The position numbers were made by a program, and so were the translations under genes. The notes under the pieces were generated by a model that saw nothing but the letters and a program-made list of their open reading frames with translations, had not been told where the DNA came from and ran no database searches. This document shows positions 1 to 64,000 of a stretch of 64,000 bases of DNA, in pieces. Within the stretch, counting starts at the first letter, position 1, and each line of letters starts with the position of its first letter. The stretch lies in the IMG/VR virus record IMGVR_UViG_3300050120_000152, positions 124,001 to 188,000 of that record; one strand, written 5' to 3'.

Positions 1-232
1 GCATTGATATGCATTTTCATGGTGCCAATTCTTATACATTAAGTATCAATGAATATCTCAAACGATTACTCACTTACACGATTAAGCCTATTAAGATTTA
101 TGTAAATAAAGTGGCTTTAAACACTATTGAACCTAAAGCGTTACCACCAGTCATCACACCTATTGAAATTGATTTGACCAATGTGGTAGAATCAGATGAT
201 GATACACCACCATCAACAACCGAAGGATAATT

Positions 233-421
233 ATGAATATTGCAGGAAAGATCGCTGGGATTGTTACATATATTTTACTATTACTTACTGTCATCTATGT
301 TGATTTGACCGCTAATGTAGACCTTTTTGGTCATCTTGTATTTGCCCTCGCTATCGCATTCATTGTGGTTTGTGGTTTGGGCGTTTATAAAGGTGGCGAT
401 GCATCATCTGACCCAGAATAG
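233..421 (+). CDS. small membrane protein
   Basis: 62 aa with two hydrophobic helices; RBS GAAGGA. Confidence 0.6.
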   Translation: MNIAGKIAGIVTYILLLLTVIYVDLTANVDLFGHLVFALAIAFIVVCGLGVYKGGDASSDPE

Positions 422-1071
422 ATCAAACAGGTCAAATAATTATGTTATTATGTAGTAACAAACCACTTAACAAATTAGTGAACAATTTTTTCAATGATAT
501 TGCAAATATTCTTCATCATGTACGAGATAGGGTATCTGATAATAAAGTGTTGAAAGAAGTTGTCTCTCTAAGAGAAACTGTAGTTGCTACTCAATTAAAA
601 TTTGATCCTGATGAAGATTATTCAGAACTTATTGAAATTATAAAATTTTTGGATATTCTTGAATATGTGGTGTTATATACCAAAGAAACGTGGGAATCTT
701 GATATGTCATATTGTCGATGTGGTACTAATAGTGATATGTATGCTTATTGTAGTGGTGATACATATGAATTAATTTTTGCTGGTGCAAAGTTAAAAGAAG
801 GCTCACGTAGACGTTGGAAATATCTAAGTGATATGATGGCTAATAATAATGGTAATCCTCTTAAACAAAGCTCATTATGGGCCGAAATGAAAGAATTGTG
901 GGAACCTATCCCACTCAAATTAGATAAAGCGTCTTATATATTTGATACTCCACGAGAACTTTACAACAAAATGTTGGAAGGTCAAACGGCAGGTTACAAA
1001 GTGCCAAAATATGTTCTAAATCACGTTTTGGCTGATGCCAAATCTTATGAAAAAACAATTAAAGGAAAAAT

Positions 1072-1461
1072 ATGACTGTCGAACATTTTATTCAAGCTAT
1101 TATCGCTATTTCAAGTAGTTATAATTTTTGGCCTTATTGGGTTCCTATCATTATTTGTCTTGTTGGTTATATCTTCAAGACCGTTAAAGAATATAACGAA
1201 GATGTGAAGAATCGTGCTGATTATCTCAGTCAACCAGATTCTGCGCAAATTCAAAGGCGATATATACCAGAATTAGTAGTGGGTCATTTAGTTGGCCGAC
1301 TATTGGTATCATTCATTCCAGTCGTAAATTTTTGTATTGCCTTATTCGTATTTCTTCCAACGCTTGCTCGTGATATCATTGACGTTTGCAGTAATTGGTT
1401 AGATATTCCGCTTGTACCAAAGAAAGAGAAAGCTACTGCAGTAGAAATAAACTCATACTAA
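1072..1461 (+). CDS. hypothetical membrane protein
   Basis: 129 aa with hydrophobic segments; overlaps upstream stop; AAGGAA RBS. Confidence 0.6.
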   Translation: MTVEHFIQAIIAISSSYNFWPYWVPIIICLVGYIFKTVKEYNEDVKNRADYLSQPDSAQIQRRYIPELVVGHLVGRLLVSFIPVVNFCIALFVFLPTLARDIIDVCSNWLDIPLVPKKEKATAVEINSY

Positions 1462-1572
1462 GATTCATATAAGATATATTGTAAATAATCATTTGCCTGT
1501 CACGGTTAATAGACAAGATGAACACACTAGTAATGGTATAATACTCCCATCATAACAACAGGAGAATCCATT

Positions 1573-1923
1573 ATGATTACTAATAAAAATAATAAGAACA
1601 AAAGTATATTATTAGGTTTGATGCTCGTTACACTTGCTACTTCAGCACTTGCCGAAGATATGATAGTACACACAACTATCCCTACAGGGAAAGAATTAGT
1701 AGGTATGTCGGCCAGTGATAGCCGAACCTATATCAACGGTATTCTTGTCAGTGATTTGCATAAGAATAAAAGTTGGACATGTTCAGAAGGGAAAAATTGG
1801 ACGATTGATGCTAGAGATGATTTGATATTGAAGAAACTCAATGATAACGCTACCGAGCAAATGAAACCTGCACCCGAAGCTATCTGGGATGTTTACAAGG
1901 ATGCATGTTCGACTCCTATGTGA
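1573..1923 (+). CDS. secreted protein, Rap1a/Tai4-immunity-like
   Basis: Signal peptide, then TGKELV..TYINGIL..C..C pattern; own promoter, AGGAGA RBS and terminator. Confidence 0.4.
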   Translation: MITNKNNKNKSILLGLMLVTLATSALAEDMIVHTTIPTGKELVGMSASDSRTYINGILVSDLHKNKSWTCSEGKNWTIDARDDLILKKLNDNATEQMKPAPEAIWDVYKDACSTPM

Positions 1924-1945
1924 TATCATAGACAAGATCGAGCGC

Positions 1946-1975
1946 AAAACAAGCCCCTTTCGGGGCTTGTTTTTA
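1946..1975. terminator. intrinsic terminator
   Basis: AAAACAAGCCCC-TTTC-GGGGCTTGTTTT. Confidence 0.85.
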
Positions 1976-2389
1976 TTGTCAAAACTCTTGAATTAGAGTG
2001 ATACTCTATGTATAATACGAAAAGGTTTTTGGAACAATTCATCAGGAAAAATCATGAATTTTAAATATATTTTAGTATCATTTACTCTACTATCAATGTC
2101 AACCACTAAAACTGCAACATCTTTTCAGATATACAACTGATGATGAAATTACACCCAGAAAAATTAAATATTGTAGATATTCTTGCTATGCTTTATCTAG
2201 GCTTTATCTACTGGATATGTATCTATGTAGGTATAACTGCTGCATTTACCGGGCAACGGGCTATTCTATCTATGATAGGCCTGTTATTTGGTGCAACATC
2301 TCTCGCTACAGGAAACATGATTAGATATTATTTGTATGCTGGAATTATTACTCTTGACAAATGATATAAATAAGATATACTAGATTTAT

Positions 2390-2459
2390 GTAGAAGTCTT
2401 CTAAGCAGGATATACCCCATCGAGGGGTAAGATATTGGTATCGAATCCAAAATTCTACG
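2390..2459 (+). ncRNA. degenerate tRNA-like RNA (loop CAUCGAG)
   Basis: Acceptor GTAGAAG/ATTCTAC, stem TACCC/GGGTA, 8-nt T-loop TATCGAAT; lacks U33. Confidence 0.5.
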
Positions 2460-2465
2460 CCTAAT

Positions 2466-2473
2466 TATAAATA
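2466..2473 (+). promoter_or_regulatory. T4-type late promoter TATAAATA (also 3702, 11816, 41150 on +; 6535, 41104 on -)
   Basis: Exact TATAAATA just upstream of tRNA genes and of both minus-strand HNH genes; T4 gp55 consensus. Confidence 0.65.
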
Positions 2474-2480
2474 GATTTAT

Positions 2481-2567
2481 GCGTCTTTGGGTGAGTGGCT
2501 GAAACCATCAGTTTTCCAAACTGAAACCTGCGAAAGTAGGTCAAGAGTTCGAATCTCTTAGGACGCT
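2481..2567 (+). tRNA. trnG: tRNA-Gly(TCC) with long variable arm
   Basis: GCGTCTT/AGGACGC, U73, TCAGT-TTTCCAA-ACTGA, variable hairpin CCTGC-GAAA-GTAGG. Confidence 0.85.
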
Positions 2568-2574
2568 CAAATAT

Positions 2575-2645
2575 GCGGGATTGGCATATTGGTTGTGTCT
2601 CAGATTTCCAATCTGATCAAAGGAGTTCGATTCTCCTATCCCGCT
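2575..2645 (+). tRNA. trnG: tRNA-Gly(TCC)
   Basis: GCGGGAT/ATCCCGC, TCAGA-TTTCCAA-TCTGA, AGGAG-TTCGATT-CTCCT; CCA not encoded. Confidence 0.9.
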
Positions 2646-2680
2646 CATATGATAAATAGTATAAGTAACGGAAACGGCTT

Positions 2681-3325
2681 ATGTATACTGTTTATCAAAC
2701 AACATGTCTTGTGAACTCCAAATTTTATATTGGAGTTCACAAGACAGATGATCCAAATGATGATTATCTCGGATCAGGAAAAGTGCTAAAACGAGCTATC
2801 GAAAAATATGGTGTCTCATCTTTTAAGAAAGAAATATTGCACATATTTGATGAAGCAAGAGAAGCATTCTTGAAGGAACAAGAATTGGTTACTGAAGCTC
2901 TTATAGCAAGTGATTTATGTTATAATTTGAAGCTTGGTGGTCAAGGTGGATGGGAATATAATAATGATGGCTCGGAAGAGCATCGAGAAAGATGCAAAAT
3001 TGGTGCGCTAAAAACTAATCAGATATTAACACCAAATGCTCGCCGTGAACGTAGTCGAAAATCTGCGAACACTAAATGGAAAACCAATTATGATAAAATG
3101 GCAGATATTAATAGAAGAGTATCTAAACAATCTTTAGAATTGAAAATTGGTATATATTCCGAATTAGCTATAGAAAATCGAAAGAGAAAGTTTAAAGAAA
3201 TAAATCATCAATCAGGATCAAAAAATTCAAATTTTGGTACTATGTGGATTACTGATGGAATTTCAAATAAAAAGTTAAAGAACACTGACAACATACCAGA
3301 ATTTTGGTATAAAGGTAGAGTTTAA
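2681..3325 (+). CDS. Seg-like GIY-YIG homing endonuclease
   Basis: VYQTTCLVNSKFYIGVHKT..YLGSG..YNL N-terminal domain; located in tRNA cluster like T4 segB. Confidence 0.85.
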   Translation: MYTVYQTTCLVNSKFYIGVHKTDDPNDDYLGSGKVLKRAIEKYGVSSFKKEILHIFDEAREAFLKEQELVTEALIASDLCYNLKLGGQGGWEYNNDGSEEHRERCKIGALKTNQILTPNARRERSRKSANTKWKTNYDKMADINRRVSKQSLELKIGIYSELAIENRKRKFKEINHQSGSKNSNFGTMWITDGISNKKLKNTDNIPEFWYKGRV

Positions 3326-3350
3326 ATTTTTCATCATATGATGCCCAAGG

Positions 3351-3527
3351 GTCAGGATAGTTCCGATGGTATCTAGTCTGAATGACATTATATGAGTTAG
3401 ACCATCAGTTATTATGTGGGTCGCGCTACCTTGACCGGATAGCTAGTTAGGAAATAAACCTGACGAATAAAATGGCAATTCAATAGCCATAAAAATCTCA
3501 AACTTAGAGAACACAAGTCGTCCTGAC
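3351..3527 (+). ncRNA. candidate structured RNA
   Basis: GTCAGGA/TCCTGAC closing stem enclosing at least 4 hairpins; ORF-free. Confidence 0.45.
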
Positions 3528-3593
3528 AGACGTTATCCATAATTGACATACAAGAAATTTAGTCGATTTCTTATTATGGAGTCAAAATTTTAT

Positions 3594-3688
3594 GGAAGAA
3601 TAAGCCGAGTCGGTCTAGCGGTGGCTCATTCGAAATGAGAAGGCCCATGAAAATGGGTGTGAGAGTTCAAGTCTCTCTTCTTCCGCCA
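3594..3688 (+). tRNA. trnS: tRNA-Ser(CGA)
   Basis: GGAAGAA/TTCTTCC, G73, CCA, loop TTCGAAA, long variable arm. Confidence 0.92.
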
Positions 3689-3716
3689 GTTTTACAATTT
3701 GTATAAATAGATTTAC

Positions 3717-3811
3717 GGAAAAGTGTCCGAGAGGCTTATGGTGATATCTTGGAAAGATATTGAGCCAGCTTAAAACTGGCTCCGTGGGTTCGAATCCCTC
3801 CTTTTCCGCCA
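3717..3811 (+). tRNA. trnS: tRNA-Ser(GGA)
   Basis: ATATC-TTGGAAA-GATAT, long variable arm, G73, CCA. Confidence 0.93.
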
Positions 3812-3906
3812 ATTTTAAAACCCGTAGCTGGTCAGGGCTAACGCCACCATCGCTAACACTGGACAATGGGTAACCAGTAGTGTATAATAAGTATTAAATT
3901 TGTAAT

Positions 3907-3999
3907 GGAGAGCCTACCGTATTGGTGAACGGCACGGTCTTGAAAACCGTTTGATCCCTGAAAGGGGGTTTGTGAGTTCGACTCTCACGTTCTCCGCCA
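3907..3999 (+). tRNA. trnS: tRNA-Ser(TGA)
   Basis: ACGGT-CTTGAAA-ACCGT, long variable arm, G73, CCA. Confidence 0.93.
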
Positions 4000-4009
4000 A
4001 TTATAATAT

Positions 4010-4065
4010 GCCTGCCAGTGGCTTACGAGCCACGTTCCATCCGGAGAAGGGTGGGGTGGGCACCA
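4010..4065 (+). ncRNA. D-armless 56-nt tRNA-like RNA
   Basis: GCCTGCC/GGTGGGC-A-CCA; GTGGC-TTACGA-GCCAC; CCATCC-GGAGAA-GGGTGG. Confidence 0.65.
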
Positions 4066-4336
4066 ATTTGATTAACATTAAAATATATTACGGACGATTA
4101 CGAAACGTCTTATATGAAAGTTGCGGATTGTACCCATGTATTGAATAATTCGGCTGTGCACAGTGTCAGAATGAGTAGATACGTATCGCGCCCATTAAAC
4201 ATGGGCAAGGTTGATTGATCATTTTCCATAACGTGGGGTTCTGTTAATCAAAATTTTATTAGCCACCATTTATGAATATGAATGGTGGTTTTTTATTGAG
4301 TTGACACTTTAGTTATACGTGATAATATGACGATAT

Positions 4337-4435
4337 GCCGGGCAATTTCCAGTATTTGCTGGTACGAATCAATAAGAGTTATCATTGCTGATACAGTGAT
4401 AGCACGTAGGGTAGAATAAACCCAACCCGGCTCCA
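4337..4435 (+). ncRNA. CCA-ended tRNA-like RNA
   Basis: GCCGGG/CCCGGC-T-CCA; three internal hairpins; follows a TTGACA/GATAAT promoter. Confidence 0.6.
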
Positions 4436-4745
4436 ACTAAGGAATAATAATGCACATTTTTGATGTTGACACCATGCATGGTAATGTATACAATCGCTTG
4501 AACATCGCCTTGGGTGCATTAAAGCGATATGCGATTTATCATAATAAAAATGTGGTTATAAATCGGATGTATCTGTCTGGTACTGAAATCAAATTGAATA
4601 TTTCTATTAATGGTTGTATGTTTTTACTGACCATGGATCAAGATAGGATTACAATTTCTAAATTTAATGCGCAAACTTCGGTATCTACAAATTATCCAAT
4701 AACAATAGATCAAATTGACGATGGTACTTTTATGGAAAATTTAAA

Positions 4746-4925
4746 ATGAAAATTTATAAAATAGAATCGGGTGACACATTAAGTCAGCTTGCAAAATACT
4801 TTGATGTTTCGTTATCTGCTATCATGTTTGTTAATCCAACATTAATCAATGCTGACAATATTATTGCAGGAGATTGGCTTTACATTCCTACTATTCTTCA
4901 TCATGCTCTTGAAAAGACGTATTGA
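4746..4925 (+). CDS. stand-alone LysM domain protein (59 aa, below ORF-track cutoff)
   Basis: MKIYKIESGDTLSQLAKYFDVSLSAIMFVNPTLINADNIIAGDWLYIP is a textbook LysM pattern. Confidence 0.85.
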   Translation: MKIYKIESGDTLSQLAKYFDVSLSAIMFVNPTLINADNIIAGDWLYIPTILHHALEKTY

Positions 4926-4966
4926 CAAATAACATTAATGTGATATAATGTATATGTAATGGCGGT

Positions 4967-5095
4967 ACACGGCGGTATGAAGAATTTGGGAATGGGCGTG
5001 GAACATCATCGGCAAATGTGTTTCTTTGGGATGCCATATCACCGCGCCTACCGTGCGGAGTCCTCTGGACATAGGCCAACTCACCGATGCCCATT
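4967..5095 (+). ncRNA. candidate pseudoknotted RNA
   Basis: GC-rich island; CACGG/CCGTG, GCGGT/ACCGC and crossing AATGGGC/GCCCATT. Confidence 0.4.
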
Positions 5096-5521
5096 ATACA
5101 TATATTGACATGTAGTATAGTATCACTTAAGTTAACCAACGGCGTATAATAATATTGTATTATTGTCCGAGTTTGCTTGTTTCTCCCACCTGTAAATGGA
5201 TTATGTGTATACGCATTATTCATGATAAAGTCTTCAAGTGCCAAGGTTGGCAAATTACCGACCAAAAGTGGGAAACCGTTGGAATATTTTAAAATTTTTG
5301 TTATAGAGTAGCTATGATTGGGTAGTAAGCGAAAAGTTTGAGAAAACTTGCCATAGAAGGTTAAAGCCCTGTAGATGAATTCGAATTTCATATGAATTCC
5401 ACAACCAAAGCAAATTCTAGAAATTGTGAGTAGAGTGACAGGAGCGATCTATAACAAATATTATTGTGTTGCATGTGTCAAAACGATGTGGTATTATGTT
5501 AAACATAAAGGAAAGTAATTA

Positions 5522-5698
5522 ATGAAGACTGTAAAGAAAGAATTTGTTGAGGGTGTTGAACGTAAGCATCGCCAGAATCGTAATACCTTGGCTTCTCTTT
5601 TAAAGAGTCGCGCAAAGATTTTTTGGGCAACTACCAAAGGTACGTATAGTGTTGGTAAAAATGCTGCAAAACGTGCGAAAAAGTTGAAAACAGCATAA
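5522..5698 (+). CDS. small basic protein (58 aa)
   Basis: MKTVKKEFVEG...AKRAKKLKTA; AAGGA RBS; promoter upstream. Confidence 0.65.
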   Translation: MKTVKKEFVEGVERKHRQNRNTLASLLKSRAKIFWATTKGTYSVGKNAAKRAKKLKTA

Positions 5699-5721
5699 AT
5701 AGAAATACAAAATTAAATTGA

Positions 5722-5799
5722 TGCGAGTTATATTAACGGTAGATTGGATGGCTCATAACCATCATATGGATTAGGGTTCGAATCCCCCACTCGCCACCA
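5722..5799 (+). tRNA. trnM: tRNA-Met(CAT), initiator-like
   Basis: GATGG-CTCATAA-CCATC; U1:C72 mismatch; A73; CCA. Confidence 0.85.
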
Positions 5800-5814
5800 T
5801 TAATAAAGCCAAGA

Positions 5815-6507
5815 TTATATCTTGGCTTTATTTTTACTACGATACCCTTTTGGTGGCTTAGTTATTTGTAACAATTTACACCGATGATTAATAGCATTAT
5901 CAGATACATTATAATATTTTGCTACATGAACTATTGGAAACTTCCATACTAATTGCTCTAATTCTTCTTTAGTTGGATCAAATTTTCTATGAATTATTTT
6001 TGGAGGTTTTTCTTTCTTATTATTTCTTCCACAATATGTAGAAGTCTGCGAATGACAATTTGGGCAAAGAAAACACAGGTTCTCTAATCTATTATCATTT
6101 CCGACACCATTTTTATGTTCTAGATGCAATACTAAAGGTTTTCCTTCATGGAATCCTTCATTTGGACAAGCATTGCATTTATATTCAATAATATTATGTT
6201 TTAGTATATATTTTTTAAATTTTTCTCGTTGTGCAGTAGAATTTTCTATAAACTCTTCAGCGCAATTTCTTGATTTTTTAAATTGTAATAATGGATTACG
6301 ATTCTTTAAAAAATTTTGATGATTAAGTTTAAATTGCGATAAATCTATACCTTGCTTTTCAGCAATTATTTTTATGGTTCTATAAGTTCCCCCTGTAGTA
6401 GCATTAACCTCACATTTTGTTAATATTTCATGTAAGCTGTTTGATGTATCATAAAAATCTTGTAATTGTTCTTTAGATATATCCCATATTTTTGAATAAC
6501 GTGCCAT
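5815..6507 (-). CDS. HNH homing endonuclease
   Basis: CNAC..LHLEHKNGVGNDNRLENLCFLCPNCHSQT; late promoter upstream. Confidence 0.9.
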   Translation of the reverse strand: MARYSKIWDISKEQLQDFYDTSNSLHEILTKCEVNATTGGTYRTIKIIAEKQGIDLSQFKLNHQNFLKNRNPLLQFKKSRNCAEEFIENSTAQREKFKKYILKHNIIEYKCNACPNEGFHEGKPLVLHLEHKNGVGNDNRLENLCFLCPNCHSQTSTYCGRNNKKEKPPKIIHRKFDPTKEELEQLVWKFPIVHVAKYYNVSDNAINHRCKLLQITKPPKGYRSKNKAKI

Positions 6508-6650
6508 GATTCGAACCTATTTGTTGATTCATAGTATTTATACAAGTTCGAATCAAATGTCATATACGTACTTGACATGATAAATAAATCTGTTATACTT
6601 AACTCAAGACAACAAAATGTGATGTGGGCATATCCTCAACTTCATGCGCA

Positions 6651-6693
6651 GGGATATCATCGGGATATCATCGGGATATCATCGGGAAATCAC
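6651..6693 (+). repeat. 11-bp tandem repeat GGGATATCATC x3 plus partial copy
   Basis: Read directly from sequence. Confidence 0.85.
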
Positions 6694-6949
6694 GACCAAT
6701 TTGAAACTTCGATACTAGTCCTCCCGCGTTTTTCATGAAAACATAAGGCTTAACCGCGTGTAGTATCAACCAATTTATATTGTTATCCTCTGAAAGATTT
6801 AGCGATTTACAGCAATGTGATAAACCGTCTTGATTATGCTAGTATCTGTAGCTTGTAGACATTGCAGTGAAGAGTAATCATTAGAATAACGGCAGTGCTA
6901 GGTTCCGCCATGATAACATTTCTTTTTACTAACTTTATGAGGACATATT

Positions 6950-7345
6950 ATGAAAACTACGTTAGAACTTTTGAAAGCTGAGGGCTATGAGCCCATCAAA
7001 ATGCCAAAGACCATTAAAAATAAGTGGTTAAATGCTTTACGTTCTGGTGAATATGATCAAGCAACGGGAGCATTATATGATGATAATATTGATGGTGATG
7101 GGAATCCCGGTTTTTGTTGCTTAGGTGTCTTGCAACATTGTTTGACAGGTGGTGTAGAATTCGATGGTGGTATATCTGGAGCAGTTCCATCCGATGAATG
7201 GCTTGATGAATTTAATATTAAAACTAATGACTTTCAAGTCTTTTACAAAGATGATGTACAAACTTTGGCAGACCTCAATGATTGTGAAGGCTTGACCTTT
7301 AAGCAAATCGCTAATATCATTGAAAAACAGGTCGTTGGTGTTTAA
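6950..7345 (+). CDS. WxxALRSG-family phage protein
   Basis: WLNALRSGEY, FCCLGVLQ, LNDC..FKQIA; paralog of the 33.4-36.3 kb array. Confidence 0.8.
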   Translation: MKTTLELLKAEGYEPIKMPKTIKNKWLNALRSGEYDQATGALYDDNIDGDGNPGFCCLGVLQHCLTGGVEFDGGISGAVPSDEWLDEFNIKTNDFQVFYKDDVQTLADLNDCEGLTFKQIANIIEKQVVGV

Positions 7346-7355
7346 AGATTAAGTT

Positions 7356-7498
7356 GCAGTAATGACGGAATTGGTAGACGTGGCGGACTAAACCGACCTC
7401 TGAAAAGTAGAGAGGATAATCGTTAGATAATGGTGTAAATCGGCTGTCCTAGTTACTAACGTATCGAAGACGTGTAGGTTCAAATCCTACTTATTGCG
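7356..7498 (+). ncRNA. tRNA-Leu-like scaffold with about 58 extra nt replacing the anticodon arm
   Basis: GCAGTAA/TTATTGC, Leu-type D arm GACGGAATTGGTAGACGT, T arm GTAGG-TTCAAAT-CCTAC. Confidence 0.7.
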
Positions 7499-7507
7499 AT
7501 GTTTTAT

Positions 7508-7624
7508 ACGTACATAGCTCAGTCTGGGAGAGCAGCCCCGTAGGAGGGGTAAGTTAAATCAATTTGACGTTTAGGCGTTGCAATGCGATACTGGTCGGTG
7601 GTTCGAATCCATCTGTGCGTACCA
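7508..7624 (+). ncRNA. expanded tRNA-like RNA (Pro-like D arm)
   Basis: ACGTACA/TGTGCGT-A-CCA; GCCCC-GTAGGA-GGGGT; 46-nt two-hairpin variable region; canonical T arm. Confidence 0.7.
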
Positions 7625-7723
7625 AATTTAGGAGAATCCCGGTTCGATTCTGGGAGTGCCATGGGCAATGCACAGTCAACCCCGGCGCTAGATTATACGG
7701 CTAAATCGCCTTTAATAAATCAT

Positions 7724-7802
7724 GGGAGCGTAGTTTCAACATAGGTAAAACACGATGCTGGCAGCATTGAGAACCGGGAGCATGTCCACGGCGCATCCAC
7801 CA
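7724..7802 (+). tRNA. atypical tRNA-Ala(GGC)
   Basis: G3:U70, A73, CCA, CGATG-CTGGCAG-CATTG; T-loop AGCATGT is non-canonical. Confidence 0.55.
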
Positions 7803-7871
7803 TATAATACATTGACACTCTAATGAGATTAAAGTATAATTCAAACTCATTTTACTTAGCGAGGGTTATCT

Positions 7872-8429
7872 GTGATGGACAAGAATTTATTTTCTGATGA
7901 AGAATATGCAGAATTGTTTTCTGATGAAACTTCTGTAAAACAGCGTAAAGCTTTGCTTAAACAAGCATCATTGCGGGTTAATTACTTAGTTCATATGATC
8001 TGTACTATGTTTAGCTATAAGTTGGATTGGTGGGATTTTGATAATGAAGATAGGGATGTTGAAAAACATGGTCATTTTGATCCTGATGTTTATACCAAAT
8101 CTATTAAGGTAATTGGGGACTGGAAATCCTTTAATAAAAATAATGAACCGGCAATCAAAGCTCTTGGTGATTATCTACAAGATTATTATAATGAGTTTGA
8201 GTTTGAATATGGATATATACCTTCTGGCTGGTTGAAAGAAGATATAACTGAAGATTTGCAACAACATGTTGACACGTTTTTGAAGGTAATTTATCCGCAA
8301 CAACAGACTACTGAGGCTGCAAAAAAAGCTGCAAAGGATACACATTTGCGTGCTTTACGCAATTCTATCAAAAATAAATTAACATCCGAAGAATATGCTT
8401 TGATTACCTTTCCAAAGCATTTGTTATAA
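7872..8429 (+). CDS. hypothetical protein
   Basis: 185 aa ORF with promoter and GAGG RBS. Confidence 0.65.
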   Translation: MMDKNLFSDEEYAELFSDETSVKQRKALLKQASLRVNYLVHMICTMFSYKLDWWDFDNEDRDVEKHGHFDPDVYTKSIKVIGDWKSFNKNNEPAIKALGDYLQDYYNEFEFEYGYIPSGWLKEDITEDLQQHVDTFLKVIYPQQQTTEAAKKAAKDTHLRALRNSIKNKLTSEEYALITFPKHLL

Positions 8430-8434
8430 AATAT

Positions 8435-8501
8435 GGTAAGTGCTGGCTGGCTCGGGATCATGACCTGATACAAGTAGGATCGTTCCCTACGCTTACCACC
8501 A
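8435..8501 (+). ncRNA. truncated tRNA-like RNA
   Basis: GGTAAGT/GCTTACC-A-CCA; GTAGG-ATCGTTC-CCTAC; D arm reduced. Confidence 0.55.
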
Positions 8502-8924
8502 ATTTAGAGAATTATCATGGATTTATCAACTTCAATCGAATATCGTGAAATATTCAAAATACATTCAGAATCATTTTCTTACTTACGTAGAAAGAATGGC
8601 AGCAAAATAGCTCCAAATTATGATAGTATTCGTGGGTACGGAAGTCAATACATGCATCATTCGTTTAATTATGCAGATATGACTTATAATAATTACAAAC
8701 GATTTATGATTGCTAGAGTTAGACAATGTGAATCTATTGGCCATTATCATGGTATGATTGTAAATCGTGGTGGTCATCCTAAAACGAATACGACTGAAAC
8801 ATGTTATCGTCATTTGCGACGAATGATTAAAGATGGCGTATTACGAATGGAAAAGCGAAAGGCATATGGTAGAAACATTTTATCGGTACTGGTTGTTGTA
8901 TAATAATAATAATTATAGAGATAT

Positions 8925-9067
8925 GTAGTACGAGGGAGCTAGGAAACCCAACGGCACTGAAGCCGTCGCCCATAAAGAATCTTAAGAGCTTGGTCAAAAT
9001 AGGGTTAACACTGTTAGATTGAGTGATATCAGGGCTTGCCACGAGCGTTACGTGTGGTACTACACCA
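8925..9067 (+). ncRNA. 143-nt CCA-ended RNA
   Basis: GTAGTAC/GTACTAC-A-CCA; ACGGC-ACTGAA-GCCGT; CACG-AGCGTTA-CGTG. Confidence 0.6.
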
Positions 9068-9083
9068 AATATAGAGAGTTACA

Positions 9084-9476
9084 ATGGATCAAATCATACT
9101 ACATACTGGCAATTATTCTAAAATTCCTAGAAATACAAAAATTTTGGGAAGTATTATCTTTACAGAACAGGAAATGTCCGATATCGGTTATCAGTTAGGA
9201 TGTGATGATTACGCAGTAAGTACAGAAGTCTTTACAAATTCTGAACATGTATTTAATGGTCTACGTTTAGCTATTTTAGATGGTAAAATGCCTTTTGATG
9301 GTGTTACTATTGTTAATCATTATGGTTCAGACGAACATTCAATATATTTAAGATTTGATAAATTTGCGAATGTAGTAGGAACTGATAGTTATCATATATT
9401 CAATCAATCCATTGATGATGTGTCTAAAATATTATTGAAACAATCGAATAAACGCAAGCTTGACAAAATGATTTAA
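9084..9476 (+). CDS. stand-alone DUF3696-like protein
   Basis: TNSEHVFNGLRLAI...RFDK...IFNQSIDDV resembles the C-terminus of ABC-type AAA ATPases. Confidence 0.45.
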   Translation: MDQIILHTGNYSKIPRNTKILGSIIFTEQEMSDIGYQLGCDDYAVSTEVFTNSEHVFNGLRLAILDGKMPFDGVTIVNHYGSDEHSIYLRFDKFANVVGTDSYHIFNQSIDDVSKILLKQSNKRKLDKMI

Positions 9477-9661
9477 AGTGGTAATATACATACATCAAAG
9501 CGCAACGTACATGGTAAACATTACATTATTACTTAATATACTCATACCGTTGTTACTGATTGCGCTTAGTTTTTTGTTTGGTTGGACTATATTAGGATTC
9601 ATATTAATAGGTGGACCATTTATCATTTTTGTTTAATGTTACAAGTGTTTTAAATTTTTAT

Positions 9662-9944
9662 GGCTCGTGGCTGATACACTGCAATCATCGGCAGCAAGGC
9701 ATCCCTTAAAGACTTGAGGGGGAGTACGAGAGGTAAGGAAGGTTATTGTCACTGTGATGCAGAAGGATCAAGTTAAGTCTGCGGAGGGGTGGATCGTTAG
9801 TAACAAATGAGCTAGATGGCGACGATCTGTGAGTAAAATCTCACTAGAATATTGACGAAAAGAAGATCACTTTTCCGAGTTCTATGACAGAATAAACCGA
9901 CTTTATAAGTAGTTGGAGCGGTTAGCATCGCTCCCGAGCCACCA
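9662..9944 (+). ncRNA. 283-nt CCA-ended structured RNA
   Basis: GGCTCG/CGAGCC-A-CCA; GAGCG/CGCTC T-arm-like hairpin; at least 5 internal helices. Confidence 0.6.
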
Positions 9945-11335
9945 GTTTTACAGATGAGTAATCAAAGTGGGAAATGTTATTGAGGGTTCGAAACCAAGAT
10001 AACCAAAACTTTGGTGGAAGTTGGTTAGAGGCACGACTGAAACTGTGCAGAGAAATCAATGTCCCTTGGATTCTCTACTATTAAAATCCCTATACAAGCG
10101 TATCAAGGGTGCGGGTGATAATAGACAAACCATTAATTAGGAAAAGTATGTTAGACAAATTAAAATTGTGGAATTACGTATCATTATTGAGCAGTCAATG
10201 TCAATATTATAACAATAAAAATTTCGAAAAGTCGGAATTTTTGCTTAACGTGTTAGATAACTTGTTTAATGTATTTTCTAATGAAGAATTAGATTGGTTA
10301 GCTGATAACGTATTTAATGCTCAAATTGATTGGGAATACCCAATTAAAGCTGCAAGTGTCACTATTGATCTGATCCAGAACATCGACAAGCCTATCATCC
10401 AATATGATAGTATGTCTGGACAATTAAGTCTTGAATATACGTATAAGATAGATAACAAAATATGCTGAATTGATATATTTCATAAAGCTAAAGTAGATAG
10501 GCTGATTAACTATAAAGGCATCCCGTGTGGTAACCACTGTAATTTTATGAAAAGAAATTCGTTATGCTGATGACCCAAAAAGCCCTTTCGGGCTTTTTTA
10601 TTGTCTATTAATGTGTTATACTGACCATCTATTAACTCATCTGGGATGAAGTCATGCAAGTCTTGTTTATTGTACTAATGTTTGTATTGATAATTATTAT
10701 TTCAGCATGTAATTACACCTACAATCCTAATATCGGTGAAGGCATCATGATTCGCTTCATGTCTACACTATGTTTATTGATGTGCAGTCTGTTTTGCTTC
10801 GGATATACTCGGATTACCCCTACCCAGACCACCCAAGAGATTATTAGGGACATTGCTGTATGCAAAGCCGCTACTGTTCCCACACCAACATGTAACAATG
10901 GTTACATTACTATTGAAGTAAAATAATTATGACAACATGTAAAACAAAATGTGAATGCGATGTTTGTAAATATTCCGAGGAAGTAGCAGTTAACCTTGAG
11001 TTTGTTCATGAAGATCATCGTGAATTTTTCGAAGACCTTTATATGCGATATTGTGCAGAAGCTATGGATGCTGATGTTAATATGTGCATTATTGAAGGTT
11101 CATGGCCTACTGCTAATGAATATATCATTTCTGCACGCAAACGCACTGGAATTCCGTTACCAATCATAGAGTAATTTATGCAAGAACATATGCGAGAAAA
11201 TGGATTAAGTCAAGGTTATTACTGTATGCGCTGCGGTGGTGTATGCAATCTATTAGCAACCGGCCATGGCGTCTATCAATGCCAACCCAACCCAGAACTA
11301 GTAGCTAAGCTTAATGAATTAAATAAGGATATTAA

Positions 11336-11566
11336 ATGAAATATTTACTTTTGTGTGGCATCATTGTATTATTGTCTGGTTGTTATCGTCAACCTTTGTA
11401 TGCCATGGCCGATTATACTTTAGTATACGATTACAATGGTTGTGCATTTTTTGTACGTCCAGTACCACATGCATTTTTTCAAAATGATAAAAGTTATGTA
11501 GAGCGCTATTATCCGGGTGATAAAGATGCGTGCGTCAACCATTCACTTAATAAGGATGCGAAATGA
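11336..11566 (+). CDS. lipoprotein
   Basis: Lipobox LLSGC; YDYNGCAFFV motif shared with next gene. Confidence 0.7.
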   Translation: MKYLLLCGIIVLLSGCYRQPLYAMADYTLVYDYNGCAFFVRPVPHAFFQNDKSYVERYYPGDKDACVNHSLNKDAK

Positions 11567-11799
11567 AGAAATTAATTTTACTGTTGCTTATTGTATCAAC
11601 TTTGGTTGGCTGCTCTTATAGAAATATCTATGTTATGTATGACAATAGAGGCTGTGCATTTTCTGTAATCCGTAATACAGCAAGGGATACAAGGGATGAT
11701 ACATGGGATACATCCGGGGGATCAGCTTATCAAGCAACTCTACAGCGTTTGAGTACAGAAGATAAGGCAACTTGCCCACTTTCAAAAGAAGCAAAATAA
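11563..11799 (+). CDS. lipoprotein (paralog of previous gene)
   Basis: Lipobox TLVGC; YDNRGCAFSV. Confidence 0.7.
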   Translation: MKKLILLLLIVSTLVGCSYRNIYVMYDNRGCAFSVIRNTARDTRDDTWDTSGGSAYQATLQRLSTEDKATCPLSKEAK

Positions 11800-11844
11800 A
11801 AGTTTGACAAACTTGTATAAATAGATTATGATATACAATCATTA

Positions 11845-11923
11845 CGGGGTGTAACTCAGTCTGGTCTAGAGTGCGAGGTTTGGAACTTCGAAGCCGCTGG
11901 TTCAAATCCAGCCGTCCCGACCA
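11845..11923 (+). tRNA. trnP: tRNA-Pro(TGG)
   Basis: C1-G72, CGAGG-TTTGGAA-CTTCG, CCA. Confidence 0.93.
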
Positions 11924-11967
11924 ATTTTAATATTCATAGTTTCCCAATCTATGTCTTAGATTCATAT

Positions 11968-12044
11968 CGGAATGTAGCTCAGTTTGGTAGAGCGTACCGT
12001 TCGGGACGGTAAAGTCGCAAGTTCAACTCTTGTCATTCCGACCA
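11968..12044 (+). tRNA. trnP: tRNA-Pro(CGG)
   Basis: TACCG-TTCGGGA-CGGTA, CCA. Confidence 0.93.
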
Positions 12045-12057
12045 TTTTAAATAGTTA

Positions 12058-12131
12058 CAGAGTGTAATATCAATTGGTAGATGGCGAGCTTTGGAAGCTT
12101 GAGGTTGCTGGTTCAAGTCCAGTCACTCTGA
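12058..12131 (+). tRNA. trnP: tRNA-Pro(TGG)
   Basis: CGAGC-TTTGGAA-GCTTG; CCA not encoded. Confidence 0.9.
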
Positions 12132-12225
12132 CATTAAATAAAGCGCCCAATGGGCGCTTTATTTTTGTTTTAATAGTTCATATCTAATGATTCTGACATA
12201 AATACATAGAATAAAGAAATTATCT

Positions 12226-12845
12226 ATGTATATTGTATATAAAACAACAAACATCACCAATAAAAAATTTTATATTGGTGTACACAAAACCTCAAATTTA
12301 GATGATGGATATATTGGCTCAGGTAAGATTTTAAAGCGTGCTATAAAAAATATGGAATACAAAACTTTTATAGACAGATACTTTTCATTTTTGATAATTC
12401 CAATGACGCGTTTTCAAAAGAATTGGAATTAGTAAATGAAACTATGTTACTTGATCCTCTGTGCTATAATTTAAAAATTGGCGGTGAAGGTGGCTTCGAT
12501 TTGATCAATCGAAAAGGTCTTGCAGTTCAACATATTACAAAAGAGAATCAGGCTGAAATATATAAAAAAGCCAAAGCAGTTATACAATATAAATTAAAAA
12601 ACGATGATGATTATAGAAAAAAATGGTCAAACAATTCTAAACAAAAAATGCTAGGTAACCAGAATTGGTTAGGTAAAGAACATTCTGAAGAAACTAAACA
12701 GAAAATGAAAATTAGTCACAAAGGTCAACATAATGGCACCAAAAATTCACAATATGGTACAATGTGGATAACAAATGGATTGATTAATAAGAAAATTGAT
12801 AAAACTGCTGATATACCCGATGGATTTATAAAAGGCCGAGTCTGA
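12226..12845 (+). pseudogene. Seg-like GIY-YIG endonuclease with a 1-nt frameshift
   Basis: Paralog of 2681-3325; adding one A to the A6 run at 12345-12350 restores AIKKYGIQNFYRQILFIFD and joins both track ORFs. Confidence 0.8.
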
Positions 12846-13572
12846 AATATATTGACACCATGCTATAACATGTTATACTTCTCTACGGTTGATGGCAGTC
12901 TGATGAAAGCAGGAATCGAATGAATTTGGATAGATTCCGGTGTTGAATGACTATAGGGTAGTCCAAGACCTTGTATAGCCAGAATCCCCCTGTTGGGGTA
13001 CACAAATTGGTAATGAAAGGTTAGCGCCAGACAAAATCCAATTCATCAAACCTTACTAATTTAGGATTTATTATGAATGATAATTTGAATGATAGGGTAA
13101 GAACCATTCTTATCGAAGAATATAATATTGAAATTGGAGCCTTGGATATCTTTCCCGGCACCAACCCTGACGCAACTCCCGAAGATGTTGCGAAGGAAAT
13201 TATAAAAGCAATGGAAAGCATTGCAGCAGGCGACTGTGAAGAGTTTGACTTCAGTGATGAAGATAAAGCAGAATATAAATCATTTTTCTTGCATGGTGAT
13301 ATGTTACCATTGCAAACTGAAATTGGAACGGTATAGCACTCATAGTAAAGAGTAGCGCAGGATTCAGCGTAATAAATCGGGATTGCCATGTTATGGTGGA
13401 CGAAAGTAAACCAACCCTTTGAATTTTCCAACTATTTTTAATGGATAGTAGCAATGAAATTATTTGAAATTCTACTTTTAATTGGTATCATAGTTGTCAT
13501 TGTACGTATTTGTGTGTTAAAATACCGTAAGTACCTCAATAGTAATAACGATGATATCAAATAGGATTAATC

Positions 13573-13950
13573 ATGACACAATATATTCTTAAAACATTAG
13601 ATGAGGATTACTATTCATCTTGGACTTACCAAGGATTTGTAAGTCATTTAACCCCTGAAACTATTGTGAAAATGATTAAAGAACGTATTGTCAATCTTAA
13701 AGATATAGATACCAAGATCACTGAAGTATCGAATGATAATTATAATAACTTTCCTGATGCCATTTATGATAATGATTTGCCTGACGGCACATTAAATGAA
13801 GTTAATCAGTTATGCGAGACACGCACCGTAATGAGTTGGATGGAATTTGGATCAAAAACATATATTCGGGTTGATACGGGAATAATGGATCATACTATTG
13901 AAATATTGGCTCTTTCTGATTATTTTGCTTCTATTTGCAAGGTACCATAA
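13573..13950 (+). CDS. hypothetical protein
   Basis: ORF with AGGA RBS; distantly similar to 13935-14348. Confidence 0.6.
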   Translation: MTQYILKTLDEDYYSSWTYQGFVSHLTPETIVKMIKERIVNLKDIDTKITEVSNDNYNNFPDAIYDNDLPDGTLNEVNQLCETRTVMSWMEFGSKTYIRVDTGIMDHTIEILALSDYFASICKVP

Positions 13951-14363
13951 GTATGACTATGTATGTTTTGAGTGTGATGGGAAATGATTATTATGCCACT
14001 TGCGATTATCATACATTTGCGTGCGAGTTATCTAAAGATGAAGTCTTAGATGTTATCAAAGCTCAGATAGTAATCCTTAAAAAATTTGAAGATGAGAATT
14101 ATCCTGAGCTACCAAACTATATCAATTTCAGTAAAGATGGTTGTCTTGACCAGACCGCGTGGAAAACTGCCAAGGACGTGTCTCATGATAAAATATTGCA
14201 ATATCAAAGATTACAACCACAATTTGCTGAAGCCCATTTAGGTAATTACGTTTTTCGTGTGAATACATATTATCTTGAAGACAATATTATTGAGTTATTC
14301 ACCTTGAATGAATGGTTCATCCAGCAATCATTACAATTACAATCATGATAGAGATTATTATAC

Positions 14364-15542
14364 ATGGCTAATATGTTTATTCCATCCAAGATTCGTGTAG
14401 GTTTCCAGAATCGTTCTGATACATTTACAGGCAAATTAGCCTACGTCATTTATTATGATGAAAAAGGTAAAATTCGCAAAGAAACATCATGGAAATCATG
14501 GTGCGATTCTAAAATTGAAGTTCTTGAATTGGACAATGCTCCCCACAATAATTATGTATTCAACAAGGGTGTTAAGCGCGATGGGCATTGGGGGTCGGGT
14601 CGATCTGTGATCCGTGTCCACGATCCGCGAAATTTTGAATTTGAAATTAGTGTGGATAATCTTATTGGATTGCTTATGCATTCTGATGTGTCCAAGCGTG
14701 ATATTGTTGAAGAATGCGTGTTTGCATGGCTTGGTGCCGAATTGATTTTACTTCCTGTAAATTCTGAAGAATATCAGAAGTCTGTAGATTATACAGATAA
14801 GCAATCTCAGAAAATTTCAGCTAAGGAATTAGTTGCTGGTCATACTTATTCCATGAAAAAGAATGACACTCATTTGACTTATCTTGGTTATTATCCATGG
14901 TACGATTATGGGTATAATCGAATTAATGATAATTATCAGTATGGACAAGCTGCTAAGGGAAAGAAACATGTGTTTCACGATGGGGAGCAATTCGTTGTGC
15001 CATCACCATCCACATTAGCATCTGTAATTTCATCTGAAGTTAATCCAGAAACATATGCTACTCTTGTTGATAAGTTCCATAAATCCAAGCATGCTTATCG
15101 TTATATTGAATTAATTCTTGGTAAATCTGCACTAAAACATGATGCTTCCGCATCATATAGAAATATTAATGGATATAAATCTACAACGAAAGTCGGCGAA
15201 TATTGTCATGTGAATGTTATTCAATACGGTAATGGTATGAATGGTATGAATGGTGTTAAGTTTGCTTATTTTGATGTGGTCAAAATTAAAGACCAGATTA
15301 CCATCATTCCCGTAACAAACAAGGGTGGAGTAACCTATAATTCATTTAGTTATGGTTACAATCGCGCCCTAGCTCATACCGAAGAATATTCAGAATTGGC
15401 AAGATATCTGAATGAAATTCAACCAGATGGGGCCAAAACAGCAAAAATTGATATTATCATACAGGCATTGACTGCATTAGGATATGTTGGTAACATGAGT
15501 TTCATCACCGAAAAGGGCAACCATGTGCCCTGTCAACCATAA
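14364..15542 (+). CDS. hypothetical phage protein
   Basis: 392 aa uninterrupted ORF; no function recognised. Confidence 0.75.
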   Translation: MANMFIPSKIRVGFQNRSDTFTGKLAYVIYYDEKGKIRKETSWKSWCDSKIEVLELDNAPHNNYVFNKGVKRDGHWGSGRSVIRVHDPRNFEFEISVDNLIGLLMHSDVSKRDIVEECVFAWLGAELILLPVNSEEYQKSVDYTDKQSQKISAKELVAGHTYSMKKNDTHLTYLGYYPWYDYGYNRINDNYQYGQAAKGKKHVFHDGEQFVVPSPSTLASVISSEVNPETYATLVDKFHKSKHAYRYIELILGKSALKHDASASYRNINGYKSTTKVGEYCHVNVIQYGNGMNGMNGVKFAYFDVVKIKDQITIIPVTNKGGVTYNSFSYGYNRALAHTEEYSELARYLNEIQPDGAKTAKIDIIIQALTALGYVGNMSFITEKGNHVPCQP

Positions 15543-15553
15543 TAGGAATTAAC

Positions 15554-16003
15554 ATGACAAAGAATAAAGAAAGTATTGACGATCAGATTAGTGAAATGTT
15601 TATTGTTCTTGGACAGCAGAAAGAAGCTGTCGAACGCAGTAAACGCGAGATTAACCGTGGATGGGTTACCAACGGCTCATTGCAGATTACGGGTCTTCAA
15701 CCTATTAACATTTTGACCGCAAGTGAGGAAACATTAGTATTTGCAGTAGCCCAAATTCTTATGCAGGAATCATTTGCCATAATGGCAGCTGAAGAATTGG
15801 GGTTGAAGCATAATCATAAGATTAGTGGTTATAATCATTCGGCATGGATTGAAGATTGTAAGAAACGTATTGCATCTATCCAAATCATCGGACAGAAAGC
15901 TAAGCTTGCCGCATTGGAAGCACGTTTGAACTCAATTATCTCACCAGAACAGCGTCGTGAATTGGAATTGAATGCTATCCGTAAGGAACTTGGTGACGCT
16001 TGA
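15554..16003 (+). CDS. hypothetical coiled-coil protein
   Basis: 149 aa; AGGA RBS; co-transcribed with upstream gene. Confidence 0.7.
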   Translation: MTKNKESIDDQISEMFIVLGQQKEAVERSKREINRGWVTNGSLQITGLQPINILTASEETLVFAVAQILMQESFAIMAAEELGLKHNHKISGYNHSAWIEDCKKRIASIQIIGQKAKLAALEARLNSIISPEQRRELELNAIRKELGDA

Positions 16004-16367
16004 CAAATAAAGATACCATGATAAGATGGCATCTCTTTCAAAACTGGAAACGAAAATGTCAACGACCATTGTAATTTACGATACATTGGGTGAAAATCCA
16101 CTACGGTTTATTGTTGTTGATCGTGATGTAAGTCACCTGAATAACAAATATGTGAATACCATTGATATTTCTGAAAGCGAAACTGATGAAATCAATGAAA
16201 TTTTGTTTTATCCTGAAGGACATGAACGTGCTTGGGATTATCGAGATGGTATTTTTCATGATACTTTTCCATACCATGAAATGCATGTCGAGACAACAAA
16301 GGTAATTACTTTCGGATTTCCGCCTTAATCATTGACAACTGTATAAGATTAATGTAGTATAGATTTA

Positions 16368-16500
16368 CTGTCGGGAGACAGCGAAGAGTAAACGGCAGTG
16401 GAGTGCGCTGCGACGTGGATTTGATTGTTCATGCACATCCAATAGTTACGTTTCGACGTACACATTGGACAGGAACATATACAGGAATGTAGACTGTTCG
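16368..16500 (+). ncRNA. candidate structured RNA
   Basis: CTGTC-GGGA-GACAG, GCAG/CTGC and TACGT-TTCG-ACGTA hairpins between a promoter and the terminator near 16560. Confidence 0.4.
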
Positions 16501-16690
16501 GATGATAAAGATACTTTATTAGGATATGGTTATCATCAAAAATAAATCCTTCTTTATTTAAAAACCTACCTTTTTGGTAGGTTTTTTATTTTAAAAGATG
16601 CATTATTATTGATCTAGATCAATGAATTTATTTTTAAATTGTTCTATAATAGTATGTGATATATCACACATTATAACAAAAGGAAAAATA

Positions 16691-18568
16691 ATGCTAAACG
16701 ATTATGAAACATATATCCATTTATCAAGATACTCTAAATGGATAGAATCAGAGAATAGAAGAGAAAATTATGAAGAAACAATAGAACGATATATTACATT
16801 TTTTAAAAATAGATTTGATATATTTCCAGATAATGATATTCGAATAGCATTATTGAAAAAAGAAATCATGCCATCTATGCGAACATTGAGAAGCGCAGGA
16901 AAAGCTCTGGAAAGAGATGAAGTTGCCGGATATAATTGTTCTTATTTACCTATTGATGATCTACGTGCTTTTGATGAGTTGATGTATATTCTTATGTGTG
17001 GAACTGGTGTTGGATTTTCTGTAGAAGAAAAATATATTAATAAATTAGATATTATTAATATTGAAGTACAAAATGAGGGTACGAACATTGTTGTCCCAGA
17101 TTCTAAAATTGGATGGGCAACATCTTTTAGACAATTATTGTGCTTGCTGTATGCAGGTATTACTCCAACTATTGATTACAGTAGAATAAGAAAATCTGGA
17201 GAAAAATTAAAAACTTTTGGTGGCACTGCATCTGGCCCTGATCCATTAAAAGATTTGTTTAATTTTTGCATATTATTGATAAGAAATGCTGCTGGTAGAA
17301 GACTTAAAAGTATTGAAGTTCATGATATAATCAATAAAATAGCAGAAATAGTTATTGTTGGTGGTGTTAGACGAAGTGCCTTAATTTCGTTATCTGATAT
17401 TGATGATATTGAATTAAGAGAGGCAAAATCTGGTATGTGGTGGAAAGAAAATCCGCATCGCGCGTTATCAAATAATTCTGCAGTCTATGAAACCAAACCT
17501 GATATTGATACTTTTAAAAGGGAATGGAAAGCATTATATGAATCAAAATCAGGTGAACGTGGAATATTCAATCGTTTCTCATTAAAAGAAAAAATGAAAA
17601 AACATGGTAGGAGAGATTATTCTTATGATTTTGGAACAAATCCATGCGGTGAAATAGGTTTACGACCCAATAGCTTTTGTAATTTAAGTGAGGTTGTTGT
17701 TAGAGATTACGATGATTTAACTTCCTTGAAGAAAAAAGTGGAATTGGCTACCATTTTGGGAACATTTCAATCAACTCTTACTAATTTTAGATATTTAAGA
17801 CCAATTTGGAAAATAAATGGGGAAGATGAACGCTTATTGGGTGTTTCATTAACCGGAATAATGGATAACAGATTATTATCTGGTAAAGAAAATCTAGCAT
17901 TGACAGCATATATTTTAAATGAATTAAGAGAACATTCTATAGCAATTAACCAGAAATGGGCTAAAAAATTAGGAATAAATTGTTCCATGGCAATTGGAAC
18001 TGTAAAACCGAGTGGTACTGTATCACAATTAGTAAATTCTTCTTCAGGAATTCATCCTCGATATAGTAATTATTATATACGAACAGTTAGAAGCAGTATA
18101 AATGATCCATTATCACAGTTTCTTATAAGTCAAGGCGTGCCTAATGAATTGGATAATATGAAACCTAATGATACTATTATTTTTAAATTTCCAATAAAAT
18201 CTCCAACAAATTCTATTTTTCGAAATGATATGGGAGCTATTGAACAATTAGATCATTATATAGTAGTCCGGGACTCATGGTGCGAGCATAATCCATCAAT
18301 TACCGTATATGTTAAAGAAGAAGAATGGGATGTGGTAGGCGAATATGTTTATAATAATTTCGATAAGATAGGGGGAGTAAGTTTTCTTCCTTATAGTGAT
18401 CATATCTATGAACAAGCACCTTATCAAGAAATTGATGAAGATACGTTTAATGTGTTACTAAATGAATTCCCTAAAATCGACTGGAGCAAATTGACAGATT
18501 ATGATATTGATGATACAATTACTTCAAATCAAGAATTAGCCTGTGTTGCAGGGGGGTGTGACTTTTAA
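16691..18568 (+). CDS. nrdJ: class II (B12-dependent) ribonucleoside-triphosphate reductase
   Basis: GTNPCGEI active site, GGVRRSALISLS, TVKPSGTVSQL, C-terminal CVAGGCDF; start chosen by AAGGA RBS. Confidence 0.95.
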   Translation: MLNDYETYIHLSRYSKWIESENRRENYEETIERYITFFKNRFDIFPDNDIRIALLKKEIMPSMRTLRSAGKALERDEVAGYNCSYLPIDDLRAFDELMYILMCGTGVGFSVEEKYINKLDIINIEVQNEGTNIVVPDSKIGWATSFRQLLCLLYAGITPTIDYSRIRKSGEKLKTFGGTASGPDPLKDLFNFCILLIRNAAGRRLKSIEVHDIINKIAEIVIVGGVRRSALISLSDIDDIELREAKSGMWWKENPHRALSNNSAVYETKPDIDTFKREWKALYESKSGERGIFNRFSLKEKMKKHGRRDYSYDFGTNPCGEIGLRPNSFCNLSEVVVRDYDDLTSLKKKVELATILGTFQSTLTNFRYLRPIWKINGEDERLLGVSLTGIMDNRLLSGKENLALTAYILNELREHSIAINQKWAKKLGINCSMAIGTVKPSGTVSQLVNSSSGIHPRYSNYYIRTVRSSINDPLSQFLISQGVPNELDNMKPNDTIIFKFPIKSPTNSIFRNDMGAIEQLDHYIVVRDSWCEHNPSITVYVKEEEWDVVGEYVYNNFDKIGGVSFLPYSDHIYEQAPYQEIDEDTFNVLLNEFPKIDWSKLTDYDIDDTITSNQELACVAGGCDF

Positions 18569-19059
18569 TTATCATATTATTAAAATATAAAAAGTTTGTA
18601 CACGGTTTTATATAAATTTATTAATTGCAAGTACATGATTATTAAAATATAAAAAAGGTTGACATAAAATATTTTCATGTTAGTATAAATACTCTAACAC
18701 GTTCTCCATATACCAGTATGCAAAAAAGAAAAGCGTTCTCACTTTCAATGAGAATTTGTGCCGGGGCAGGGCCGGTCTGGTATACCAATTAAGGTTTACA
18801 ACGCTTCAAGTCCAGCGTGCAGTGTCACGGGATTGAAGAAGGTCGAGGAACCAAGAATTTTGAGTCAAAGAGACTCTATTCATCACATCATAAACAATAA
18901 TGCGGCAATATCCTCTATTTGTAATCAGACTATGCGTTTCTCCTTGAATTGTGTTTCCAGCTGACCAAATACGGTATTCGGTATTGACTCTTACAGGAGT
19001 TTGAGTTAATATCGCTATGAAGTAGAACATACGGTTGGTTAAATCTACAAAAGTTAAGG

Positions 19060-19092
19060 CCAGTCTAAGGTTAAACTTAGACTGGCTTTTTT
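19060..19092 (+). terminator. intrinsic terminator
   Basis: GCCAGTCTAAG-GTTAAA-CTTAGACTGGC-T7. Confidence 0.85.
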
Positions 19093-19122
19093 TATTTACA
19101 CCACAAAAACTTAAAACTGAGG

Positions 19123-19725
19123 ATGAGAACGATGAGACAATACACCGCCGCAATCGTTGCAATCTGCTTACTAATAAGTAGTTGTAGCGCAGAAAAGATA
19201 AAACCCGTGTTGGAACCAATGATTCCAACTACTACAATAACAGTAGTGCAAGACTTACATATCGAGCCTGTAAAAATTCAGTCGATAAGAGTAGCAATAG
19301 CCACCCCACAGGATACCAATTGTTTGGCTAAGGTAATCTATTATGAAGCTAGAGGCGAACCTTTGGCTGGGCAGATTGGCGTAGGATATGTAGTCCTTAA
19401 TAGAACAAAAGACAGCTACTACCCTAATACTGTATGTGGCGTAGTCAAACAAATTACCATAATCAAGCATAAAAAATTCTGTCAGTTCTCATGGTATTGC
19501 AAAGGGGGCGATTCTAAATTGAATACTATCATTGATAACATAAGTTACGCTTTTTGTTATGTAACTGCTGAAGCTATATTAACGGGTATGGTTGACAACC
19601 CCATCGGTAATGCCGTATCATTCCACATACGCCAGATCAATACTGGTTGGGCCAATCATGGCATGAAACTTACGGCCACAATTGGAAATCATAAATTTTA
19701 TGAGAGAAAGCATTCTAATGGATAA
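19123..19725 (+). CDS. SleB-like cell wall hydrolase
   Basis: CLAKVIYYEARGE..V.YVVLNR, CQFSW, IGNHKFY. Confidence 0.9.
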   Translation: MRTMRQYTAAIVAICLLISSCSAEKIKPVLEPMIPTTTITVVQDLHIEPVKIQSIRVAIATPQDTNCLAKVIYYEARGEPLAGQIGVGYVVLNRTKDSYYPNTVCGVVKQITIIKHKKFCQFSWYCKGGDSKLNTIIDNISYAFCYVTAEAILTGMVDNPIGNAVSFHIRQINTGWANHGMKLTATIGNHKFYERKHSNG

Positions 19726-20893
19726 GTATCTGGTACTCGTTTCTAAAGCAAATTCTACTATCTCCAACGTAACCAAAACCTTTACGGATGAGGTTGCTTT
19801 GGGAAAATATATTGATCTTAAGACAAAGGCTGGTTTCGCTTGTCATCAGTTCAATTACGACAAGAGCTTCCATTTAGGAAGCCAATTAATTTCAACCAAT
19901 GTATCAAAGGACGCATGAACTATGTATTACAGTTTTCATAATAGCGGTACAGTGTATTTTTTTAAACCAGACAAAGATGCATATGATGTTCGTAGTGGAA
20001 CAAAGCAATCATCTTTAGTATTTCACAGCAAACTTGTGAATGAAGCAAACCGTTTAGATGTTTTTATTTGTGACAATTATGGTAATATAATTGTGAAAAG
20101 TAAACGGAATCCAACCCATGTTCCCATGGCCGAATGGAAACGATTAAAAGCGAGCAATAAAAAGAAATACGCATAAATAGTTCACCATATTTAATCGGAG
20201 AGTATTCATGCAACTCAGCAACTGTATTCTTAGTGAACTCGATATTGATTCAACTGAATTCTTTTTTGGAAAGCGTGTAAATCTTTACACAGAAGATGAT
20301 GAGAATCCATATGGAACAGTCACTCTCGATGATGGTCACTATCATTTAACCGTAGGTGATTTACCAGCGTTTGGTGATCCGATTAAAAAATGACTTATCC
20401 AGTACTACCCATTGGTAAGTTATTGAAAGTTAAGGAAGGTCGCTTCATAAGAATTGAAGCGATTCTTTCTGGGCCTATGGAAACGTTTTACCTTATTCGC
20501 TGGACAGATACTAATGAAATCTTTTGCGAATTTCCTGACAAAATTAACGAATTATTGAGATAATACTATGACTGTCGTAAACGTAAACCCACCAATTACT
20601 ACAACTGTTTCTAAAGTAAACAATACTTTAGAATTCATCTGGAAAGCCGCTATTATCATAATTTTATTGTTTGCTCTTGCAACCTTTTCTTGGTTGTCCA
20701 TTTTGAATCATCGCTGTGAGGCATTCTGGGGCGAACAGTGTACCATTGTTGCTGCACCAGCATCTATCAAACCTATGTTTGGTAAAAAATATTATGATGC
20801 ATACAATGAAATTATTCCGGCAGCAACTGCTGAAGCACCAGCAACACCATCCACTGTAAAATAATAAAAGCCCCTTCCGGGGCTTTCTTATTA

Positions 20894-20913
20894 CTTACGC
20901 ATGCGTTAGGACT
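20894..20913. repeat. dispersed 24-bp element CYTACGCAWGCGTTAGGACTTAAT (copies at 20894, 38426, 38482, 47767, 51005)
   Basis: Five near-identical copies read directly. Confidence 0.85.
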
Positions 20914-21407
20914 ATTATGCATCATGTATAACAGCTTTCATGCTCTTTTTAATATAAGACTTGGCTTGATGTAATGTCTTAACCGAACACGGCAACTGAT
21001 AGGTATTATGTGATGTGATAGCCATATAATAATTTCTTTTATAATGATGTTCAGTGTCATCATTTGGCATATCACTTTCCCTTCCATCTGTTGAATGAAT
21101 GGGAAGTTCTCGTTTACGCTTGATAAGATCAAATTGAACCATAAGTCCGTTGATTTTGCCAACCCAGTGTGCTTTTTGATGAGTATAAAAACTAGAATAT
21201 TGTTTCATAATTAATTCTTCCTTATTATGAATGTTATTCTATTCGTTAAAACATGATGATTTTGTGAATGTTAAATTAACATATTAAAAACATGTTAAAT
21301 TAACATTCAATGCATGAGTTGTGCCAAGACGCAAGTATGGCATCCTTGACGGAATTAAACAAACCTGTTATCACAAAAATAAATACCTATGATATAACGG
21401 AATCAAC

Positions 21408-21914
21408 ATGGCTACAGATGTTCAACAACAAGTCAACAACAAAATTAATGAGTGTCTAAAGCGCGGCCGACAACTATTCAAGGCCAAGGTCATCCTAGAT
21501 CACATCATTCCCTCAGACTCTTTTACGAAGTCTAGTGGTTCAGCAGGTTGGAACAAGCAGCTTGGATGGTATATTAAACTTTCAAAGAAAGATTTGACAC
21601 ACCATTTGGATTATATGTTGAATGAAATCATTCCCCATGAAGTTGCCCATGTCATCTGTATGTGGCTACACGTCAACCACATGCCCATGGGAGATGACGG
21701 GCATGGCGAGGCATGGACTAAGGTTGCGAAGGCTTTAGGAAGCTCTGGTGAGGCTAAGCCGTTGGCACCCCAATTCAAGCATTCTTATAAGACCAGTAAG
21801 GGGAATATGGTCAAGGTCAATGATGAGCAGCACGAGGATATGCAGAAGCGTTATAAACGCTATACAGCTAAGGATGGTGGAGTTATCACTGCCGCAGGCT
21901 ATCAAGGAAAATAA
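21408..21914 (+). CDS. SprT-like zinc metalloprotease
   Basis: IIPHEVAHV...HGEAW motif. Confidence 0.85.
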   Translation: MATDVQQQVNNKINECLKRGRQLFKAKVILDHIIPSDSFTKSSGSAGWNKQLGWYIKLSKKDLTHHLDYMLNEIIPHEVAHVICMWLHVNHMPMGDDGHGEAWTKVAKALGSSGEAKPLAPQFKHSYKTSKGNMVKVNDEQHEDMQKRYKRYTAKDGGVITAAGYQGK

Positions 21915-22265
21915 TAAAAGCCCCTTTCGGGGCTTTTATTTTACCAATCTTGTTCATCAGTACTTGAATGTTGGTTGGACAATTCATCCAACTCTTCTTC
22001 GCAATCGGCAATTTCGTTTTCAATATCACCAATTTTTTCTTCCAGAGCATCAATTTCTGTGCGAAATCCATCTGCCAATCCGAAATCATCATCGTATGAT
22101 AATGTATTATCTAAATCGTCTTGAACTTGCGCTAGTTGGTGACGCGCATTTAGCAATTCTTGTCCAAGCTTGGACAAATGTGCCGTAAGATTCATTACGT
22201 TACTCATGACTATCAATTTACCTGTATGTTGTTGGGTTGTGAGAGGCTATAAGTTAACAAATTAG

Positions 22266-23435
22266 TTACAGCCTGTCAAGACTTTTCTTCTTCATTACGA
22301 TTTTTAAATTTATATCTTCGAATACTTGTAATACAGCGTTTAACTGATCAGGTGATGCTATAAAACATTCAGTATACCCACCACTAAAACTAATACAAGA
22401 AGGTTTGGTATATTTGTTGACAATGTTTTGGAGTATATATTGTTCAACCAAAAACATATCATATAAAATTCCAGAAAAAATCTTAATAGGATTAATAATT
22501 AGTTGTCTATATTCTTTAGCTTTAAATCGTTTCTTTATGGTAGAAACAGTAACGCCAATTTTATAATAACTTTGATTGCCATCTATAATTTTTATTAAAT
22601 ACAAAATTGCTAATTTATTTTTAAGGTTTGGTTCTTCTAAGAATCTATTGATACAATAACCACCTTTACTTTTAGTATTAGCACATTTTTTACAACCACA
22701 TCCGGAAAGATGTGATGCTGCCTCTTGTTCGAAATCTCCATGGATGGGACACGTTATAATAACTTTACTACAACTATTTACGTATATGGATTTATTATAA
22801 TTATAAAAATTATTATGCTTAGTACATGCTTTTGTTATAAAATCATCTGTTGTATATAAACAATTCCCATAACATTTAGAACAACCATAGCCTTGTAAAT
22901 GGGAACCAGCATTTTGCTCAAATTTTCCATGATCTGGACATATAATGTTAACTTTATCTCTGTAAGAAGTATAGTATGAACTACTATAATCATATTTAAA
23001 ATTATGAATAGCATTCGCTTCTATGATAAATTGATCAGTAACTTTTTTAAAATTGCCGGCACAAATTCGGCACTGTTTGCCTTGGAGATGATCACTTGCA
23101 GTTTGTAAAAACTCTCCATGAATTGGGCATATTATGATACTCTTAACATGATTATTTACATATATGAATTTATCATAATTATAAAAATTATTATGGGTTT
23201 TTGTAGCTTCTTTAACAAATTGTCCCGAAGTTTTCTTTATTTTACCCGAACATGATGGGCAACCTATACCATAAATATGATGAGCGGCACGTTGCGAAAA
23301 TTCACCATGTATAGGACATATTACTATAATTTTTGTTGTAGAATTTACATATTTAACTTTACTGTAATCATACTTGTCATTATGTTTATGATTGCATCGT
23401 AGAATAAATTCATTAGTTGTTGTTTTCTTTGTCAT
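22266..23435 (-). CDS. homing-endonuclease-like protein: four CPxHG zinc-ribbon repeats plus T5orf172/GIY-YIG-like C-terminus
   Basis: Repeat Y..V.Y..IICP.HG.F.Q...H..G..C..C; C-terminal LYLIK..YKIGVT. Confidence 0.75.
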   Translation of the reverse strand: MTKKTTTNEFILRCNHKHNDKYDYSKVKYVNSTTKIIVICPIHGEFSQRAAHHIYGIGCPSCSGKIKKTSGQFVKEATKTHNNFYNYDKFIYVNNHVKSIIICPIHGEFLQTASDHLQGKQCRICAGNFKKVTDQFIIEANAIHNFKYDYSSSYYTSYRDKVNIICPDHGKFEQNAGSHLQGYGCSKCYGNCLYTTDDFITKACTKHNNFYNYNKSIYVNSCSKVIITCPIHGDFEQEAASHLSGCGCKKCANTKSKGGYCINRFLEEPNLKNKLAILYLIKIIDGNQSYYKIGVTVSTIKKRFKAKEYRQLIINPIKIFSGILYDMFLVEQYILQNIVNKYTKPSCISFSGGYTECFIASPDQLNAVLQVFEDINLKIVMKKKSLDRL

Positions 23436-24957
23436 TACAATATAATTATTTTATTTACAATTATGTAACCGTTCGTCCGAAACTATTAAGAGTAAAATAC
23501 TAATAGCTAACCAAAAAATACTAGCAACTATTTTCCATTTACCTTTCTTATGCTCTTTGTAGGAGTGCCAGAATGTCCATGCACCACCAAGAGAAGCGAC
23601 AAGATGATAACCAAAATGGATGACTAACAATATGCTAAATAAAATTTGCATTACATTTCCATTGGTTTGGCTTGCACATCATTAACCATCAACTCATATT
23701 TCACACATTCAGCTTCTATTTTACGAACTTTCCTGTAATTAAACCAGATAAATCCCAAGAATATTAGTGCATCTAGTTTAATATCTAAATCATCTGGATT
23801 TTGAAACCAATAGATTACCACAGCAGCTAATGCCCAACATACCACGTAATGATAAAAGCTTCTATAATGTTCTAACAACGATTCTAATCTTGTAATATTA
23901 ATTTTCATTTAATTTCCTAAAATTTAACATAAAAATTAGGGAGCATTATGCTCCCTAATTTTTTTACTTCTTCTTTTTCTTCGGCTCTGGCGGCATATCA
24001 GGATCGCGCTTCTTACGCTTCTCAATCTTGATACCATTCTTGAACTTGTGAAACGCTTCACCGTTCAGCAAATCTCGCCACACGGTACGTTCAGCTGCAG
24101 TAACCGCAGTGCGTAAATAATGGCGCACAATCTTGATCGACAGCGGGTATTCGTATGCAGTACGTACTTCTAAATCTCGTGCCATTGTAGTATTCCTAAT
24201 TGTTGTGAGTAAAGGTATATGTTATTTGCTATTGTATTATATGTCAAGTGTTAATTAGCATTTAATGTTTTAGATAATTTAATAATCAGTATATCAGGTA
24301 AACATTTGAAAGCTATCATCTTCCCAGCGTACACCACAGCGAGAAAGATCAATAAGGTAAGTTTCATCAACATGCTTTGCCATTTCTACAATATCTACAC
24401 TGAAATAAATGCAATCATGTTCACTTGCAGCTAGTATACTACCCTTGGAATACGGTTGCAACATCAACATGGCATTGATAGTGGCATCAGTGTTTAAGGG
24501 ATTTTCAATATGTTCAAATTGTAGGAAAATATCAGAATTATCAAAAAATTCTTCCAATTTTCCTGTAATCATATCCCGAATATCGTATTTGTCATGTTCA
24601 GAAGTAATGTTAAGTGATTCATAGATAGTCTTGTTCATAAAATTCTCTAGTTAAAATAATCGCCCTTGTCGATATAAACACGGATATCATTGTTACCATC
24701 TTTAATAATGCCGTCTAGCAGAATAATATAAGCATTGCCAGATTGTAAAACAGGATTGATACCCCATCTGCCAATGTTTAATGATAGAACTTTACTAAAA
24801 AATGCATCAGAAAACTCAAGTCTTGGAATACCGTTTTTATCTCGTAATGTCATAAACATAATTATTATCCAAATTTCCAATAAGATTTATGATAACCGCA
24901 AACTTTACATGTTTGTGATAAAGAATGTTTTACGCCAGCAATTTTAAAAAATGTACT

Positions 24958-26109
24958 TCAGTCCGTTGAAGCACATTCGTCTGAAATGTTAAAATCTTTA
25001 TAATGCTTAATAAGCCAAGCTTTGTCATCAAATGGTTTACCAGTATAGTAACTCATAGCTACATTGAACATCATAGGTTCTAGTTCATCTTTAGCCTTCA
25101 AAGCAAATTCTTTGCGCGATAATAAGGAATTATCATGAAAAAATTTAATAGGTGCGTCAAGCTTTTTATATAATTTTCTAACAATTAATTCCATTTCATC
25201 AATACGATTAAGTAAATATATATCATGACTAAAATGAGCCCTTACATCATCACTTAATTCATTAACCACGCACTCAAATAAGTTACGTGGATGAGTTACA
25301 TTGTCTTTCAGTGAATGTAGATTTTTGTACCAGTCACATTTTACTTTAATGTTCATACCATCAACATTGATAACATATCCTTCAATATCTTTCATATTTG
25401 GAATATTGTCTACGAATTCGATCAATTTAACTGGATCAATATCATAAAAATGGTCTTTCACCAAATGCTGAACACAACCAAATTCCTCCATGTCAGATTG
25501 TAACATACTATATGGATAATCCATACCATTCGTCAAATCTCGTGCCGAAAAAATGGTTAAATTGGTTTTTTGATACGGTAAAACAATTCTAAATTTTGCA
25601 TCAGTAAATTCCATACTTACAGAATATCCCTTATGCATCATGTACATGAGGAAATTATGCAACGTTGAGTTTTCTTCCAGCTGAAGAAATTCATTTGCAG
25701 CAATAGCTTGGTCGGATTGTAATGCAGTCTTAGACTTCAAATAAACCATGTCAGCAATAGGAAGTTTATAAGTAGTCATAATACTACCATCCATCTTGTC
25801 CATGATAGATCGAGTCTTGCTGAAATCCAAATTCATTGCCATTTGATTTTCGTTCAAATTAAAAAATTTGCGAGGGGTAAGTGCTGCCAACGATTCATAC
25901 TTATCATCTTTAGTAATGAAAGTAATTCCACGGCATTCCAAAGCCGATGGCTTCAAAAAATCAGTATAGGATGCAAGACGATAAGTGAACACACGGAATT
26001 GAGTACCGTTGAACAGATGGTCAACATAATAAAATGGGCTTTCGTCAGATTCGCATAATGCCATCAAATCTTGATAAAGATCACGGCCATATTGAGTTTG
26101 AACAGTCAT
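24958..26109 (-). CDS. rnlA: T4 Rnl1-like RNA ligase
   Basis: ECRG, KFFNLNE, motif I KMDGS, EGYV, KVKCDWY. Confidence 0.92.
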   Translation of the reverse strand: MTVQTQYGRDLYQDLMALCESDESPFYYVDHLFNGTQFRVFTYRLASYTDFLKPSALECRGITFITKDDKYESLAALTPRKFFNLNENQMAMNLDFSKTRSIMDKMDGSIMTTYKLPIADMVYLKSKTALQSDQAIAANEFLQLEENSTLHNFLMYMMHKGYSVSMEFTDAKFRIVLPYQKTNLTIFSARDLTNGMDYPYSMLQSDMEEFGCVQHLVKDHFYDIDPVKLIEFVDNIPNMKDIEGYVINVDGMNIKVKCDWYKNLHSLKDNVTHPRNLFECVVNELSDDVRAHFSHDIYLLNRIDEMELIVRKLYKKLDAPIKFFHDNSLLSRKEFALKAKDELEPMMFNVAMSYYTGKPFDDKAWLIKHYKDFNISDECASTD

Positions 26110-26650
26110 TGCAATTTCCGATTGTATTAGGGTAAATGAGTTTTTCGTTTTCTATTATAGCATGCTCATGTAACTTATTGTCAAGTGTCTTGGTAGGACT
26201 GATGATATGGGTTACTTTCCATTTATGAATAGCTTCCATATAATCTGATACAATACCACGATGGCATGACCATGGCACGGCTTCGCTACACATATAGGCT
26301 ACTTTATTATCAGTAGCATAACTTTTTAATAATTCGATAGCATGTGCGAATGCTGGATCGTGATAGGCATAATCGGCATAATTACGGAATGCCGGTAATC
26401 GCCATGCTGCATTGTTTCCTGTAGACTTGGGATGTTTCTTACGAAATCCACCAAGTTCTGGCATATGAATGTAGTCAATACCCATCAAAGGTAAAGTATA
26501 TTCAAAATAATCTTTATTAAAATGTGGGAATTTTTTGGAACTTGGAAATGTACGCACGTCAACTAGCATATCAATACGATATGCACTCAACATCTTAACA
26601 AAGGTTCTAAAATCTTTATCAGAGTGGCCTATGGAAAAAATTTCTGGCAT
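26081..26650 (-). CDS. DUF488 family protein
   Basis: IFSIGHS, LVDVRTFPSSK.FPHFN, LGG.R, MCSE..W.CHR. Confidence 0.88.
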   Translation of the reverse strand: MPEIFSIGHSDKDFRTFVKMLSAYRIDMLVDVRTFPSSKKFPHFNKDYFEYTLPLMGIDYIHMPELGGFRKKHPKSTGNNAAWRLPAFRNYADYAYHDPAFAHAIELLKSYATDNKVAYMCSEAVPWSCHRGIVSDYMEAIHKWKVTHIISPTKTLDNKLHEHAIIENEKLIYPNTIGNCNDCSNSIWP

Positions 26651-27355
26651 GATTAATTTTGTGCAGAGTTATCTACACTATTGGCGAACCATGAAGTAAT
26701 AAAATCTTGTAATGGATTACCAAAATTGTGACTTTCATCGGTCAAGCTGAAAGTATACGATGTAGGATCAAGGCGAGCATAATGTTCCATAATGGTTCTG
26801 CAATGCTTTAAACGCTTTTCTAAGCGTTCTACCATAATTTGTGGAGTATTACCGTTACGTAAGGTACGAAAAATCTTTGCGTGCTGTTTCTGAATATAAG
26901 GAAGCATGTAAACAATCATAATTGAAAAGCACCTTTAATGAGTAAATATAGCGGGCCAATAAAACAAATAGCAAATATTGAGCCAATAAATGCTAATAAC
27001 ACATATGTTATTATCCTAAGCTGTTTATCTTCCATCATACACCTAATCATCTCAGGGTATTTATTTCTTCTGGCCGAGCTTTTCCCAAGAATGTTCCATG
27101 ATAAACGAATAATCGTGTTCAGTAATCTTGGATTCGTATTTGAAAATTTTGAATTTCCAGATCATAACCCTAACACGCTTGGAAAGCGTATAAATCTGAA
27201 AATAAGGTTCGTCAACCCATGAACCATTGTAGTGAGTATGGATGTTAAGAATTTTGAATTTCTTAATTTTCTTGACTGAGCTAGTGTTATGGATTTTCAT
27301 GGTGCCATTATACAATACGTTTCAATAAAAGAAAAGCCCCTTTCGGGGCTTTTGA

Positions 27356-27961
27356 TTAGAACATGTTGCAGATACATAACGCAGATGCACCAGCGTAAGT
27401 CAATGAAGTTAATGCCAGTACACCATAGTTACCATCTTCAAAATCTTCTAGACTTTTGTAAGTAGTGTTGAGGGCTTTTTTGCGCTGCCATAAACCGAAC
27501 AGCACCGGAGTAATCGTGTATTCTACTTTGTAGTCAAAAACTCGCCTAACAATCCAAACGTAAAGCTTTGTAAAAACCAGCCAGATCAATCCCAAACAAA
27601 TGAACTGAATGATAGCTCCACCAAACATCTTGGCAACGATAATGGATACCGTAATGATACCCGCTGGACTTTTAATAAAATCATTTGCAGCAACATTAAG
27701 TTGCTTGGCGGTTTCACCAATTGCCAGACCAATACCTTCACCAATTGCCTTTACTTTATCAGTGAACACAGCACTGGCCGTGATTTCACCAGCTTTGTTA
27801 CATTGATCTTGTAACTTATTGGTCTGATCTTGGGTAAGATTAAGCGTCTTAGCAGCCTGTCCCACATCAGCACAATAATTAGGTGAAGCAGATGGTGAAG
27901 TCTGACCGAATGCCAGCGTAGATACCATCATGAGCAACATAAACACAAACATCTTTTTCAT
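27356..27961 (-). CDS. hypothetical membrane protein
   Basis: Signal peptide, Cys pair, C-terminal TM helices. Confidence 0.7.
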   Translation of the reverse strand: MKKMFVFMLLMMVSTLAFGQTSPSASPNYCADVGQAAKTLNLTQDQTNKLQDQCNKAGEITASAVFTDKVKAIGEGIGLAIGETAKQLNVAANDFIKSPAGIITVSIIVAKMFGGAIIQFICLGLIWLVFTKLYVWIVRRVFDYKVEYTITPVLFGLWQRKKALNTTYKSLEDFEDGNYGVLALTSLTYAGASALCICNMF

Positions 27962-28450
27962 TGTTAATCCTTAAAAATAAAGGGTCGGCCAATCCAACCC
28001 TTTGAATAGCGCCGCCAGAAGAACAGCATCGGGTAATTACTCCTTTGTTTGTATCTTCTGACTTCGGCTAATTTTCATAATACTGAGGAATCGAACCTCC
28101 CTTCCCGCTCCATATGCTGGCGTGCTTCCTATACACTTGGGTATTACTACTGTTTTCACCGCATTAATTCAATTTATTTTCGCGTGCTGCCAAACCTTGA
28201 GTATACAAAATATACTCTAAAACTGCGCTTCGTGCAACACTTTTAGCATCTGTATAAAATCCATTCTCTGCAATGAAGGCACCGGCTATTTTCTTAGCAT
28301 CTTCAATTTGCTCTGGCGTAGCCAGTGTAAGTTTATTTTTGTACACCATTAGTATTATCCTTCAAAACGGGCAGACAGTAAGCATAGAATCAGAATTGCA
28401 AATAATTTTTTCATAATTTCATTATAACATGTAATGGATTAAAGTCAATT

Positions 28451-28540
28451 TGGCGGGAGTAGTGGGAGTCGAACCCACGACGTTTAACATTAAATGCATG
28501 GATTTAGAATCCACCGCTCTGACCACTGAGCTATACTCCC
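28451..28540 (-). tRNA. amber suppressor tRNA (anticodon CTA)
   Basis: GGGAGTA/TACTCCC-G-CCA; GTGGA-TTCTAAA-TCCAT; 19-nt variable region; canonical D and T arms. Confidence 0.88.
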
Positions 28541-28801
28541 GTATTTTATTATTTAGACTTTTGCAATGCGCCTACGTTCATCAGCAAGAGTATCAATAAA
28601 ACCATTATAAAACTCTTCTGAGGTATCTTCGGGGCCATCAGCATCAAGCTTACCGCCTGTTGCGATCCACCATTTACCCAATGCACATCCACGCTCATAA
28701 GGTGGCTTATTGCTATTGATATCGCCCATACGATTTTTTCCCTGATAAGTGGATGCTGAAAATATTACCAGTTCGCCACGCCTAAGTCCATTCATTTCTA
28801 T

Positions 28802-29143
28802 TCACCATAAATCTTCAGAATATAGGGCTGGGCCATGTTGTAATTTTTGAATTTGTCCACATTGGATAGCAATTATACCAGCTTCTACACGATTAACATA
28901 GCGTCCTGTACTTGTAAGAAAACCTTGTTCCACCTGTTCGAAATTATTAGGTGTTGGTACGTCAGTGAGTTTATCATATCGACCAACCATCCACCAAATG
29001 ACATGATGGTGCCTCGCAGGCGATGACATATAATGAATTTTTCCATCAATATCTTTAATAGCAGCAGCTACAATGGTTTCTGTCGATTTACCAATAAATG
29101 GATCAATTCTGGGGGAAGGTTCATTAGGTTTTGACCAAAGCAT
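28802..29143 (-). CDS. hypothetical phage protein
   Basis: IVAAAIK..RHHH..QGFLTSTGRYVNR..LYSEDLW. Confidence 0.7.
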   Translation of the reverse strand: MLWSKPNEPSPRIDPFIGKSTETIVAAAIKDIDGKIHYMSSPARHHHVIWWMVGRYDKLTDVPTPNNFEQVEQGFLTSTGRYVNRVEAGIIAIQCGQIQKLQHGPALYSEDLW

Positions 29144-29145
29144 AA

Positions 29146-29496
29146 TTATATCTTCAACATTTCGGCTACGGATTCAAGCGTATCAGCAAGAATAATAGAA
29201 TATTCACGATGATCCGCCACAAGTTGTTTTTGGGATTCATAAATGCTCAATGACATATTAGTGAATCCAATGTGATGTTTATATAGCGTGTAGGTAGAGC
29301 CACTTTGAGTTTTCAGATGATAACATTTATCATCTTCAGTATAATCTACGATATCAGATGATAGACGCCAGCTATCACCACCAAGATAACTACCATGCCA
29401 ACCAGACAAAATTTTGGCAACAGTATCAATACCGTTTGATATGGTGAGCAACACCCATTTATCGGGCGATTGACCGTCTTGCGCCTGTAAATCCAT
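29146..29496 (-). CDS. hypothetical phage protein
   Basis: PDKWV..GWHGSYLGGDSWRLSS. Confidence 0.7.
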   Translation of the reverse strand: MDLQAQDGQSPDKWVLLTISNGIDTVAKILSGWHGSYLGGDSWRLSSDIVDYTEDDKCYHLKTQSGSTYTLYKHHIGFTNMSLSIYESQKQLVADHREYSIILADTLESVAEMLKI

Positions 29497-31886
29497 ACAA
29501 TTATCCTCTAAATTCCATTATACGCCGAAATAGATTAAAGTCAATTGACCGTAGGTTTCTTGGCATAGCCATGTTCAGCCATTTCAGCCAACATTTCCTT
29601 ACCATACATAGCTTCAAAAATTTGTGTGGTAACCTGATGAACCAATGGCATATAATATTTACGCTCATTACAATGATTAAGAAAACGATCTAACGTTACC
29701 TCATCGTCCAACATATGAGCATTCTCTTCTATAAATTTAACAATGTCTTTTACAACAAGGTCAATTTCAGTTGCTGTCATATGTTCAGGTGTTTGAAGAT
29801 CAAATTGAACATCAAAAATGGTGTTTTCCATATTATAGAATATCTTCAAAAGGTTGATTTGTAATGGGATCAATATATAGTCCATTAATTCTTGGAATTA
29901 TCTCATCCAATGTAATATTGAGCCAATATTGTTTTAATTTTTTAGGACAATAAGCATCAGCGGCCCAAATATTAAATTTTCTTACGTAACGCATCATGCG
30001 AATATCAATAAGTTCTACTGGAATTAATCCAAGATAAAAAGGATTAATTCTAATTAATTCTAAGGCGTCATTGTAATTCATATAATAGTCTTATAAAATA
30101 ATACCGAATTAAATCGTTCGTTGGGAAATTCGGTCAAATATACATTGGTATGTGATTGCCCCACGTCCGTATGGTTTACAGTATAAATCTGACCAATATT
30201 TAAATACGTATTACCATGAACTCTATCACTATCATATCCATTAAAGCCGCCATAAACAACTTCCGTTCCTTCTTTAGCATAAATATTCATGCATTCTAGC
30301 ATTTTATAATCTTCTTGCTCAGTAGGGAAAAGCATATTAATCTCCTTAATTATTGATGTAACAAATGATGATTTTTAATTTTGGTTTGATCATATTTTTC
30401 AATAACCCATTTTGGGTGATTGATCTTAAATCCATCTTCGCCTAGTAACATAATCAAGCGTAATTTATGGTCAGAATCCATAAGATACATGGATGTTGGA
30501 TTCATGCCACCAATATCAAACAAATTCAATGGGAATTTAATTGGCCCAATGATCAAATTGTCATTATCTACCGTAATGGTTTTGAAAATTTCACCATCTA
30601 CGCTAACCGATTTTGCGGTTTTGATATGATCCAAGACTTGATTAGTTGAAATATGTGTTGCCATGATATTAATTTCCGTTTCTTTTATTTATCGTCACGT
30701 TGTTCTACGGAATATCAATCAATGGATATTTCTTAATGTCGATAAACATAAGTTTATCAATTTGTTTTGCATAATCCACATAAACTTCTGTAGCGGAAAA
30801 TGGCAATTCTACATAGAATTGATCGAAATGTCTACCACCGAGACGAACGTAGCCACCAGAATCAACATTAGAATCACCGTCGATGTAGCAACCCGTGCTT
30901 TCTACCATAGGTTCAGTCTCAGTCGCTGCAGTGCCATTATCATAGCACTTACAGCAGTTCCAATCATGTCTAGCACGACTGATAATAACCGATTTACACA
31001 GCTGGCAGCGAATGGCGAGATACTTGGTCATGGTTTATTACCCCTAAATAAAGATTTCCAAAAAGATGGTTTATTAGATTTTTGCGATTTAGGTTCGTAA
31101 TCTGCCTTCAAACAGGAGCCAGCATAATTAAATTCCAGCCGCATTAGAGATATTGTATAATTAAATAATTCAAATTCATGATTTAAATATTTTTCAAAAT
31201 ATTCCAAATTTTCATCTACAAAATTATTCGAAATGAGCGATGCGCTGTCAAACAAATCATTAGTTTTCAATGAAAAATAAAGTTCGCCCGCATTTAATGG
31301 AGTTTTAGCAACTAATAATAAATGTTCAGAAAATTGTTTTCTCAGCAATGAACAAACACGTTCTTTATTAGATAAATCAATATCATTCAATAATTCTTTC
31401 TTTTGCTTGAATAATTCATTAGCGTCAATATAATCATTCATAATTATTATCCAATTTTATTCCATTGACCTGTGACGTGATAATACATTTCTTTTAATGC
31501 TGTTTTCCATTGAGTTTTCAACGTTGAAATAGGCCCAAAAGTAACACCTACAGCAGCGCTTCCCATATTAGTTTTTGGTGAGCAAATATTCTTAATTTTA
31601 AAGCCATATGGCTTCATCTGTTTATTCATCAAAGATTTGATACGCAATAATAGTGGATAAGTGTAAAAATCTGCCGTTTTTACATTATTGGTACGCAAGT
31701 TAAGCACCCGAAATTCCATATGAGTCGGATTAACATCACTGGAATCTTCGGCAGTAATCACATAATTGATTCTCGCCAATACAGATGCAGTCATAATCTC
31801 ACTGATGGCACGACTGTCATTATCATAGGCATTTTTTTCTGCTAATTTAATTGCCTTCAATTTATTTGAATATTCAAGCACATTGT

Positions 31887-32393
31887 TCATATAAAATCTC
31901 GTTTAATTATCGTCCAAGGATCAACCAGTTCTAAACTGTTATTATGTACATCAGTACGATGCATTACAATATTGGGAACCGTATCATCAAATAGTATCAC
32001 TTTTGTATCAGGTTCGTCAAATTTATGCAGCCATAATTCTTCTGCCATATGTCGTTTTTTAACAAAATCGAAAAAATCAGATTGTGTAAGAAATGGCATT
32101 TTAAACCATTCGCGAGCCATGACTATACAATCTTCCAACGTAAAAATTAGTTCATCATCAAATTTAAAATGATGAGTTAGTTCTATATCATTGCGGATGC
32201 CATTTTCATTAAATTCTTTTAAATCTTTGGGATTCCATACAGCCCATGATAATAAACCCACACGAGTATTATTACCCAGTTGTGACATTACCCATTCTTT
32301 CAAGATTGGAAAACGAGAACACATCAGCCGAGAATTGGTTTCCCAATCCCAGATGATGGTGTTTTCTAAATCTAATAAAAGTATAGTGTTCAT
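31887..32393 (-). CDS. HAD-like phosphatase (variant motif I)
   Basis: ILLLDLENT at N-terminus and LFDDT near C-terminus. Confidence 0.45.
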   Translation of the reverse strand: MNTILLLDLENTIIWDWETNSRLMCSRFPILKEWVMSQLGNNTRVGLLSWAVWNPKDLKEFNENGIRNDIELTHHFKFDDELIFTLEDCIVMAREWFKMPFLTQSDFFDFVKKRHMAEELWLHKFDEPDTKVILFDDTVPNIVMHRTDVHNNSLELVDPWTIIKRDFI

Positions 32394-33360
32394 AGTAATG
32401 CAATTATATCACATCAACATGAATAAACCATAAATGCTATTTAATTATTCACAATTAACTGTATAATCAACATGAACAATAAGGTTAATAAATTCTGATC
32501 GCTTGACTTTGGTAAAATTATAACCCAAATTATTGAAGTTGGAGCTTAATACATTTAATACTTCTAAATCAAATAATTTATCATCTCGTAATTTTTCTAA
32601 AGCAGTTCTGTCATCACCAAAATCAACATCATACATACTCCAAAAACCCAATGTGCCTGCAGCATTGGCGCAGCTACGCAAATGATCTTTAAACCCTTCA
32701 ACCACGGCAATTAAATAGTTTATTTTAATTAGCTGTTGCTTCGATTCTATCTGCTTAATAGCACGACTATTTTCAGCACAAATATGTTGTGCTGAAAAAT
32801 TTTCAGATTCTATCTTTTTATTTTTAGTAAAAAACCCATAATTATTCCCTAAATCCGTATCATTATCAATTAATTCTTTTACATAGGCTAATGCGGCTGA
32901 ATTACCGTAAACATCGCCATACGGTGTCGCAACATGGTGTTCATACATCATTTCCTGAAGATCATTGATATGATCCATGATCATCCACGAAGCTGGTGAT
33001 TCTTTTGGATAATATTTTTGACGAGCATTCCATTTTGACATTATACCATCAAAAGGGGTGGGTAAAATATCCATAGCAACTTTGCTAAAGTCAACAATGT
33101 TCTTTGATGATGTATGATCTACTTTATTATTCATAATTTTTATTCTTTTCACTTTTTATTCTTTTCTACAACAGCCGAAAGTTCCATTAGAGCTTTTTGT
33201 TTTGCATATGAAGCGGGTACTGTTACCTTAACCTTTACAGGTTGCTGAACCTTTTTTGTGATAATTTTTCCTAATAATTTCATATCATCACCTATATTAT
33301 TCCTAATACATGTTTCAATGAATTATATGTTATATACCATTAATAGATGCTTAACATATT

Positions 33361-33762
33361 TTAAATCAATGAACAATGTCCTTCAAGTAGATCAGCAATT
33401 TCAGAAAATGTATAATTTTGTTCAAGACAAGCATCTGTAGCGTAGAGGATACCATCATTTACATCAGTAATTGGAATAAGTTCATCATTAATATAAACAA
33501 ATGGCATTCTCATCCCAGCATCAACAACATTATTTTCAAAATTTACATTATTCTTTTTTAACCATTCATAAGATGGAACAGTTAATGATTCACATTTACC
33601 ATCAGCTACCATTTGAAGCACTCCTAAACAACAGAAGCGTGTAGGATTCTCCACCGTGTCACATAATGTGCTTGTGCCTTTATTATAATCTCCTGAACGC
33701 AATGCTGCGAACCAAGCCTTACCGAGGGCTTCTGGCATGCTGAAAGTTTTATTAATTTTCAT
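33361..33762 (-). CDS. WxxALRSG-family protein
   Basis: WFAALRSGDY, FCCLGVLQ. Confidence 0.8.
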   Translation of the reverse strand: MKINKTFSMPEALGKAWFAALRSGDYNKGTSTLCDTVENPTRFCCLGVLQMVADGKCESLTVPSYEWLKKNNVNFENNVVDAGMRMPFVYINDELIPITDVNDGILYATDACLEQNYTFSEIADLLEGHCSLI

Positions 33763-33764
33763 GA

Positions 33765-34145
33765 TTAGAATGTTTCCATATTGGTTTCGATGATATCTGC
33801 AATTTGCTTAAAATTTAATCCCATCCCATCATTCATTACTGATAGAAAGCACTGTTGACCGTCTATCATGATAGGAGGATTATTGGTAATAGTACCGGCA
33901 ATATTAATAAAATTAATATTGTGGTCAACTAACCATTGAGTAGTAGGCAATCCACAAGAACGATAACCTTCTCCAGAATTTTTAAGTTTTTCCACAGTAT
34001 TATCACAAACCATCTGTAAAACTCCAAGACAACAATAACCGCCATGTTGATCTTGGAGTGATCCTTTACCCTGTTTATAGTCACCAGAGCGCAAAGCGGT
34101 TAACCACTTGTCAGCATGCTCTTTTGACATTTTAATAGGCTTCAT
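33765..34145 (-). CDS. WxxALRSG-family protein
   Basis: Start MKPIKMSKEH abuts upstream stop; WLTALRSGDY, YCCLGVLQ. Confidence 0.8.
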   Translation of the reverse strand: MKPIKMSKEHADKWLTALRSGDYKQGKGSLQDQHGGYCCLGVLQMVCDNTVEKLKNSGEGYRSCGLPTTQWLVDHNINFINIAGTITNNPPIMIDGQQCFLSVMNDGMGLNFKQIADIIETNMETF

Positions 34146-34146
34146 A

Positions 34147-34551
34147 TCAAGTACCCACAAAGTTCTTTTCGATGTAGTTGGCAATCTTCTTGAATGAATA
34201 TTCTGGGGAAATGCTATCATTCAAATCAGATAATGGCAGGATTTTACCATTACCCATTTTAACATCGGCATCGAAATAGTCTTGAGTTAAGCCTGAACTG
34301 CGAAAATGAATATCATATTCTTTCAGCCATTCTCGCGATGGGAAAGTTCTTGCTTCACCACTGTTTTCAAATTCTACACCACCAGTCAAACAATGCTGTA
34401 GAACACCCAAACAACAAAATTTAGGGTTATTGCCAGCATCACCATCATCATACAGTCGAGATTTACCACGCTTATATTCACCAGAACGTAAAGCAGCTAA
34501 CCATTTTGCCAAAATTTTCTTGGGCATCTTACTTTTTTCAAAATTGCTCAT
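34147..34551 (-). CDS. WxxALRSG-family protein
   Basis: WLAALRSGEY, FCCLGVLQ. Confidence 0.8.
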   Translation of the reverse strand: MSNFEKSKMPKKILAKWLAALRSGEYKRGKSRLYDDGDAGNNPKFCCLGVLQHCLTGGVEFENSGEARTFPSREWLKEYDIHFRSSGLTQDYFDADVKMGNGKILPLSDLNDSISPEYSFKKIANYIEKNFVGT

Positions 34552-34561
34552 GATGGTTTCC

Positions 34562-34960
34562 TTATTTTTGAATTAATTTAACTTTTGAACCCTTTTTCAG
34601 GGATTGTGATAATTGTTTCAACCGATTGACTGCCAATTGTTTCTCAGTCATGCTTTTTTCATTTTGTTCACGAGGCTTCCAAATAGCAAAAACATGCTGA
34701 TAGGCATCCTCACCGAACACATGATTTGCAGGAAAGATAGCTGTATAAGGACTATGCACATCTTCATGAACAATTTTCATATTCTTGAATTGTAAACCAC
34801 CCACACCAACAGATGTAGCCCATCCTAATGCACAAGATGAGCTACTATCTTCCAATACAGCTGGCGTCTGAACCAATTGATCGTACTTTTTGTTGGGCAA
34901 CTTGTCAAGAAATGCAATTAATGCATCACAATGATCAGCTTGTTCAACTTTAGTAAACAT
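34562..34960 (-). CDS. hypothetical protein within the paralog array
   Basis: CALGWA motif; may be a distant family member. Confidence 0.6.
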   Translation of the reverse strand: MFTKVEQADHCDALIAFLDKLPNKKYDQLVQTPAVLEDSSSSCALGWATSVGVGGLQFKNMKIVHEDVHSPYTAIFPANHVFGEDAYQHVFAIWKPREQNEKSMTEKQLAVNRLKQLSQSLKKGSKVKLIQK

Positions 34961-34963
34961 AAA

Positions 34964-35431
34964 TTAAAATCCTTCTACCTGTTCCTCGACCAAATCTGCA
35001 ATTTGTGCAAACGAATAAGCGTACACATCGTTAAGATTAGATGCACAAAAAAATCCATTACCTTCATCACAATCTTTAGAAGAATCAAATCCTTTAGGAC
35101 GGCTACTTTCTGGAAGGAAAAAATAAAAATCATTACAGGGTTTGATATCTTTATAGGATGTTCCCTTTGTTGACGTAATATTATGGTCATCTAACCAATC
35201 AAACGATGGCAGCTGAACCGAAGGAGTATCAGTTGAACCAGCATATCTTTCAATCTTATGATCTAATGCATGCTCAAGCACACCCAAGCAACAATGTTGT
35301 CCTACATCATCGCACAACCAGCCACCATAACCTTGACGATACTCACCAGATCGCAATGCTGCCAGCCATTTGGCTTTAACTTCCATCGGCATTCTGGTTT
35401 TATAATGGGATGGATCGTAAGCAATACTCAT
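34964..35431 (-). CDS. WxxALRSG-family protein
   Basis: WLAALRSGEY, HCCLGVLE. Confidence 0.8.
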   Translation of the reverse strand: MSIAYDPSHYKTRMPMEVKAKWLAALRSGEYRQGYGGWLCDDVGQHCCLGVLEHALDHKIERYAGSTDTPSVQLPSFDWLDDHNITSTKGTSYKDIKPCNDFYFFLPESSRPKGFDSSKDCDEGNGFFCASNLNDVYAYSFAQIADLVEEQVEGF

Positions 35432-35847
35432 TATACACCTACCACATGATTTTCGATGATAAGAGCAATCTGCTTGAAGGTCTTACATGATCCATCATTC
35501 AATTCGGAAGCAGAATAATATTCACCATTTTTAAATTTAAAAGTTGGCTGTGTATCCAATGCACCAAAATCCGATTCATCAACAAACTTAATATTCCAAT
35601 CCTTCAACCACTGTTCCGTAGGTAAAGCTTCGGCTTCAGCATCATTGGCATAAAATTCTACACCACCAGTCAAACAATGCTGTAGAACACCAAGGCAACA
35701 GAAACGAGGAATATCATCTTCAACACCATCAAGATTTTCTGTGGTATAAAGCTTGTACTGACCCTGTTCATATTCACCAGAACGTAAAGCCCTTAACCAC
35801 TTGTTCAAGATAGCTTTCGGCATGGTACTAAAAAATTTCTTATCCAT
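35431..35847 (-). CDS. WxxALRSG-family protein
   Basis: WLRALRSGEY, FCCLGVLQ. Confidence 0.8.
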   Translation of the reverse strand: MDKKFFSTMPKAILNKWLRALRSGEYEQGQYKLYTTENLDGVEDDIPRFCCLGVLQHCLTGGVEFYANDAEAEALPTEQWLKDWNIKFVDESDFGALDTQPTFKFKNGEYYSASELNDGSCKTFKQIALIIENHVVGV

Positions 35848-35849
35848 AA

Positions 35850-36305
35850 TTAAAATCCTTCTACCTGTTCCTCGATAATGTCTGCGATCTGTGCAAACGA
35901 ATAATTCATATTATCATTTAATTCTGTAGCATCATAGATACGACCATCCACAAGGAAGGAAGCCCCACAGCGAAAAGGACTATTATGGAATGAGATATTA
36001 TGACTTTCATTCCATTCACCCGATGGAAGCAATGCACTCTCCATCCCACCGGCTTTATATTCTACACGACCATCACAAACCATCTGTAACACACCAAGGC
36101 AACAATATTGCTTGATCAATGTATCATTCTTATACGTAACATGTTCCAACTTACCTTTACCCTGCTCATACGTGGGTTCCCACGATGTTACTCCATCACG
36201 AGTAACATCCTCACCAGAACGCAATGCTGCCACCCATAAGTCTTTAATCTCTTTAGGCATTTTGGTGTTAGGTGGAAGTGTATCAGGGTAATAAGGTATT
36301 GACAT
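35850..36305 (-). CDS. WxxALRSG-family protein
   Basis: WVAALRSGE plus insertion, YCCLGVLQ. Confidence 0.8.
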   Translation of the reverse strand: MSIPYYPDTLPPNTKMPKEIKDLWVAALRSGEDVTRDGVTSWEPTYEQGKGKLEHVTYKNDTLIKQYCCLGVLQMVCDGRVEYKAGGMESALLPSGEWNESHNISFHNSPFRCGASFLVDGRIYDATELNDNMNYSFAQIADIIEEQVEGF

Positions 36306-37529
36306 GTATTTGATATCCTTTTTAAGAAAAATGTACGAATTGATAACTCAATTCGTATATTATAATACTTTATATACAATTAATTATAAGAACCTAGTCT
36401 CAAACTATGAGAATAATAGGTTCAGGTGAGTGCATACTGTAGCCTATAGAATGGCTTGAAACAAGGTTTTATGAATTGTTGAGTTAATTTGTGTTAATTA
36501 ATGGGGTAGGGTGGAATATTGTGGGAAAATGATATCAAAATGATATCATTTTAAGATAGTTTTATATTATATGTATAATTAACCTTAAGGGTACTTTGTA
36601 TGCTTATGGTGCAAAAAAGTTTTATAATAATATGTTTTTAAGCATTTTGCACCATTATGGTGCAAACTATGTTCATCCTAATACTGAGTTAAAATCGAAA
36701 ATATTCTTCCACCAAGGTTTCTTTTTACTAGGGACACCTGCCCATTCATCCATGAGCATTGAAGAAGGTGGTTCAGGTTTTTCTAAGGATATCTTATCCA
36801 TTATTCTAAACTTTACTTTCAATCGTGAAAAAGAAGATGATGATTCATATACAGTAACTTCAACCAGCTTATAGCCAAAGGGTTTCAGTTTAGTATTAAT
36901 GGTGTTGAATGCATACTTACTATCCGCAGCAAAATCATCAGAATGACCGTGACCTATTACTTCCAATTCATGATCATGGGTAAGTTCAGCAACGCCAGCT
37001 TTCTTATAGAGCCATATTACTTTATCTTCCATATGTTTCCATATATCTGCGATCATATCATCCAACCATGGACGACTACGATCTTCAGTAATACGGGTAG
37101 CTAAAGCTTGTTTAACATCATCAGAATGGATCATGGTGTATTTTTCTCTAGGGGAGCAAGCGATTTAACAGTCATGCCATAAAGTGGCCTACCATCACCA
37201 AATCCAAATTTGATATCATCAGCATTAAATTTTGATTCTGATACGTCAAGATCAGCAACATGTAATCCATATTGCAATAGCTTAGGATTAATATAAGCTT
37301 TGATATCAGCACGATTGACCTTAGCAATATGATAGAATGTTACCCTAAGATCACTCCAGCTGCATAAAGCGGTTGAATCGAATACTTCACTAAGCTTTTT
37401 TTCGAATGAAGTAAACAGAGCATCACCAATGACGGCAATGCTATCTGTCTTATTCTGTTGTAACCGTTGGACTATTTCATCAATATTCTTAATCATGGTG
37501 TATTTTTCTCTAGGGGGAGCAAAGGATTT

Positions 37530-38396
37530 TTAATGAAAAACGAAGATAATACGAGTAGAAGCTTGATTAATATAAACATCATACCCTTTACTGGTATAAT
37601 CTTGAACAACTCTATTAAGGAAGTATACATGATCAGGATGAGTATTCAATTGTAGCTGAAGATACGTCACACCATCTTCTACACTATGTGCCTTGATAGA
37701 TTCGGCAAGTGTATTATTAATTTCTGCACAATATTCTGCATAGGTAAAGTTATCATCAGGAAACATTTCCTCAACAGGGCTACTATTAGGATAATTAAGG
37801 AAATCATGAGGATCAAGAGCATAATTAACATAAGGTTCAGCATCAGTATTACCATAACTTACATCAACAACGGATTCAGCCTTCTCACAATGGGTACAAC
37901 CTTCATGGTTAAAGTTATCATCATAAGGTTCTGCATCAGTATTATAGTCTACGGTATCATAAACTTTAAGAAGTTCATCAGGGGCTTCAGTACGTTCAGG
38001 CATACCAGAAATATTACGAACATTATCAAGAATATCATTAACAAAAGCACATTGTTTTAGAGTATTATATTGAATGTATCGATATAGTTTAGCACGAGCA
38101 TCATCGAATGTAAGACTGCCATTATAAAAGATGCTCATAAATTCATCACCAAAAGTAATATTGAGAGCATCATGACCAAACTCATTCTCAGTATCTAGCA
38201 TAGGTAAATGTCGAGCTAGAACAATTTGATTGTCACAATATAGACCACCGATACCTTCATTAGCAGCAAAGCCACCAATGGATGTATACCAAAACATATA
38301 GGAATAACCATGGGGACTATACTTGGTAAATGCATCATGGGTAAAACGACGATAGAGTTCTTTAAGATTTGCCAATTGTGTATTACTTAAATTCAT
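37530..38396 (-). CDS. hypothetical acidic protein
   Basis: 288 aa; internal repeat NTDAEPY x2. Confidence 0.7.
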   Translation of the reverse strand: MNLSNTQLANLKELYRRFTHDAFTKYSPHGYSYMFWYTSIGGFAANEGIGGLYCDNQIVLARHLPMLDTENEFGHDALNITFGDEFMSIFYNGSLTFDDARAKLYRYIQYNTLKQCAFVNDILDNVRNISGMPERTEAPDELLKVYDTVDYNTDAEPYDDNFNHEGCTHCEKAESVVDVSYGNTDAEPYVNYALDPHDFLNYPNSSPVEEMFPDDNFTYAEYCAEINNTLAESIKAHSVEDGVTYLQLQLNTHPDHVYFLNRVVQDYTSKGYDVYINQASTRIIFVFH

Positions 38397-38500
38397 TTTA
38401 TTATTCTCTTAGGTTATGTGTTTAGCTTACGCAAGCGTTAGGACTTAATTTCAATGATGTATTGTACACTATGGCGGTATACTTACGCAAGCGTTAGGAC

Positions 38501-38905
38501 TTAATTTTCATCCCATGGAATTTCATAGAGATAGTTCTTGTTAACCATAGGGATACCTGCTCGTTGAAATAAGGTAGATTCACTTATATGAGCTTTGGTA
38601 TCAGGGTATTTGGTAATGGCCCAGAGTGCTAATTGTGTACCTAACCCTTGACCTCGTGCAGATTTTCTAGTATAGATGTATTGGATTCGTTGTTGATCTA
38701 CTTTAAAAACTAATGTCCATGACAGTATCTTACCATCATATTCAAAGTAGGCAACTTCACCTTCTTGGAATGCTGGGTTTCCCATTTTACATTCTTTTAA
38801 CACTTTTAACATCTGTCCTTGCTTTCTCAGGTTCAGGTAGCTGAACTGAAGATAAATTTTTGGATTAAGATGCTGAACGAAACCTGAACGTGGAACCATA
38901 AGCAC
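38501..38905 (-). CDS. GNAT-like acetyltransferase
   Basis: YIYTRKSARGQGLGTQL (acetyl-CoA-binding motif A); real start likely downstream of the track start. Confidence 0.65.
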   Translation of the reverse strand: MLMVPRSGFVQHLNPKIYLQFSYLNLRKQGQMLKVLKECKMGNPAFQEGEVAYFEYDGKILSWTLVFKVDQQRIQYIYTRKSARGQGLGTQLALWAITKYPDTKAHISESTLFQRAGIPMVNKNYLYEIPWDEN

Positions 38906-39436
38906 AAACCTTTATTATAGCACAACTTTTTGATTCTGTCAATGCATTTAACAAAATCTTAACATCCTTGTTTACCTTACATTCAGGTTGATGAACATTG
39001 TTAAGAATACGCATAAACCATGCCACATTCCTAATAATGTACCAATCCCTGAAGTTCGTATAGTATGCCATTAACAGATGAACAGCAACTAAATGTTAAC
39101 GAAGAAAGATAAAATATTCAGCAACGGTTCAGGTTGGTTATGATAAAATAGGGATGTGGATGGGAAGCATGGCTCTTATATTTGATTAAAGCAAAACGGG
39201 TTGACACCTGTACAATATTAATGTATTATATCCATACTGAAAAAGGTGTGCCAAAATGCCAGATAGAAAGATTGATCATACTTTTCATGTTGACTATGGT
39301 TGCTTACCTATTCTGGTAGCATTATGGTTATTGTGTGATGGTCACCCATGGTGGGCATTGCTTATATTCTGGATATTCTGATAGGTTGTAATCCATTACA
39401 ATCTCTGTTAGAATAGCATCATACCAAACATAGAGA

Positions 39437-40006
39437 TTGAACATGCTTACCGCAAATCAGTTGGCTATCCAGTGTAAAGTTGCTGAAGTCTTAGCACAAG
39501 CTAAGAAACTATATCCAGCATGTACAGGGCTGGAAATTGATCGTATTGTATGGAAAGAAAAAGGTCGTGCCGTAGGTATGGCATCATTTGATGGTAAGAA
39601 ATTTTTCTTAACCTTTACTAAAGAATCATCGCAGGATGGTATCTTTTTTGATGATACCATGAAGGATACGGTAGCCCATGAAGTGGCTCATCTTGTTGTC
39701 ATGTTTTTCATCGCATGTCGTTTGTATGGTAATCGAAAGATTCAGCCACATGGTAAGGAATGGAGACACATTGCAATCACTCTAGGGTGTAATGGTAAAC
39801 GTTGTCACAATCTGCCTGTTACTGCGGCAAGGGCTCATACAAAATATCTGTATCGCCTTGATAGTGGACTTGAATTGATAATGGGCAAAAAGTATCATAT
39901 GAAAATCATGAATGGTCTGCGAGTATGGACAAAGAAAACCCATGAAGTAATCACATCAGCTCATTATGTGAGTGCTACCAAAAATGGTATAAATCTGGTT
40001 GCATGA
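39437..40006 (+). CDS. SprT-like zinc metalloprotease
   Basis: TVAHEVAHL...PHGKEW..LG...RCH. Confidence 0.88.
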   Translation: MNMLTANQLAIQCKVAEVLAQAKKLYPACTGLEIDRIVWKEKGRAVGMASFDGKKFFLTFTKESSQDGIFFDDTMKDTVAHEVAHLVVMFFIACRLYGNRKIQPHGKEWRHIAITLGCNGKRCHNLPVTAARAHTKYLYRLDSGLELIMGKKYHMKIMNGLRVWTKKTHEVITSAHYVSATKNGINLVA

Positions 40007-40060
40007 TGCAATACATTGTAGTAGAATAGTGTTATTCAAACATCACATAGGAATACGATC

Positions 40061-40480
40061 ATGGGCACTCGTGCAATTGTAGGTATGAAGACTGACAAGG
40101 GTAAGTATACCAGTGTTTACACACATTGGGATGGTAATCCGAATCACCATCTGAGCATTCTCGTCAATTGTTACAATACAGCAAAAAAAGTAAAGACATT
40201 GCTGTCACATGGTGATATTTCGTCATTGAGGATTCATGATGAAGGTGCAGCAGGACATACGTTCAATACTCCTGTAGAAGATCAGACTGTATACTATGGT
40301 CGTGATCGTGGTGATGAGGGTACGAAAGCTAAAAACCATACTTCAATGGCACGATTCACTCAAGAAGAGTATGGTTATCTGTTTCAGGATGGACAGTGGT
40401 TTGTTGTCTTTCCGGGAGAGTTGGTTAATCATTCTGAATTTTTGAAAAATGATGAATATCAGGATGAACGTCAAGATTAA
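40061..40480 (+). CDS. hypothetical phage protein
   Basis: MGTRAIVG..YTHWDG.P..EYGYLF. Confidence 0.75.
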   Translation: MGTRAIVGMKTDKGKYTSVYTHWDGNPNHHLSILVNCYNTAKKVKTLLSHGDISSLRIHDEGAAGHTFNTPVEDQTVYYGRDRGDEGTKAKNHTSMARFTQEEYGYLFQDGQWFVVFPGELVNHSEFLKNDEYQDERQD

Positions 40481-40523
40481 AAAGATTTGACGCCAGCACT
40501 AAATAAAGATATTATATTCATAT

Positions 40524-40608
40524 GGCCTCTTGGCGAAACTGGCATACGCGCTTTCCTTAAGAGTAAGTACCTTCGGGTATGCGGGTTCGACTCCCGCAGA
40601 GGCCACCA
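40524..40608 (+). tRNA. trnL: tRNA-Leu(TAA)
   Basis: GGCCTCT/AGAGGCC, loop CTTAAGA, TACC-TTCG-GGTA arm, A73, CCA. Confidence 0.92.
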
Positions 40609-40609
40609 A

Positions 40610-41080
40610 TTATTTGTTTTTATTTTTACCTCTATATGTCAAAGTTTTTGTATGACAATTTGGACATAATAAAGTTAAATTTTCAAGTTTATTATTAGCA
40701 TGATTACCATCAATATGTTCTAATTCTAATGGTATGGGATCACCAAGCCATTCAGTTAAATTACAATTGTAACATTTATGCTGGAAAATTCCTTCAGATA
40801 TAAGTCGTAGTCTAAGACGATTACTATTTACATATTGAACATTTCCTGACAGAATATCAGTCATAGCTATTACAGGTCTTGGAGGATAAGTTTTTCCTTT
40901 AGCATAACCTTGACCTGTGAAATGTGATATATCAATATCATGTTCCTTAAATCGTTTTTGTATGGTAGAATAGTTGCTTCCGTATGGATTCAATTCAAGT
41001 TTTCGTAATACTTCAGCAATAGAAAAAGAATCTTTGACAGCTTCACGCAATTGTTCTGGGGTATGTTTAAAGTTTGACAT
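40610..41080 (-). CDS. HNH homing endonuclease
   Basis: CYNC..LELEHIDGNHANNKLENLTLLCPNCHTKT; late promoter at 41104. Confidence 0.9.
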   Translation of the reverse strand: MSNFKHTPEQLREAVKDSFSIAEVLRKLELNPYGSNYSTIQKRFKEHDIDISHFTGQGYAKGKTYPPRPVIAMTDILSGNVQYVNSNRLRLRLISEGIFQHKCYNCNLTEWLGDPIPLELEHIDGNHANNKLENLTLLCPNCHTKTLTYRGKNKNK

Positions 41081-41179
41081 AGTAACACTCTCTGTAATAT
41101 ACCTATTTATATGTATTACAAAGTTATGAATAAAAAGATTGACAAGTGATATAAATAACAAATATAATTACTACCTTGT

Positions 41180-41321
41180 GGGCGTATGGGGGAATTGGTA
41201 GACCCGGCAGACTCATTGAAGTCTTCTAGAAATAGAAGATTTTGTAAAATAAATTTAATAGTTTATTTTACAAAATCTGCTTCCGAAAGGAGTCCCGGTT
41301 CAAGTCCGGGTATGCCTACCA
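41180..41321 (+). tRNA. trnL: tRNA-Leu(CAA) split by a 57-nt insert (41215-41271)
   Basis: Removing the insert gives an 85-nt Leu cloverleaf with GCAGA-CTCAAAA-TCTGC. Confidence 0.85.
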
Positions 41322-41371
41322 AACAAATTCATGGTCTTCCCAAACCATGTCTTATGATGTAAGATATACAT

Positions 41372-41449
41372 CGGAGTGTAGCTCAGTCTGGCTAGAGCAT
41401 CGCGTTTGGGACGCGAGGGTCGCAGGTTCGAATCCTGTCTCTCCGACCA
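41372..41449 (+). tRNA. trnP: tRNA-Pro(TGG)
   Basis: TCGCG-TTTGGGA-CGCGA, CCA. Confidence 0.93.
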
Positions 41450-41788
41450 ATTCAAATTAAATGTTGACAATGACGTTTAATAATGTATAATTAGCTACAT
41501 GTAGTGGAACTCGTGACTCTGGTCACGTAAAGGATTGAAGCGAGAGCTTCTAAGGACTTGGAAATAGGGTATCGAATCCCTGCACCCCATGAGGGGGTGT
41601 TCGTCTAAGATAGGACACCAAGATTGCATTAGAAGGTAGCCATTCTGGATGAATGGAGAAAATAACACGAGGCGTCAACTGTACACGCCTACTCGCAAAG
41701 CTAGACATTAGTAAAAATGCACTCGCAAAGTTTTAAAAGTGTTGACAAAGAATAGAAACATGGTATTCTAGTTAACTCAGCAAGACAC

Positions 41789-41863
41789 GGGGAAGTACCT
41801 CAGAGACTAGAGGACTGGCATATGAGCCAGAAGTCGTAGGTTCAATCCCTACCTTCCCCACCA
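41789..41863 (+). ncRNA. tRNA with a 6-nt anticodon loop (AUAUGA)
   Basis: Perfect cloverleaf GGGGAAG/CTTCCCC-A-CCA, but CTGGC-ATATGA-GCCAG. Confidence 0.75.
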
Positions 41864-41866
41864 AAT

Positions 41867-43690
41867 TAAGATGGTGTAAAATCAGCGCAGAGTTGATCAC
41901 CTAGATGATAAGGGCTTACAGAACTGTTATAGGTTCTACACATATCATCCATCTTATAATAAAGCATGTGGATGAGTTTCCCGAAAGGGTTGTGAGTCGC
42001 CAGTCCAGAATTACGAATGGGCCGTTATACTAGACTAACGGAATTACCACTGACGATAATCGTTTGCTACGATTTGAAACATTCTTAGGAATGTATGGTA
42101 TAGCACCTTGAAGGCGAAAGTTTTCATGGTCAGGATAAGGTATCGCAAGATGCTAAAAGGGTTTGCGCCCACAAGCGCCCCACCATAGTAATATGGCCCA
42201 ACTATACAAGCTGGTAGGACACTAAGCGGAATGCTTAGGATTCATCATATGGTGGATATAGATCAGCACTCAATGGTAACGAAAACCACATTAGAGCCAA
42301 TCGGTGAAATGTGAGAGGTTTAGCAGCCTCTAGTTACATGCAACATTGGCCTGAAGTATGTTAAACCGGTAGTGGTTCCAGTATGAGGGTTTGCGCCTAA
42401 ATGCGAAGCTGCAATGTTAATGGGTGCGAACGCTCATGAAACATACTGTGAATGTATCCTTAGCGGGAGAAAAGCAGAGAAGGTCGGGTTTGAAGCTGTC
42501 GGGATGGAGAAAGTTTCATTAATAGCATTTCGCTACACATCCTTTTAGATAAATACATATATCTAGGAGATTGTGAATGAATTTTTGTCATTACGGTTGT
42601 GGAAAAGAAGGTCTGTTCTATTCTGAATCATCAAAGCGTTGGAGATGTTGCAAAAATCCAGCATTATGTGATGGTAGGAAACGTGAAGTCAGTACAATGA
42701 ATATAAATGGAGAGTCCCATAAAAGACTCAAAATGAAGTATAAAAATTGTCCTGAATGTGGGTTGAAGGTATCTGCACCAACATTAGCAGCACATGTACG
42801 TAAATGTACACGAAAACTTACTTGCATAGTATGTGGCAGTGAACATAAGCGTGATCAGGCAATAACATGTTCTGATAAATGTCGTAGTATATTAACTTCT
42901 GAAACAATAAGAGGACAATATGCTGATGGTAGTAGATCACCTAGAAAAGCCAAGAAAACGTCTGTAATATATGACGAACACGTTTTTGATAATGATGTAG
43001 AAGTTCTAGCATACAAATTGTTAGTTTCAATGAAAGTTGACAACTTGCAGCATGAAAGTGTTAGAATTCCATATGTCTATGAAGGATTAGACCATACATA
43101 TTTTCCTGATTTTACTTACGATGATGGTAACCAAAAATGTTTGGTTGAAATCAAAGCTGGTGGTAGAATGAACATGAGCAATTATGCTAAACTGCGCGCC
43201 GCTGAATCGTTAGGATATAAAATCATACTGTGGGATAGAAATGTTATTAAGAAGCTTTCTTCTAATAAAGACTGATGGACAAACGAACCTGCTCGACCTT
43301 AGTGGGTAAACTAGCCTTGATTGGCACTTTGAATATTATCAAAATAACGAAAAATGCAAAGTCAGGTTCGGTTACAGTTGAAAATAGCATAATGCTCCAC
43401 CGAAAGGAATGGAGTCATGCAAAAGCTCGCAAGGCTAATGTATGTTGGTAAAGAACTGCAAGTATGGGTGTAGCCACCCTTAGCTGCTCGCAAGGCAGGC
43501 TGAATGGGAAATGCCGAATAGACTGTAGCGACAATGGAAACGCCACCATTTAAAATAAGGCTGCTATGATGATGTACATATTTGTGGTCGAAAGACTAGA
43601 GTATGTGGACAAGTCGGGAAAAGGCTCGCAAAGCCCTATAATCCGCACGAAAGCATTATCACGAAGAGTGTAATCTCAACTCGACATATT
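41867..43690 (+). ncRNA. giant ornate ncRNA (GOLLD-like), about 1.1 kb, interrupted by an ORF
   Basis: About 680 nt + 410 nt ORF-free, more than 20 hairpins, many with GAAA/GCAA loops; starts directly after a tRNA; ends GAGT-GTAATCTCA-ACTC. Confidence 0.6.
42577..43275 (+). CDS. zinc-finger plus PD-(D/E)xK endonuclease (TnsA-N-like), putative homing endonuclease
   Basis: CxxC motifs; YFPDF..LVEIKAG; ATAAATA and AGGAG upstream. Confidence 0.75.
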   Translation: MNFCHYGCGKEGLFYSESSKRWRCCKNPALCDGRKREVSTMNINGESHKRLKMKYKNCPECGLKVSAPTLAAHVRKCTRKLTCIVCGSEHKRDQAITCSDKCRSILTSETIRGQYADGSRSPRKAKKTSVIYDEHVFDNDVEVLAYKLLVSMKVDNLQHESVRIPYVYEGLDHTYFPDFTYDDGNQKCLVEIKAGGRMNMSNYAKLRAAESLGYKIILWDRNVIKKLSSNKD

Positions 43691-44719
43691 TTTATAGACA
43701 AGTGCATCCAGAAAGGTTATAATTGATTACAAGATCACTTATAGCCTTTTTTCTTTACAAAATTCTTTAAGGAATACTCATGTCAAATGCTGATAATCAT
43801 TTTGCAGAACTGGTCAAGAATTTGAAATCGGATGGGGGTGTCCTCCATTTTAAATTTATTACTAAATGGTATAACAAGTATTATGTTACAGTGAATGCTG
43901 TTACGGTGCATAATTACATTTCTTCATTAGTTGAAGTTATTGGTATATATGTAGACGATAATAAATTCATGTCCATGGGTCAACTGATGAATGCATTATG
44001 CCTACATGGGTATCAAGAAGCCTATCGTCAAAAATTCAAAGATTTATCTGATGAAATGAACGATAGGATGCACTATCGTATTCTGGCTGAATTGTGTGGT
44101 AAACTAGTGTGGACTGAATGGGAGAAAATACCCGGCCATGATACAGTATAAGGAAAATCCTCCACGGTTGACAAAGGATAAAGAATTTGTCGATGAAATG
44201 ACTAACCTACTCACAGAAGCGATCTGTGAGCGGGAAAAGTTACTTGAAACTATCATCATGACAGAGTATCTTAATCCTACGACAGATACTAGGAATGTCA
44301 TGGAAGAGGCATATAGTCTCCTTGAAGAAACGGATATTAATCTGGGTCAACTTGCCGAAGCATTCAAAATCAAAATAATCTACTGAGAGAGTAAACATGT
44401 CGAACATCATAGATTTTACCGCTGTAGTGAAAGATCGTCAGAAATATAAAGATGATATGCTGAATGATATTGGTAACAAAGTTATTGAACTTTTTGGAAA
44501 ACTTCCCACTGTACCATCCACAGATGACGAAGTTATTGAACTTTTTGATACTATTGACACCATTCATGCCTATATCCGTAAACAAGGCTATGACTTTACA
44601 TCCGGTCAAGCATTGGTCGGCCAATTGCTGGAAGCTATGGAAAAGAAAGAACTGAGCTGTTGACAATTAGTTATATGTAATGTATTATATGTCTTTGCTA
44701 ATCACTAAGGCATATCTAC

Positions 44720-45346
44720 ATGAAGCGTTTATGTAATATTGCGGCAGTCCTAAGCCTACTCCTGTTTACATGGCTTGTTGGATCAGCTGTGTTCGATCTA
44801 TTCTTTGTGTTGCCGCGTGTGTCCATTCCATTGGCAATTCCTGCTGCTATTCCCATGGTGCATGAGGATGGTAAACAATTGGATTGCATGGCTCAAAATA
44901 TCTATTGGGAAGCTCAAGGTGAAAAAGCTTTGGGTAAAATCTTTGTAGGTATGGTGGTTATGGAACGGTTGCACTCGCCCCATTTCCCTAGTACAGTGTG
45001 TGGGGTAGTATTCCAAGGCAATCGTGATGCCCATGGCAAATCTATCCGTCATATGTGTTCATTTTCATGGACTTGTGATGGTGCAGATCATGATATAAAC
45101 TTTAACAATATCATTGATCGTCGTGAATGGTTGCTATCCTATTCAATTGCTAAACAGGTATTAGCTGGTAAGGCTCATGTTCCTATTGACATGGTTGGTG
45201 TGACTCACTACCATGCTGATTATGCAAAGCCATTCTGGTCTAAGGATCATAAAGATTATAAACTAGTGGCTACGATAGGTCACCATCTATTCTATCGTTG
45301 GAAAAAAGCCATGATTTCATCAAATGCTACAGTAGCGATGAGGTAA
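44720..45346 (+). CDS. SleB-like cell wall hydrolase
   Basis: CMAQNIYWEAQGE, CSFSWTCDG, THYHADY..P.W, IGHHLFY. Confidence 0.9.
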   Translation: MKRLCNIAAVLSLLLFTWLVGSAVFDLFFVLPRVSIPLAIPAAIPMVHEDGKQLDCMAQNIYWEAQGEKALGKIFVGMVVMERLHSPHFPSTVCGVVFQGNRDAHGKSIRHMCSFSWTCDGADHDINFNNIIDRREWLLSYSIAKQVLAGKAHVPIDMVGVTHYHADYAKPFWSKDHKDYKLVATIGHHLFYRWKKAMISSNATVAMR

Positions 45347-46044
45347 TATGATGACAAGCAAAATTCGCAGAAAATTTCTTTATATTCGGCGTAAGGCCAT
45401 TGCCGAGGGTTTGACTTCCGTGGAATGGTGCTGGCCGAAGGATCATCGTACATTCGTTGTTAGGCTTGGTAAGCAGCACATTGCAGTTTTCTATAATGAG
45501 GCAGAAAGTGAATCAGATGGTGATACCATAAGTGCCATGGATTATACGATGTCAATCATGGTCGAGGTATATTCTTTGAAAAATATCAAGAATTATAATG
45601 CTCTGGCTGCTGCTTATATAAAAGATCATAAAAAAGCTTGACATTCTCCTAATCTAAGATATAATGTATTACATATAGAGAATTACACAATGTCTAACAA
45701 ACTGATTAACACACTGTTTAACGTTCTGATTACTGGTATGATCGAACGATTCGATGATGTAAGTAATGATGCTTACAGTCTGAGTCGATTTGCTGCTGCT
45801 GGCCCCACCTATGATGATCTGTTGAAGTTGATGGAATCCATTGCCGAAAATGCAAATGGTGAAGTGTATGAAGGTTACAGTGGCCGTGGTATGTATGGCG
45901 ATAAATGCTGGGGTATTACTGGTGATGCTGCCAAGATCATTGAAATCGCTGGCGCGCATGGGGTGTTCGGCGCAAATATGGACAGCATGGGTCGTGACAG
46001 TATTGTTTATTGGCCTGCCCTGAAGTATACTGAACAAGATTAAA

Positions 46045-46328
46045 GAATGCGAAACCAAGTGGCTCGACGCCACGCGGATATCCGTCCTTGTGGGTAGGTT
46101 TCGAAGTCAATCGTTAAAAGATGCCTTGTGGTCGCTACATGAGGGATTACCGTTACACAATAGCGGTTGAAAGTCGATTAACGATTGGCGGTACTATAAG
46201 GTCAGATGATAGGTCATCTGACAACTATTGAAGTAGTTGCATGGTTCAGTGCCATGTAATGGGATTGCGGCAGAGAACGGTGAATCCCACATTTGTTGCA
46301 CTTGACCCTGCTTGCAGGGTCTTTTTTA
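46045..46328 (+). ncRNA. candidate multi-hairpin RNA ending in a terminator
   Basis: CGAAACC/GGTTTCG, GTCAATCGTTAA/TTAACGATTGGC, GTCAGATGA/TCATCTGAC, GACCCTGC/GCAGGGTC-T6. Confidence 0.5.
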
Positions 46329-47423
46329 TCCACTATTCAGCTAACTCTGATATAATAATCCCATGATTGTATATCGTGTAGAAAATAATAAAGGTTGTGG
46401 GCCATTCTTTGAAGTATGGAATATCGTGGACAAAAGCATCTATGATGAGCTTTATAAGTATTCAAGATATTTGACCACTCTCCCTTGCCCAACCAAAGCT
46501 ATGGCTCAAGGTAAACATTTTGCTTGTCGATCCTTGGAAGAATTAAGTAAATGGTTTATGTGTGATGAACATTGTGATCTGTTGACTTCTAATGGATTTC
46601 ATATTAGCATATACAATGTAAAAACTGTCCTACGTGGACAAATGCAAATCAGCTTTGTAAAAAAGAATGCAAAGCTGGTTGACACACTTCCCCTCACATC
46701 ACTCCAAGGATTATTACAATGAGCATTGTTTCTGATTTTGTTAAGTGTCTGAATGCTGCACAGAAAAAGAATTGGGTTACTCTGATTGCACATATTCGTA
46801 AGGGCGAATATATTTACAATCATGATAATTATGAAATTGACAAAGCTTATAATAGTAGCCGTTGTGCATTGTCTTTTGCCTATACCTATGACATTCTCCA
46901 TGGTGCCGATGATAGTTCGTTTAATCAGACCATTGAGGAAAGCAGCGAAGCTATTGATGAATTCTTTGGTGAGGATGCCGTGGCTATCGTATTCGAAGGT
47001 GGTAGCACTTTTGGTGAATATCTGAATGAACATACGAATGAAGGTGAAGGCGCTGACCTTGATGGTGAGCATGCTGCCAAATTGCTTTCCGATTTTCTTG
47101 GGTTTGGTGCTGAACACGGCGATGCCAAGTTCGTTACGATTCACTGGAAAAGCAACCAGACTGACAATTTCGAAAGTGTGGAAGCCTTGCAGTCTTTCCT
47201 TGATCTGAACCCCAAACGTGCACAGGGTTATCGTAAGATTACGGTGACGAAGCTTGTACCGCGAACCGTGTATGATGAAGTGGTGGAAACCATCACACTA
47301 TAAAATAAAATGGGGCTTCGGCCCCGTTTTCTATTGCATTATACATATTCTTTGGTATATACTCATTCCATGGTCATTCTTAAACCAGTCCTGCGTTCGC
47401 AGCAGATAACATCCATTCGCAAT

Positions 47424-47741
47424 ATGTCTTTTGAGGCATTGCTGAAGGCACAAGGTCATCTGTGCTTTTATTGCAATCATCATATGCCATTGGATGGTAT
47501 CACTAAAGATCATATGTTTCCTAAATGCCATGGTTTCCATTTGCGTGGTAACATGGTACTGGCACACAAGCGATGCAATGGTAAGAAAGGTAGCCGTTAT
47601 CCCACTACAGCAGAGTTGTTGAAGTGGGTGGCATTGTATACCAACAAGCCTAAGAAGCACTTGATAATCCGTACCAAAAATAATAAACCACGATTCAAGT
47701 TAAAAATTACCGCAGAACTGATCCATGATTTCCTATCGTAA
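47424..47741 (+). CDS. small HNH endonuclease
   Basis: CFYC..TKDHMFPK..GNMVLAHKRCNGKKG. Confidence 0.8.
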   Translation: MSFEALLKAQGHLCFYCNHHMPLDGITKDHMFPKCHGFHLRGNMVLAHKRCNGKKGSRYPTTAELLKWVALYTNKPKKHLIIRTKNNKPRFKLKITAELIHDFLS

Positions 47742-47790
47742 AACGATAGGAGCGAATGCTACCTGTCCTACCGCAAGCGTTAGGACTTAA

Positions 47791-48198
47791 TCAGGTAATG
47801 CGGAATCGTTTAAAAATGGTGGAATTTAGTCTCTCACCATACATTCTCTTATTCGGATAGACTTCACGAATAACTTGAGCTATGCACGATGCATAGCCTT
47901 TCTTTCTTTCAGACTTTTTAGTATAGAAATCGACAATGGTATCCCATTTGCCTTTCCATCCCTGATTTTTATAGACCATAGCCCATGATGCCACTCTACC
48001 ATCGGGTGAACATGCATAAAATACTATGGCATCTTTGAGATAGCAATCTTCAGGGTCTGCATAGTTTAGCAGATTCTCTAACATACGACCATTCCACCGA
48101 TTGTTAAGTTTCAGTAACTGATTGCGAATTACTGAACTAATATCGTTCAACGGTGTATAAAACACATTAACAATTTCTTTACTCATGGATACTTTCAC
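47791..48198 (-). CDS. GNAT-like acetyltransferase
   Basis: FYTKKSERKKGYASCI motif A; paralog of 38501-38905. Confidence 0.6.
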   Translation of the reverse strand: MKVSMSKEIVNVFYTPLNDISSVIRNQLLKLNNRWNGRMLENLLNYADPEDCYLKDAIVFYACSPDGRVASWAMVYKNQGWKGKWDTIVDFYTKKSERKKGYASCIAQVIREVYPNKRMYGERLNSTIFKRFRIT

Positions 48199-48345
48199 AT
48201 TACCTTATCATGATGACAGCCCATCCATTATTTGTCAAGCATCATTTAATTATGAATCAATCCCTAATATGTTACATGTAATGCTTGACATTCTAGTTCC
48301 ATATTCTATAATTCATCTATCGAATCACACAAGGCAACGCCTACT

Positions 48346-49098
48346 ATGTTTTCACCTGTCCAAAACATTCTCTCTGTCGGCAAGGACGCAAAAACCATCA
48401 AAGGAACTAAAAAGGGTGTTATGACAGGCATTCTGTATCTTGCGCCACACCTTTTGTCTGGTTATCAAGTATGCCCGAAAGCTAGTGAAGGTTGCAAGCT
48501 GGCCTGTCTGTATACGGCTGGGCGTGGCGTATATAGCCGTACTCAAAACGGTCGGATCAATAAGACCAAATGGTTTTTTGAGGATCGTGAATCATTCATG
48601 GAAACGTTGGTCAATAACATGGAAGCCTTGATCCGCAAGGCTAACCGCGAAAATATGATCCCTGCTGCGCGATTGAATGGCACCAGTGATATTGCATGGG
48701 AAAAGATTGCTTGTGTGAAGAATGGCATCAAATATGCATCTATCATGGAGGCATATCCCGAAGTCCGCTTTTATGATTATTCTAAAGTGCTTGGTCGTTC
48801 TAAGGCTTTGAAACTCAAGAATTATCATTTGACGTTTTCGTTGTCTGAATCGAATGACAATGATGCTCAAAAAGCTCTTGCACAAGGCTATAACCTTGCA
48901 GTAGTATTACGTCTTGGCAGAACTGAAAAGAAACCTAAAAGGTGGTCAGGTTATCCTGTCGTGAATGGGGATGAAACTGATGTACGGTTCCTTGATCCAA
49001 AACATGGTCATATCATTGCACTGTTTCCGAAAGGTCGTGGTCGAAAGGATACCAGTGGTTTTGTCCGTGAAGTTAACTCAACCCTAAAGGCAGCATAA
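48346..49098 (+). CDS. Gp88-family protein
   Basis: CPKASEGCKLACLYTAGRG, RLNGTSDI.WE, FYDYSK, NYHLTFS. Confidence 0.8.
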   Translation: MFSPVQNILSVGKDAKTIKGTKKGVMTGILYLAPHLLSGYQVCPKASEGCKLACLYTAGRGVYSRTQNGRINKTKWFFEDRESFMETLVNNMEALIRKANRENMIPAARLNGTSDIAWEKIACVKNGIKYASIMEAYPEVRFYDYSKVLGRSKALKLKNYHLTFSLSESNDNDAQKALAQGYNLAVVLRLGRTEKKPKRWSGYPVVNGDETDVRFLDPKHGHIIALFPKGRGRKDTSGFVREVNSTLKAA

Positions 49099-51488
49099 TC
49101 ATGGCTCATAATTTTCGTTATACAGTGCGGCATGAATTTAGCTATGGAGAGGAACAGTATATCTTCGATTCCCCCATTTTGTTGTTAAGGTATTATGATG
49201 ACTTGGAACAGCAATTGGCACTGGCGAAAGTTCTAGGCATCAATTATGAACCAAATCGCGGGGAATACTTGATTATCGAACTGCAACCTAACATTGTGGA
49301 AAAAGTATTGACATTGGATGAAGTCAATACTATTCTTGATGCTGGTCAATAATTTTAACAATCACTAAAACTAAGGAAAAACTATATCATGGCAATCAAA
49401 GCAGTTACTCGTTACCAATCCGAAGATGGAAAGCTTCATGATGATATTGTGGAAGCTCGCTCGTATGATTCCGTTCAACGCGCTTTGACAGGCGTAAAAG
49501 CAGCCATTCTGACCGCATCACCGAATCATATGCTGGGCAATCTCCCGCTTGATCTGGTGAACAATCCGAAGCATGCTGAACTGCTGCGTGATGCTCTGAA
49601 TGCTGTACTGAATAGTCACCGCCACTATGGCAAACTGCGTAAGAATAAGCCTGCGCAGACTGCTACAAAAGTCTGAAATACTGCTTGACAAGCATTAATT
49701 GTTGGAATAAACTTTAAATATCATCATAAAGGCAATCAAATGCACGATTCCACAAATTCTGATTCTATCACCGACTATGCTTCCAATTCGGTAGCAGCTA
49801 CACTTATTTCATCCAAAAATCAAATCCGTCGAATGTATCCCACGGTTTTGCTGGATGAGCATCCTGATGCTATTCTGCCGATCATTTTGGATCGCACCGT
49901 ACATAGCATGATTCATCTGGATCAGAAATTTGATATGAATTCGATTTTCGATCAAGATCATTTCAACAAGATGAAAGCTGAAGCATTTATCCATCTGGCA
50001 TGGCTTAATACGCCGGATAATACGCCATATCCAGAATCATTGAAATACTCCTCCACCAGTGTTTCATCTGATGAAGATGATGAAACCGTTGTAGTAGTTC
50101 CCAAGGTGGCTCCAGCAGCAAAAGTCACAACCGTTGCCGATGTTGCCAAAAATCGCATAATCAGCAAAAATTCAAAGTTCCAAAAAGCATTGCTTATCTA
50201 TACAGAAGATCAGGCCAGCCATGCCAATCGTGCAGCAACATTGCGCCGCATGATTACAGAACTGGAGATGAATCCAAGTACAGCAAATGTGTACTATAGT
50301 AAGTTCAAGAATCCAGTATCACTCCAGAAGTAAAGCTGAAGATAGGCTGAATCAAGTTAAGATTAACTGCACCATCCGAAAATAAGTCTTGCAATTCGTA
50401 ACAAAGCGTGTAGAATGTAAAACACTGGAACGATCCAGTATCACCTAACCCAACACCAACTCACAACAAAGGAAATACGATCATGGCAAAGCGCGAACCT
50501 GCGGTAACTTTCAAGGGCACGATGGCCGAACTGACCAGCAAGCTCACCCTCAACGGCAAGAAGCTCTCCCAGCCGTTTCTCTCCCAGCTTGTCACCTACG
50601 GCTTGTCGGCGTCTGTCGTTGCCAAGCAGCCCAACTCGGTTGGCAAGGGCAAGCCGACCAATATCGTGGAAGTCACCAGCGGCAAGGGTCACATCTTCGC
50701 TGAAATCGTGGCGGATGCGGCGGCTGAGCATGTCGATGCTTCTGCTTCGACCGAAGTGACCGCGTAATACATCTGCTGCAAGAATATCAGAAAGCCCTAG
50801 CCATAGTCTAGGGCTTTCTTTTTGATAAATATATTTCAACGGAGATAGTCTATGTGCCTTGTACGCCTTGATAACCATGTTGAAAGTGTGAACCAGATTA
50901 TTGCAGGGTTGGAAGCGGGAACCCGAACTCTAACCAGTCTGCAAGTCGCTATGCTGCTGCGTGAGCTTGACGAAGCGTTACAGGCATGTCAGGGTAGCCC
51001 TATCCTTACGCATGCGTTAGGACTTAATCCAAGCATGGTAAGCTAACCATAAAGAATATGCATCATTCTGTTACTTTGCTTATTGCAAAGATTTCCTAAA
51101 AGGAATATAATGATTGCACTAGAGGATTCACCATGATTAACCTACTTGTCAAACATGATACTGCCCACAAAGTATGGCACAAGCTCAGTGTAGGCTTTCC
51201 TGACCGTGCTGCATTACCTGATAACATGGAAGGTCTAGCAGGATCATGCTGGCAGTTTGCCATGCAATACGCTATTGACCATCAAATGAACCGTGACCTC
51301 ATTGCATTCCGTATCGTTGACAAGAATGATTCTGTCATCTATGAATACGTTTCAAATGCAACCATGAATGCCGACACTACTGGCATCAAAACCTATCAGC
51401 GTTTCTTAACATCTGTTTAACCTTCCCTTAACAATTCGTAAGGTCACCAGTCCCAACACCATACCATGAAAATCTTTGTTGTCAACAC

Positions 51489-51537
51489 TTGACAATCCAT
51501 TATATATAATGTAAAATAGGGTTGTGGATGGGAAGCA
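51489..51537 (+). promoter_or_regulatory. repeated promoter plus GGA-rich leader (8 copies on both strands)
   Basis: TTGACA-17-TAAAAT-AGGGTTGTGGATGGGAAGCA; copies + 39144, 52510, 61181 (no clear -35); - 54909, 59796, 61970, 63788. Confidence 0.8.
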
Positions 51538-51633
51538 ATCCACTCCATGATGAAAAAGAAATTTGAAAATAATGCTTGACGCTATCCCTGTAATCGCTTA
51601 TAATACTTCCACACCAACCAACGGAGCAAAACA

Positions 51634-52362
51634 ATGCTTGTCAAGATCACAAACAATGGCGAATCCTTCCTTTGCAGCCCGCGTCAGGCTGGCGTGCTGG
51701 AATTGCTGCTTGATAGTAATGCAGGTGGGTTTGCATCGGTCAAGGGCTATGTATCCAGTGAAACGGGCGAAGTGGCAGATTATACCTTCATCAGCCGTTT
51801 CAGCGTAGGCAACATGTATGAGCGTGCTATGGCAGCTCTGGAAACCTTCACAGTGGCTGATATTATCGACAGCATTCGTGACAATCTGAAAGTCAAGGCT
51901 CTGACCACGGATGAACTTTACGAAGCGTTCGATGCTCGCCGTGCGGCTGAAATTGCCAGCAAGGTGCAAACCCTTGAAGGTGACCGCAGTGATGCACGTC
52001 GCCAGTCGCATGATCGTAATTATCATGTGTTGGATCATGGCGTGAAGGTTCATTACGTCACGGAAAAGGTTGACAAGCTGACTTATCCAGTGCTGGAATC
52101 CTATGGCAATGAACGTCTGCCAGTGGTCAAAAGCATCATGTTGAACATTTTGGAAGTGAAAAAGACCGTGACCACGGCAGGCACGTACAAAACCGTGAAC
52201 AGTGGTGTTCCTGTCATCATCGGCAATGCTTTGAACAAGCTGCTGCCGAAAACGGCCAAAATGAAAGTGTTGTCGTTCAAGGATGACAATTTCGATTCTC
52301 TGGCTCTGGCTGGCGTCCAGTACATCCCCGAAGATTTCAAGGGCTTGTATAGCGCAAGCTGA
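51634..52362 (+). CDS. hypothetical protein
   Basis: 242 aa; own promoter and GGAG RBS. Confidence 0.75.
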   Translation: MLVKITNNGESFLCSPRQAGVLELLLDSNAGGFASVKGYVSSETGEVADYTFISRFSVGNMYERAMAALETFTVADIIDSIRDNLKVKALTTDELYEAFDARRAAEIASKVQTLEGDRSDARRQSHDRNYHVLDHGVKVHYVTEKVDKLTYPVLESYGNERLPVVKSIMLNILEVKKTVTTAGTYKTVNSGVPVIIGNALNKLLPKTAKMKVLSFKDDNFDSLALAGVQYIPEDFKGLYSAS

Positions 52363-53361
52363 ACCTGAAAAATAATCCCCATAGGCTAACACTTATGGGG
52401 ATTTTTCTGCTATTGGGAACATGTACCTGCGATGAAATTCCGTTCAAGCCTTATCTAATCAATGGGCAGGGAAACCTGCCCATTCAGCTTACGTTCATAA
52501 TGCATATGGTAAAATAGGGTCGTGGATGGGAAGCATTGCCACGATAAAGTATGTCATGAGATACCTTAAAATGATGCTTGACAATGATTCTAATAATGAT
52601 ACTTTTCTTTATAAGAAAAGACTTGTAATGGATAATTCATTACAGTATGATACTGGCATATCCTACTGGAATATCACGATGAACAGTTCGCATGCTACCA
52701 TCAAGATTCGCATTGGCAACAATGTAATGTTGGATTATAATCCTACCTTCTGCCGTTGGTATCATAGCGACGATGGCTTGACATGGTGGGCATTGCCGAT
52801 CAAGATCAAGCGTGTTGAAACGGCTATTGCATACGTAGCGAATCATTATTATATACTGGCCGAAAACCTGTACAAGTAATGCTTGACAGCCTGCCATAGT
52901 TCTATTAGAATACTTGCATCAACCAAGGGAACGTCAGCATGAACATCAACCATCGCGACAATACCATCATCATCATTTTCGCCCTGCTGGTGCTGGCTGG
53001 CATCTATTTTGAAACCTATCGCTGGTTCAATTGATACTGCTTGACTTTCATGCGAGCTATGTTACAATACTCCCATCATGAAACCCAACGTCGAGATTGA
53101 CTGAATATGTTAATATCAATCGAATCATTTGATATGGTTTCCGCGTTGTATACCGTGAACATTTTCGGTAATCTTTATTATCTTGGGTTTGCCAAGTATG
53201 ACGAGAATGATGTAGAGATTTATGATTATGCCGCTATAAAGTATCAGCCTGATATTAGCAGGGCTATTAGTAGTCAAGCTGAAAACCTTCATGAACAATT
53301 GGATCAAAACAAAAAAGAAATATTGCTTGACTGTTGAACCGATCATCGTTATAATACTCCC

Positions 53362-53484
53362 ATGAAAACGAAAATCAACAATCCGGTAGCGAAGCATTCT
53401 GGCAAATTCAACAAGCCTGCGGTTCATCGTGATCGCAAGAATGATTATCGTCGCCGCGAAAAACATTCAAATAGGGTTGCATAA
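53362..53484 (+). CDS. small basic protein NPVAKH..FNK..VH.DRK..Y.R..KH (40 aa)
   Basis: Not in the ORF track; own promoter; stop overlaps next start. Confidence 0.65.
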   Translation: MKTKINNPVAKHSGKFNKPAVHRDRKNDYRRREKHSNRVA

Positions 53485-56400
53485 TGATTCATAATTCCCG
53501 CAAGTTGCTCAAGAATGAATTACTGAAAAACTATATCAGCATGGTTTCCTATGATCGCGGCCATAGTGCTGGTGAACAGGAAGTAGAAAGTATTGCTAAT
53601 GAAATGGCATATGATCTGCAAAAGGTCGATGATTATATCACAGGTCTGGAACAGCAGTGCTTTCGGTTTCATTGTGCTGGCTGATAATACGGTGAAGAAA
53701 GCTCGAATTTAGCCTTGACAGCTATGGTTTCAAAGAGTAATCTGTAATCTGTTTCGTGAAGTATGATTGTTAAGGATTGGATTAAAAGAGCTACAGAACA
53801 GCCTGCGGGTGTAGCCAACCAATTATGGGCATGAATAGGAATACGGCTATGTAACACTGTCACCCTTGCTATGGGAAGCATTTACTTATAGACTGATAAA
53901 ATTAGAATGCGGTACGTCTGGGCTGTAATCAGACGAAAATCCTCCCGCCAGCTAGGATAAGCCCTTAGCTGGCTCAATTTCAGGAACGCCATCATGATCA
54001 ATCGTCACGAGCAGCAAGGTTATACCATTCTGGAACTGGGCTGGCTGCTTTATGCGGCTTGCTGGATCGTCGGCATCATCGGATGGATTGCCAACATCGT
54101 GGCTTTGTGCCATATGACAATGCCTGTTGACCTCGGTCATGCCAGCATTCTGTTCATTTTGCGCATCATCGGCATTCCAGTCGCACCATTGGGTGCAGTG
54201 TTGGGATTGTTTTTCTAAAAATCCCTTGCAATATGATGCCATTCTGATATAATACCCTTATCAACCACGATAGGGGATTATCATGCGCTACACTCTTCAC
54301 GATGCAAACGGTAACAAGCTGGGTGAATCTGAGACTGCGCAAGGCATCGGCAATATTGCCACACATGGCACGTTTTCATTTGATTCAAATCCGAACCGTT
54401 TTTATCCGTTCACAGTCTATGAACAGGAAAATGGTCATATTGTTGGTCACAATTATGAGTGTGAAACTCATATGACAGAAGCATTGCGTAAGCTAAAATA
54501 AAGCTTGCACTACCAGACAATTCTGTTATAATACTCTCACACCAAATGAAACGGAGTAAAATCATGGCAACTGCAACTCCCACTCCCACCACTGTCCGTC
54601 CACTGTTCACCATCGCTGCGGAGATTCGCAAGGATTGGGGCGCAAAGGTCAGTCCACATGCAAAGCCTTATTTGGATGCTATGGATTCTCTGAACAGAAT
54701 CGGAGACAACTATTATTGTGATACTGGTGTAAGTGTTGTCCTATATTTTCTCGGCAATGCGCAAGGTTGGAGGGGAGAATCTGCCAAGCGTATCAAGGCC
54801 GAACTCAGGGCAATGGCTGACATCAAGTAACAATTTCAGAAAGGTTGTCTCTTGGAACAGGCGTAAAAGCCAGCCGACAAGGTGGCTTTTCCTTTTTGGA
54901 TATTACTGTGCTTCCCATCCACAACCCTATTTTACATTACATATAATGGATTGTCAATAGATATTTTATAAAATAATTGGTGTAATTTACTAAAATATGG
55001 TACTTTGCTATTGCAAAGATGGGCTAAAGCTATTATAATACTTTCATCCCATCGGAGATAGTCATGGCTAAGCGTGTCGATTCCGTTACGATCAATGGCA
55101 AGGTTCATACCAAGGCCAGCATTCGTGCCATGCTTGAGTGCAACGATCAGTGGCTATATCGTGCCATTGTGGCTATCAATGCTTCACAGACTGCCAATGA
55201 GCTTGCTCATGGTGGAACCATCGAAGATAATGGTATTGGCTTCAATGGGGCAGACGGATACATTCTTATGAGCTTTGCGGCACAGTTGAATCGTTGCGGC
55301 CATCTTTCACCAAAGCAGACTATCATTGCTAGAAAAAAGATGGTAAAGTATGCATCACAGTTACTTACCATTGCCCGCGAAAAGGAATCGAAAATCCAAT
55401 GAAACAGCTAGTACTAAATACAGATCAAGGTGTTTTTACTTTTCATACGCATAATAGTGGTGCTTGCACGTTGCATGTCTATCCTGCACTTCAAGCAGAT
55501 GGCGATGATAATGGATTCAGGGCAGCTATGGATGGCGTTGAAAGTTTGTTACTTGCCATGTATTCCGCTGGCATCAATCTGAATACGCCTGAAATAGCTG
55601 AAGCAATCGACACGGCAATTTCCGCCATCGAAAATAATTACTGAAATGGTTGACAGCGCAATTCTATTGCATTAGAATAATCATACAGCAATCAAACAGG
55701 ATTCATTGTGAATACTCTCCCGTCTCTGAAAGCTTTTCAACTTGCCATGATATTCAACCGTTTTGTTATTGACGGTGACACTTATCCGACTGATGCCGAG
55801 TATATCAATGACGAGGATGGTGAACGCATCGTGGTCAGCAATGATTCCGATGAACTGACCTTTATCAAGATCGTTTCCAAGGATGACAGCAATGTATTTG
55901 TGGTCAGCAATGGTTCCGATGACTATACCGTTCAGTTTTTGAGTAGTCAGGCAATCAATCCATTTTCGGAGTAAGTTATGCCATCGTCCAATGTTGCTAT
56001 TTTCATTCTGCTTTCCACCATCCTTTTCGGCGGTTTGTTCCTTGTATGGCAAAAAAGTGATTGGCTGAATTTCGTCATCAAGGCTGGACTTTTCGGCATG
56101 ATGGTGTATGGTATCGTCATTTTGATTACCAAGTAATATGAAACTGTTATTTTGTAATGTCTGTCACGATGTTGTCAAATTGACTTTTGATGGCAGATAT
56201 TGTGCATGTAAAAAATCATGGGGGAAATATCTCCCTGATGGATTATACGCTCAAATCAGTGGAGAAGCTATTCCCATAGGGTTTGCCAATAATACGTTAC
56301 TGGAAGCCTTGTGCAAGCGTCCACAAGCTGGTGATGGATCACGGTTCACGGCCTTTGTCATTCCTCATGTTTGCCCTACTATCGAAACGGTTGAACATAA

Positions 56401-56772
56401 AAACTAAAATAATAGTTGACACCCTGAAACATTCTGTTATAATTACCTCACACCAACCAACAAGGGCAACATCATGAGCAAGTTCGCAGCTTCCATCGTC
56501 AAGGGTACTGGTTTCGTGCTGAATCGTGATGAAGGTCAGCCGTTCTATACGATTTCCAAGACTGGCGCACTGGAAGGAAAGCAGTCGCCGAACATGGGTT
56601 TCGTGTACAAGAATGCCGAGACTGGCGAGTATTCCGTTCATCTGGGTCTGAAGCGTACCGTGGTCGCGGATTTCAACGCTGTCAAAGGTTTCGTCAAGGA
56701 ATCGCTGGCCGCGTAACGCTTGACAGCGTTGCGAGCATTGTATTAGAATGCTCGCAACAAAGAGTTTTGATT

Positions 56773-56890
56773 GGGTTTGTACGCAGATGGCATAGCGGCT
56801 GTACAGTAAGGCCAGTGTGGCAACATTGTTGCCGATTATTATCGAGTTGATCGGTTCTAATCTTCGTGGGTTCGAATCCCTCCCTGCCCA
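56773..56890 (+). ncRNA. expanded tRNA-like RNA (Tyr-like, loop CAGUAAG)
   Basis: D arm CGC/GCG, 50-nt variable region with hairpins, T arm GTGGG-TTCGAAT-CCCTC; weak acceptor stem. Confidence 0.55.
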
Positions 56891-57147
56891 TTCAAAATGC
56901 TTGACATGCACCATTCAAGTTGTATAATAATCACATGGAAAACGAAACCAAACTTGTGATGTGCGATGTGGGCAGCTGCCGTAATGAGTTGCCAATCGAA
57001 CAGATGAACAGTGAATCCAGCAATGGTGAAACATGGTATGCTTGCCCTGATTGTGTGGACAAGGTTCAGAACAGGTCTGGTTATTGTTCGCTCCAATGTC
57101 AATACACGGGATTCTGTGACGATAGTTGCTGAAGTAATGAGTTAATA

Positions 57148-57345
57148 ATGGCGAGTTCTCTGGTGCGAAACCTGTACCAACTAGCCTAGCTGTAGGGCCA
57201 TGCAGGGAATGACTGATCGGGTATGGTAACCCGAACATAGGATAAATGTTAAATAGAAACGGCAGAGTCTTGGGGATTCTGATACGCCTATTGAAGCATC
57301 CTTTAAAAGCATTGATCCCAACATACAGTCAGAGAATTCGACCAT
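57148..57345 (+). ncRNA. candidate structured RNA
   Basis: 11-bp closing stem CGAGTTCTCTG/CAGAGAATTCG; GACTG/CAGTC; TCGGGT/ACCCGA. Confidence 0.5.
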
Positions 57346-57510
57346 TATTAACTTGACAATACTGTTTCATGTTGTATAATGTATTACAACCCCAGAAACT
57401 TTCGGTGGATAATGGGGCAATAAACCGGGCTACTAAGCTGAGTGGTAATTGATAGATCAGGATAAACCTTGCCCTTTGGGCCTGACCGTTGGTTACGAAA
57501 CCGAATATTC

Positions 57511-57657
57511 ACATAGTGAAGCATTCTTAAACGATACTTACACCTATACAAAACAGAACTGTAGGCGACAAGGATAAGCGTTTCCTATCACACGTATGGG
57601 ATTAGAATGTTAGGATAGCGCCTAGCACGTTTGGTAAGCTAGAATGCTTCACTATGT
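57511..57657 (+). ncRNA. candidate RNA closed by a perfect 17-bp inverted repeat
   Basis: ACATAGTGAAGCATTCT / AGAATGCTTCACTATGT. Confidence 0.55.
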
Positions 57658-57703
57658 AAATAATGATTGACAGTACCGTTCCAAGCTGTATAATGTAATT
57701 CAT

Positions 57704-57809
57704 GGGTCGGTAGCTCAGTTGGTAGAGCAGGAGACTTATTCAAGTATCTTCAATGAGGATACTTCTATTAATCTCTTGGTCGCGGGTTCGAACCCCGCCC
57801 GACCCACCA
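57704..57809 (+). tRNA. trnK: tRNA-Lys(TTT) split by a 30-nt insert (57738-57767)
   Basis: Body resembles enterobacterial tRNA-Lys; removing the insert gives 76 nt with loop CTTTTAA. Confidence 0.88.
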
Positions 57810-57901
57810 TTTCAACCGGCTACAATGTACCTCTGCTGCAAGATACCTCTGCGTAAGCAAGTATGGCGCTTAATTTGCAAGTGTGGCGTGCTGGTCTCTA
57901 T

Positions 57902-58183
57902 TCCATCAACAATGAGGTTACCATGAAAAAGCTGCTGATCTTCACCATCGTCGCATTTGCTACACTGACCACGCTGGTAGGCTGTACCGATGCGGAAAAG
58001 GCATCGTGGGGTGCGCTGGGTGATGCTGGGCATATCGTCTGCTACTCTGGCGGCAAGGTGATTTATGAGGGTGATTCTACGGGCAAGATCGCCACGGTGG
58101 ATCATTCCGATGGCTGGGAGTTCAAGGATGCAAACTCGGGCAAGTTTGTCCGCGTATCCGGTCAATGTCTCATCACGAACTGA
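57902..58183 (+). CDS. lipoprotein
   Basis: MKKLLIF..TTLVGC lipobox; GAGG RBS. Confidence 0.75.
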   Translation, partial: SINNEVTMKKLLIFTIVAFATLTTLVGCTDAEKASWGALGDAGHIVCYSGGKVIYEGDSTGKIATVDHSDGWEFKDANSGKFVRVSGQCLITN

Positions 58184-58676
58184 CAAGGTTTCATCCCTGA
58201 TACAACAACCGGGAATGTAAGGATACTATAATTTTCGGAATATGTCAAGATGCTCATACCATCCGCTGACGTAAGTTATCAGGACTTTTTGTGATATACC
58301 CTTGTGAAGCCGTGGTGTACTGGTTTAGGGTATATTGCAAAAAGGTGTTGACAAGCTGCAATGGTGTTGTATAATACAATTACACAATCGAGAGCTTTAG
58401 CGGTAACAGAATCGACTGTGGGGATGTGCACGGAGCGGCAACGTGTTCACGTTGTGATGTGATAAGGATATAGGACAGTAGGATAACAGAATAAACCCTG
58501 ATTGATTCGCGAGTCAACATGAATAAACCTGTTAGAGTATTGTTACAATCTGAATCATATTGTGGGTTCGAATCCCACCATCCTCCTCGCTAAAGGTAGC
58601 CATTCTGATGAATGGAGAAAATAACACGAGGCACATATGCGCGCCTACTCGATTAACCATCATTTGGCAAAAAGAG

Positions 58677-58967
58677 TTGACAGCCTGCTGACGTTCCATT
58701 ATAATACTTGCATCAACCAAGAGAACGCCATTAATGTCTGATGAATCATTCCCCATTGGCACTCGCGTACAAACTGTTAAGTATGGTGCTGGAACTGTAG
58801 TTGACGAGGAAGTATGTCACGACATTTTTGGTGGTGTTCCTAGAGCAATTTCTACTGGTAGGCGTGGTGTTATGTTGGATAACCCTACCATATTGAGTCC
58901 TAGTCCAGCATATTTTTGGCAAAACGAGTTGACAGTCTGCTGACGTTCCATTATAATACTCCCATCA
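58677..58967 (+). promoter_or_regulatory. duplicated sigma70 early promoters flanking one gene (type example of many cassette promoters at 48-64 kb)
   Basis: TTGACAG(C/T)CTGCTGACGTTCCATTATAATACT at 58677 and 58929. Confidence 0.85.
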
Positions 58968-59967
58968 TCACAAAGGGATAAGATCATGGCTCGCATTTAT
59001 CATCCTGAAGTAGCTCGCGGTGGCAATAGCTATGCGCAAGTTGCGGCACCGAACGATGCTCGCTATATGGGTCTGTATCACTGGTGCGGATATTGGGCAC
59101 AGTGGGATAAGATCATCGGGGTGGATGGTATGTGGTGGATCGTGCAAGGTGTGGATGTAAATGGTGAGCCATTGGCTGGCTCAGATGGTCGAGTGCGCAA
59201 GCATTGCACCAGCATGGAAGCAAGCCATTTTGCTGATAAACCGTTTCAGGTTCGCAGTCGATATGGCAAGGATTCAATGCTTGACAGCTGATACAATTCT
59301 GTTATAATACTCCCATCATCAAGGGAAACGCCAATATGTCCGAACAGCAAGCCAATATCTGCACCGCCTTCAACATCATGGTACGGTATGCATTCCCTGA
59401 TTCTATGGTATATGCTCGCGTTGCCAACATTCTTGGCGAAACCATCGTCATCACATTCACTCAAAAAACCCAGTATTCAAACAACATCGCCGAAAATGAT
59501 CCCGCATTCATGAAGTTCCTTGTTCATGTTGGCAAAGATGGCTCCGCTGAAATTAACGCACCTGCCATGCATAGCAATGCTACCAAGGATGCAGGCGTAA
59601 AATTTCGCAAGATCAAAGCAGCCAGTGAAGGCGATGCTATGCAAAAGCTTGCACACTGGTTCATCAAAAACCATGATGGTATCATGGCCGCAAAGAATAA
59701 ATGGTAAAACGTCCATCGGGTGGAGTGAGTAGGTATTAACGGGTTATGCCGAATGTCGATCTTGCTTCACCTTTTTGTTGCGTAGGGTATTGTTCTCCAT
59801 CCGCCATACTATTTTACATTACATATAATACAATTGTCAACAAGTATTTCCGAAAAATGGTGAAATATATTGGTTGACGGCTAAGGTACAAAGGCGTAAT
59901 ATACACACATCGGCTAGGCAACCTAGCGATTAGAAAATCTTTCTTCCAAGCCAAAGAGGGTAATATC

Positions 59968-60804
59968 ATGAGTGGTCGTCTTGCAACCCGTATGCGCTCT
60001 TTTTCCACCATCCGCAGTAATGACAACAATCCACTGACCGTCGATCAGATGATGCGCGTAGCACCGTCTATTTTCGCAGTCGTGCCACATCATACGCGCA
60101 GCGAACGCTATGCCTATATTCCGACCAGTCAAGTACTGGCAGCATTGCAGCATGAAGGATTTCAGCCCTTCTCGGTTTCGCAGTCGCGTACCCGTATCGC
60201 AGATCGCCATGACTATACCCGTCATTTGATTCGTCTGCGTCATGTGAATGATATTTCCAATCCCGAAGCTGCGCACGAAATTGCAGTGTTGAATAGCCAT
60301 GATGGCACGTCATCCTATCAGATTCTTGGCGGCATGTTTCGCTATGTCTGCGCGAACGGTCTGGTCTGTGGAGACATTGAAAAGGATATTCGTATCCGTC
60401 ACAAAGGTAACATCATGGATGATGTTGTCGAGGGTGTTTACAGTGTTATGGAACGTCAAAAGGACGTGACTGCGCTTGTTGACAGCATGCGCAGCTTGAC
60501 ACTGGGTGTGGAGGAACGTATGATTCTGGCTGAAGGTGCGCTTGCCTTGCGGTTTGGTGAAGATGCCAGCCCGATCACTACGGCACAGGTATTGCAAGCT
60601 CGCCGCAATGAAGATGCTGGCAATAGCTTGTGGCAGGTGTTCAATCGGGTTCAGGAAAACGTGATTCAGGGTGGTATGGACGGTCGCGGCAAGACTGGCA
60701 AGATTCGTAAGGTTCGTGAAATCACGGGCATGGATCAGGATACGAAATTGAATCGCGCACTCTGGACGCTTACTGCAAAAATGGCTGAACTCAAGGCCGC
60801 ATGA
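59968..60804 (+). CDS. DUF932/DUF945 family phage/plasmid protein
   Basis: APSIFA..HTRSERYAYIPT..EGFQPF, NSHDGTSSYQ..RYVCANGL. Confidence 0.88.
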   Translation: MSGRLATRMRSFSTIRSNDNNPLTVDQMMRVAPSIFAVVPHHTRSERYAYIPTSQVLAALQHEGFQPFSVSQSRTRIADRHDYTRHLIRLRHVNDISNPEAAHEIAVLNSHDGTSSYQILGGMFRYVCANGLVCGDIEKDIRIRHKGNIMDDVVEGVYSVMERQKDVTALVDSMRSLTLGVEERMILAEGALALRFGEDASPITTAQVLQARRNEDAGNSLWQVFNRVQENVIQGGMDGRGKTGKIRKVREITGMDQDTKLNRALWTLTAKMAELKAA

Positions 60805-61456
60805 TTCATCAAGAAAAGCCCTTTTCAGGGCTTTTCTTTTGTATTATACTTTGTTATAATAGCACTATCATTCTTGTACAGGGTTGCCATGAACTTCGCT
60901 CCGCTCAGTCCTATCAATGAATCTAATACGCCAGCGTATAACATTCTGGTGCATTGTGTTGAATGCAGGCGATCAGTTACATATGCAACGGCTGTATTCA
61001 ATGATTGGAAAATCGACATTGATGGTATCCCATTCACTGCGATATACTGTCCGGTATGCTTTCACAAGCTCACGGCTGGAAAAGAATGAAGATGGAAACC
61101 TACCAGACGATCAAGAAAGTCAAGCATAATCAATAGGGAGCTATAGGCTCCCATTCAGCTTACGTTCATAATGGATATGATAAAATAGGGTCGTGGATGG
61201 GGAACCAACCCTGCTAAGTATCGTAAAAATACTGCTTGCAATTCTGATTCACTGTGATAGAATAGAATCTCTGAACAGGATTACTACCATGCCTCCTCAT
61301 AATGAACATCATTATTCATGGTCACCAGTTATTTTTCACTCAAAACATCGCAAAGCTCGTATCTATCGTGCTAAGCATAAAGTGCGTCGATGAATTCTTG
61401 ACAAGCAGATAAGTTCTGTTATAATACTCCCACACCAACCGAAACGGAGAATTCCC

Positions 61457-61897
61457 ATGCTGTACTTTCTGATCAATGATGGTAAAATCCTGATCAATCA
61501 TGGCAAAGTGGTTGACGTGAAGGACGTTCACCAGACTGACAATGCATACCAGTCTCGTTGGGATTGGAATTCGTTTGCAGAAGTGCAGGCCATCGCAGAC
61601 AGCGCCAATGCGTTGAACAATGGCAATCACTATCTGGCGGTCGATGGTGGTGAATGGCTATCCCCGCGCTTTGATGTTACCATTGCTCCAAAGATTGGTG
61701 CCAAAGTATCATACGGCTTCAATGGCGACTATTACCCTGATGGCACCATCGTCAGCATGAGCGAGTCATTCAAGCGAGTTGTGACCTCTACTGGCAACGT
61801 GTACTATCGTCGCAAGCTGAGCGCATCATGGAAGCGTACAGGCGGAACATGGTCAATGGTACAGGGTCATATTGACGAACGTAATCCCAGCTTCTAA
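61457..61897 (+). CDS. hypothetical phage protein
   Basis: Own promoter, GGAG RBS and terminator. Confidence 0.7.
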   Translation: MLYFLINDGKILINHGKVVDVKDVHQTDNAYQSRWDWNSFAEVQAIADSANALNNGNHYLAVDGGEWLSPRFDVTIAPKIGAKVSYGFNGDYYPDGTIVSMSESFKRVVTSTGNVYYRRKLSASWKRTGGTWSMVQGHIDERNPSF

Positions 61898-62834
61898 CAC
61901 AATAAATCCCAGACTGGCAACGGTCTGGGATTTTCTTTTGCATCATCAATAAAAATTTAACAGTATTATCCCATCCTGCCATACTATTTTACATTACATA
62001 TAATGGATTGTCAACTACTATATTTTAAGAATACTCCTTGCAAAGATTGCCCAAAAGGAATATAATGCATTACCAAAGAGGAAAATCGTCATGATTACCA
62101 TTCGTCGGTTGCATATTTTTGCATTCATTCTGGGATTTGTGCAGATGTGGCATTTTGGTGATGCAGTGGGTTGTCCTACTGCTGATGATAAAATCTGGAA
62201 TGATGCATACGAAAATGGTGCTGACATAGCACAACGCTTGCACCATTGATTCAATTCTGTTATAATACACGCATCAAAAGGAGATTCATCATGCCGAATT
62301 TTGTAATCCAACATGAATTTGACTTTGAACCGACATATATTGTCAATAAAGATGATGAAGATCAATACATCAAACTCGATGTGAATATTCCGTGGAAAAA
62401 TCGGTTGACTGCTGCGGAAAAGATTGCCAAAATTCTTAATGAATTGGAGTAATAATCATGGTCATTCAACTTGCCGAGTATTGTGACAAACGTGCTGAAC
62501 TGACGTTTGAAATCCTTGCAAACTCTGCTAACGGCATGTTGGAACCGCAGCGTAGCAGACTGGTGCGTATTCTCAAGCATTGTCAAAAGGTCAAACGGTT
62601 TCAGCGTAAACTGACAAAAGTTGCTTGACAATCTGAAATATTGTAGGATATAAATCAACCAAGGAACATTAGCATGGACAACATTCTTCCCGAAATCAAG
62701 TATCGTGGATTGTCCTATACGCTGGACAAAGTTGAAAATGGTGTAGTATACTGGACTTGTCTCTATTCACGCCATACGGATCAATGTTCGGTGGATACGT
62801 GGAAGTCTGGCTCCCCCTATGAGGAACGCACCTG

Positions 62835-63110
62835 ATGAAGCCAAAGACCCTGATTTTCATGCTGCTGATGCTATGCATGGGCATAGCTCATGCGGCACAA
62901 TCACACGCATCCTTTTCCATATCGGTTATGGTTGTGGACGCATGTGATACGCATGTATCGAATAGTGGCAAGATTGTTGCGCAGTGTTCGGGAAAGAATA
63001 CCGCAGCGCAGCAGGTTATCACGGTCACACCACCAACACCTGAACAGCTGGCGATGTATGGTGTAAGCTATACATCACAGAATGTGAAAGTCGTTACAAT
63101 AACCTACTAA
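62835..63110 (+). CDS. secreted mini pilin-like protein (Csu/SCPU-like termini)
   Basis: Signal peptide; ASFSISVMVVDAC; C-terminal VVTITY. Confidence 0.5.
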   Translation: MKPKTLIFMLLMLCMGIAHAAQSHASFSISVMVVDACDTHVSNSGKIVAQCSGKNTAAQQVITVTPPTPEQLAMYGVSYTSQNVKVVTITY

Positions 63111-63447
63111 AAAGCTTGCTACTAGCATGTGACAATGTTATAATAATCCCATCATTCAAGGGAAACCCCATCATGTCGAAAGCATACCGTTTTGAAGTGA
63201 TCCCCCATATGGTTTGGAAACATGCCCTTACTGGTGCACAGGCTTCTATCTATGGTGCGTCTCCGCAGGGTGATGATTGGTCTATTGTGGAAGATGGTTT
63301 TACCTTCCGTGACAATCGTTACAATACGGTGGGCAGCTATGGTGTTCGTGATCGGCGCACTGTCGAGGAAATCGAAGGATACCTTACCACGCAATATGGT
63401 TTCGATTGGCGCTTGCAGCATGCACAGTGATAGGGTATAATAATACC

Positions 63448-63663
63448 ATGAAAACACTCATTGCCATTCTGCTCTATCTAGTTCTCTTTGCTGTCATGGC
63501 TCAGAGTGGTATGATTACCTTCACTGGTAGAATTTTGGCAAGCAATGGCCCTAGCATCACGACACAATCTGTCGTAACATCCTCAAATATTCCGCTGGTG
63601 AGTTATGCACTGAGTCGTGTACAAGGTAGCTCAGTCCTCATCAAAACCATTACATATCAGTAA
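63448..63663 (+). CDS. secreted mini fimbrial-subunit-like protein
   Basis: Signal peptide; SGMITFTGRI; C-terminal KTITYQ. Confidence 0.5.
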   Translation: MKTLIAILLYLVLFAVMAQSGMITFTGRILASNGPSITTQSVVTSSNIPLVSYALSRVQGSSVLIKTITYQ

Positions 63664-64000
63664 AGCTAAAGTCTTGTGCGAGCCTACCTCTTAAAGGATA
63701 GGACAAAGGTGAATTAACACCTGACGGCTACTCAATGCCGTGCTATCTCCAAAGGGTAGCAGCCTGAATTAACAGGTCGCCATCCATTGCTTCCCATCCA
63801 CATCCCTATTTTACATTACATATAATACAATTGTCAATAGATATTATAATAAAATAGTTCTTGCATTACGGTACATACTTGTTTATAATGGCTCATCATT
63901 TAATCATGGACACCAGCATGACTCGCAATGAATTACATAAGCTGCTCATCAAATTGCGCACTATGGTTAAGGCTGGTAACTATCCTTCTAACTATAGGAC

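What the first reader, a model, noticed from the sequence alone, without database searches (positions are those of the whole stretch)
2390..9944. Battery of CCA-ended tRNA mimics interleaved with real tRNAs
At least eight RNAs (2390, 4010, 4337, 7356, 7508, 8435, 8925, 9662; also 41789 and 56773) keep a paired acceptor stem, most with an encoded CCA, but remodel the D, anticodon, variable or T arm. Sizes range from 56 to 283 nt. Retained pairing despite divergent sequence argues against neutral decay. Inference: the tRNA 3' end may act as a processing and stability scaffold for functional RNAs, or as decoys for tRNA-targeting defences (anticodon nucleases, PARIS-like toxins) or synthetases.
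Basis: partly seen in the sequence, partly recalled or inferred. Interest (0 to 1): 0.8.

Follow-up and report, generated by a model that had tools for sequence, protein, structure and literature searches.

The report
Phage battery of tRNA-derived small RNAs
An uncultivated giant phage from peat carries, among its ordinary tRNA genes, at least nine further genes for RNAs that keep a tRNA's paired ends and CCA tail but have rebuilt middles; some are probably odd but working tRNAs, and others are non-decoding look-alikes whose role (possibly dodging or soaking up bacterial anti-tRNA defences) is untested.

Summary
All eight listed positions carry tRNA-derived elements of 56-283 nt on the tRNA strand. 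Six end in N-CCA. C1 (2390) ends GCC-U with a 6/7 acceptor, and C4 (7356) has no CCA. I found a ninth at 7724-7802. The tRNA-geometry elements (C5, C6) and the GC-rich 6-bp ones (C3, C8) are far beyond chance. C2 and C7 rest on extra features. Rfam's tRNA model detects none of them. An independent feature supports tRNA-type maturation: 8 of 9 start right after the same "AU" leader that precedes this genome's real tRNAs. Strong promoters sit directly before C1 and C3. Only one informative relative exists (G002, polymerase 59%). It has syntenic counterparts of C1, C5 and, tentatively, C4, with fully paired but different stems and conserved loop motifs. C2, C3, C6, C7 and C8 have no counterpart. 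The set is mixed. Some are eccentric tRNAs with readable anticodons (7724 Ala-GGC with G3:U70, C6 CAU, C1 UCG). Some are tRNA bodies with odd anticodon loops and large inserts (C4, C5, C7). Some are minihelix-only RNAs (C2, C3, C8). The closest characterised analogue is T4 species 1/2 RNA. No expression data exist, and the decoy role is inference.

The parts
2354..2381 (+). sigma-70-type promoter-like site (TTGACA-16-TATACT) ending 8 nt before C1
2390..2461 (+). C1: 72-nt tRNA-shaped RNA. Acceptor 6/7 paired, loop CAUCGAG (A33, possible anticodon UCG), 8-nt T loop, ends GCC-U. Has a counterpart in G002.
2481..2646 (+). two canonical tRNA-Gly(UCC) genes; the first is 88 nt with a class-II-like variable arm
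2681..3325 (+). Seg-like GIY-YIG homing endonuclease ORF inside the tRNA island
3594..3999 (+). three canonical tRNA-Ser genes (CGA, GGA, UGA)
4010..4065 (+). C2: 56-nt three-way junction with a 7-bp acceptor, a UACG-loop hairpin, a second hairpin abutting the acceptor, and ACCA. It starts 10 nt after tRNA-Ser(UGA).
4261..4290 (+). intrinsic-terminator-like hairpin plus T run that closes the Ser/C2 transcription unit
4301..4328 (+). promoter-like site ending 8 nt before C3
4337..4435 (+). C3: 99-nt cloverleaf-like RNA with 6 G-C acceptor pairs, three hairpins, T-like loop AGAAUAA and UCCA. It forms the leader of ORF 4450-4749.
5722..5799 (+). canonical tRNA-Met(CAU)
7356..7499 (+). C4: 144-nt class-II-type tRNA body with acceptor, D arm and canonical T arm. 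The anticodon arm is destroyed by a roughly 70-nt insert, and there is no CCA. Its G002 counterpart is tentative.
7508..7624 (+). C5: 117-nt tRNA body with canonical D and T arms, a 6-nt (or 8-nt) purine-rich anticodon-position loop, a 45-nt two-hairpin variable region and ACCA. It has a clear G002 counterpart.
7812..7840 (+). perfect-consensus promoter-like site heading the unit ORF185-C6-ORF128-C7-ORF130-ORF52-C8
8435..8501 (+). C6: 67-nt tRNA with the D arm reduced to a 10-nt connector, 7-nt loop AUCAUGA (anticodon CAU), A54/U58-type T loop and ACCA
8925..9067 (+). C7: 143-nt tRNA-derived RNA with a 7-bp acceptor, 3-bp D-like arm, 5-bp stem with a 6-nt loop at the anticodon position, a roughly 80-nt insert, T-like loop AGCGUUA and ACCA
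9662..9944 (+). C8: 283-nt RNA closed by a 6-bp acceptor-like helix plus an abutting 8-bp hairpin, ending ACCA. The interior is not tRNA-like.
10577..10598 (+). terminator-like hairpin downstream of the C6-C8 unit
18710..18787 (+). eccentric tRNA-Glu(UUC)-like gene with no D arm and T loop GGCAGGG. Its acceptor and anticodon loop are identical to a G002 tRNA.
41180..41321 (+). 142-nt class-II tRNA with a roughly 56-63-nt insert in the anticodon loop (CUCA...AAA, which would give Leu-CAA)
41789..41863 (+). Rfam-positive tRNA whose anticodon loop has 6 nt (or 8 nt if the C:G pair opens)
56773..56890 (+). degenerate tRNA-like element with a canonical T arm, 5/7 acceptor and no CCA
24961..26109 (-). 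T4 Rnl1-type RNA ligase gene (tRNA repair), given as context

Best explanation
The first 10 kb of the window is an early-type tRNA island of an uncultivated XacN1-like jumbo phage. Besides six textbook tRNAs it encodes at least nine further tRNA-derived RNAs.

All nine keep the part of a tRNA that the maturation enzymes read:
- a 6-7-bp acceptor helix;
- a hairpin stacked on its 3' strand;
- a discriminator base;
- in 7 of 9, an encoded CCA;
- in 8 of 9, the same 'AU' leader that precedes this genome's real tRNAs.

They are therefore most likely cut out by RNase P, trimmed at the 3' end, and accumulate as stable CCA-ended small RNAs, as T4 species 1 and 2 RNAs do.

The set falls into three classes:
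1. Eccentric but probably decoding tRNAs: 7724 Ala-GGC, C6 CAU, C1 UCG.
2. tRNA bodies with a closed or odd-sized loop at the anticodon position and 40-80-nt inserts: C4, C5, C7.
3. RNAs that keep only the acceptor/T-like minihelix and CCA: C2, C3, C8.

Shown: the structures, their non-randomness, the shared leader, the promoters, and the conservation of C1 and C5 with compensatory changes.

Inferred: processing by RNase P, stability and function.

My best guess at function differs by class. Class 1 supplies decoding with loops and arms unlike the host's, so host tRNA nucleases would read them poorly. Classes 2 and 3 are non-decoding tRNA-body mimics that compete for host factors recognising the acceptor, T arm and CCA.
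For: - Geometry beyond chance.
- No tRNA call by Rfam.
- Every element lies on the tRNA strand in gaps between small ORFs.
- Strong promoters lie directly before C1 and C3 and head the C6-C8 unit.
- Leader motif: 17/20 tRNA-like elements have A at -2 and 18/20 have U at -1. Canonical tRNAs show 28/38 and 26/38, against about 0.11 expected for the dinucleotide. G002 has the same motif.
- G002 counterparts are in collinear order. C5 and its counterpart share a 17/17 identical T arm. C1 and its counterpart share an identical 11-nt hairpin core. Over 21 and 12 stem pairs there are 7 and 5 double changes and none broken beyond C1's own mismatch. A bona fide tRNA-Pro control behaves the same way.
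- Coherent identity: 7724 combines anticodon GGC with G3:U70 and A73.
- Readable eccentric anticodons fill gaps in the canonical set (GGC, UUC, CUU, UCG). They match heavily used codons: GAA 41.8 per thousand against GAG 6.7.
- A non-random alternative T loop (A54...U58) occurs in 7 of 11 non-canonical strict-geometry T loops.
- The phage encodes a CCA-adding-type enzyme and Rnl1.
- A defence nuclease that reads only the tail, acceptor and T arm exists (PMC12851939).
- The cultured relative XacN1 has four unannotated elements of the same kind.
Against: - No expression or end-mapping data. No RNA run was listed, and DNA runs showed no variants.
- Only one informative relative exists. Both partners were picked for having paired stems, so the compensatory counts depend on orthology inferred from synteny and shared motifs.
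- C2, C3, C6, C7 and C8 have no counterpart. This could mean fast turnover or junk.
- C1, C4 and 56773 show decay: a mismatch, missing CCA, a lost anticodon arm.
- Fold z-scores for C4-C7 are unremarkable, -0.6 to -1.1.
- Nothing ties any element to a defence system.
Confidence: 0.55

Rival explanations
1. Neutral relics. The elements are tRNA pseudogenes, left by duplication, by insertions and by homing-endonuclease traffic in a fast-evolving tRNA island, that have not yet been deleted.
For: - C1 has a mismatch, an 8-nt T loop and no CCA, while its G002 counterpart is pristine.
- C4 lacks an anticodon arm and CCA. 56773 has a 5/7 acceptor.
- Five elements have no counterpart.
- Two mobile endonuclease-type ORFs sit in the island.
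- Fold z-scores for C4-C7 are weak.
Against: - Six of eight keep a perfect acceptor, an abutting hairpin and CCA, even though they have diverged beyond detection by the tRNA model.
- The leader motif is retained.
- C1 and C5 stems turned over by double changes without a break, while their loop motifs stayed fixed.
- There are no paralogues in the genome, so they are not recent duplicates.
- Their anticodons fill gaps rather than duplicating canonical genes.
Confidence: 0.15
2. Cis-acting punctuation. The tRNA-like modules exist mainly as RNase P and 3'-processing sites. They cut polycistronic early transcripts into single-gene mRNAs or set mRNA half-lives, and the excised RNAs have no role of their own.
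For: - Layout: promoter 7812-7840, then ORF-C6-ORF-C7-ORF-ORF-C8, then a terminator.
- The elements start 5-25 nt after stop codons and end about 15 nt before the next start codon. C3 is the leader of ORF 4450.
- XacN1 has the same ORF-tRNA-ORF layout.
- What all the elements share is exactly the RNase P minimal substrate.
Against: - Punctuation needs no D arm, T-loop motif or conserved anticodon-position loop. Yet C5 and C1 conserve such loops with G002, and 7724 carries coherent alanine identity.
- Real tRNAs could do this job, and already do.
Confidence: 0.15
3. All or most are working decoders. The short loops are really 7- or 8-nt loops with a C32:G38 pair (frame C-R-N3-4-A-G), and they give nuclease-proof triplet readers and natural quadruplet (+1 frameshift) readers. 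The insert-bearing ones are spliced.
For: - Nine of 14 eccentric loops fit C...AG with A37, and 10 of 14 lack U33.
- ARAGORN itself- and 4-base anticodons here and in G002.
- The insert-bearing genes would supply the missing Asn-GUU, Leu-CAA and Ile-UAU for abundant codons.
- Rnl1 and P-loop kinases are encoded.
Against: - C2, C3 and C8 have no anticodon-like arm at all.
- No tRNA-splicing endonuclease was found.
- Non-U33 loops decode poorly in known systems (established knowledge).
- No frameshift sites were sought.
Confidence: 0.1
4. Chance stem-loops in AT-rich intergenic DNA.
For: The plain '7 bp + CCA + closes the fold' test has a background of about 2.7 per 13 kb, and acceptor plus CCA alone is common.
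Against: - The strict test expects 0.1 per genome against 38 observed, all on one strand.
- The 6-bp GC test expects 0.05 against 2 observed.
- The leader motif was not used in selecting the elements, yet they have it.
Confidence: 0.02

Closest known systems
Phage T4 species 1 and species 2 RNAs (rnaC, rnaD)
   Same: They are small stable RNAs encoded inside a phage tRNA cluster, next to a Seg GIY-YIG endonuclease gene and on the tRNA strand. rnaC has a canonical T arm followed by an acceptor-like closing helix. Their function is still unknown.
   Different: T4 has two, while this island has at least nine in 8 kb and the genome has more. In my fold, T4 rnaC's closing helix is imperfect and no CCA is encoded. 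Here most elements have a perfect 6-7-bp helix and an encoded CCA. There is no sequence similarity.
Phage tRNAs that evade or replace targets of tRNA-cleaving defences (van den Berg et al. 2023, PMC10264068; retron and PARIS escape by phage tRNAs, PMC11555353, PMC12409363)
   Same: They are phage-encoded tRNA variants whose anticodon loops differ from the host's. This would explain class 1 here (non-U33 loops, a C32:G38 pair, altered T loops).
   Different: The known cases are canonical cloverleaves with 7-nt loops that ordinary detectors find. Here the D arm, T loop or loop size is remodelled, and several elements cannot decode at all.
Mitochondrial 'bizarre' tRNAs (D-arm-less tRNA-Ser(AGY), armless nematode tRNAs; reviewed in PMC7609411)
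   Same: C6 has the D arm replaced by a short connector but keeps the acceptor, anticodon arm and T arm. Window 18710 lacks a D arm.
   Different: Those are organellar tRNAs with co-evolved synthetases and ribosomes. Here the setting is a bacterial virus, and function is untested.
tRNA-like processing scaffolds of eukaryotic systems (MHV68 vtRNA/TMER, mascRNA); from my own knowledge
   Same: A tRNA-like fold is used so that RNase P, RNase Z and the CCA-adding enzyme make a stable small RNA that is not aminoacylated.
   Different: Those use eukaryotic pol III and RNase Z, and the cargo is a miRNA hairpin. Only the logic is shared, not the family.
tmRNA
   Same: C8 is a long RNA (283 nt) whose two ends form an acceptor helix with an abutting hairpin and ACCA.
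   Different: There is no G3:U70, no canonical T loop, no tag reading frame found, and no ARAGORN or Rfam tmRNA hit.
Bacterial Y RNA-like YrlA (tRNA-like domain)
   Same: It is a non-coding RNA with a tRNA-mimicking module, and it also occurs in phages.
   Different: In YrlA the tRNA-like part is internal and the ends form the Ro-binding helix. The only Rfam YrlA match here (27 bits against a threshold of 69) lies over real tRNA-Pro genes, not over the candidates.

Membership tests
tRNA (Rfam RF00005) | Score at or above the family's gathering threshold (29 bits) | tested here: not met
   None of C1-C8 or 7724-7802 is reported, even at E up to 10 over 13 kb. 41789 does pass, at 54 bits.
tRNA (functional definition) | 5-bp anticodon stem with a 7-nt loop, U33 and a purine at 37 | tested here: inconclusive
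   Met by C6 (AUCAUGA) and 7724 (CUGGCAG). C1 has a 7-nt loop but A33. C5, C7 and 41789 have 6-nt loops, or 8-nt loops if C32:G38 opens. C2, C3, C4 and C8 have none.
tRNA (functional definition) | Acceptor helix of 7 bp, discriminator and 3' CCA, with the T arm stacked on it | tested here: met
   Met fully by C2, C5, C6, C7 and 7724 (one A·A mismatch). C3 and C8 have 6 bp. C1 has 6/7 pairs and no CCA. C4 has no CCA.
tRNA (functional definition) | Aminoacylation and use on the ribosome | not testable with these tools
   The only indirect evidence is that 7724 has G3:U70, A73 and anticodon GGC, and that eccentric anticodons fill gaps in the canonical set.
T4-type stable RNAs of phage tRNA clusters (rnaC/rnaD) | Encoded within a phage tRNA cluster on the tRNA strand, with a tRNA-like 3' domain | tested here: met
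T4-type stable RNAs of phage tRNA clusters (rnaC/rnaD) | Released from tRNA precursor transcripts by RNase P and accumulating as stable RNA | not testable with these tools
   Indirect evidence only: the shared YAU leader immediately 5' of tRNAs and tRNA-like elements and the promoters. No RNA run was listed.
tmRNA (considered for C8) | Alanine identity (G3:U70), canonical T loop, tag ORF, and detection by ARAGORN or Rfam | tested here: not met
   The third pair of C8's acceptor is C:G. There is no tmRNA call.
Group I intron-bearing tRNA (considered for long elements) | Group I catalytic core detectable by Rfam; intron of about 200 nt or more in the anticodon loop | tested here: not met
   There is no Intron_gpI match at E up to 10 in 1-13000. 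The inserts are 40-80 nt, except in C8.
Y RNA-like (YrlA, RF02553) | Rfam gathering score of 69 bits; Ro-binding terminal helix | tested here: not met
   The only match scores 27 bits and lies over tRNA-Pro genes at 11870-12024.
Anti-defence tRNA decoy (no defined family) | Binds, or is consumed by, a tRNA-targeting effector and rescues phage growth | not testable with these tools
   Plausibility only. Cas12a3 reads the tail, acceptor and T arm irrespective of the anticodon.

The most novel reading that the evidence does not exclude
This phage clade runs a parallel, defence-hardened tRNA system with three parts.
1. Decoders whose loops and arms are rebuilt so that host tRNA nucleases cannot read them: non-U33 loops of the form C-R-NNN-A-G, A54:U58-swapped T loops, and loss of the D arm.
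2. A battery of CCA-ended non-decoding tRNA bodies and minihelices. These would act as expendable decoys for effectors that recognise only the acceptor, T arm and tail.
3. Elsewhere in the genome, tRNA genes with 30-75-nt inserts in the anticodon loop. These would need protein-catalysed cut-and-ligate splicing by Rnl1-type repair enzymes.
Probability: 0.2. Interest if true: 0.9.

Novelty: new variant of a known kind. Interest (0 to 1): 0.68.

Why it matters
- **An old open question.** Phage tRNA clusters have been known for fifty years to hold 'extra' stable RNAs (T4 species 1 and 2), and their function has never been found. Here that phenomenon appears at much larger scale: at least nine elements in 8 kb and about twenty in the genome. 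It is shared with a related uncultivated phage and with the cultivated Xanthomonas phage XacN1. The elements also fall into recognisable structural classes, which makes the question experimentally approachable.
- **Annotation.** Standard tRNA detectors miss probable working tRNAs in such phages: Ala-GGC, Glu-UUC, Lys-CUU, and interrupted Asn, Leu and Ile genes. Published tRNA counts and codon-compensation analyses for jumbo phages are therefore incomplete.
- **If the decoy or hardening reading is right.** It would add an RNA-based counter-defence layer to the current picture of tRNA-targeting bacterial immunity.

Tried and rejected
Searches for close DNA or protein relatives:
- Megablast of the region against GenBank phages found nothing. 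The distant mode hit only the Seg-like endonuclease ORF.
- The flanking proteins are ORFans. The 128-aa ORF has no relative in IMG/VR, and the 184-aa ORF matches only itself among 5.8 billion proteins.
- The RNR neighbour led to an unrelated tRNA-free contig, and RNR is horizontally mobile.

Pattern scans and models:
- The C5 T-arm pattern found 41 loci. Twenty-two are long-insert tRNA-shaped RNAs, but only G002 holds a true homologue.
- The C1 hairpin motif found 102 loci, and only G002 was real among those inspected.
- The clade-specific tRNA-Pro core found only G002 in both viral and metagenome contigs.
- Single-sequence covariance models of C6 and C2 found no orthologues in G002, G003, G004 or XacN1. 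C6's model picks up only a tRNA-Phe with the same T-loop type.

Other tests:
- No paralogues exist within the genome.
- Laying DNA runs gave identical sequence and no variants. No RNA run was listed.
- tmRNA, group I intron and YrlA identities were rejected.
- An archaeal-type tRNA-splicing endonuclease and RelA/SpoT are absent.
- MAFFT alignment of the interrupted Asn-like gene with G003 tRNA-Asn was uninformative.
- Literature searches found no description of such batteries in jumbo phages.

Full report
**Source.** The window is bases 124001-188000 of a 340,344-bp IMG/VR virus record with direct terminal repeats. The same sequence occurs in three peat metagenome runs. The two low-coverage runs give identical pieces and no variants. 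Large ORFs elsewhere in the genome match a T4-like family-B DNA polymerase, baseplate wedge and hub proteins, and a helicase. By polymerase identity the nearest cultivated phages are Xanthomonas XacN1 (46.7%), Xoo-sp13, Stenotrophomonas CM1/RAS14 and Ralstonia RsoM2USA. The genome has 40 Rfam tRNA matches and 39 ARAGORN calls. The window also encodes a T4 Rnl1-type RNA ligase, and the genome encodes a CCA-adding-type nucleotidyltransferase.

**The observation.** ARAGORN and Rfam find six ordinary tRNAs between 2390 and 9944: Gly x2, Ser x3 and Met.
- C1, 2390-2461, 72 nt: acceptor 6/7 paired, an 8-nt T loop, ends G-CC-U.
- C2, 4010-4065, 56 nt: a very stable three-way junction whose second hairpin abuts the acceptor, ending ACCA.
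- C3, 4337-4435, 99 nt: six G-C acceptor pairs, three hairpins, UCCA.
- C4, 7356-7499, 144 nt: acceptor, class-II D arm and canonical T arm, but no anticodon arm and no CCA.
- C5, 7508-7624, 117 nt: a complete cloverleaf with a 45-nt two-hairpin variable region and ACCA.
- C6, 8435-8501, 67 nt: the D arm is reduced to a 10-nt connector. It has a 7-nt loop with CAU and ACCA.
- C7, 8925-9067, 143 nt: a 3-bp D-like arm, a 5-bp stem with a 6-nt loop at the anticodon position, a roughly 80-nt insert, and ACCA.
- C8, 9662-9944, 283 nt: a 6-bp acceptor plus an 8-bp abutting hairpin and ACCA. The interior is not tRNA-like.
- Of the two outliers, 41789 is an Rfam-positive tRNA with a 6-nt anticodon loop. 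56773 is degenerate, with a 5/7 acceptor and no CCA.

Rfam's tRNA model reports none of C1-C8 even at E up to 10.

**Is it more than chance?**
- Acceptor pairing plus CCA alone is not significant: about 200 hits per strand against about 135 in shuffles.
- Adding an adjacent 5-bp/7-nt T arm gives 38 hits on the + strand, one on the - strand (a real suppressor-type tRNA) and about 0.1 per shuffled genome. Eight of these are not Rfam tRNAs. They are C5, C6, window 18710 and 41180, and G000 117332, 119832, 318706 and 318868.
- A GC-rich 6-bp closing helix plus NCCA that also closes the minimum-energy fold finds only C3 and C8 in the first 13 kb, against 0.05 expected.
- The plain 7-bp version of that test has a background of about 2.7 per 13 kb. 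C2 and C7 therefore rest on additional features.

**An independent feature.** I did not use the 5' flank to pick the elements. In this genome 28 of 38 canonical tRNAs have A at -2 and 26 of 38 have U at -1 (consensus U-A-U before +1). Among 20 tRNA-like elements the counts are 17 and 18, and eight of the nine in the finding's region start right after 'AU'. Composition predicts about 0.11 for the dinucleotide. G002 shows the same motif before both tRNAs and tRNA-like elements. U at -1 is the preferred RNase P context in bacteria (established knowledge). So the predicted 5' ends look like real processing sites shared with the tRNAs.

**Transcription layout.** The strongest sigma-70-type matches (11-12 of 12) all lie on the + strand.
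- One ends 8 nt before C1 and another 8 nt before C3.
- One heads the unit ORF185-C6-ORF128-C7-ORF130-ORF52-C8.
- Terminator-like hairpins close the units at 4261-4290 and 10577-10598.
- The elements fill the gaps between small ORFs. These ORFs have no homologues.

**Relatives.** Close relatives are almost absent from the collections. Only the Seg-like endonuclease ORF matches GenBank phages. A polymerase-based scan of IMG/VR gave four contigs at 56-59% identity. Of these, G002 (174 kb) carries a tRNA region and G003 carries a small one. Pattern scans of the viral and metagenome collections with clade-specific motifs returned only G002 again. G002's tRNA region is collinear with this one: Gly(UCC), the C1-like element, Ser(CGA), the C5-like element, Pro x2, then the Glu-like element. 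It holds at least nine tRNA-shaped CCA-ended elements of its own that are not standard tRNAs.

**Orthologue pairs in G002.**
- C5 and G002:155504-155622. The architecture is the same (117 vs 119 nt). The T arm is identical (17/17) and unique in each genome. The hairpin at the anticodon position is GCCYC-GU(A)GGA-GRGGU. Of 21 stem pairs, 7 changed on both sides, 1 changed on one side and none is broken.
- C1 and G002:162681-162756. They share an identical 11-nt hairpin core and the loop CAUCGAG. There are five double changes, and the only unpaired position is C1's own mismatch.
- Window 18710 and G002:139403-139489. The acceptor and the anticodon loop (UUC) are identical, and the anticodon stem is rewritten by four double changes.
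- C4 and G002:162490-162594. This pairing is tentative: they share the same T stem and D-arm type.
- Control: a bona fide tRNA-Pro shows the same pattern, with an identical core and fully compensated acceptor and T stems.
- Caveat: both partners were chosen for having paired stems, so these counts are only as good as the orthology, which rests on synteny and shared motifs.
- C2 and C6 have no counterpart by covariance-model search. I found no counterpart for C3, C7 or C8 either.

**The set is not uniform.**
- 7724-7802 folds as a cloverleaf with G3:U70, A73 and the loop CUGGCAG (anticodon GGC). That is coherent alanine identity, and the genome's canonical tRNA-Ala(UGC) has the same acceptor features.
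- Readable anticodons in eccentric elements are mostly missing from the canonical set: GGC (7724), UUC (18710), CUU (G000 318706) and UCG (C1).
- They fit demand. GAA is used at 41.8 per thousand against GAG at 6.7, yet the only canonical tRNA-Glu has anticodon CUC.
- The non-canonical T loops are not random. Of 11 non-canonical loops among 58 strict-geometry elements in the three genomes, 7 have A at position 54 and U at 58, the reverse of the universal U54-A58. The loops of C3, C7 and 7724 follow the same rule.
- The loops at the anticodon position are also patterned. Nine of 14 fit C-N-N3-4-A-G, where a C32:G38 pair can close them to 5-6 nt. Ten of 14 lack U33, whereas 59 of 61 ARAGORN-called tRNAs have U33. 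That comparison is partly circular, because detectors favour U33.

I therefore sort the nine elements into three classes:
1. Eccentric, probably decoding tRNAs: 7724, C6 and C1. C1 is possibly decaying in this genome.
2. tRNA bodies with a closed or odd loop and 40-80-nt inserts: C4, C5 and C7.
3. RNAs that keep only the acceptor/T-like minihelix and CCA: C2, C3 and C8.

**Mechanism.** What every element keeps is what bacterial RNase P, the 3' trimming enzymes and the CCA enzyme read. This is a 12-14-bp coaxial acceptor/T-like helix, a discriminator, CCA and the shared leader. The best-supported step is therefore maturation through the tRNA pathway into stable small RNAs. That step is inferred, not shown. 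Function is a further inference.
- For class 1, the known idea applies that phage tRNAs carry loop changes making them poor substrates of host anticodon nucleases (PMC10264068).
- For classes 2 and 3, the conserved loop motifs argue against both pure junk and pure mRNA punctuation.
- Nothing here links any element to a defence system. No expression data could be obtained: the one RNA-run search listed nothing, and the single read-laying run had been used on DNA runs.

**Comparison with what is known.**
- The nearest characterised analogue is T4's species 1 and 2 RNAs. They are annotated in the T4 tRNA cluster beside segB. In my fold rnaC shows a canonical T arm followed by an imperfect closing helix without an encoded CCA. 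This window also has a Seg-like GIY-YIG ORF inside the island.
- The XacN1 genome paper lists 29 tRNA-like sequences per terminal repeat: 26 canonical, 2 suppressors and 1 pseudogene. It describes nothing like this battery.
- My scan of XacN1's first 50 kb finds four unannotated tRNA-shaped CCA-ended elements of 80-148 nt.
- A jumbo-phage comparative review discusses RNA repair but not such RNAs. Literature searches found no description of them.
- A loose pattern scan shows that long-insert tRNA-shaped RNAs with intact acceptors occur in many unrelated IMG/VR contigs: 22 of 41 hits.

**Verdict.** The finding is real and was under-counted. It is a much enlarged and structurally diversified version of a known but never explained kind of phage RNA, mixed with probable working tRNAs that detectors miss. 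Interest is fairly high because the phenomenon is testable in a cultivated relative. Confidence is limited by having a single informative relative and no RNA data.

Noticed in passing
window 7724-7802: An unlisted eccentric tRNA-Ala(GGC). It has G3:U70, A73, the loop CUGGCAG, the T loop AGCAUGU with a bulged T stem, and ACCA. Only ARAGORN's mitochondrial mode finds it.
   Followed up: yes
window 41180-41321 and 57704-57809; G000:119832-119981 and G000:319035-319160 (L010, L011): tRNAs with intact acceptor, D, T and anticodon stems carry 30-75-nt inserts inside the anticodon loop. Joining the loop ends would give Leu-CAA, Ile-UAU, Ile-GAU or Lys-CUU, and Asn-GUU. Several of these anticodons are otherwise missing from the genome and serve abundant codons. 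The inserts are too short for group I introns. No archaeal-type splicing endonuclease was found, but Rnl1 and P-loop kinases are encoded.
   Followed up: partly
G000, G002 and G003 tRNA regions (e.g. window 8435-8501; G000:318706-318780; G002:150033-150107): An alternative T-loop class has A at position 54 and U at 58 (AGNRUNN or AUCGUUN) instead of the universal U54...A58. It recurs in tRNAs and tRNA-like RNAs of this clade but is not seen in the XacN1 stretch I scanned.
   Followed up: partly
window 2390, 7508, 8925, 41789; G002:162681, 162490, 150033, 149952, 155504: Loops at the anticodon position follow the frame C-(A/G)-N3-4-A-G. They lack U33, and a potential C32:G38 pair lets them be drawn as 5-6-nt or as 7-8-nt loops. 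ARAGORN-base and 4-base anticodons for some of them.
   Followed up: partly
G000:318706-318780 and 318868-318943 (L011): Two eccentric tRNA-Lys genes (CUU, and UUU with C33) have 6-bp D stems and odd T loops. They lie next to a canonical tRNA-Lys(UUU). Lys tRNAs are the classic targets of PrrC and PARIS.
   Followed up: partly
window 4956-5100: A perfect-consensus promoter (4922-4949) drives a structured, apparently non-coding stretch closed by a 9-10-bp helix (about -40 kcal/mol). It is not tRNA-like, and an antisense ORF of 166 aa overlaps it.
   Followed up: no
window 6607-6940: A promoter at 6572-6599 precedes about 340 nt without a convincing ORF. The stretch contains three tandem copies of an 11-nt unit (GGGATATCATC). 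A short match to G002 around 160200-160221 lies inside a 281-316-nt CCA-ended fold there.
   Followed up: partly
window 28451-28540 (-): A 90-nt tRNA with anticodon CUA (amber suppressor type; ARAGORN labels it Pyl) lies on the opposite strand. XacN1 also carries two CUA suppressors.
   Followed up: no
window 2481-2568; XacN1 39053-39138 (L173): tRNA-Gly(UCC) has a class-II-like D loop and a long variable arm (86-88 nt), conserved from this phage to XacN1. XacN1 also has 86-91-nt Lys, Thr, Cys and Asn tRNAs.
   Followed up: partly
XacN1 AP018399.1 30282-30390, 36856-36980, 39195-39342, 47790-47869 (L173): A cultivated relative has unannotated tRNA-shaped, CCA-ended elements, some lying in a 2.5-kb stretch with no annotated feature. 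They are a handle for experiments.
   Followed up: partly
IMG/VR loci L030-L070: Twenty-two of 41 pattern hits in unrelated viral contigs are tRNA-shaped RNAs with intact acceptors and 30-65-nt inserts in the D loop, anticodon loop or variable region. The phenomenon is therefore wider than this clade.
   Followed up: partly
window about 44000-64000: G+C rises from about 0.35 to 0.42-0.46 in the last 20 kb of the window. This stretch includes further promoter-headed non-coding regions (57395-57660) before the insert-bearing tRNA at 57704.
   Followed up: no
window 24961-26650 (-): The Rnl1-type RNA ligase gene overlaps the start of a DUF488 ORF (26081-26650), so the two may form a functional pair.
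   Followed up: no

Follow-up and report, generated by a model that had tools for sequence, protein, structure and literature searches.

A candidate 56-nt mimic of the tRNA acceptor end, without an anticodon loop, in a tRNA operon of a huge phage

Sequence reading and folding confirmed a tRNA-like structure of 56 nt on the plus strand of a phage genome, at positions 4010-4065 of the window, which is the whole stretch of 64,000 nt analysed here. The window corresponds to bases 124001-188000 of a virus record of 340,344 bp with direct terminal repeats, originating from peat metagenomes. The element contains no anticodon loop, and the RNA is therefore a tRNA mimic and not a shrunken working tRNA. 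That it represents the gene for a small non-coding RNA, which copies the acceptor end of tRNA and does not take part in decoding, is the interpretation we favour, with a probability of roughly 0.5. The same sequence was found without a single difference on a second, independent contig from another peat metagenome study, and the element is thus not an assembly artefact. All DNA contigs with the element are identical, so there are no sequence variants among the copies.

Applied to the whole genome, ARAGORN detected 39 tRNA genes, 34 of them with an encoded CCA, and one permuted tmRNA gene. The phage also specifies an enzyme of the CCA-adding type, encoded at genome 77544-77903. No gene for RtcB was found in its genome. 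Other odd or fragmentary tRNA-like sequences are present in the genome, for example at 7470-7660 and 8435-8501 of the window. The features in and around the element are listed in Table 1.

Table 1. Features of the 56-nt element, its surroundings and its 50-nt analogue. Positions refer to the window unless another reference is given.
Feature	Position	Strand	Description	Basis
Permuted tmRNA gene	genome 89769-90200		away from the 56-nt element	ARAGORN
Canonical tRNA-Arg(ACG) gene	genome 111827-111906			ARAGORN
GIY-YIG homing endonuclease gene	2681-3325		near the 56-nt element	
tRNA-Ser(CGA)	3594-3688	+	upstream of the 56-nt element	ARAGORN, Rfam
tRNA-Ser(GGA)	3717-3811	+	upstream of the 56-nt element	ARAGORN, Rfam
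Putative sigma-70-like promoter	3860-3888	+	TGGACA, 17-nt spacer, TATAAT; 11/12 matches	consensus scan
tRNA-Ser(UGA)	3907-3999	+	ends 10 nt 5' of the 56-nt element	ARAGORN, Rfam
Spacer/5' leader	4000-4009	+	AU-rich, 10 nt, ending in U(-1); predicted RNase P site before G4010	
Acceptor-like stem, 5' strand	4010-4016	+	GCCUGCC; pairs with 4055-4061 (7 bp)	
Lone unpaired A	4017	+	replaces U8-N9 and the D arm	sequence and fold
Hairpin 1	4018-4033	+	6 bp; UACG (UNCG-type) tetraloop 4024-4027	MFE/centroid fold
Junction	4034-4036	+	GUU	fold
Hairpin 2	4037-4054	+	T-arm position; 6 bp (one G.U); loop GGAGAA 4043-4048	fold
Acceptor-like stem, 3' strand	4055-4061	+	GGUGGGC	sequence and fold
Discriminator and CCA	4062-4065	+	A73 (A4062); genomically encoded CCA (4063-4065)	sequence
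Intrinsic-terminator-like hairpin	4261-4297	+	13 bp and T run; ends the putative transcription unit	
50-nt analogue	L028 9758-9807 (bases 129158-129207 of a 223.5-kb IMG/VR contig, 53% GC)	tRNA strand		descriptor scan
50-nt analogue in relative G009	L111 5621-5670		1 nt after one tRNA-like gene, 5 nt before another	

At the acceptor end, the structure agrees with an earlier sequence-only reading. A stem of 7 bp, A73 and an encoded CCA are all present in sequence and fold, and the D arm is absent, its place being taken by the single unpaired A4017. Two pairs of the acceptor-like stem are of the G.U type (U4013.G4058 and G4014.U4057). The descriptions of the two hairpins hold in part. The first had been called anticodon-like with a loop UUACGA; a hairpin exists, but its loop is really a UACG tetraloop closed by a U-A pair. 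The second had been called T-like, and the GGAGAA loop is indeed found at the position of the T arm, but the stem has 6 bp and the T-loop motif is absent. Hairpin 2 directly adjoins the 3' acceptor strand. Judged from this adjacency, its loop may represent a GAGA tetraloop of the GNRA type that is closed by a G.A pair, and the acceptor stem and hairpin 2 can be modelled as a coaxial stack of 13 bp (7 + 6) with a GNRA-like cap. The overall shape obtained by folding is a three-way junction, from which the UNCG-capped hairpin 1 projects sideways.

All 19 base pairs of the element are intact, and its MFE structure is identical to the centroid structure. The calculated dG is -29.9 kcal/mol, this structure accounts for 82% of the ensemble, and the z score against dinucleotide shuffles is -3.05. 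No other 56-nt window on either strand of the whole genome is as stable. The GC content of the element is 0.66 compared to about 35% in the part of the genome around it. Its reverse complement reaches only -17.4 kcal/mol (z = +0.18), no better than shuffled sequences; the three G.U pairs are valid on the plus strand only and turn into A-C mismatches on the opposite one. Stability rank, strand asymmetry and GC content speak for selection acting on the structure of the RNA strand. These values bear on the notion that the element acts at the DNA level, as a site for recombination, an endonuclease or replication, or that it is a GC-rich palindrome arisen by chance. The GIY-YIG homing endonuclease gene nearby would suit such a notion, but the strongly strand-asymmetric folding with G.U pairs, the CCA, flanks of the tRNA type and the top rank in stability render it barely credible. 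A 7-bp stem followed by NCCA is by itself common, occurring 420-443 times per strand versus about 250 times in shuffled sequence, and the weight therefore rests on the internal structure and the context. Two other identities were rejected. The element is not an intrinsic terminator, since it has no U run, ACCA being followed by AUUUGAUU, and the terminator-like site of the region is located further downstream. A coding sequence was also dismissed, as the 65-aa ORF at 3951-4148 overlaps a tRNA gene.

With an acceptor stem, CCA, two hairpins roughly in the right order and the letters ACG in hairpin 1, the element had been taken for a true D-armless mini-tRNA decoding Arg via ACG. This is extremely unlikely. 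Beyond the 7-bp acceptor, the discriminator and the CCA end, the hallmarks of a tRNA are missing: there is neither an anticodon stem of 5 bp with a 7-nt loop (U33, anticodon at 34-36), nor a T arm (5 bp plus a 7-nt loop of the GTTCRANY type), nor a D arm. The hairpin loops comprise 4 and 6 nt, and that of hairpin 1 could be counted as 6 nt at most. An anticodon in an opened 8-nt loop was considered as well and rejected, because it costs one C-G and one U-A pair of a very stable hairpin. No Rfam family matched the element, and no tRNA was reported there even at E <= 10 in searches with 4.5 kb and with 86 nt; the threshold of 29 bits for membership in the tRNA covariance model RF00005 was not reached. 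ARAGORN predicted 0 genes at the element in its bacterial, metazoan-mitochondrial (-mt, -mtx) and low-threshold modes. The genome, in addition, carries a canonical tRNA-Arg(ACG) gene elsewhere. Charging of the element by ArgRS is unlikely, because ACG is enclosed in a tetraloop, a D loop is missing and the canonical tRNA is already available.

The proposed likeness to armless mitochondrial tRNAs, or to a working mini-tRNA in general, is not supported in view of the 4-nt UACG loop, the absence of a T-loop motif and the silence of Rfam and ARAGORN; an armless or D-armless tRNA of the mitochondrial type would have retained its anticodon arm and was not reported in the -mt and -mtx modes. Three further possibilities were discarded. 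A tmRNA tRNA-like domain does not apply, as the third pair is C3:G70 and not G3:U70, a T loop is absent and no member of the tmRNA clan matched. For a mimic similar to the Y RNA-like YrlA (RF02553), the covariance model gave no match on the element. Finally, a recent deletion copy of a tRNA from the same genome is not indicated, the best local alignment score being 18 versus a mean shuffle maximum of 18.2.

The flanks of the element resemble those of tRNA genes. Its distance to tRNA-Ser(UGA) is similar to the spacing of tandem tRNAs in the same genome. Scored with a matrix derived from the regions flanking the 34 CCA-encoding tRNA genes of the phage, the 12 nt upstream of the element belong to the top 0.56% and the 8 nt downstream to the top 4.7% of genome positions, and the local tRNA-gene signature is matched by '..UAU' before G1 and 'AUU' after CCA. 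From its sequence, the promoter-like site would drive tRNA-Ser(UGA) together with the element, and both may be transcribed as one unit. RNase P would then be expected to cut in front of G4010, the substrate features being U(-1), G1:C72 and the RCCA tail, and the 3' end would probably be trimmed to the encoded CCA, as in the processing of tRNAs.

These features could also be explained if the fold served no other purpose than to attract RNase P and the enzymes that trim 3' ends. Such a processing or punctuation element might free the correct 3' end of tRNA-Ser(UGA), set the 5' end of an RNA covering 4066-4290 or protect the operon from 3' exonucleases, and the 56-mer released in this way would be a side product, comparable to mascRNA in the case of MALAT1. 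The element closes the series of tRNA-shaped units in the operon, with 10 nt between it and tRNA-Ser(UGA) and about 195 nt to the terminator-like hairpin, and every feature of an RNase P substrate is present, in line with this explanation. On the other side, the extra-stable tetraloop caps and the top rank in stability suggest a long-lived product, and overall a role restricted to processing appears unlikely; the analogue described below adds to this judgement.

The search for relatives in other phages gave no sequence homologue, but it did uncover a 50-nt element of look-alike architecture within a cluster of tRNA genes in a 223-kb phage from an unrelated lineage. Comparison of the region with 50,697 phage records from GenBank by megablast and blastn yielded matches to tRNA-Ser only. 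Exact halves of the element were absent from IMG/VR (24-mers) and from JGI metagenome contigs (23-mers). A pattern with fixed loops, junctions and ACCA and free stems gave 0 matches in IMG/VR and 0 in GTDB genomes; its one match in a metagenome contig was rejected as a chance hit, being unpaired and located before the start codon of an ORF. A pattern derived from the 3' end of tRNA-Ser(UGA) also had 0 matches. With a covariance model built from the single sequence of the element (R1), no paralogue was detected in its own genome and nothing in 13 other phage records, two weak matches being discarded as unstructured. Synteny did not help either. The 214-aa ORF is a mobile GIY-YIG gene and was uninformative, the 166-aa ORF had no relatives, and the 230-aa ORF led to tRNA-rich contigs in which the 56-nt element is missing. 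The lack of near-identical copies means little, since the searched collections may leave out records closely matching the source genome.

The 50-nt analogue was obtained by a descriptor scan for strongly folding sequences of 38-72 nt with a 7-bp stem followed by NCCA. From 5' to 3', it consists of the 5' strand of a 7-bp acceptor, an AGAG junction, a 4-bp hairpin with a GCAA loop, a 6-bp hairpin, again with a GCAA loop, adjoining the 3' acceptor strand, and A-CCA. Its dG is -28.8 with a z score of -4.36, compared to a z score of -1.15 for the opposite strand. It resides in a same-strand cluster of tRNA-like genes, among them a 91-nt gene in which a GCAA-capped hairpin replaces the anticodon loop, a 150-nt gene, a tRNA with a CUA anticodon and a tRNA with an 8-nt anticodon loop. 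A second record carries an identical copy. In a diverged relative, the analogue shows one change, which converts a GCAA loop to GUAA and preserves the GNRA type; the RNA module around it is 95-97% identical, while the remainder is rearranged. In G009, the genes on both sides of the analogue are themselves RNase P-type substrates, so that punctuation would be unnecessary there, which makes a mere processing role of such elements less likely.

Both the 56-nt element and the 50-nt element of G005 and G009 can be described as mini three-way junctions, defined by a 7-bp acceptor with A-CCA, a 5' tetraloop hairpin, a 6-bp 3' hairpin adjoining the 3' acceptor strand, a length of 50-56 nt and a location no more than 300 nt away from tRNA genes of the same strand. 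They have in common the stack of 13 bp, A73-CCA, stable loop caps, a side hairpin and the location in a tRNA cluster. The two phage lineages are effectively unrelated, since the 223.5-kb phage shares only nine ORFs with the source phage, at 25-39% identity and leaving a mobile endonuclease aside. Model R1 misses the 50-nt analogue; the likeness is one of architecture only and may be due to convergence or coincidence. An alignment of the two elements with MAFFT was not sensible, and no joint model was built for this reason. In the two records with the analogue, both of them incomplete, no CCA-adding enzyme was found. A general link between the mini elements and a phage CCA-adding enzyme was accordingly rejected, as it holds for the source genome only.

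Elements of this type are rare. In 1.46 Mb with 675 tRNAs, a scan limited to the tRNA strand and to a distance of 300 nt from a tRNA, with a cut-off of <= -0.5 for the mfe per nt, returned only the mini elements and one CCA-ended hairpin of 65 nt; at this cut-off, the opposite strand gave 0 candidates. XacN1, covered from 1 to 50 kb, and 320 kb of tRNA clusters taken from five complete huge phages contained no clear further example.

The element could be a neutral relic, that is, a tRNA gene or cassette that was shrunk by internal deletions and owes its continued presence only to its young age or to hitch-hiking in the operon. The absence of sequence homologues from the databases searched and the several odd or fragmentary tRNA-like sequences elsewhere in the genome would be compatible with such an origin. 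It is nevertheless quite unlikely. None of the 19 base pairs is broken, both loops form stable caps and the element ranks as the most stable window of its genome; no residual similarity to a tRNA, a T loop or a D loop is left, and the same design is maintained in another phage lineage.

Acceptor-end mimicry is favoured, because only the acceptor stem and ACCA have remained specific for tRNA. Minihelices are known substrates of some synthetases, and with its complete acceptor stem and A73-CCA the element might be charged by a synthetase reading this stem only, for a role outside decoding as an aminoacyl donor or by binding EF-Tu or a synthetase. This seems highly doubtful, considering that G3:U70 (Ala) and G-1 (His) are absent, that A73 differs from G73 of the neighbouring Ser tRNAs, that the phage has no gene for a class IIb synthetase and that the stack has 13 bp instead of the 12 bp in elongator tRNAs.

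As for the function of an acceptor-end mimic, both loops are structural caps, which leaves the acceptor stem and the ACCA tail as the surface for a partner. The RNA may act as a decoy or competing substrate for factors reading the CCA tail and the first acceptor pairs. This is possible with the odds clearly against it; a decoy role is pure inference and would require an abundant RNA. Candidate targets would be antiphage toxins of the host directed at tRNA 3' ends, which they modify or cut, for instance toxSAS pyrophosphokinases or nucleotidyltransferases of the MenT/AbiEii type, and a decoy would spare the real tRNAs of both phage and host. For the antiphage toxSAS FaRel2, recognition involves CCA and the first five acceptor pairs, and a synthetic minihelix serves as a substrate for pyrophosphorylation (doi 10.1101/2024.07.05.602228). 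MenT/AbiEii-type nucleotidyltransferases (MenT toxins) target tRNA acceptor ends (PMC10435456, PMC7450476). The CCA-adding-type enzyme of the source phage fits with pressure on tRNA 3' ends. More broadly, the 56-nt and 50-nt elements might be members of an unrecognised class of minimal, CCA-tailed and anticodon-less mimics in tRNA operons of huge phages, serving as decoys against immunity aimed at tRNA 3' ends, such as toxSAS, toxins of the MenT/AbiE type and acceptor-stem nucleases. This wider proposal is speculative and rather unlikely.

The purpose of phage tRNA genes, like the role of the tRNA-like stable RNAs in T4 and T5, has remained a question for decades. The 56-nt element reduces the problem, since its recognisable surface is confined to the acceptor stem and CCA tail, and whatever binds the RNA must read that end. 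The 56-mer is small enough to be synthesised and could serve as a probe for RNase P, the CCA-adding enzyme, synthetases, EF-Tu and the rising number of antiphage toxins acting on tRNA 3' ends. Should it prove to be a decoy, phages would have an RNA-based counter-defence besides their known supply of replacement tRNAs. Should it do no more than signal processing, bacterial viruses would offer a counterpart to the tRNA-like signals at the 3' ends of long non-coding RNAs in eukaryotes.

Several known RNAs share single properties with the element. Synthetic minihelices, which are substrates of RNase P, the CCA-adding enzyme and some synthetases, likewise have their acceptor stem stacked on a T stem, with a loop or tetraloop as the cap and an RCCA tail. 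They are, however, laboratory constructs with a stack of 12 bp and no side hairpin, whereas the element is natural, with a 13-bp stack and an extra hairpin. RNAs of the mascRNA type (MALAT1/MEN-beta) and the tRNA-like RNAs of gammaherpesviruses are non-decoding, processed by tRNA enzymes and CCA-ended. In contrast to the element, they come from eukaryotes or viruses of eukaryotes, fold as cloverleaves with four arms and about 60-72 nt, and receive their CCA post-transcriptionally. Armless and D-armless mitochondrial tRNAs resemble it in small size and loss of the D arm, but their anticodon arm persists, with a stem of 5 bp and a loop of 7 nt, and they decode. The tRNA-like domain of tmRNA also lacks an anticodon and has, besides an acceptor stem and CCA, a D region that is reduced, but unlike the element it has G3:U70 and a true T arm.

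The nearest known relatives in a functional sense, as distinct from a homologous family, are the stable RNAs of the T4 and T5 tRNA clusters. Like them, the element lies on the tRNA strand inside a phage tRNA cluster, and the earlier remark that such an RNA is unexpected in a phage is correct in part only, because these clusters already encode tRNA-like stable RNAs. Within the scope of the searches, made with the surrounding region in the phage collection (matches to tRNA-Ser only) and in Rfam (no family for the element), no homology emerged. Both clusters contain homing endonuclease genes, as does the window. In T5, stable RNAs are encoded on the tRNA strand within the tRNA region, among homing endonuclease genes; RNA1, RNA2 and RNA3 are annotated as tRNA-like with unknown functions, and RNAI and RNAIII are also present. 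In the folds of RNA3 (73 nt) and RNAI, a terminal stem precedes ACCA and GCCA, respectively, and RNA1 comes after tRNA-Ser(GGA) and tRNA-Ser(UGA), much like the 56-nt element. The T5 RNAs differ in size (73-144 nt), and some keep a T arm, while both loops of the element are stable caps. In T4, the species 1 and species 2 RNAs (rnaC and rnaD) are small and stable and located at the end of the tRNA cluster beside the GIY-YIG gene segB. Their roles are unknown, and rnaC retains a T arm (PMC3014915). They are 139 and 119 nt long, and a 7-bp stem with an encoded CCA is not seen at their annotated ends. Compared to the T4 and T5 RNAs, the element is far smaller and has lost every loop motif. What would be new here is a minimal, anticodon-less and CCA-encoded variant of the tRNA-like stable RNAs of the T4/T5 type.

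Besides the reported 56-nt anticodon-less element (window 4010-4065), further unusual tRNAs and tRNA-like genes are present in the window and in other viral contigs (see the table). Among these, the 67-nt gene at 8435-8501 is a better candidate for a real reduced-D-arm tRNA than the 56-nt element itself. It is bordered by sequences typical of tRNAs (..AAUAU on the 5' side, CCA AUUU on the 3' side), and a 7-bp acceptor stem is followed by A73-CCA. The D arm has shrunk to about 3 bp with a 4-nt loop, while the anticodon arm consists of a 5-bp stem and a 7-nt loop, AUCAUGA, with CAU as the anticodon. The T loop, AUCGUUC, is atypical. This gene was neither called by ARAGORN nor matched in Rfam.

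The 117-nt gene of the window carries a 6-nt loop in the 'anticodon' position and an extra region of about 40 nt. Its D and T arms match those of the 91-nt odd tRNA-like genes found in G005 and G009, phages unrelated to this one, and stray T-arm-like pieces lie directly 5' and 3' of the gene. The CUA tRNA of the window would be an amber suppressor. Over most of the window the GC content is about 35%, but it reaches 40-45% in the final third (about 44000-64000), which suggests that this region is of different origin or function.

Genes of reduced appearance were also seen in other viral contigs. In the tRNA-Gly-like genes of L106, L117 and L067, which adjoin normal tRNAs, the D arm is tiny and the 'anticodon' hairpin is long, ending in a 5-nt loop; these genes look like a further family of reduced tRNA-like genes.

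Additional RNAs surround the 50-nt analogue of the 56-nt element in L028, a stretch of an unrelated phage contig, and in L111, a stretch of its diverged relative G009. In the 91-nt gene, a GCAA-capped hairpin takes the place of the anticodon loop. Acceptor pairs 2 and 3 and the inserted hairpin differ between the L028 and L111 copies by compensatory changes, which points to a selected, non-decoding tRNA-like RNA. The 150-nt RNA of both stretches and the 65-nt hairpin of L111 matched no Rfam family. In L028, the CUA tRNA and the adjoining tRNA, whose 8-nt anticodon loop is read as 'ctag' by ARAGORN, raise the question of whether stop-codon or four-base decoding might occur in this phage.

Features detected in the window, elsewhere in the phage genome and in other viral contigs
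Feature	Location	Strand	Remarks
CCA-adding/poly(A) polymerase family enzyme	genome 77544-77903		404-aa open frame; outside window
Permuted (two-piece type) tmRNA gene	genome 89769-90200		outside window
GIY-YIG (SegE-like) homing endonuclease gene	window 2681-3325	+	between tRNA-Gly pair and tRNA-Ser genes
tRNA-Ser(UGA)	window 3907-3999	+	adjoins 56-nt element
tRNA-like gene, 117 nt	window 7508-7624 (within 7470-7660)	+	normal D and T arms
tRNA-like gene, 67 nt	window 8435-8501	+	flanks and arm anatomy
tRNA, CUA anticodon, 90 nt	window 28451-28540	-	tRNA-Pyl by ARAGORN
tRNA, abnormal anticodon loop	window 41789-41863	+	ARAGORN '???', 'at'
90-nt structure	window 41913-42002	+	7-bp stem and GCCA; 50 nt 3' of preceding tRNA; no ARAGORN call
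tRNA-Gly-like genes, 67-68 nt	L106 6460-6527; L117 4181-4248; L067 5778-5844	L067: -	GCGGA... start, U73-CCA
tRNA-like gene, 91 nt	L028 9624-9714; L111 5529-5619		Rfam tRNA, 54-57 bits
150-nt RNA	L028 9813-9962; L111 5676-5825		acceptor stem, T arm, ACCA; directly 3' of 50-nt analogue
65-nt GCAA-capped hairpin	L111 5834-5898		ends GCCA; 3' of 150-nt RNA
CUA-anticodon tRNA (amber suppressor type) and adjoining tRNA with 8-nt anticodon loop	L028 9985-10143

The tRNA-Ser(UGA) gene scored 54.9 bits on the Rfam tRNA-Sec model (cut-off 47) because of its long variable arm; a tRNA-Sec identity was rejected, the anticodon being UGA (serine) and not UCA. The hairpin 2 loop of the 56-nt element, GGAGAA (4043-4048), is complementary to UUCUCC (3990-3995) in the 3' acceptor strand of this tRNA. 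The loop is similar, too, to the 5' acceptor strands with which the Ser tRNAs begin (GGAGAG or GGAAGA). Both may be coincidence, since the 50-nt analogue has no counterpart to either. Other huge phages carry relatives of the homing endonuclease gene preceding the tRNA-Ser genes within their tRNA arrays, and the position of the gene in the window parallels that of segB in the tRNA cluster of T4 and of the HNH genes in the tRNA region of T5.

What the first reader, a model, noticed from the sequence alone, without database searches (positions are those of the whole stretch)
7356..7498. Leu-tRNA scaffold whose anticodon arm is replaced by a possibly pseudoknotted domain
Acceptor, D, variable and T arms are intact. 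The middle carries about 58 extra nt, similar in size to the Leu intron but unrelated in sequence. Pairings GGAC/GTCC and CCGA/TCGG cross CGTTAG/CTAACG, and no simple excision restores a clean anticodon stem.
Basis: partly seen in the sequence, partly recalled or inferred. Interest (0 to 1): 0.62.

Follow-up and report, generated by a model that had tools for sequence, protein, structure and literature searches.

The report
Phage tyrosine-type tRNA gene with insert
This is a transfer-RNA gene of a 340-kb peat-soil phage whose anticodon loop is split by a 45-base two-hairpin insert, one of several such "enigmatic intron" tRNA genes in this phage, rather than a new pseudoknotted RNA domain; nobody knows how such inserts are removed in bacteria.

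Summary
The tRNA scaffold at 7356-7498 is real: 7/7 acceptor pairs, a 3-bp D stem with a Leu-like D loop, and a 5/5 T arm. ARAGORN (default) and Rfam both miss it.

The middle is better read as two halves of a tyrosine-type anticodon arm. GCGGA-CU (7383-7389) and GUAAA-UCGGC (7435-7444) are separated by a 45-nt insert of two hairpins. An enlarged variable region (7445-7473) follows. GTAAATC, conserved in most of the phage tRNA-Tyr genes I fetched, occurs in 0.9% of shuffles.

The phage otherwise lacks a Tyr tRNA. It carries three clean insert-bearing tRNAs (Met, Leu-CAA, Lys). Similar inserts were reported as "enigmatic introns" in Lak megaphages.

Doubts about function: a central G.G mismatch, G73, no encoded CCA (35 of 42 calls encode it), and decayed tRNA pieces next door. 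No RNA data and no relatives were found, so splicing is untested.

The genome has a T4 Rnl1-type ligase but no EndA or RtcB.

Verdict: a new member of a known but unexplained kind, possibly decaying. In passing I found 90 or more phage Leu-like tRNA scaffolds with no anticodon arm.

The parts
7292..7320 (+). sigma-70-like promoter match (TTGACC, 17 nt, TATCAT; 10 of 12), about 36 nt upstream of the element
   Evidence: a consensus match only
7356..7362 (+). acceptor stem, 5' strand (pairs 7/7 with 7491-7497, one G.U)
7363..7382 (+). U8, G9, then D arm (3-bp stem 7365-67/7379-81, Leu-type loop with G18 G19), then G26
7383..7389 (+). 5' half of the anticodon arm: stem strand GCGGA plus C32 U33
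   Evidence: CT at this place in only 8 of 112 elongated scaffolds, most of them ones with a recoverable anticodon arm
7390..7434 (+). 45-nt insert. 7-nt leader; hairpin 1 (7397-7401/7411-7415, 9-nt loop); ATA; hairpin 2 (7419-7424/7429-7434, loop AGAT) abutting the 3' junction. The junction can slide by one base (T7389 or T7434)
   Evidence: same build as the Leu(CAA) insert
7435..7444 (+). 3' half of the anticodon arm: G34 U35 A36 A37 A38 plus stem strand UCGGC (G29.G41 mismatch)
7445..7473 (+). 29-nt variable region: T44, 3-bp stem GTC/GAC (7446-48/7469-71) with a 20-nt loop, then G and T48 (can pair with A15)
   Evidence: inference by comparison with the Leu(CAA) gene
7474..7490 (+). T arm (GTAGG, TTCAAAT, CCTAC)
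7491..7498 (+). acceptor stem 3' strand and discriminator G7498; no CCA follows (ATG)
7508..7624 (+). next gene of the same array, 9 nt downstream: 117-nt tRNA-like gene with encoded CCA, a contiguous anticodon arm (loop GUAGGAG) and a 46-nt variable region

Best explanation
The element is a tRNA gene in the tRNA array of a 340-kb phage with direct terminal repeats. It is built on a type II (Leu-like) scaffold. Its anticodon loop is interrupted, between U33 and G34 or one base earlier, by a 45-nt insert made of two hairpins. Its variable loop is also enlarged by about 16 nt.

Removing the insert gives the arm GCGGA-CUGUAAA-UCGGC, that is a tyrosine (GUA) anticodon arm with one central G.G mismatch.

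It is the fourth insert-bearing tRNA gene of this genome. It belongs to the 'enigmatic introns' reported in Lak and other huge phages.

Shown: the scaffold, the two arm halves, and the parallels within the genome.

Inferred: the precursor is cut out of the array by RNase P and a 3' nuclease and receives CCA from the phage's own nucleotidyltransferase-family enzyme. The insert is then removed by a protein endonuclease that measures from the tRNA body. The halves are healed and sealed by the phage's kinase and its T4 Rnl1-type ligase, an enzyme whose known job in T4 is to reseal tRNA anticodon loops.

Whether this copy still works is open. I give about 0.35 to 'spliced and decoding'. The rest of the stated confidence goes to 'of this kind, status unclear'.
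For: Scaffold intact. The best of all possible excisions is the 45-nt one restoring CUGUAAA.

Seven of the nine ARAGORN-called phage tRNA-Tyr(GUA) genes in fetched loci carry GACTGTAAATC. A further 36 IMG/VR tRNA-Tyr genes, retrieved with a pattern that required it, show GGACTGTAAATCC. GTAAATC appears in 0.9% of shuffled middles, and in 0.3% together with the further pairs.

The 5' half GGCGGACT is nearly identical to that of the clean Leu(CAA) insert gene. CT at positions 32-33 is found in only 8 of 112 elongated scaffolds; most of these have a recoverable anticodon arm.

ARAGORN finds no Tyr (or Asn) tRNA among 40-42 genes.

Three clean insert-bearing genes in the same genome (Met 73 nt, Leu-CAA 57 nt, Lys 30 nt) have perfect 5-bp stems, encoded CCA and hairpin-built inserts at 34/35.

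Lak phage tRNA-Tyr(GTA) carries a 93-nt insert (10.1101/356790). Such inserts are reported in 262 jumbo phage genomes (PMC13037316).

The genome encodes a T4 RnlA-family ligase, a P-loop kinase with weak PNK likeness and a PolyA_pol/CCA-adding family protein.
Against: The restored stem has a central G.G mismatch. The cloverleaf with this arm is 5.6 kcal/mol worse than the MFE.

There is no encoded CCA, whereas 35 of 42 ARAGORN calls encode it. The discriminator is G, although bacterial TyrRS and LeuRS use A73 (my knowledge).

A 4-of-5 stem alone is expected by chance about once in such a region (my estimate; one search shows the target's score inside the shuffled range).

The junction (32/33 or 33/34) differs from 34/35 in the three clean genes.

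No split Tyr gene of this form was found in IMG/VR. No relative of the locus was found anywhere. No RNA run exists.

No EndA, RtcB or PrrC/RloC-type protein is in the genome, so the endonuclease is purely hypothetical.

Decayed tRNA pieces lie just downstream.
Confidence: 0.45

Rival explanations
1. Decaying gene: a former insert-bearing type II tRNA (Tyr-type) that no longer gives a working tRNA. It sits in a stretch of the array where tRNA genes are breaking down.
For: G.G mismatch in the stem, loss of CCA, G73 and an oversized variable region. The 525-nt non-coding stretch 7346-7870 also holds an orphan T arm with CCA (7638-7661) and a tRNA-like piece with an aberrant T arm (7724-7800), neither called by ARAGORN or Rfam. 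The locus has no conserved relatives.
Against: All 15 scaffold base pairs and the conserved D- and T-loop bases are intact. That is not expected after long neutral decay. The phage has no other Tyr tRNA. A promoter-like site lies upstream.
Confidence: 0.28
2. Non-decoding tRNA-scaffold RNA. The acceptor, D and T arms serve for processing and stability, and the middle is a cargo domain that stays in the mature RNA. It would be akin to T4 RNAC and to the anticodon-less Leu-like scaffolds of other phages.
For: At least 90 distinct IMG/VR phage sequences have a perfect Leu-like scaffold, mostly no CCA, and a 75-100-nt middle with no hidden anticodon arm beyond chance. T4 RNAC is 139 nt, lies in the tRNA cluster and ends in a T arm and acceptor-like stem; its role is unknown. 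A second CCA-less 166-nt scaffold lies in this window at 58420-58585. The scaffold-constrained fold prefers another middle structure.
Against: The target keeps CT at 32-33 and the Tyr-type 3' half, which the anticodon-less class lacks. The middle has no fold-energy signal, no significant stems, no homologue and no Rfam match.
Confidence: 0.2
3. Self-splicing or archaeal-type intron: a group I intron as in cyanobacterial tRNA-Leu(UAA), or a bulge-helix-bulge intron cut by EndA and joined by RtcB.
For: The position in the anticodon loop resembles known bacterial group I tRNA introns (my knowledge).
Against: 45 nt is far below any group I core, and there is no Rfam intron or ribozyme match. The genome has no EndA or RtcB. 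No bulge-helix-bulge geometry is evident by inspection.
Confidence: 0.03

Closest known systems
'Enigmatic' introns in tRNA genes of Lak megaphages and other huge/jumbo phages (Devoto et al. 2019; PMC13037316)
   Same: A phage tRNA gene too long for bacterial tRNA finders. The insert lies in the anticodon loop and is tens of nt long with no ribozyme signature. Tyr(GTA) is among the affected genes, and the Lak Tyr gene also lacks CCA.
   Different: The Lak Tyr insert is 93 nt, is predicted after position 37, and sits in a type I scaffold with a perfect stem. Here the insert is 45 nt at 32/33 or 33/34, in a Leu-like type II scaffold with a G.G mismatch. Splicing has been shown in neither case.
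Insert-bearing tRNA-Leu(CAA), tRNA-Lys(UUU) and tRNA-Met(CAU) of the same genome
   Same: Same genome and arrays. Inserts are built of 1-3 hairpins with a short unpaired leader, and the last hairpin is next to the 3' junction. The D arm and 5' arm half are almost identical to the Leu(CAA) gene.
   Different: Those have perfect 5-bp stems, a 34/35 junction, encoded CCA and A73. The target has none of these.
Bacteriophage T4 RNAC (species 1 RNA) and RNAD
   Same: Small stable RNAs encoded inside a phage tRNA cluster. RNAC is 139 nt and ends with a canonical T arm and an acceptor-like stem. Their role is unknown.
   Different: RNAC has no D arm and no recognisable anticodon-arm halves, and it folds far better than shuffles (z -4.6). 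The target has a full D arm and arm halves, and no fold signal.
Group I introns in bacterial tRNA genes (e.g. cyanobacterial tRNA-Leu(UAA))
   Same: An interruption of the anticodon loop of a bacterial-type tRNA.
   Different: Those are 200 nt or more and are self-splicing ribozymes. Here the insert is 45 nt with no ribozyme match.
T4 PrrC / Pnkp / Rnl1 anticodon-loop break-and-repair pathway
   Same: It supplies the only known bacterial-world chemistry that cuts and reseals a tRNA anticodon loop at 33/34. The phage has an Rnl1-family ligase.
   Different: That pathway repairs a single nick and removes nothing. No PrrC/RloC-type nuclease is present. The link to insert removal is my inference.

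Membership tests
Canonical bacterial/phage tRNA (type II) | 7-bp acceptor stem, D arm with G18 G19, T arm with T54 T55 C56 | tested here: met
Canonical bacterial/phage tRNA (type II) | Contiguous 5-bp anticodon stem with a 7-nt loop | tested here: not met
   No contiguous arm. ARAGORN default and Rfam RF00005 do not call it, even at E up to 10.
Insert-bearing ('intron') phage tRNA genes | One excision in the anticodon region rebuilds a canonical arm (5-bp stem, U33, purine 37) | tested here: inconclusive
   The loop CUGUAAA is canonical and Tyr-typical (P about 0.003-0.009). The stem is only 4 of 5 with a central G.G. The stem score alone is within the shuffled range.
Insert-bearing ('intron') phage tRNA genes | Insert absent from the mature RNA, or an insert-free homologue that defines the junction | not testable with these tools
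   No RNA runs. Only identical DNA in three peat runs. No homologue in IMG/VR or JGI contigs.
tRNA-Tyr (bacterial type) | GUA anticodon in loop CUGUAAA, long variable arm, A73 | tested here: inconclusive
   The loop and a long variable region are present after excision. The discriminator is G, not A. The D arm is Leu-like.
Group I intron | Conserved P3-P8 catalytic core of about 200 nt or more | tested here: not met
   The insert is 45 nt; no Rfam match.
Archaeal/eukaryal tRNA intron (bulge-helix-bulge) | EndA-family endonuclease and RtcB ligase available; BHB motif at the junctions | tested here: not met
   PF01974 and PF01139 are absent from the complete phage genome. The host is unknown. 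No BHB geometry by inspection.
Anticodon-less Leu-like tRNA scaffolds of phages (found here) / T4 RNAC-like stable RNAs | tRNA scaffold with no recoverable anticodon-arm halves | tested here: not met
   The target keeps the 5-nt strand plus CT and the GUAAAUC half. It shares only the Leu-like D arm and the lack of CCA.
   Covariation is not testable because there are no relatives.

The most novel reading that the evidence does not exclude
Short hairpin inserts in phage tRNA genes, including this one, are true introns removed by a protein pathway not yet known in bacteria or phages. An endonuclease that measures from the tRNA body would cut at both junctions. The halves would then be joined by the phage's polynucleotide kinase and T4 Rnl1-type ligase. 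Rnl1's tRNA-repair activity would then also be a splicing activity. The phage could time or protect its tRNA supply, for example against host anticodon nucleases.
Probability: 0.2. Interest if true: 0.8.

Novelty: new member of a known kind. Interest (0 to 1): 0.45.

Why it matters
Bacteria and their viruses are thought to have only self-splicing introns in tRNA genes. Huge phages keep turning up tRNA genes with short inserts that cannot splice themselves, and the mechanism has been open since 2018.

This genome offers a compact test set in one phage:
- three clean insert-bearing tRNAs and one imperfect one;
- a T4 Rnl1-type ligase;
- no EndA and no RtcB.

If the inserts are removed, a new kind of tRNA splicing exists in the bacterial world. 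If they are not, phages carry tRNA-shaped RNAs with other jobs.

For annotation, the phage's only candidate Tyr tRNA is invisible to standard tRNA finders.

Tried and rejected
Relatives of the locus:
- blastn against cultured phages found nothing.
- Exact and degenerate DNA patterns in IMG/VR and JGI contigs found nothing.
- Neighbouring proteins in IMG/VR gave only distant hits or none.
- Contigs holding homologues of the upstream DUF8296 protein carry tRNA arrays but no homologue of the target.

Reads: three peat DNA runs hold identical sequence. There are no variants, no joints and no RNA.

Pattern for split Tyr genes in IMG/VR: 36 of 37 hits were ordinary unsplit tRNA-Tyr genes with a chance upstream GGACT.

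Apparent motif sharing:
- With L021 (AAACCGACCT, CGTTAG): within chance for 112 sequences (and my estimate).
- With the variable region of tRNA-Arg(UCU) (AATCGT...TGTAAAT): local alignment score 18 against a null mean of 19.6. Rejected.

Other ideas tested:
- Antisense targets of the middle in the phage's own genome: none.
- ARAGORN on all 2975 single deletions: only poor arms with two or more mismatches.
- A 5-bp direct repeat ACTAA flanking 68 nt as a target-site duplication: the resulting arm is poor.
- Alternative genetic codes: no clear signal for recoding.
- Rnl1 co-occurrence with clean insert-bearing Leu genes: 1 of 5 contigs, but the contigs are fragments (8-67% complete). Inconclusive.
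- MAFFT did not align the 3' arm halves of the target and Leu(CAA). That comparison is manual.
- Deaminase next to the kinase: dCMP/dCTP-deaminase-like, not TadA.

Full report
**Where it lies.** The window is bases 124001-188000 of a 340,344-bp IMG/VR virus record with direct terminal repeats, rated complete. The same DNA occurs in three peat metagenome runs. GC is about 35% around the locus. ARAGORN finds 40 tRNA genes and a tmRNA in the genome, and 42 tRNA genes in intron mode. So this is a huge phage of a bacterium with a large tRNA set.

**The observation.** The sequence shows a complete tRNA scaffold on the + strand:
- acceptor 7356-7362 paired 7/7 with 7491-7497;
- U8;
- a 3-bp D stem around a Leu-type loop with G18 G19;
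- G26;
- a T arm 7474-7490 with loop TTCAAAT;
- T48, which can pair with A15.

My own scan for acceptor/D/T scaffolds picks it up as the only full scaffold in the genome that ARAGORN does not call even in intron mode. ARAGORN default, Rfam at gathering score, and Rfam at E up to 10 all miss it. It is 143 nt long, about 56-58 nt more than a type II tRNA.

Perfect 6-mer stems occur in 44% of shuffles of the 91-nt middle. 4-mer stems number 16 against 13 expected. The fold energy is ordinary (z -1.4 and -1.1).

**What the middle is.** I enumerated every single excision that could rebuild a 5-bp stem with a 7-nt loop. I also ran ARAGORN on 2975 deletion variants. The best solution by far removes 45 nt (7390-7434, or 7389-7433). 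It joins GCGGA-CU to GUAAA-UCGGC. The result is a canonical loop CUGUAAA on a stem with four pairs and a central G.G.

A 4-of-5 stem alone is what chance gives, and the target's score sits inside the shuffled range. Three further observations favour this reading.

1. The loop and its inner pairs are those of tRNA-Tyr. Seven of the nine phage tRNA-Tyr(GUA) genes that ARAGORN called in loci fetched for other reasons carry GACTGTAAATC. Another 36 IMG/VR tRNA-Tyr genes show GGACTGTAAATCC, although my search pattern itself required those bases. GTAAATC turns up in only 0.9% of shuffled middles, and in 0.3% with the next pairs.

2. The 5' half GGCGGACT is almost the same as in the clean Leu(CAA) gene of this window. 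Among 112 elongated Leu-like scaffolds, CT at positions 32-33 occurs in only 8, and most of these have a recoverable anticodon arm.

3. The phage has tRNAs for 18 amino acids plus a CUA suppressor, but none for Tyr or Asn.

The insert has a 7-nt leader, hairpin 1 (7397-7415), ATA, and hairpin 2 (7419-7434) ending at the junction. The 57-nt insert of Leu(CAA) has the same plan: a 4-nt leader and two 10-bp hairpins, the second ending at the junction.

The remaining extra bases lie in the variable region. It reads T, GTC, a 20-nt loop, GAC, GT. The Leu(CAA) gene has T, TCC, GAAA, GGA, GT at that place. Several other tRNAs of this phage also have oversized variable regions.

**Context in the genome.** Three other genes carry inserts: Met(CAU) 73 nt, Leu(CAA) 57 nt and Lys(UUU) 30 nt. 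All three have perfect 5-bp stems, A73 and encoded CCA. Rfam scores the Lys gene at 62 bits with the insert looped out. In Met and Lys the junction can only be 34/35. The preserved arm halves argue that these inserts are removed from the RNA, or at least tolerated in it.

The genome has no EndA-type endonuclease, no RtcB and no PrrC/RloC-type protein. It does have:
- a T4 RnlA-family RNA ligase (window 24958-26109, minus strand);
- a P-loop kinase with weak likeness to polynucleotide kinases;
- a CCA-adding/poly(A) polymerase family protein.

From what is known of T4, Rnl1 with Pnkp reseals anticodon loops cut by PrrC. I therefore propose a cut-heal-seal route, with an unknown endonuclease that measures from the tRNA body. 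This step is inference.

**Reasons for doubt.**
- The G.G mismatch.
- G73, where TyrRS and LeuRS want A73.
- No encoded CCA, against 35 of 42 ARAGORN calls that encode it.
- A junction one or two bases away from that of the clean genes.
- A cloverleaf 5.6 kcal/mol above the MFE.
- The company of an orphan T arm with CCA (7638-7661) and a tRNA-like piece with a bad T arm (7724-7800) in the same 525-nt non-coding stretch.

These fit a copy that is decaying. Against long decay, all 15 scaffold pairs and the conserved loop bases are intact.

**Comparison with what is known.** Devoto et al. described tRNAs with 'enigmatic introns' in Lak megaphages, including Tyr(GTA). A 2026 survey reports such inserts in 262 jumbo phage genomes. 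I found no paper in the held library that explains their removal.

T4 RNAC and RNAD are the classical tRNA-cluster RNAs of unknown role. RNAC ends in a T arm and an acceptor-like stem. Group I and bulge-helix-bulge introns are excluded by size, by the lack of Rfam matches and by the absent enzymes.

**A by-product.** Of 110 distinct sequences, 90 have 7/7 acceptor pairs. Nearly all have full D and T stems. A73 is usual and CCA is rare.

About ten are plain tRNA-Leu genes with short inserts at 26/27, 32/33 or 34/35 (L035, L088, L091, L104, L115). The rest show no hidden anticodon arm beyond chance. They match no Rfam family other than weak tRNA hits and no cultured phage, and they share no neighbour gene. 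Most are not in tRNA arrays. Subfamilies conserve their middles.

The target is not one of these, because it keeps its arm halves. This class is the best support for the rival 'scaffold RNA' reading and deserves its own study.

**Limits.** There are no relatives of the locus, no RNA data and no covariation. The Tyr assignment rests on sequence logic with P about 0.003-0.009. The junction and the amino-acid identity are inferred.

Noticed in passing
window 41180-41321 and 57704-57809; G000:C1:119832-119981: Three clean insert-bearing tRNA genes: Leu(CAA) 57 nt, Lys(UUU) 30 nt and Met(CAU) 73 nt. All have perfect anticodon stems, encoded CCA and hairpin-built inserts. The junction is 34/35, unambiguous in Lys and Met. 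The Leu and Lys inserts both begin ATTSAAGT.
   Followed up: partly
L020-L134 (IMG/VR contigs): At least 90 distinct phage sequences with a perfect Leu-like tRNA scaffold (many share acceptor AGTCAGG/CCTGACT), A73, usually no CCA, and a 75-100-nt middle without any recoverable anticodon arm. They have no Rfam family, no cultured-phage match and no common neighbour gene, and are mostly solitary. This looks like an undescribed class of tRNA-scaffold RNAs.
   Followed up: partly
window 58420-58585: A second CCA-less elongated scaffold of 166 nt, with a Tyr/Ser-like D loop. Its middle folds into a long imperfect rod (MFE -50.6), and no acceptable anticodon arm is recoverable.
   Followed up: partly
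window 7508-7624: A 117-nt tRNA-like gene with CCA, 9 nt after the target. It has a contiguous arm GCCCC/GGGGT with loop GUAGGAG (anticodon AGG, A34) and a 46-nt variable region with two hairpins. ARAGORN's 'Stop(tta) with intron' call looks wrong.
   Followed up: partly
window 7638-7661 and 7724-7800: An orphan T arm followed by AGTG-CCA without a 5' partner, and a tRNA-like 5' two-thirds (anticodon loop CTGGCAG) with an aberrant T arm. These look like remnants of tRNA genes in the same non-coding stretch.
   Followed up: no
L017:3739-3842: In a Logan contig of another tRNA-rich phage: a 104-nt Leu-like scaffold with CCA, T loop TCCGAAT (C at position 55), and a middle of a 3-bp stem with a 9-nt loop plus a 6-bp hairpin. 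Rfam does not call it.
   Followed up: no
window 6950-7345: The upstream gene belongs to DUF8296 (PF26948). It has two paralogues in this genome and more than 250 homologues, and those I looked at lie inside phage tRNA arrays. Function unknown.
   Followed up: partly
window 24958-26109 (-) and 26081-26650 (-): A T4 RnlA-family RNA ligase (241.7 bits against a cut-off of 242.25) next to a DUF488 protein.
   Followed up: partly
window 28451-28540 (-): A tRNA with anticodon CUA (amber suppressor; ARAGORN labels it 'Pyl') and a long variable arm. A crude ORF-length test gave no clear sign of TAG recoding.
   Followed up: partly
window 2481-2568; G000:C1:117396-117492 and 119731-119817: tRNAs that are normally type I carry long variable regions: Gly(UCC) 88 nt, Arg(UCU) 97 nt and Met 87 nt. 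Both Gly(UCC) genes lack CCA.
   Followed up: no
G000:C1:111676-111758, 111827-111906; window 7508-7624: Several tRNAs have A at position 34: Leu(AAG), Arg(ACG) and perhaps Pro(AGG). That is unusual for bacteria beyond Arg(ACG). The deaminase at G000 68250-68735 is dCMP/dCTP-deaminase-like, not TadA.
   Followed up: partly
window 7812-7840: A perfect sigma-70 consensus promoter (TTGACA, 17 nt, TATAAT) ahead of the ORF at 7872-8429.
   Followed up: no
G000:C1:89769-90200: ARAGORN calls a permuted tmRNA with tag peptide ASNDAIYSMEYSLAA.
   Followed up: no

What the first reader, a model, noticed from the sequence alone, without database searches (positions are those of the whole stretch)
28451..28540. 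Isolated amber suppressor tRNA(CUA) with G73 and a long variable region
It is a clean cloverleaf reading UAG, located outside the tRNA clusters among minus-strand genes. G73 plus a long variable region suggests Ser identity (inference). Genes in this window are not TAG-interrupted, so any recoding or readthrough would concern genes elsewhere (for example late or lysis genes, as in stop-codon-recoding phages).
Basis: partly seen in the sequence, partly recalled or inferred. Interest (0 to 1): 0.68.

Follow-up and report, generated by a model that had tools for sequence, protein, structure and literature searches.

The report
Jumbo-phage amber suppressor tRNA, lineage-conserved
This is a real, intact tRNA gene that reads the UAG stop codon, but it belongs to a kind already described in XacN1-like giant phages, which use the normal genetic code; its long variable loop is a 14-base insertion seen only in this phage, not a serine-type arm.

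Summary
Window 28451-28540 (- strand) holds a clean 90-nt tRNA with anticodon CUA, G73, encoded CCA and a 19-nt variable region. An independent peat metagenome run shows the same sequence.

The window comes from a complete 340-kb uncultured jumbo phage related to Xanthomonas phage XacN1. tRNA(CUA) genes are conserved in this lineage: I found 15 in 12 genomes or contigs. The XacN1 and RsoM2USA papers already reported theirs as suppressor tRNAs with unknown targets.

The closest complete relative (G003) carries two tandem CUA tRNAs at the same syntenic place and strand. The window's gene is the orthologue of the first. It differs by compensatory stem changes, by G73 instead of A73, and by a 14-nt AU-rich insertion in the variable loop.

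That insertion does not fold into a helix (0 kcal/mol, against -8 to -11 for the phage's own tRNA-Ser arms), and the D arm is class I. The Ser inference is therefore weak; Gln or Lys is more plausible.

The whole genome reads in code 11. No gene is TAG-interrupted, TAG ends about 5% of genes, and readthrough would add at most 28 residues. No release factor gene was found, and none of the three synthetase families searched.

Most likely it is a host-charged amber suppressor. Its biological target remains unknown.

The parts
28451..28540 (-). tRNA(CUA) gene, 90 nt, with encoded CCA
   Evidence: ARAGORN; Rfam RF00005 at 66 bits; cloverleaf is the MFE fold; identical sequence in the independent run X2
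28505..28507 (-). Anticodon CUA (tRNA positions 34-36), inside the loop UUCUAAA
   Evidence: Sequence. The loop YUCUAAA is shared by all 15 CUA tRNAs of related phages
28479..28497 (-). Variable region, 19 nt, AU-rich and unstructured
   Evidence: ARAGORN parse; folds to 0.0 kcal/mol on its own; no pair probability above 0.35
28483..28496 (-). 14-nt insertion (CATTTAATGTTAAA) relative to the G003 orthologue. It lies between positions 44/45 and 46, so G46-U47-C48 are kept
   Evidence: Pairwise alignment A1 with G003; unique in the genome; absent from the 14 other CUA tRNAs
28454..28454 (-). Discriminator base G73 (A73 in the G003 orthologue)
   Evidence: Sequence; comparison table
29517..29544 (-). 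Sigma-70-like promoter (TTGACT, 16 nt, TATAAT; 11 of 12) that could drive three small ORFs and then the tRNA
   Evidence: Consensus scan. A consensus match only: the number of sites in the region equals the shuffle expectation
28553..29496 (-). Three small ORFs (116, 113 and 80 aa) directly upstream on the same strand. The last one ends 12 nt before the tRNA
   Evidence: ORF lists. Only the 113-aa ORF matches a PHROG, of unknown function
28421..28448 (-). Second sigma-70-like promoter (11 of 12, with TG extension), starting 3 nt after the tRNA 3' end. There is no terminator between them
   Evidence: Consensus scan
24958..26109 (-). T4 Rnl1-type RNA ligase, 2.3 kb downstream on the same strand. 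This neighbourhood is conserved
   Evidence: Pfam PF09511 and PF20819; PHROG 562; a CUA tRNA lies upstream of the ligase homologue in G003, L195, L219, L238 and L243

Best explanation
This is a functional amber-suppressor tRNA gene of the kind conserved in XacN1-like jumbo phages, which use the standard genetic code. It is the positional orthologue of the first of two tandem CUA tRNAs in the nearest complete relative.

Proposed mechanism (all steps inferred; only the gene structure, its conservation and the stop-codon counts rest on tool results):
1. It is transcribed with a block of small - strand genes.
2. It is matured by host RNase P and 3' trimming; the CCA end is encoded.
3. It is charged by a host aminoacyl-tRNA synthetase. 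The phage carries none of the three synthetase families I searched (Glu/Gln, class IIb including Ser, Lys/Asp/Asn).
4. It competes with release factor 1 at UAG and gives partial readthrough during infection.

The phage itself is little exposed. About 5% of its genes end in TAG, and readthrough would add at most 28 residues.

The long variable loop is a 14-nt insertion at the one place where the tRNA fold tolerates extra bases. It is not a class II arm.

The inserted residue is more likely Gln or Lys than Ser. This rests on established E. coli results, recalled rather than read here: GlnRS and LysRS read U35 and readily charge CUA tRNAs, and G73 favours GlnRS.

What the readthrough is for is unknown. 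The target could be host genes, or termination in general.
For: Gene integrity.

Orthology and synteny with G003: flanking genes are collinear. Alignment A1 shows the same acceptor stem, with a compensatory change at pair 5-68 and two more at 28-42 and 30-40.

Conservation of the kind:
- XacN1 has 2 CUA tRNAs (present twice because of its terminal repeats); Xoo-sp13, RAS14 and RsoM2USA have 1 each.
- G003 has 2, G006 has 2 and G010 has 1.
- L195, L219, L238 and L243 have 1 each.
- All 15 have the loop YUCUAAA. 14 of 15 have fully paired acceptor stems of very different sequence, which points to selection on structure.

Published as suppressor tRNAs: PMC5852040 for XacN1 and PMC8504454 for RsoM2USA.

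Standard code.

Stop use: TAA 304, TGA 134, TAG 25. Extensions after TAG have a median of 7 and a maximum of 28 codons.

No RF-1 domain and no Glu/Gln, class IIb or Lys/Asp/Asn synthetase domain in the genome.

The sequence is reproduced in a second sample.
Against: - There is no expression, aminoacylation or suppression data. No RNA run holds the locus.
- This is the only one of 15 CUA tRNAs with an insertion, and the tandem partner seen in G003 and XacN1 is missing. That could equally mark the start of decay.
- A floppy 19-nt variable loop may lower charging or ribosome performance.
- The promoter calls are consensus matches at chance frequency.
- The amino-acid assignment rests on E. coli identity rules, and the host is unknown (peat metagenome).
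- The short-extension pattern after TAG is not significant (0 of 25 against 61 of 438 with 30 or more codons; Fisher p = 0.06).
- G1-C72 is not ideal for GlnRS.
Confidence: 0.6

Rival explanations
1. It is a decaying or crippled copy. The 14-nt insertion and the loss of the tandem partner show that suppression is being lost in this phage, and the gene is no longer a working tRNA.
For: It is the only one of 15 lineage CUA tRNAs with an enlarged variable loop. The second copy found in G003 and XacN1 is absent, and no remnant is detectable. The insertion has no stable structure.
Against: Every stem is perfectly paired. The conserved residues U8, A14, G18-G19, the TTCGA loop and G46-U47-C48 are kept, and so is the encoded CCA. 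Three compensatory pair changes relative to G003 point to continued selection on structure. Its Rfam score is the highest in the window. The variable loop is the site where extra bases are tolerated. This phage has many other tRNAs with enlarged variable loops.
Confidence: 0.17
2. One reading: G73 together with the long variable region makes it a seryl-tRNA synthetase substrate, so that UAG is read as Ser.
For: G73, G1-C72, G2-C71 and C11-G24 are compatible with bacterial Ser identity (sequence; identity rules from my own knowledge). The insertion sits exactly where class II extra arms sit. SerRS ignores the anticodon.
Against: The variable region folds to 0.0 kcal/mol, against -8.2 to -11.3 for the phage's four tRNA-Ser arms. 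The D arm is class I and matches the class I orthologues. The orthologue G003_a has a 5-nt loop and A73. Long variable regions in this genome are not restricted to Ser, Leu or Tyr.
Confidence: 0.1
3. It is a code-switch helper, as in stop-codon-recoded phages: some genes of this phage, for example late or lysis genes, contain in-frame TAG and need this tRNA.
For: A CUA tRNA is the hallmark of TAG-recoded phages (bioRxiv 10.1101/2021.08.26.457843). TAG is this phage's rarest stop.
Against: Stop-to-stop ORF coverage is 0.858 under code 11 and 0.884 with TAG as sense. That gain is smaller than with TGA (0.92) or TAA (0.97) as sense. No 5-kb window stands out. No pair of substantial ORFs is joined by a TAG. 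None of 808 alignments to relatives shows a real in-frame TAG. TAG stops are not conserved in orthologues: 1 of 18. No RF-1 domain gene. The XacN1 authors found the same negative result.
Confidence: 0.03
4. The 14-nt insert is removed after transcription, like a mini-intron. This would restore a 76-nt class I suppressor like that of G003.
For: The same genome has a Lys-like tRNA gene with an insert of about 30 nt in the anticodon loop, which could not decode unless the insert is removed. An Rnl1-type RNA ligase lies 2.3 kb downstream in a conserved neighbourhood.
Against: No known bacterial or phage mechanism excises a 14-nt segment from a variable loop. The two inserts share no motif (by eye). 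Variable-loop insertions need not be removed for the tRNA to work.
Confidence: 0.05

Closest known systems
Suppressor tRNA(CUA) genes of Xanthomonas phage XacN1 (Yoshikawa et al. 2018, PMC5852040) and Ralstonia phage RsoM2USA (PMC8504454)
   Same: Same phage lineage (major capsid protein 67% and 48% identical). Anticodon loop YUCUAAA, class I D arm and T arm, and encoded CCA. The genome uses the standard code, TAG stops are rare, and in-silico readthrough reveals no target.
   Different: In those phages the genes lie inside the tRNA clusters and have 5- to 7-nt variable loops. Here the gene is isolated on the opposite strand and carries a 14-nt insertion. XacN1 has a tandem A73/G73 pair; here there is a single G73 gene.
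Tandem tRNA(CUA) pair of the uncultured relative IMGVR_UViG_3300048854_000081 (G003, 350 kb)
   Same: Same syntenic position and strand, upstream of the Rnl1 ligase. The first copy has the same acceptor stem apart from one compensatory pair, and the same T arm apart from one loop base.
   Different: G003_a is 77 nt with a 5-nt variable loop and A73. G003 also has a second copy with G73, which is missing in the window.
Suppressor tRNAs of TAG-recoded (code 15) phages such as crAss-like and Lak phages (bioRxiv 10.1101/2021.08.26.457843; PMC9523058)
   Same: A phage-encoded CUA tRNA, presumably charged by host synthetases, with Gln as the usual outcome.
   Different: Those phages have in-frame TAG in many genes, low code-11 coding density, and often a release factor 2 gene. 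None of this is seen here.
Class II tRNAs (Ser, Leu, bacterial Tyr)
   Same: Extra bases at the same site, between positions 45 and 46. G73 as in tRNA-Ser.
   Different: No stable helical arm, a class I D arm, and class I orthologues.
tRNA(CUA) annotated 'tRNA-Pyl' in T4-like Acinetobacter phages (for example vB_AbaM_Konradin, MN648195.1)
   Same: A CUA tRNA in a T4-related phage. It shows that such genes are scattered among phages. I did not test the genetic code of that phage.
   Different: No close sequence relationship. It is 75 nt with a short variable loop and A73.

Membership tests
Amber suppressor tRNA(CUA) of XacN1-like jumbo phages | Complete tRNA cloverleaf with anticodon CUA in a 7-nt loop | tested here: met
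   ARAGORN and Rfam at 66 bits; all stems paired; loop UUCUAAA
Amber suppressor tRNA(CUA) of XacN1-like jumbo phages | The host genome belongs to the XacN1-like lineage | tested here: met
   Gp23-type major capsid protein 64-67% identical to XacN1, Xoo-sp13, CM1 and RAS14, and 48% to RsoM2USA; 340-kb genome with terminal repeats, 39 tRNAs and a permuted tmRNA
Amber suppressor tRNA(CUA) of XacN1-like jumbo phages | Orthology with CUA tRNAs of relatives | tested here: met
   Syntenic position and strand in G003, with the acceptor stem and T arm shared. For the XacN1 and Xoo-sp13 genes the evidence is only D- and T-arm similarity, in a different genomic location
Amber suppressor tRNA(CUA) of XacN1-like jumbo phages | The genome is read in the standard code | tested here: met
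Amber suppressor tRNA(CUA) of XacN1-like jumbo phages | Actual suppression of UAG | not testable with these tools
   No RNA run holds the locus. As far as the papers read here show, suppression has not been demonstrated for the published members either
Class II / seryl-type tRNA | Stable helical extra arm | tested here: not met
   0.0 kcal/mol on its own, against -8.2 to -11.3 for the phage's tRNA-Ser arms; pair probabilities at most 0.35
Class II / seryl-type tRNA | Discriminator G73 | tested here: met
   Sequence. G73 is shared with Gln, Trp, Asn, Asp and Glu tRNAs, so it is not specific
Class II / seryl-type tRNA | Class II D arm and descent from class II tRNAs | tested here: not met
   The D arm GCUC/GAGC with loop AGUGGUCA matches the class I orthologues. 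The closest sense-tRNA body is tRNA-Lys, weakly
Suppressor tRNA of a stop-codon-recoded (code 15) phage | In-frame TAG in phage genes, and low coding density under code 11 | tested here: not met
   Coverage about 0.86-0.89 under code 11; TAG as sense gains less than the controls; no genuine in-frame TAG in 808 alignments
Suppressor tRNA of a stop-codon-recoded (code 15) phage | Phage-encoded release factor (frequent but not obligatory) | tested here: not met
   No PF00472 match, while the control genomes gave matches
tRNA-Pyl (the ARAGORN label) | 3-nt variable loop, 6-bp anticodon stem, and a reduced D loop without G18-G19 | tested here: not met
   19-nt variable region, 5-bp anticodon stem, and a canonical D loop with GG. 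ARAGORN assigns this label from the anticodon alone. A pylS gene was not searched for

The most novel reading that the evidence does not exclude
XacN1-like jumbo phages may keep amber-suppressor tRNAs, often as an A73/G73 pair and in one subclade at a fixed site upstream of an Rnl1 RNA ligase, as a weapon against host translation termination rather than to decode their own genes. The phages themselves are TAG-poor and carry their own permuted tmRNA to clear the resulting read-through ribosomes. In this phage one gene would have replaced the pair by shifting its discriminator to G73 and gaining a variable-loop insertion that changes which host synthetase charges it.
Probability: 0.12. Interest if true: 0.65.

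Novelty: new member of a known kind. Interest (0 to 1): 0.3.

Why it matters
Phage suppressor tRNAs are usually discussed as tools for stop-codon recoding. This lineage keeps them across deep divergence (capsid identity down to 48%) while using the standard code, and nobody knows their target.

This instance adds three things:
- A second genomic setting for these genes: isolated, upstream of Rnl1, and conserved in several uncultured jumbo phages.
- A natural discriminator difference (G73 here, A73 in the orthologue).
- A natural class I tRNA with a 14-nt variable-loop insertion. It could be used to test how such insertions affect charging and suppression.

It does not reveal a new genetic code or a new class of RNA.

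Tried and rejected
- Close homologues of the tRNA. BLAST against 50,697 phage records gave only half-length matches to unrelated Trp and Ile tRNAs. Exact-pattern scans of IMG/VR returned only unrelated tRNAs (Ile-UAU, Asn, Ile-GAU), nothing, or G003 alone. Two scans of metagenome contigs found nothing.
- A paralogue inside the genome. None of the other 38 tRNAs is a clear source.
- The anticodon arm matches tRNA-Trp(CCA) of Kosakonia phage 305 except for C35U. I judged this non-specific, because Asn and Ile tRNAs share the same stem and the true orthologue has a different stem.
- The search for related loci with the 201-aa neighbour, and with the ligase alone, gave nothing. A three-sequence ligase alignment did work.
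- My first pattern search for CUA tRNAs in relatives used a gap that was too long and missed the positive control. I repeated it with a corrected gap.
- An apparent in-frame TAG in a conserved ORF at genome 65,506 was the antisense frame of a - strand gene.
- The idea that the promoter after the tRNA is a remnant of the lost second copy was not supported (local alignment p = 0.58).
- The insert is not a repeated element; it occurs once in the genome.
- The fragments G001, G002, G004 and G005 do not cover the syntenic region, so they say nothing.

Full report
**Observation**

ARAGORN finds 14 tRNA genes in the window. Thirteen are on the + strand. One is on the - strand at 28451-28540, with anticodon CTA. 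Rfam's tRNA model scores it 66 bits, the highest in the window, and the cloverleaf is the minimum-free-energy fold.

Read on the - strand, the gene has:
- a 7-bp acceptor stem;
- a canonical class I D arm;
- a 5-bp anticodon stem with the loop UUCUAAA;
- a 19-nt variable region;
- a standard T arm;
- G73 and an encoded CCA.

The probable source run covers it at a depth of about 159. A contig from a different sample and study spans the whole gene with no difference. The anticodon is therefore not an assembly error. All four runs that hold the locus are peat metagenomes.

**Genome context**

The window is bases 124,001-188,000 of a 340,344-bp IMG/VR virus record with direct terminal repeats. CheckV rates it 100% complete, and its G+C content is 34.7%.

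It has a T4-type Gp23 capsid protein. This is 64-67% identical to those of Xanthomonas phages XacN1 and Xoo-sp13 and Stenotrophomonas phages CM1 and RAS14, and 48% identical to that of Ralstonia phage RsoM2USA. The genome carries 39 tRNA genes and a permuted tmRNA. ARAGORN calls no tRNA-Tyr or tRNA-Asn.

**Is TAG recoded anywhere?**

I found no sign of it.
- Stop-to-stop ORFs of at least 300 nt cover 0.858 of the genome under code 11 and 0.884 with TAG as sense. The same relaxation gives 0.92 for TGA and 0.97 for TAA, so TAG gains least.
- No 5-kb window gains more from TAG than from the TGA control on average.
- No two substantial ORFs are joined by a TAG.
- Of 808 tblastn alignments between relatives' ORFs and this genome, none has a genuine internal TAG. 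The one candidate was the antisense frame of a conserved - strand gene.
- Among about 463 ORF-defined genes the stops are TAA 304, TGA 134 and TAG 25. Readthrough of a TAG would add a median of 7 and at most 28 residues.
- TAG stops are not conserved in orthologues: 1 of 18 comparisons.
- No release-factor domain was found, and no Glu/Gln, class IIb or Lys/Asp/Asn synthetase domain.

**The kind is conserved and already published**

I fetched the four isolate genomes and scanned them. XacN1 has two tandem CUA tRNAs, present twice because of its terminal repeats. Xoo-sp13, RAS14 and RsoM2USA have one each.

The XacN1 paper describes 'two suppressor tRNA genes' with anticodon CUA. It reports that in-silico readthrough of XacN1's 18 amber stops revealed nothing (PMC5852040). 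The RsoM2USA paper reports its one CUA suppressor (PMC8504454).

Among uncultured relatives, G003 (350 kb, capsid 92% identical) has two tandem copies, G006 (363 kb) has two, and G010 has one. Loci anchored on the Rnl1 RNA ligase show a CUA tRNA 3-4 kb upstream of the ligase, on the same strand, in four further jumbo-phage contigs.

Across all 15 genes:
- the anticodon loop is YUCUAAA in every one;
- 14 have fully paired acceptor stems of widely different sequence, which is the signature of selection on a working tRNA;
- the discriminator is A in nine, G in five and U in one.

**Orthology and the insertion**

The 20 kb around the G003 pair are collinear with window coordinates about 19,000-32,400, and the tRNAs lie at the same place and on the same strand.

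Alignment A1 shows that the window's gene is the orthologue of the first G003 copy. The acceptor stem is the same except for a compensatory G-C/A-U change at pair 5-68. Two more compensatory changes lie in the anticodon stem. The T arm differs by one loop base. The discriminator is G instead of A.

The window's gene also has a clean 14-nt insertion between the 5' end of the variable loop and G46-U47-C48. The second G003 copy has no counterpart in the window and has left no detectable remnant. The insert occurs only once in the genome.

**Why Ser is unlikely**

- The 19-nt variable region alone folds to 0.0 kcal/mol, and no pair probability exceeds 0.35. The variable arms of the phage's four tRNA-Ser genes fold to between -8.2 and -11.3 kcal/mol.
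- The D arm is class I and matches the class I orthologues.
- This phage has enlarged variable regions in many tRNAs that are normally class I: Gly(UCC) 18 nt with a stable stem, Arg(UCU) 22, Met 14 and 10, Thr 11-16, Trp 10, Arg(ACG) 10, Ala 8 and Lys 8. Length therefore does not mark identity in this genome.

From established E. coli work, which I recall rather than read here, GlnRS and LysRS read U35 and readily charge CUA tRNAs, and G73 favours GlnRS. The recoding literature likewise argues that host GlnRS is intrinsically prone to charge phage CUA tRNAs (bioRxiv 10.1101/2021.08.26.457843). The closest sense-tRNA body is tRNA-Lys, but only weakly.

My rough odds are Gln 35-40%, Lys 20%, Ser 10-15% and Trp 10%, with the rest other or uncharged.

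**Mechanism**

Shown:
- an intact gene with anticodon CUA;
- its orthologue in the nearest complete relative, and the same kind of gene across the lineage, with compensatory evolution;
- standard code use throughout the genome;
- few TAG stops, with short extensions after them;
- no release factor gene and none of the three synthetase families searched.

Inferred:
- transcription from the sigma-70-like promoter at 29544-29517, through three small ORFs, into the tRNA. This promoter is a consensus match only;
- host processing and charging;
- competition with RF1, giving partial UAG readthrough.

The biological purpose is unknown. It could be host-directed disturbance of termination, perhaps buffered by the phage's own tmRNA, but that is speculation.

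**Rivals**

- Decay of the gene (0.17).
- Ser-type suppressor (0.10).
- Excision of the insert after transcription (0.05).
- Helper for recoded genes (0.03).

**Verdict**

The finding is real but ordinary for its lineage. It is a new member of a published kind, with an unusual variable-loop insertion and a different genomic setting. Interest is 0.3.

Noticed in passing
window 2481-2568 and 2575-2646 (+): Two adjacent tRNA-Gly(UCC) genes. The first is 88 nt with an 18-nt variable region that forms a stable 6-bp arm (-8.0 kcal/mol), a class II-like arm on a Gly tRNA. The second is a normal 72-nt gene.
   Followed up: partly
whole genome G000; in the window for example 5722-5799: Many tRNAs that are normally class I have enlarged variable regions, mostly AU-rich and unstructured: Arg(UCU) 22 nt, Met 14 and 10, Thr 11-16, Trp 10, Arg(ACG) 10, Ala 8, Lys 8. 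This looks like a genome-wide tendency, and I have no explanation for it.
   Followed up: partly
window 57704-57806 (+): Rfam aligns a tRNA (62 bits) whose body resembles the tRNA-Lys of relatives but which has an insert of about 30-33 nt in the anticodon loop. Removing 30 nt would give the loop CUUUUAA, that is Lys(UUU). ARAGORN misreads it as a 94-nt Ile(AAU). It may be a mini-intron or a disrupted gene.
   Followed up: partly
genome 89,806-90,109 (L187 807-1110, +), outside the window: Permuted (two-piece) tmRNA, RF04321 at 88.9 bits. ARAGORN also calls tmRNAs in XacN1 and RsoM2USA. A suppressor tRNA and a tmRNA together in one phage lineage may be functionally linked.
   Followed up: partly
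L175 1421-1577 (G003); XacN1 36047-36205: The tandem CUA tRNA pairs consist of one A73 and one G73 gene. In XacN1 the two share an identical D arm, anticodon arm and T arm and differ only in the acceptor stem and discriminator. This suggests two suppressors charged by different synthetases.
   Followed up: partly
L195 1855-1930, L219 3493-3565, L238 2068-2143, L243 2020-2096: In four more distant jumbo-phage contigs (ligase 36-38% identical) a CUA tRNA lies 3-4 kb upstream of the Rnl1-type RNA ligase on the same strand, as in the window and in G003. The neighbourhood is conserved.
   Followed up: partly
XacN1, Xoo-sp13, RAS14, L219 CUA tRNAs: Several lineage CUA tRNAs have non-Watson-Crick pairs at 27-43 and 31-39, which leaves only 3-4 paired positions in the anticodon stem. 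The window's gene has 5 of 5.
   Followed up: no
RAS14 record 302428-302502 (-): ARAGORN calls a tRNA with anticodon UUA (ochre). Its T loop is atypical, so it may be a false call or a degenerate gene.
   Followed up: no
window 41789-41863 (+): A tRNA (Rfam 54 bits) whose anticodon ARAGORN cannot assign. The anticodon loop has an unusual length.
   Followed up: no
genome 245,922-246,407 (-), outside the window: A 161-aa ORF ends at TAG, while its orthologues in XacN1, Xoo-sp13 and RAS14 run about 128 codons further. After the TAG only 3 codons are open in frame, but another frame stays open for about 60 codons. This may be a frameshift or a split gene. TAG suppression would not rescue it.
   Followed up: partly
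window 22266-23435 (-), 24958-26109 (-), 26081-26650 (-): An HNH/T5orf172-type endonuclease, a T4 Rnl1-type RNA ligase and a DUF488 protein lie downstream of the tRNA on the same strand.
   Followed up: no
whole genome G000: ARAGORN finds no tRNA-Tyr and no tRNA-Asn in this phage, whereas XacN1, Xoo-sp13, RAS14 and RsoM2USA have both.
   Followed up: no
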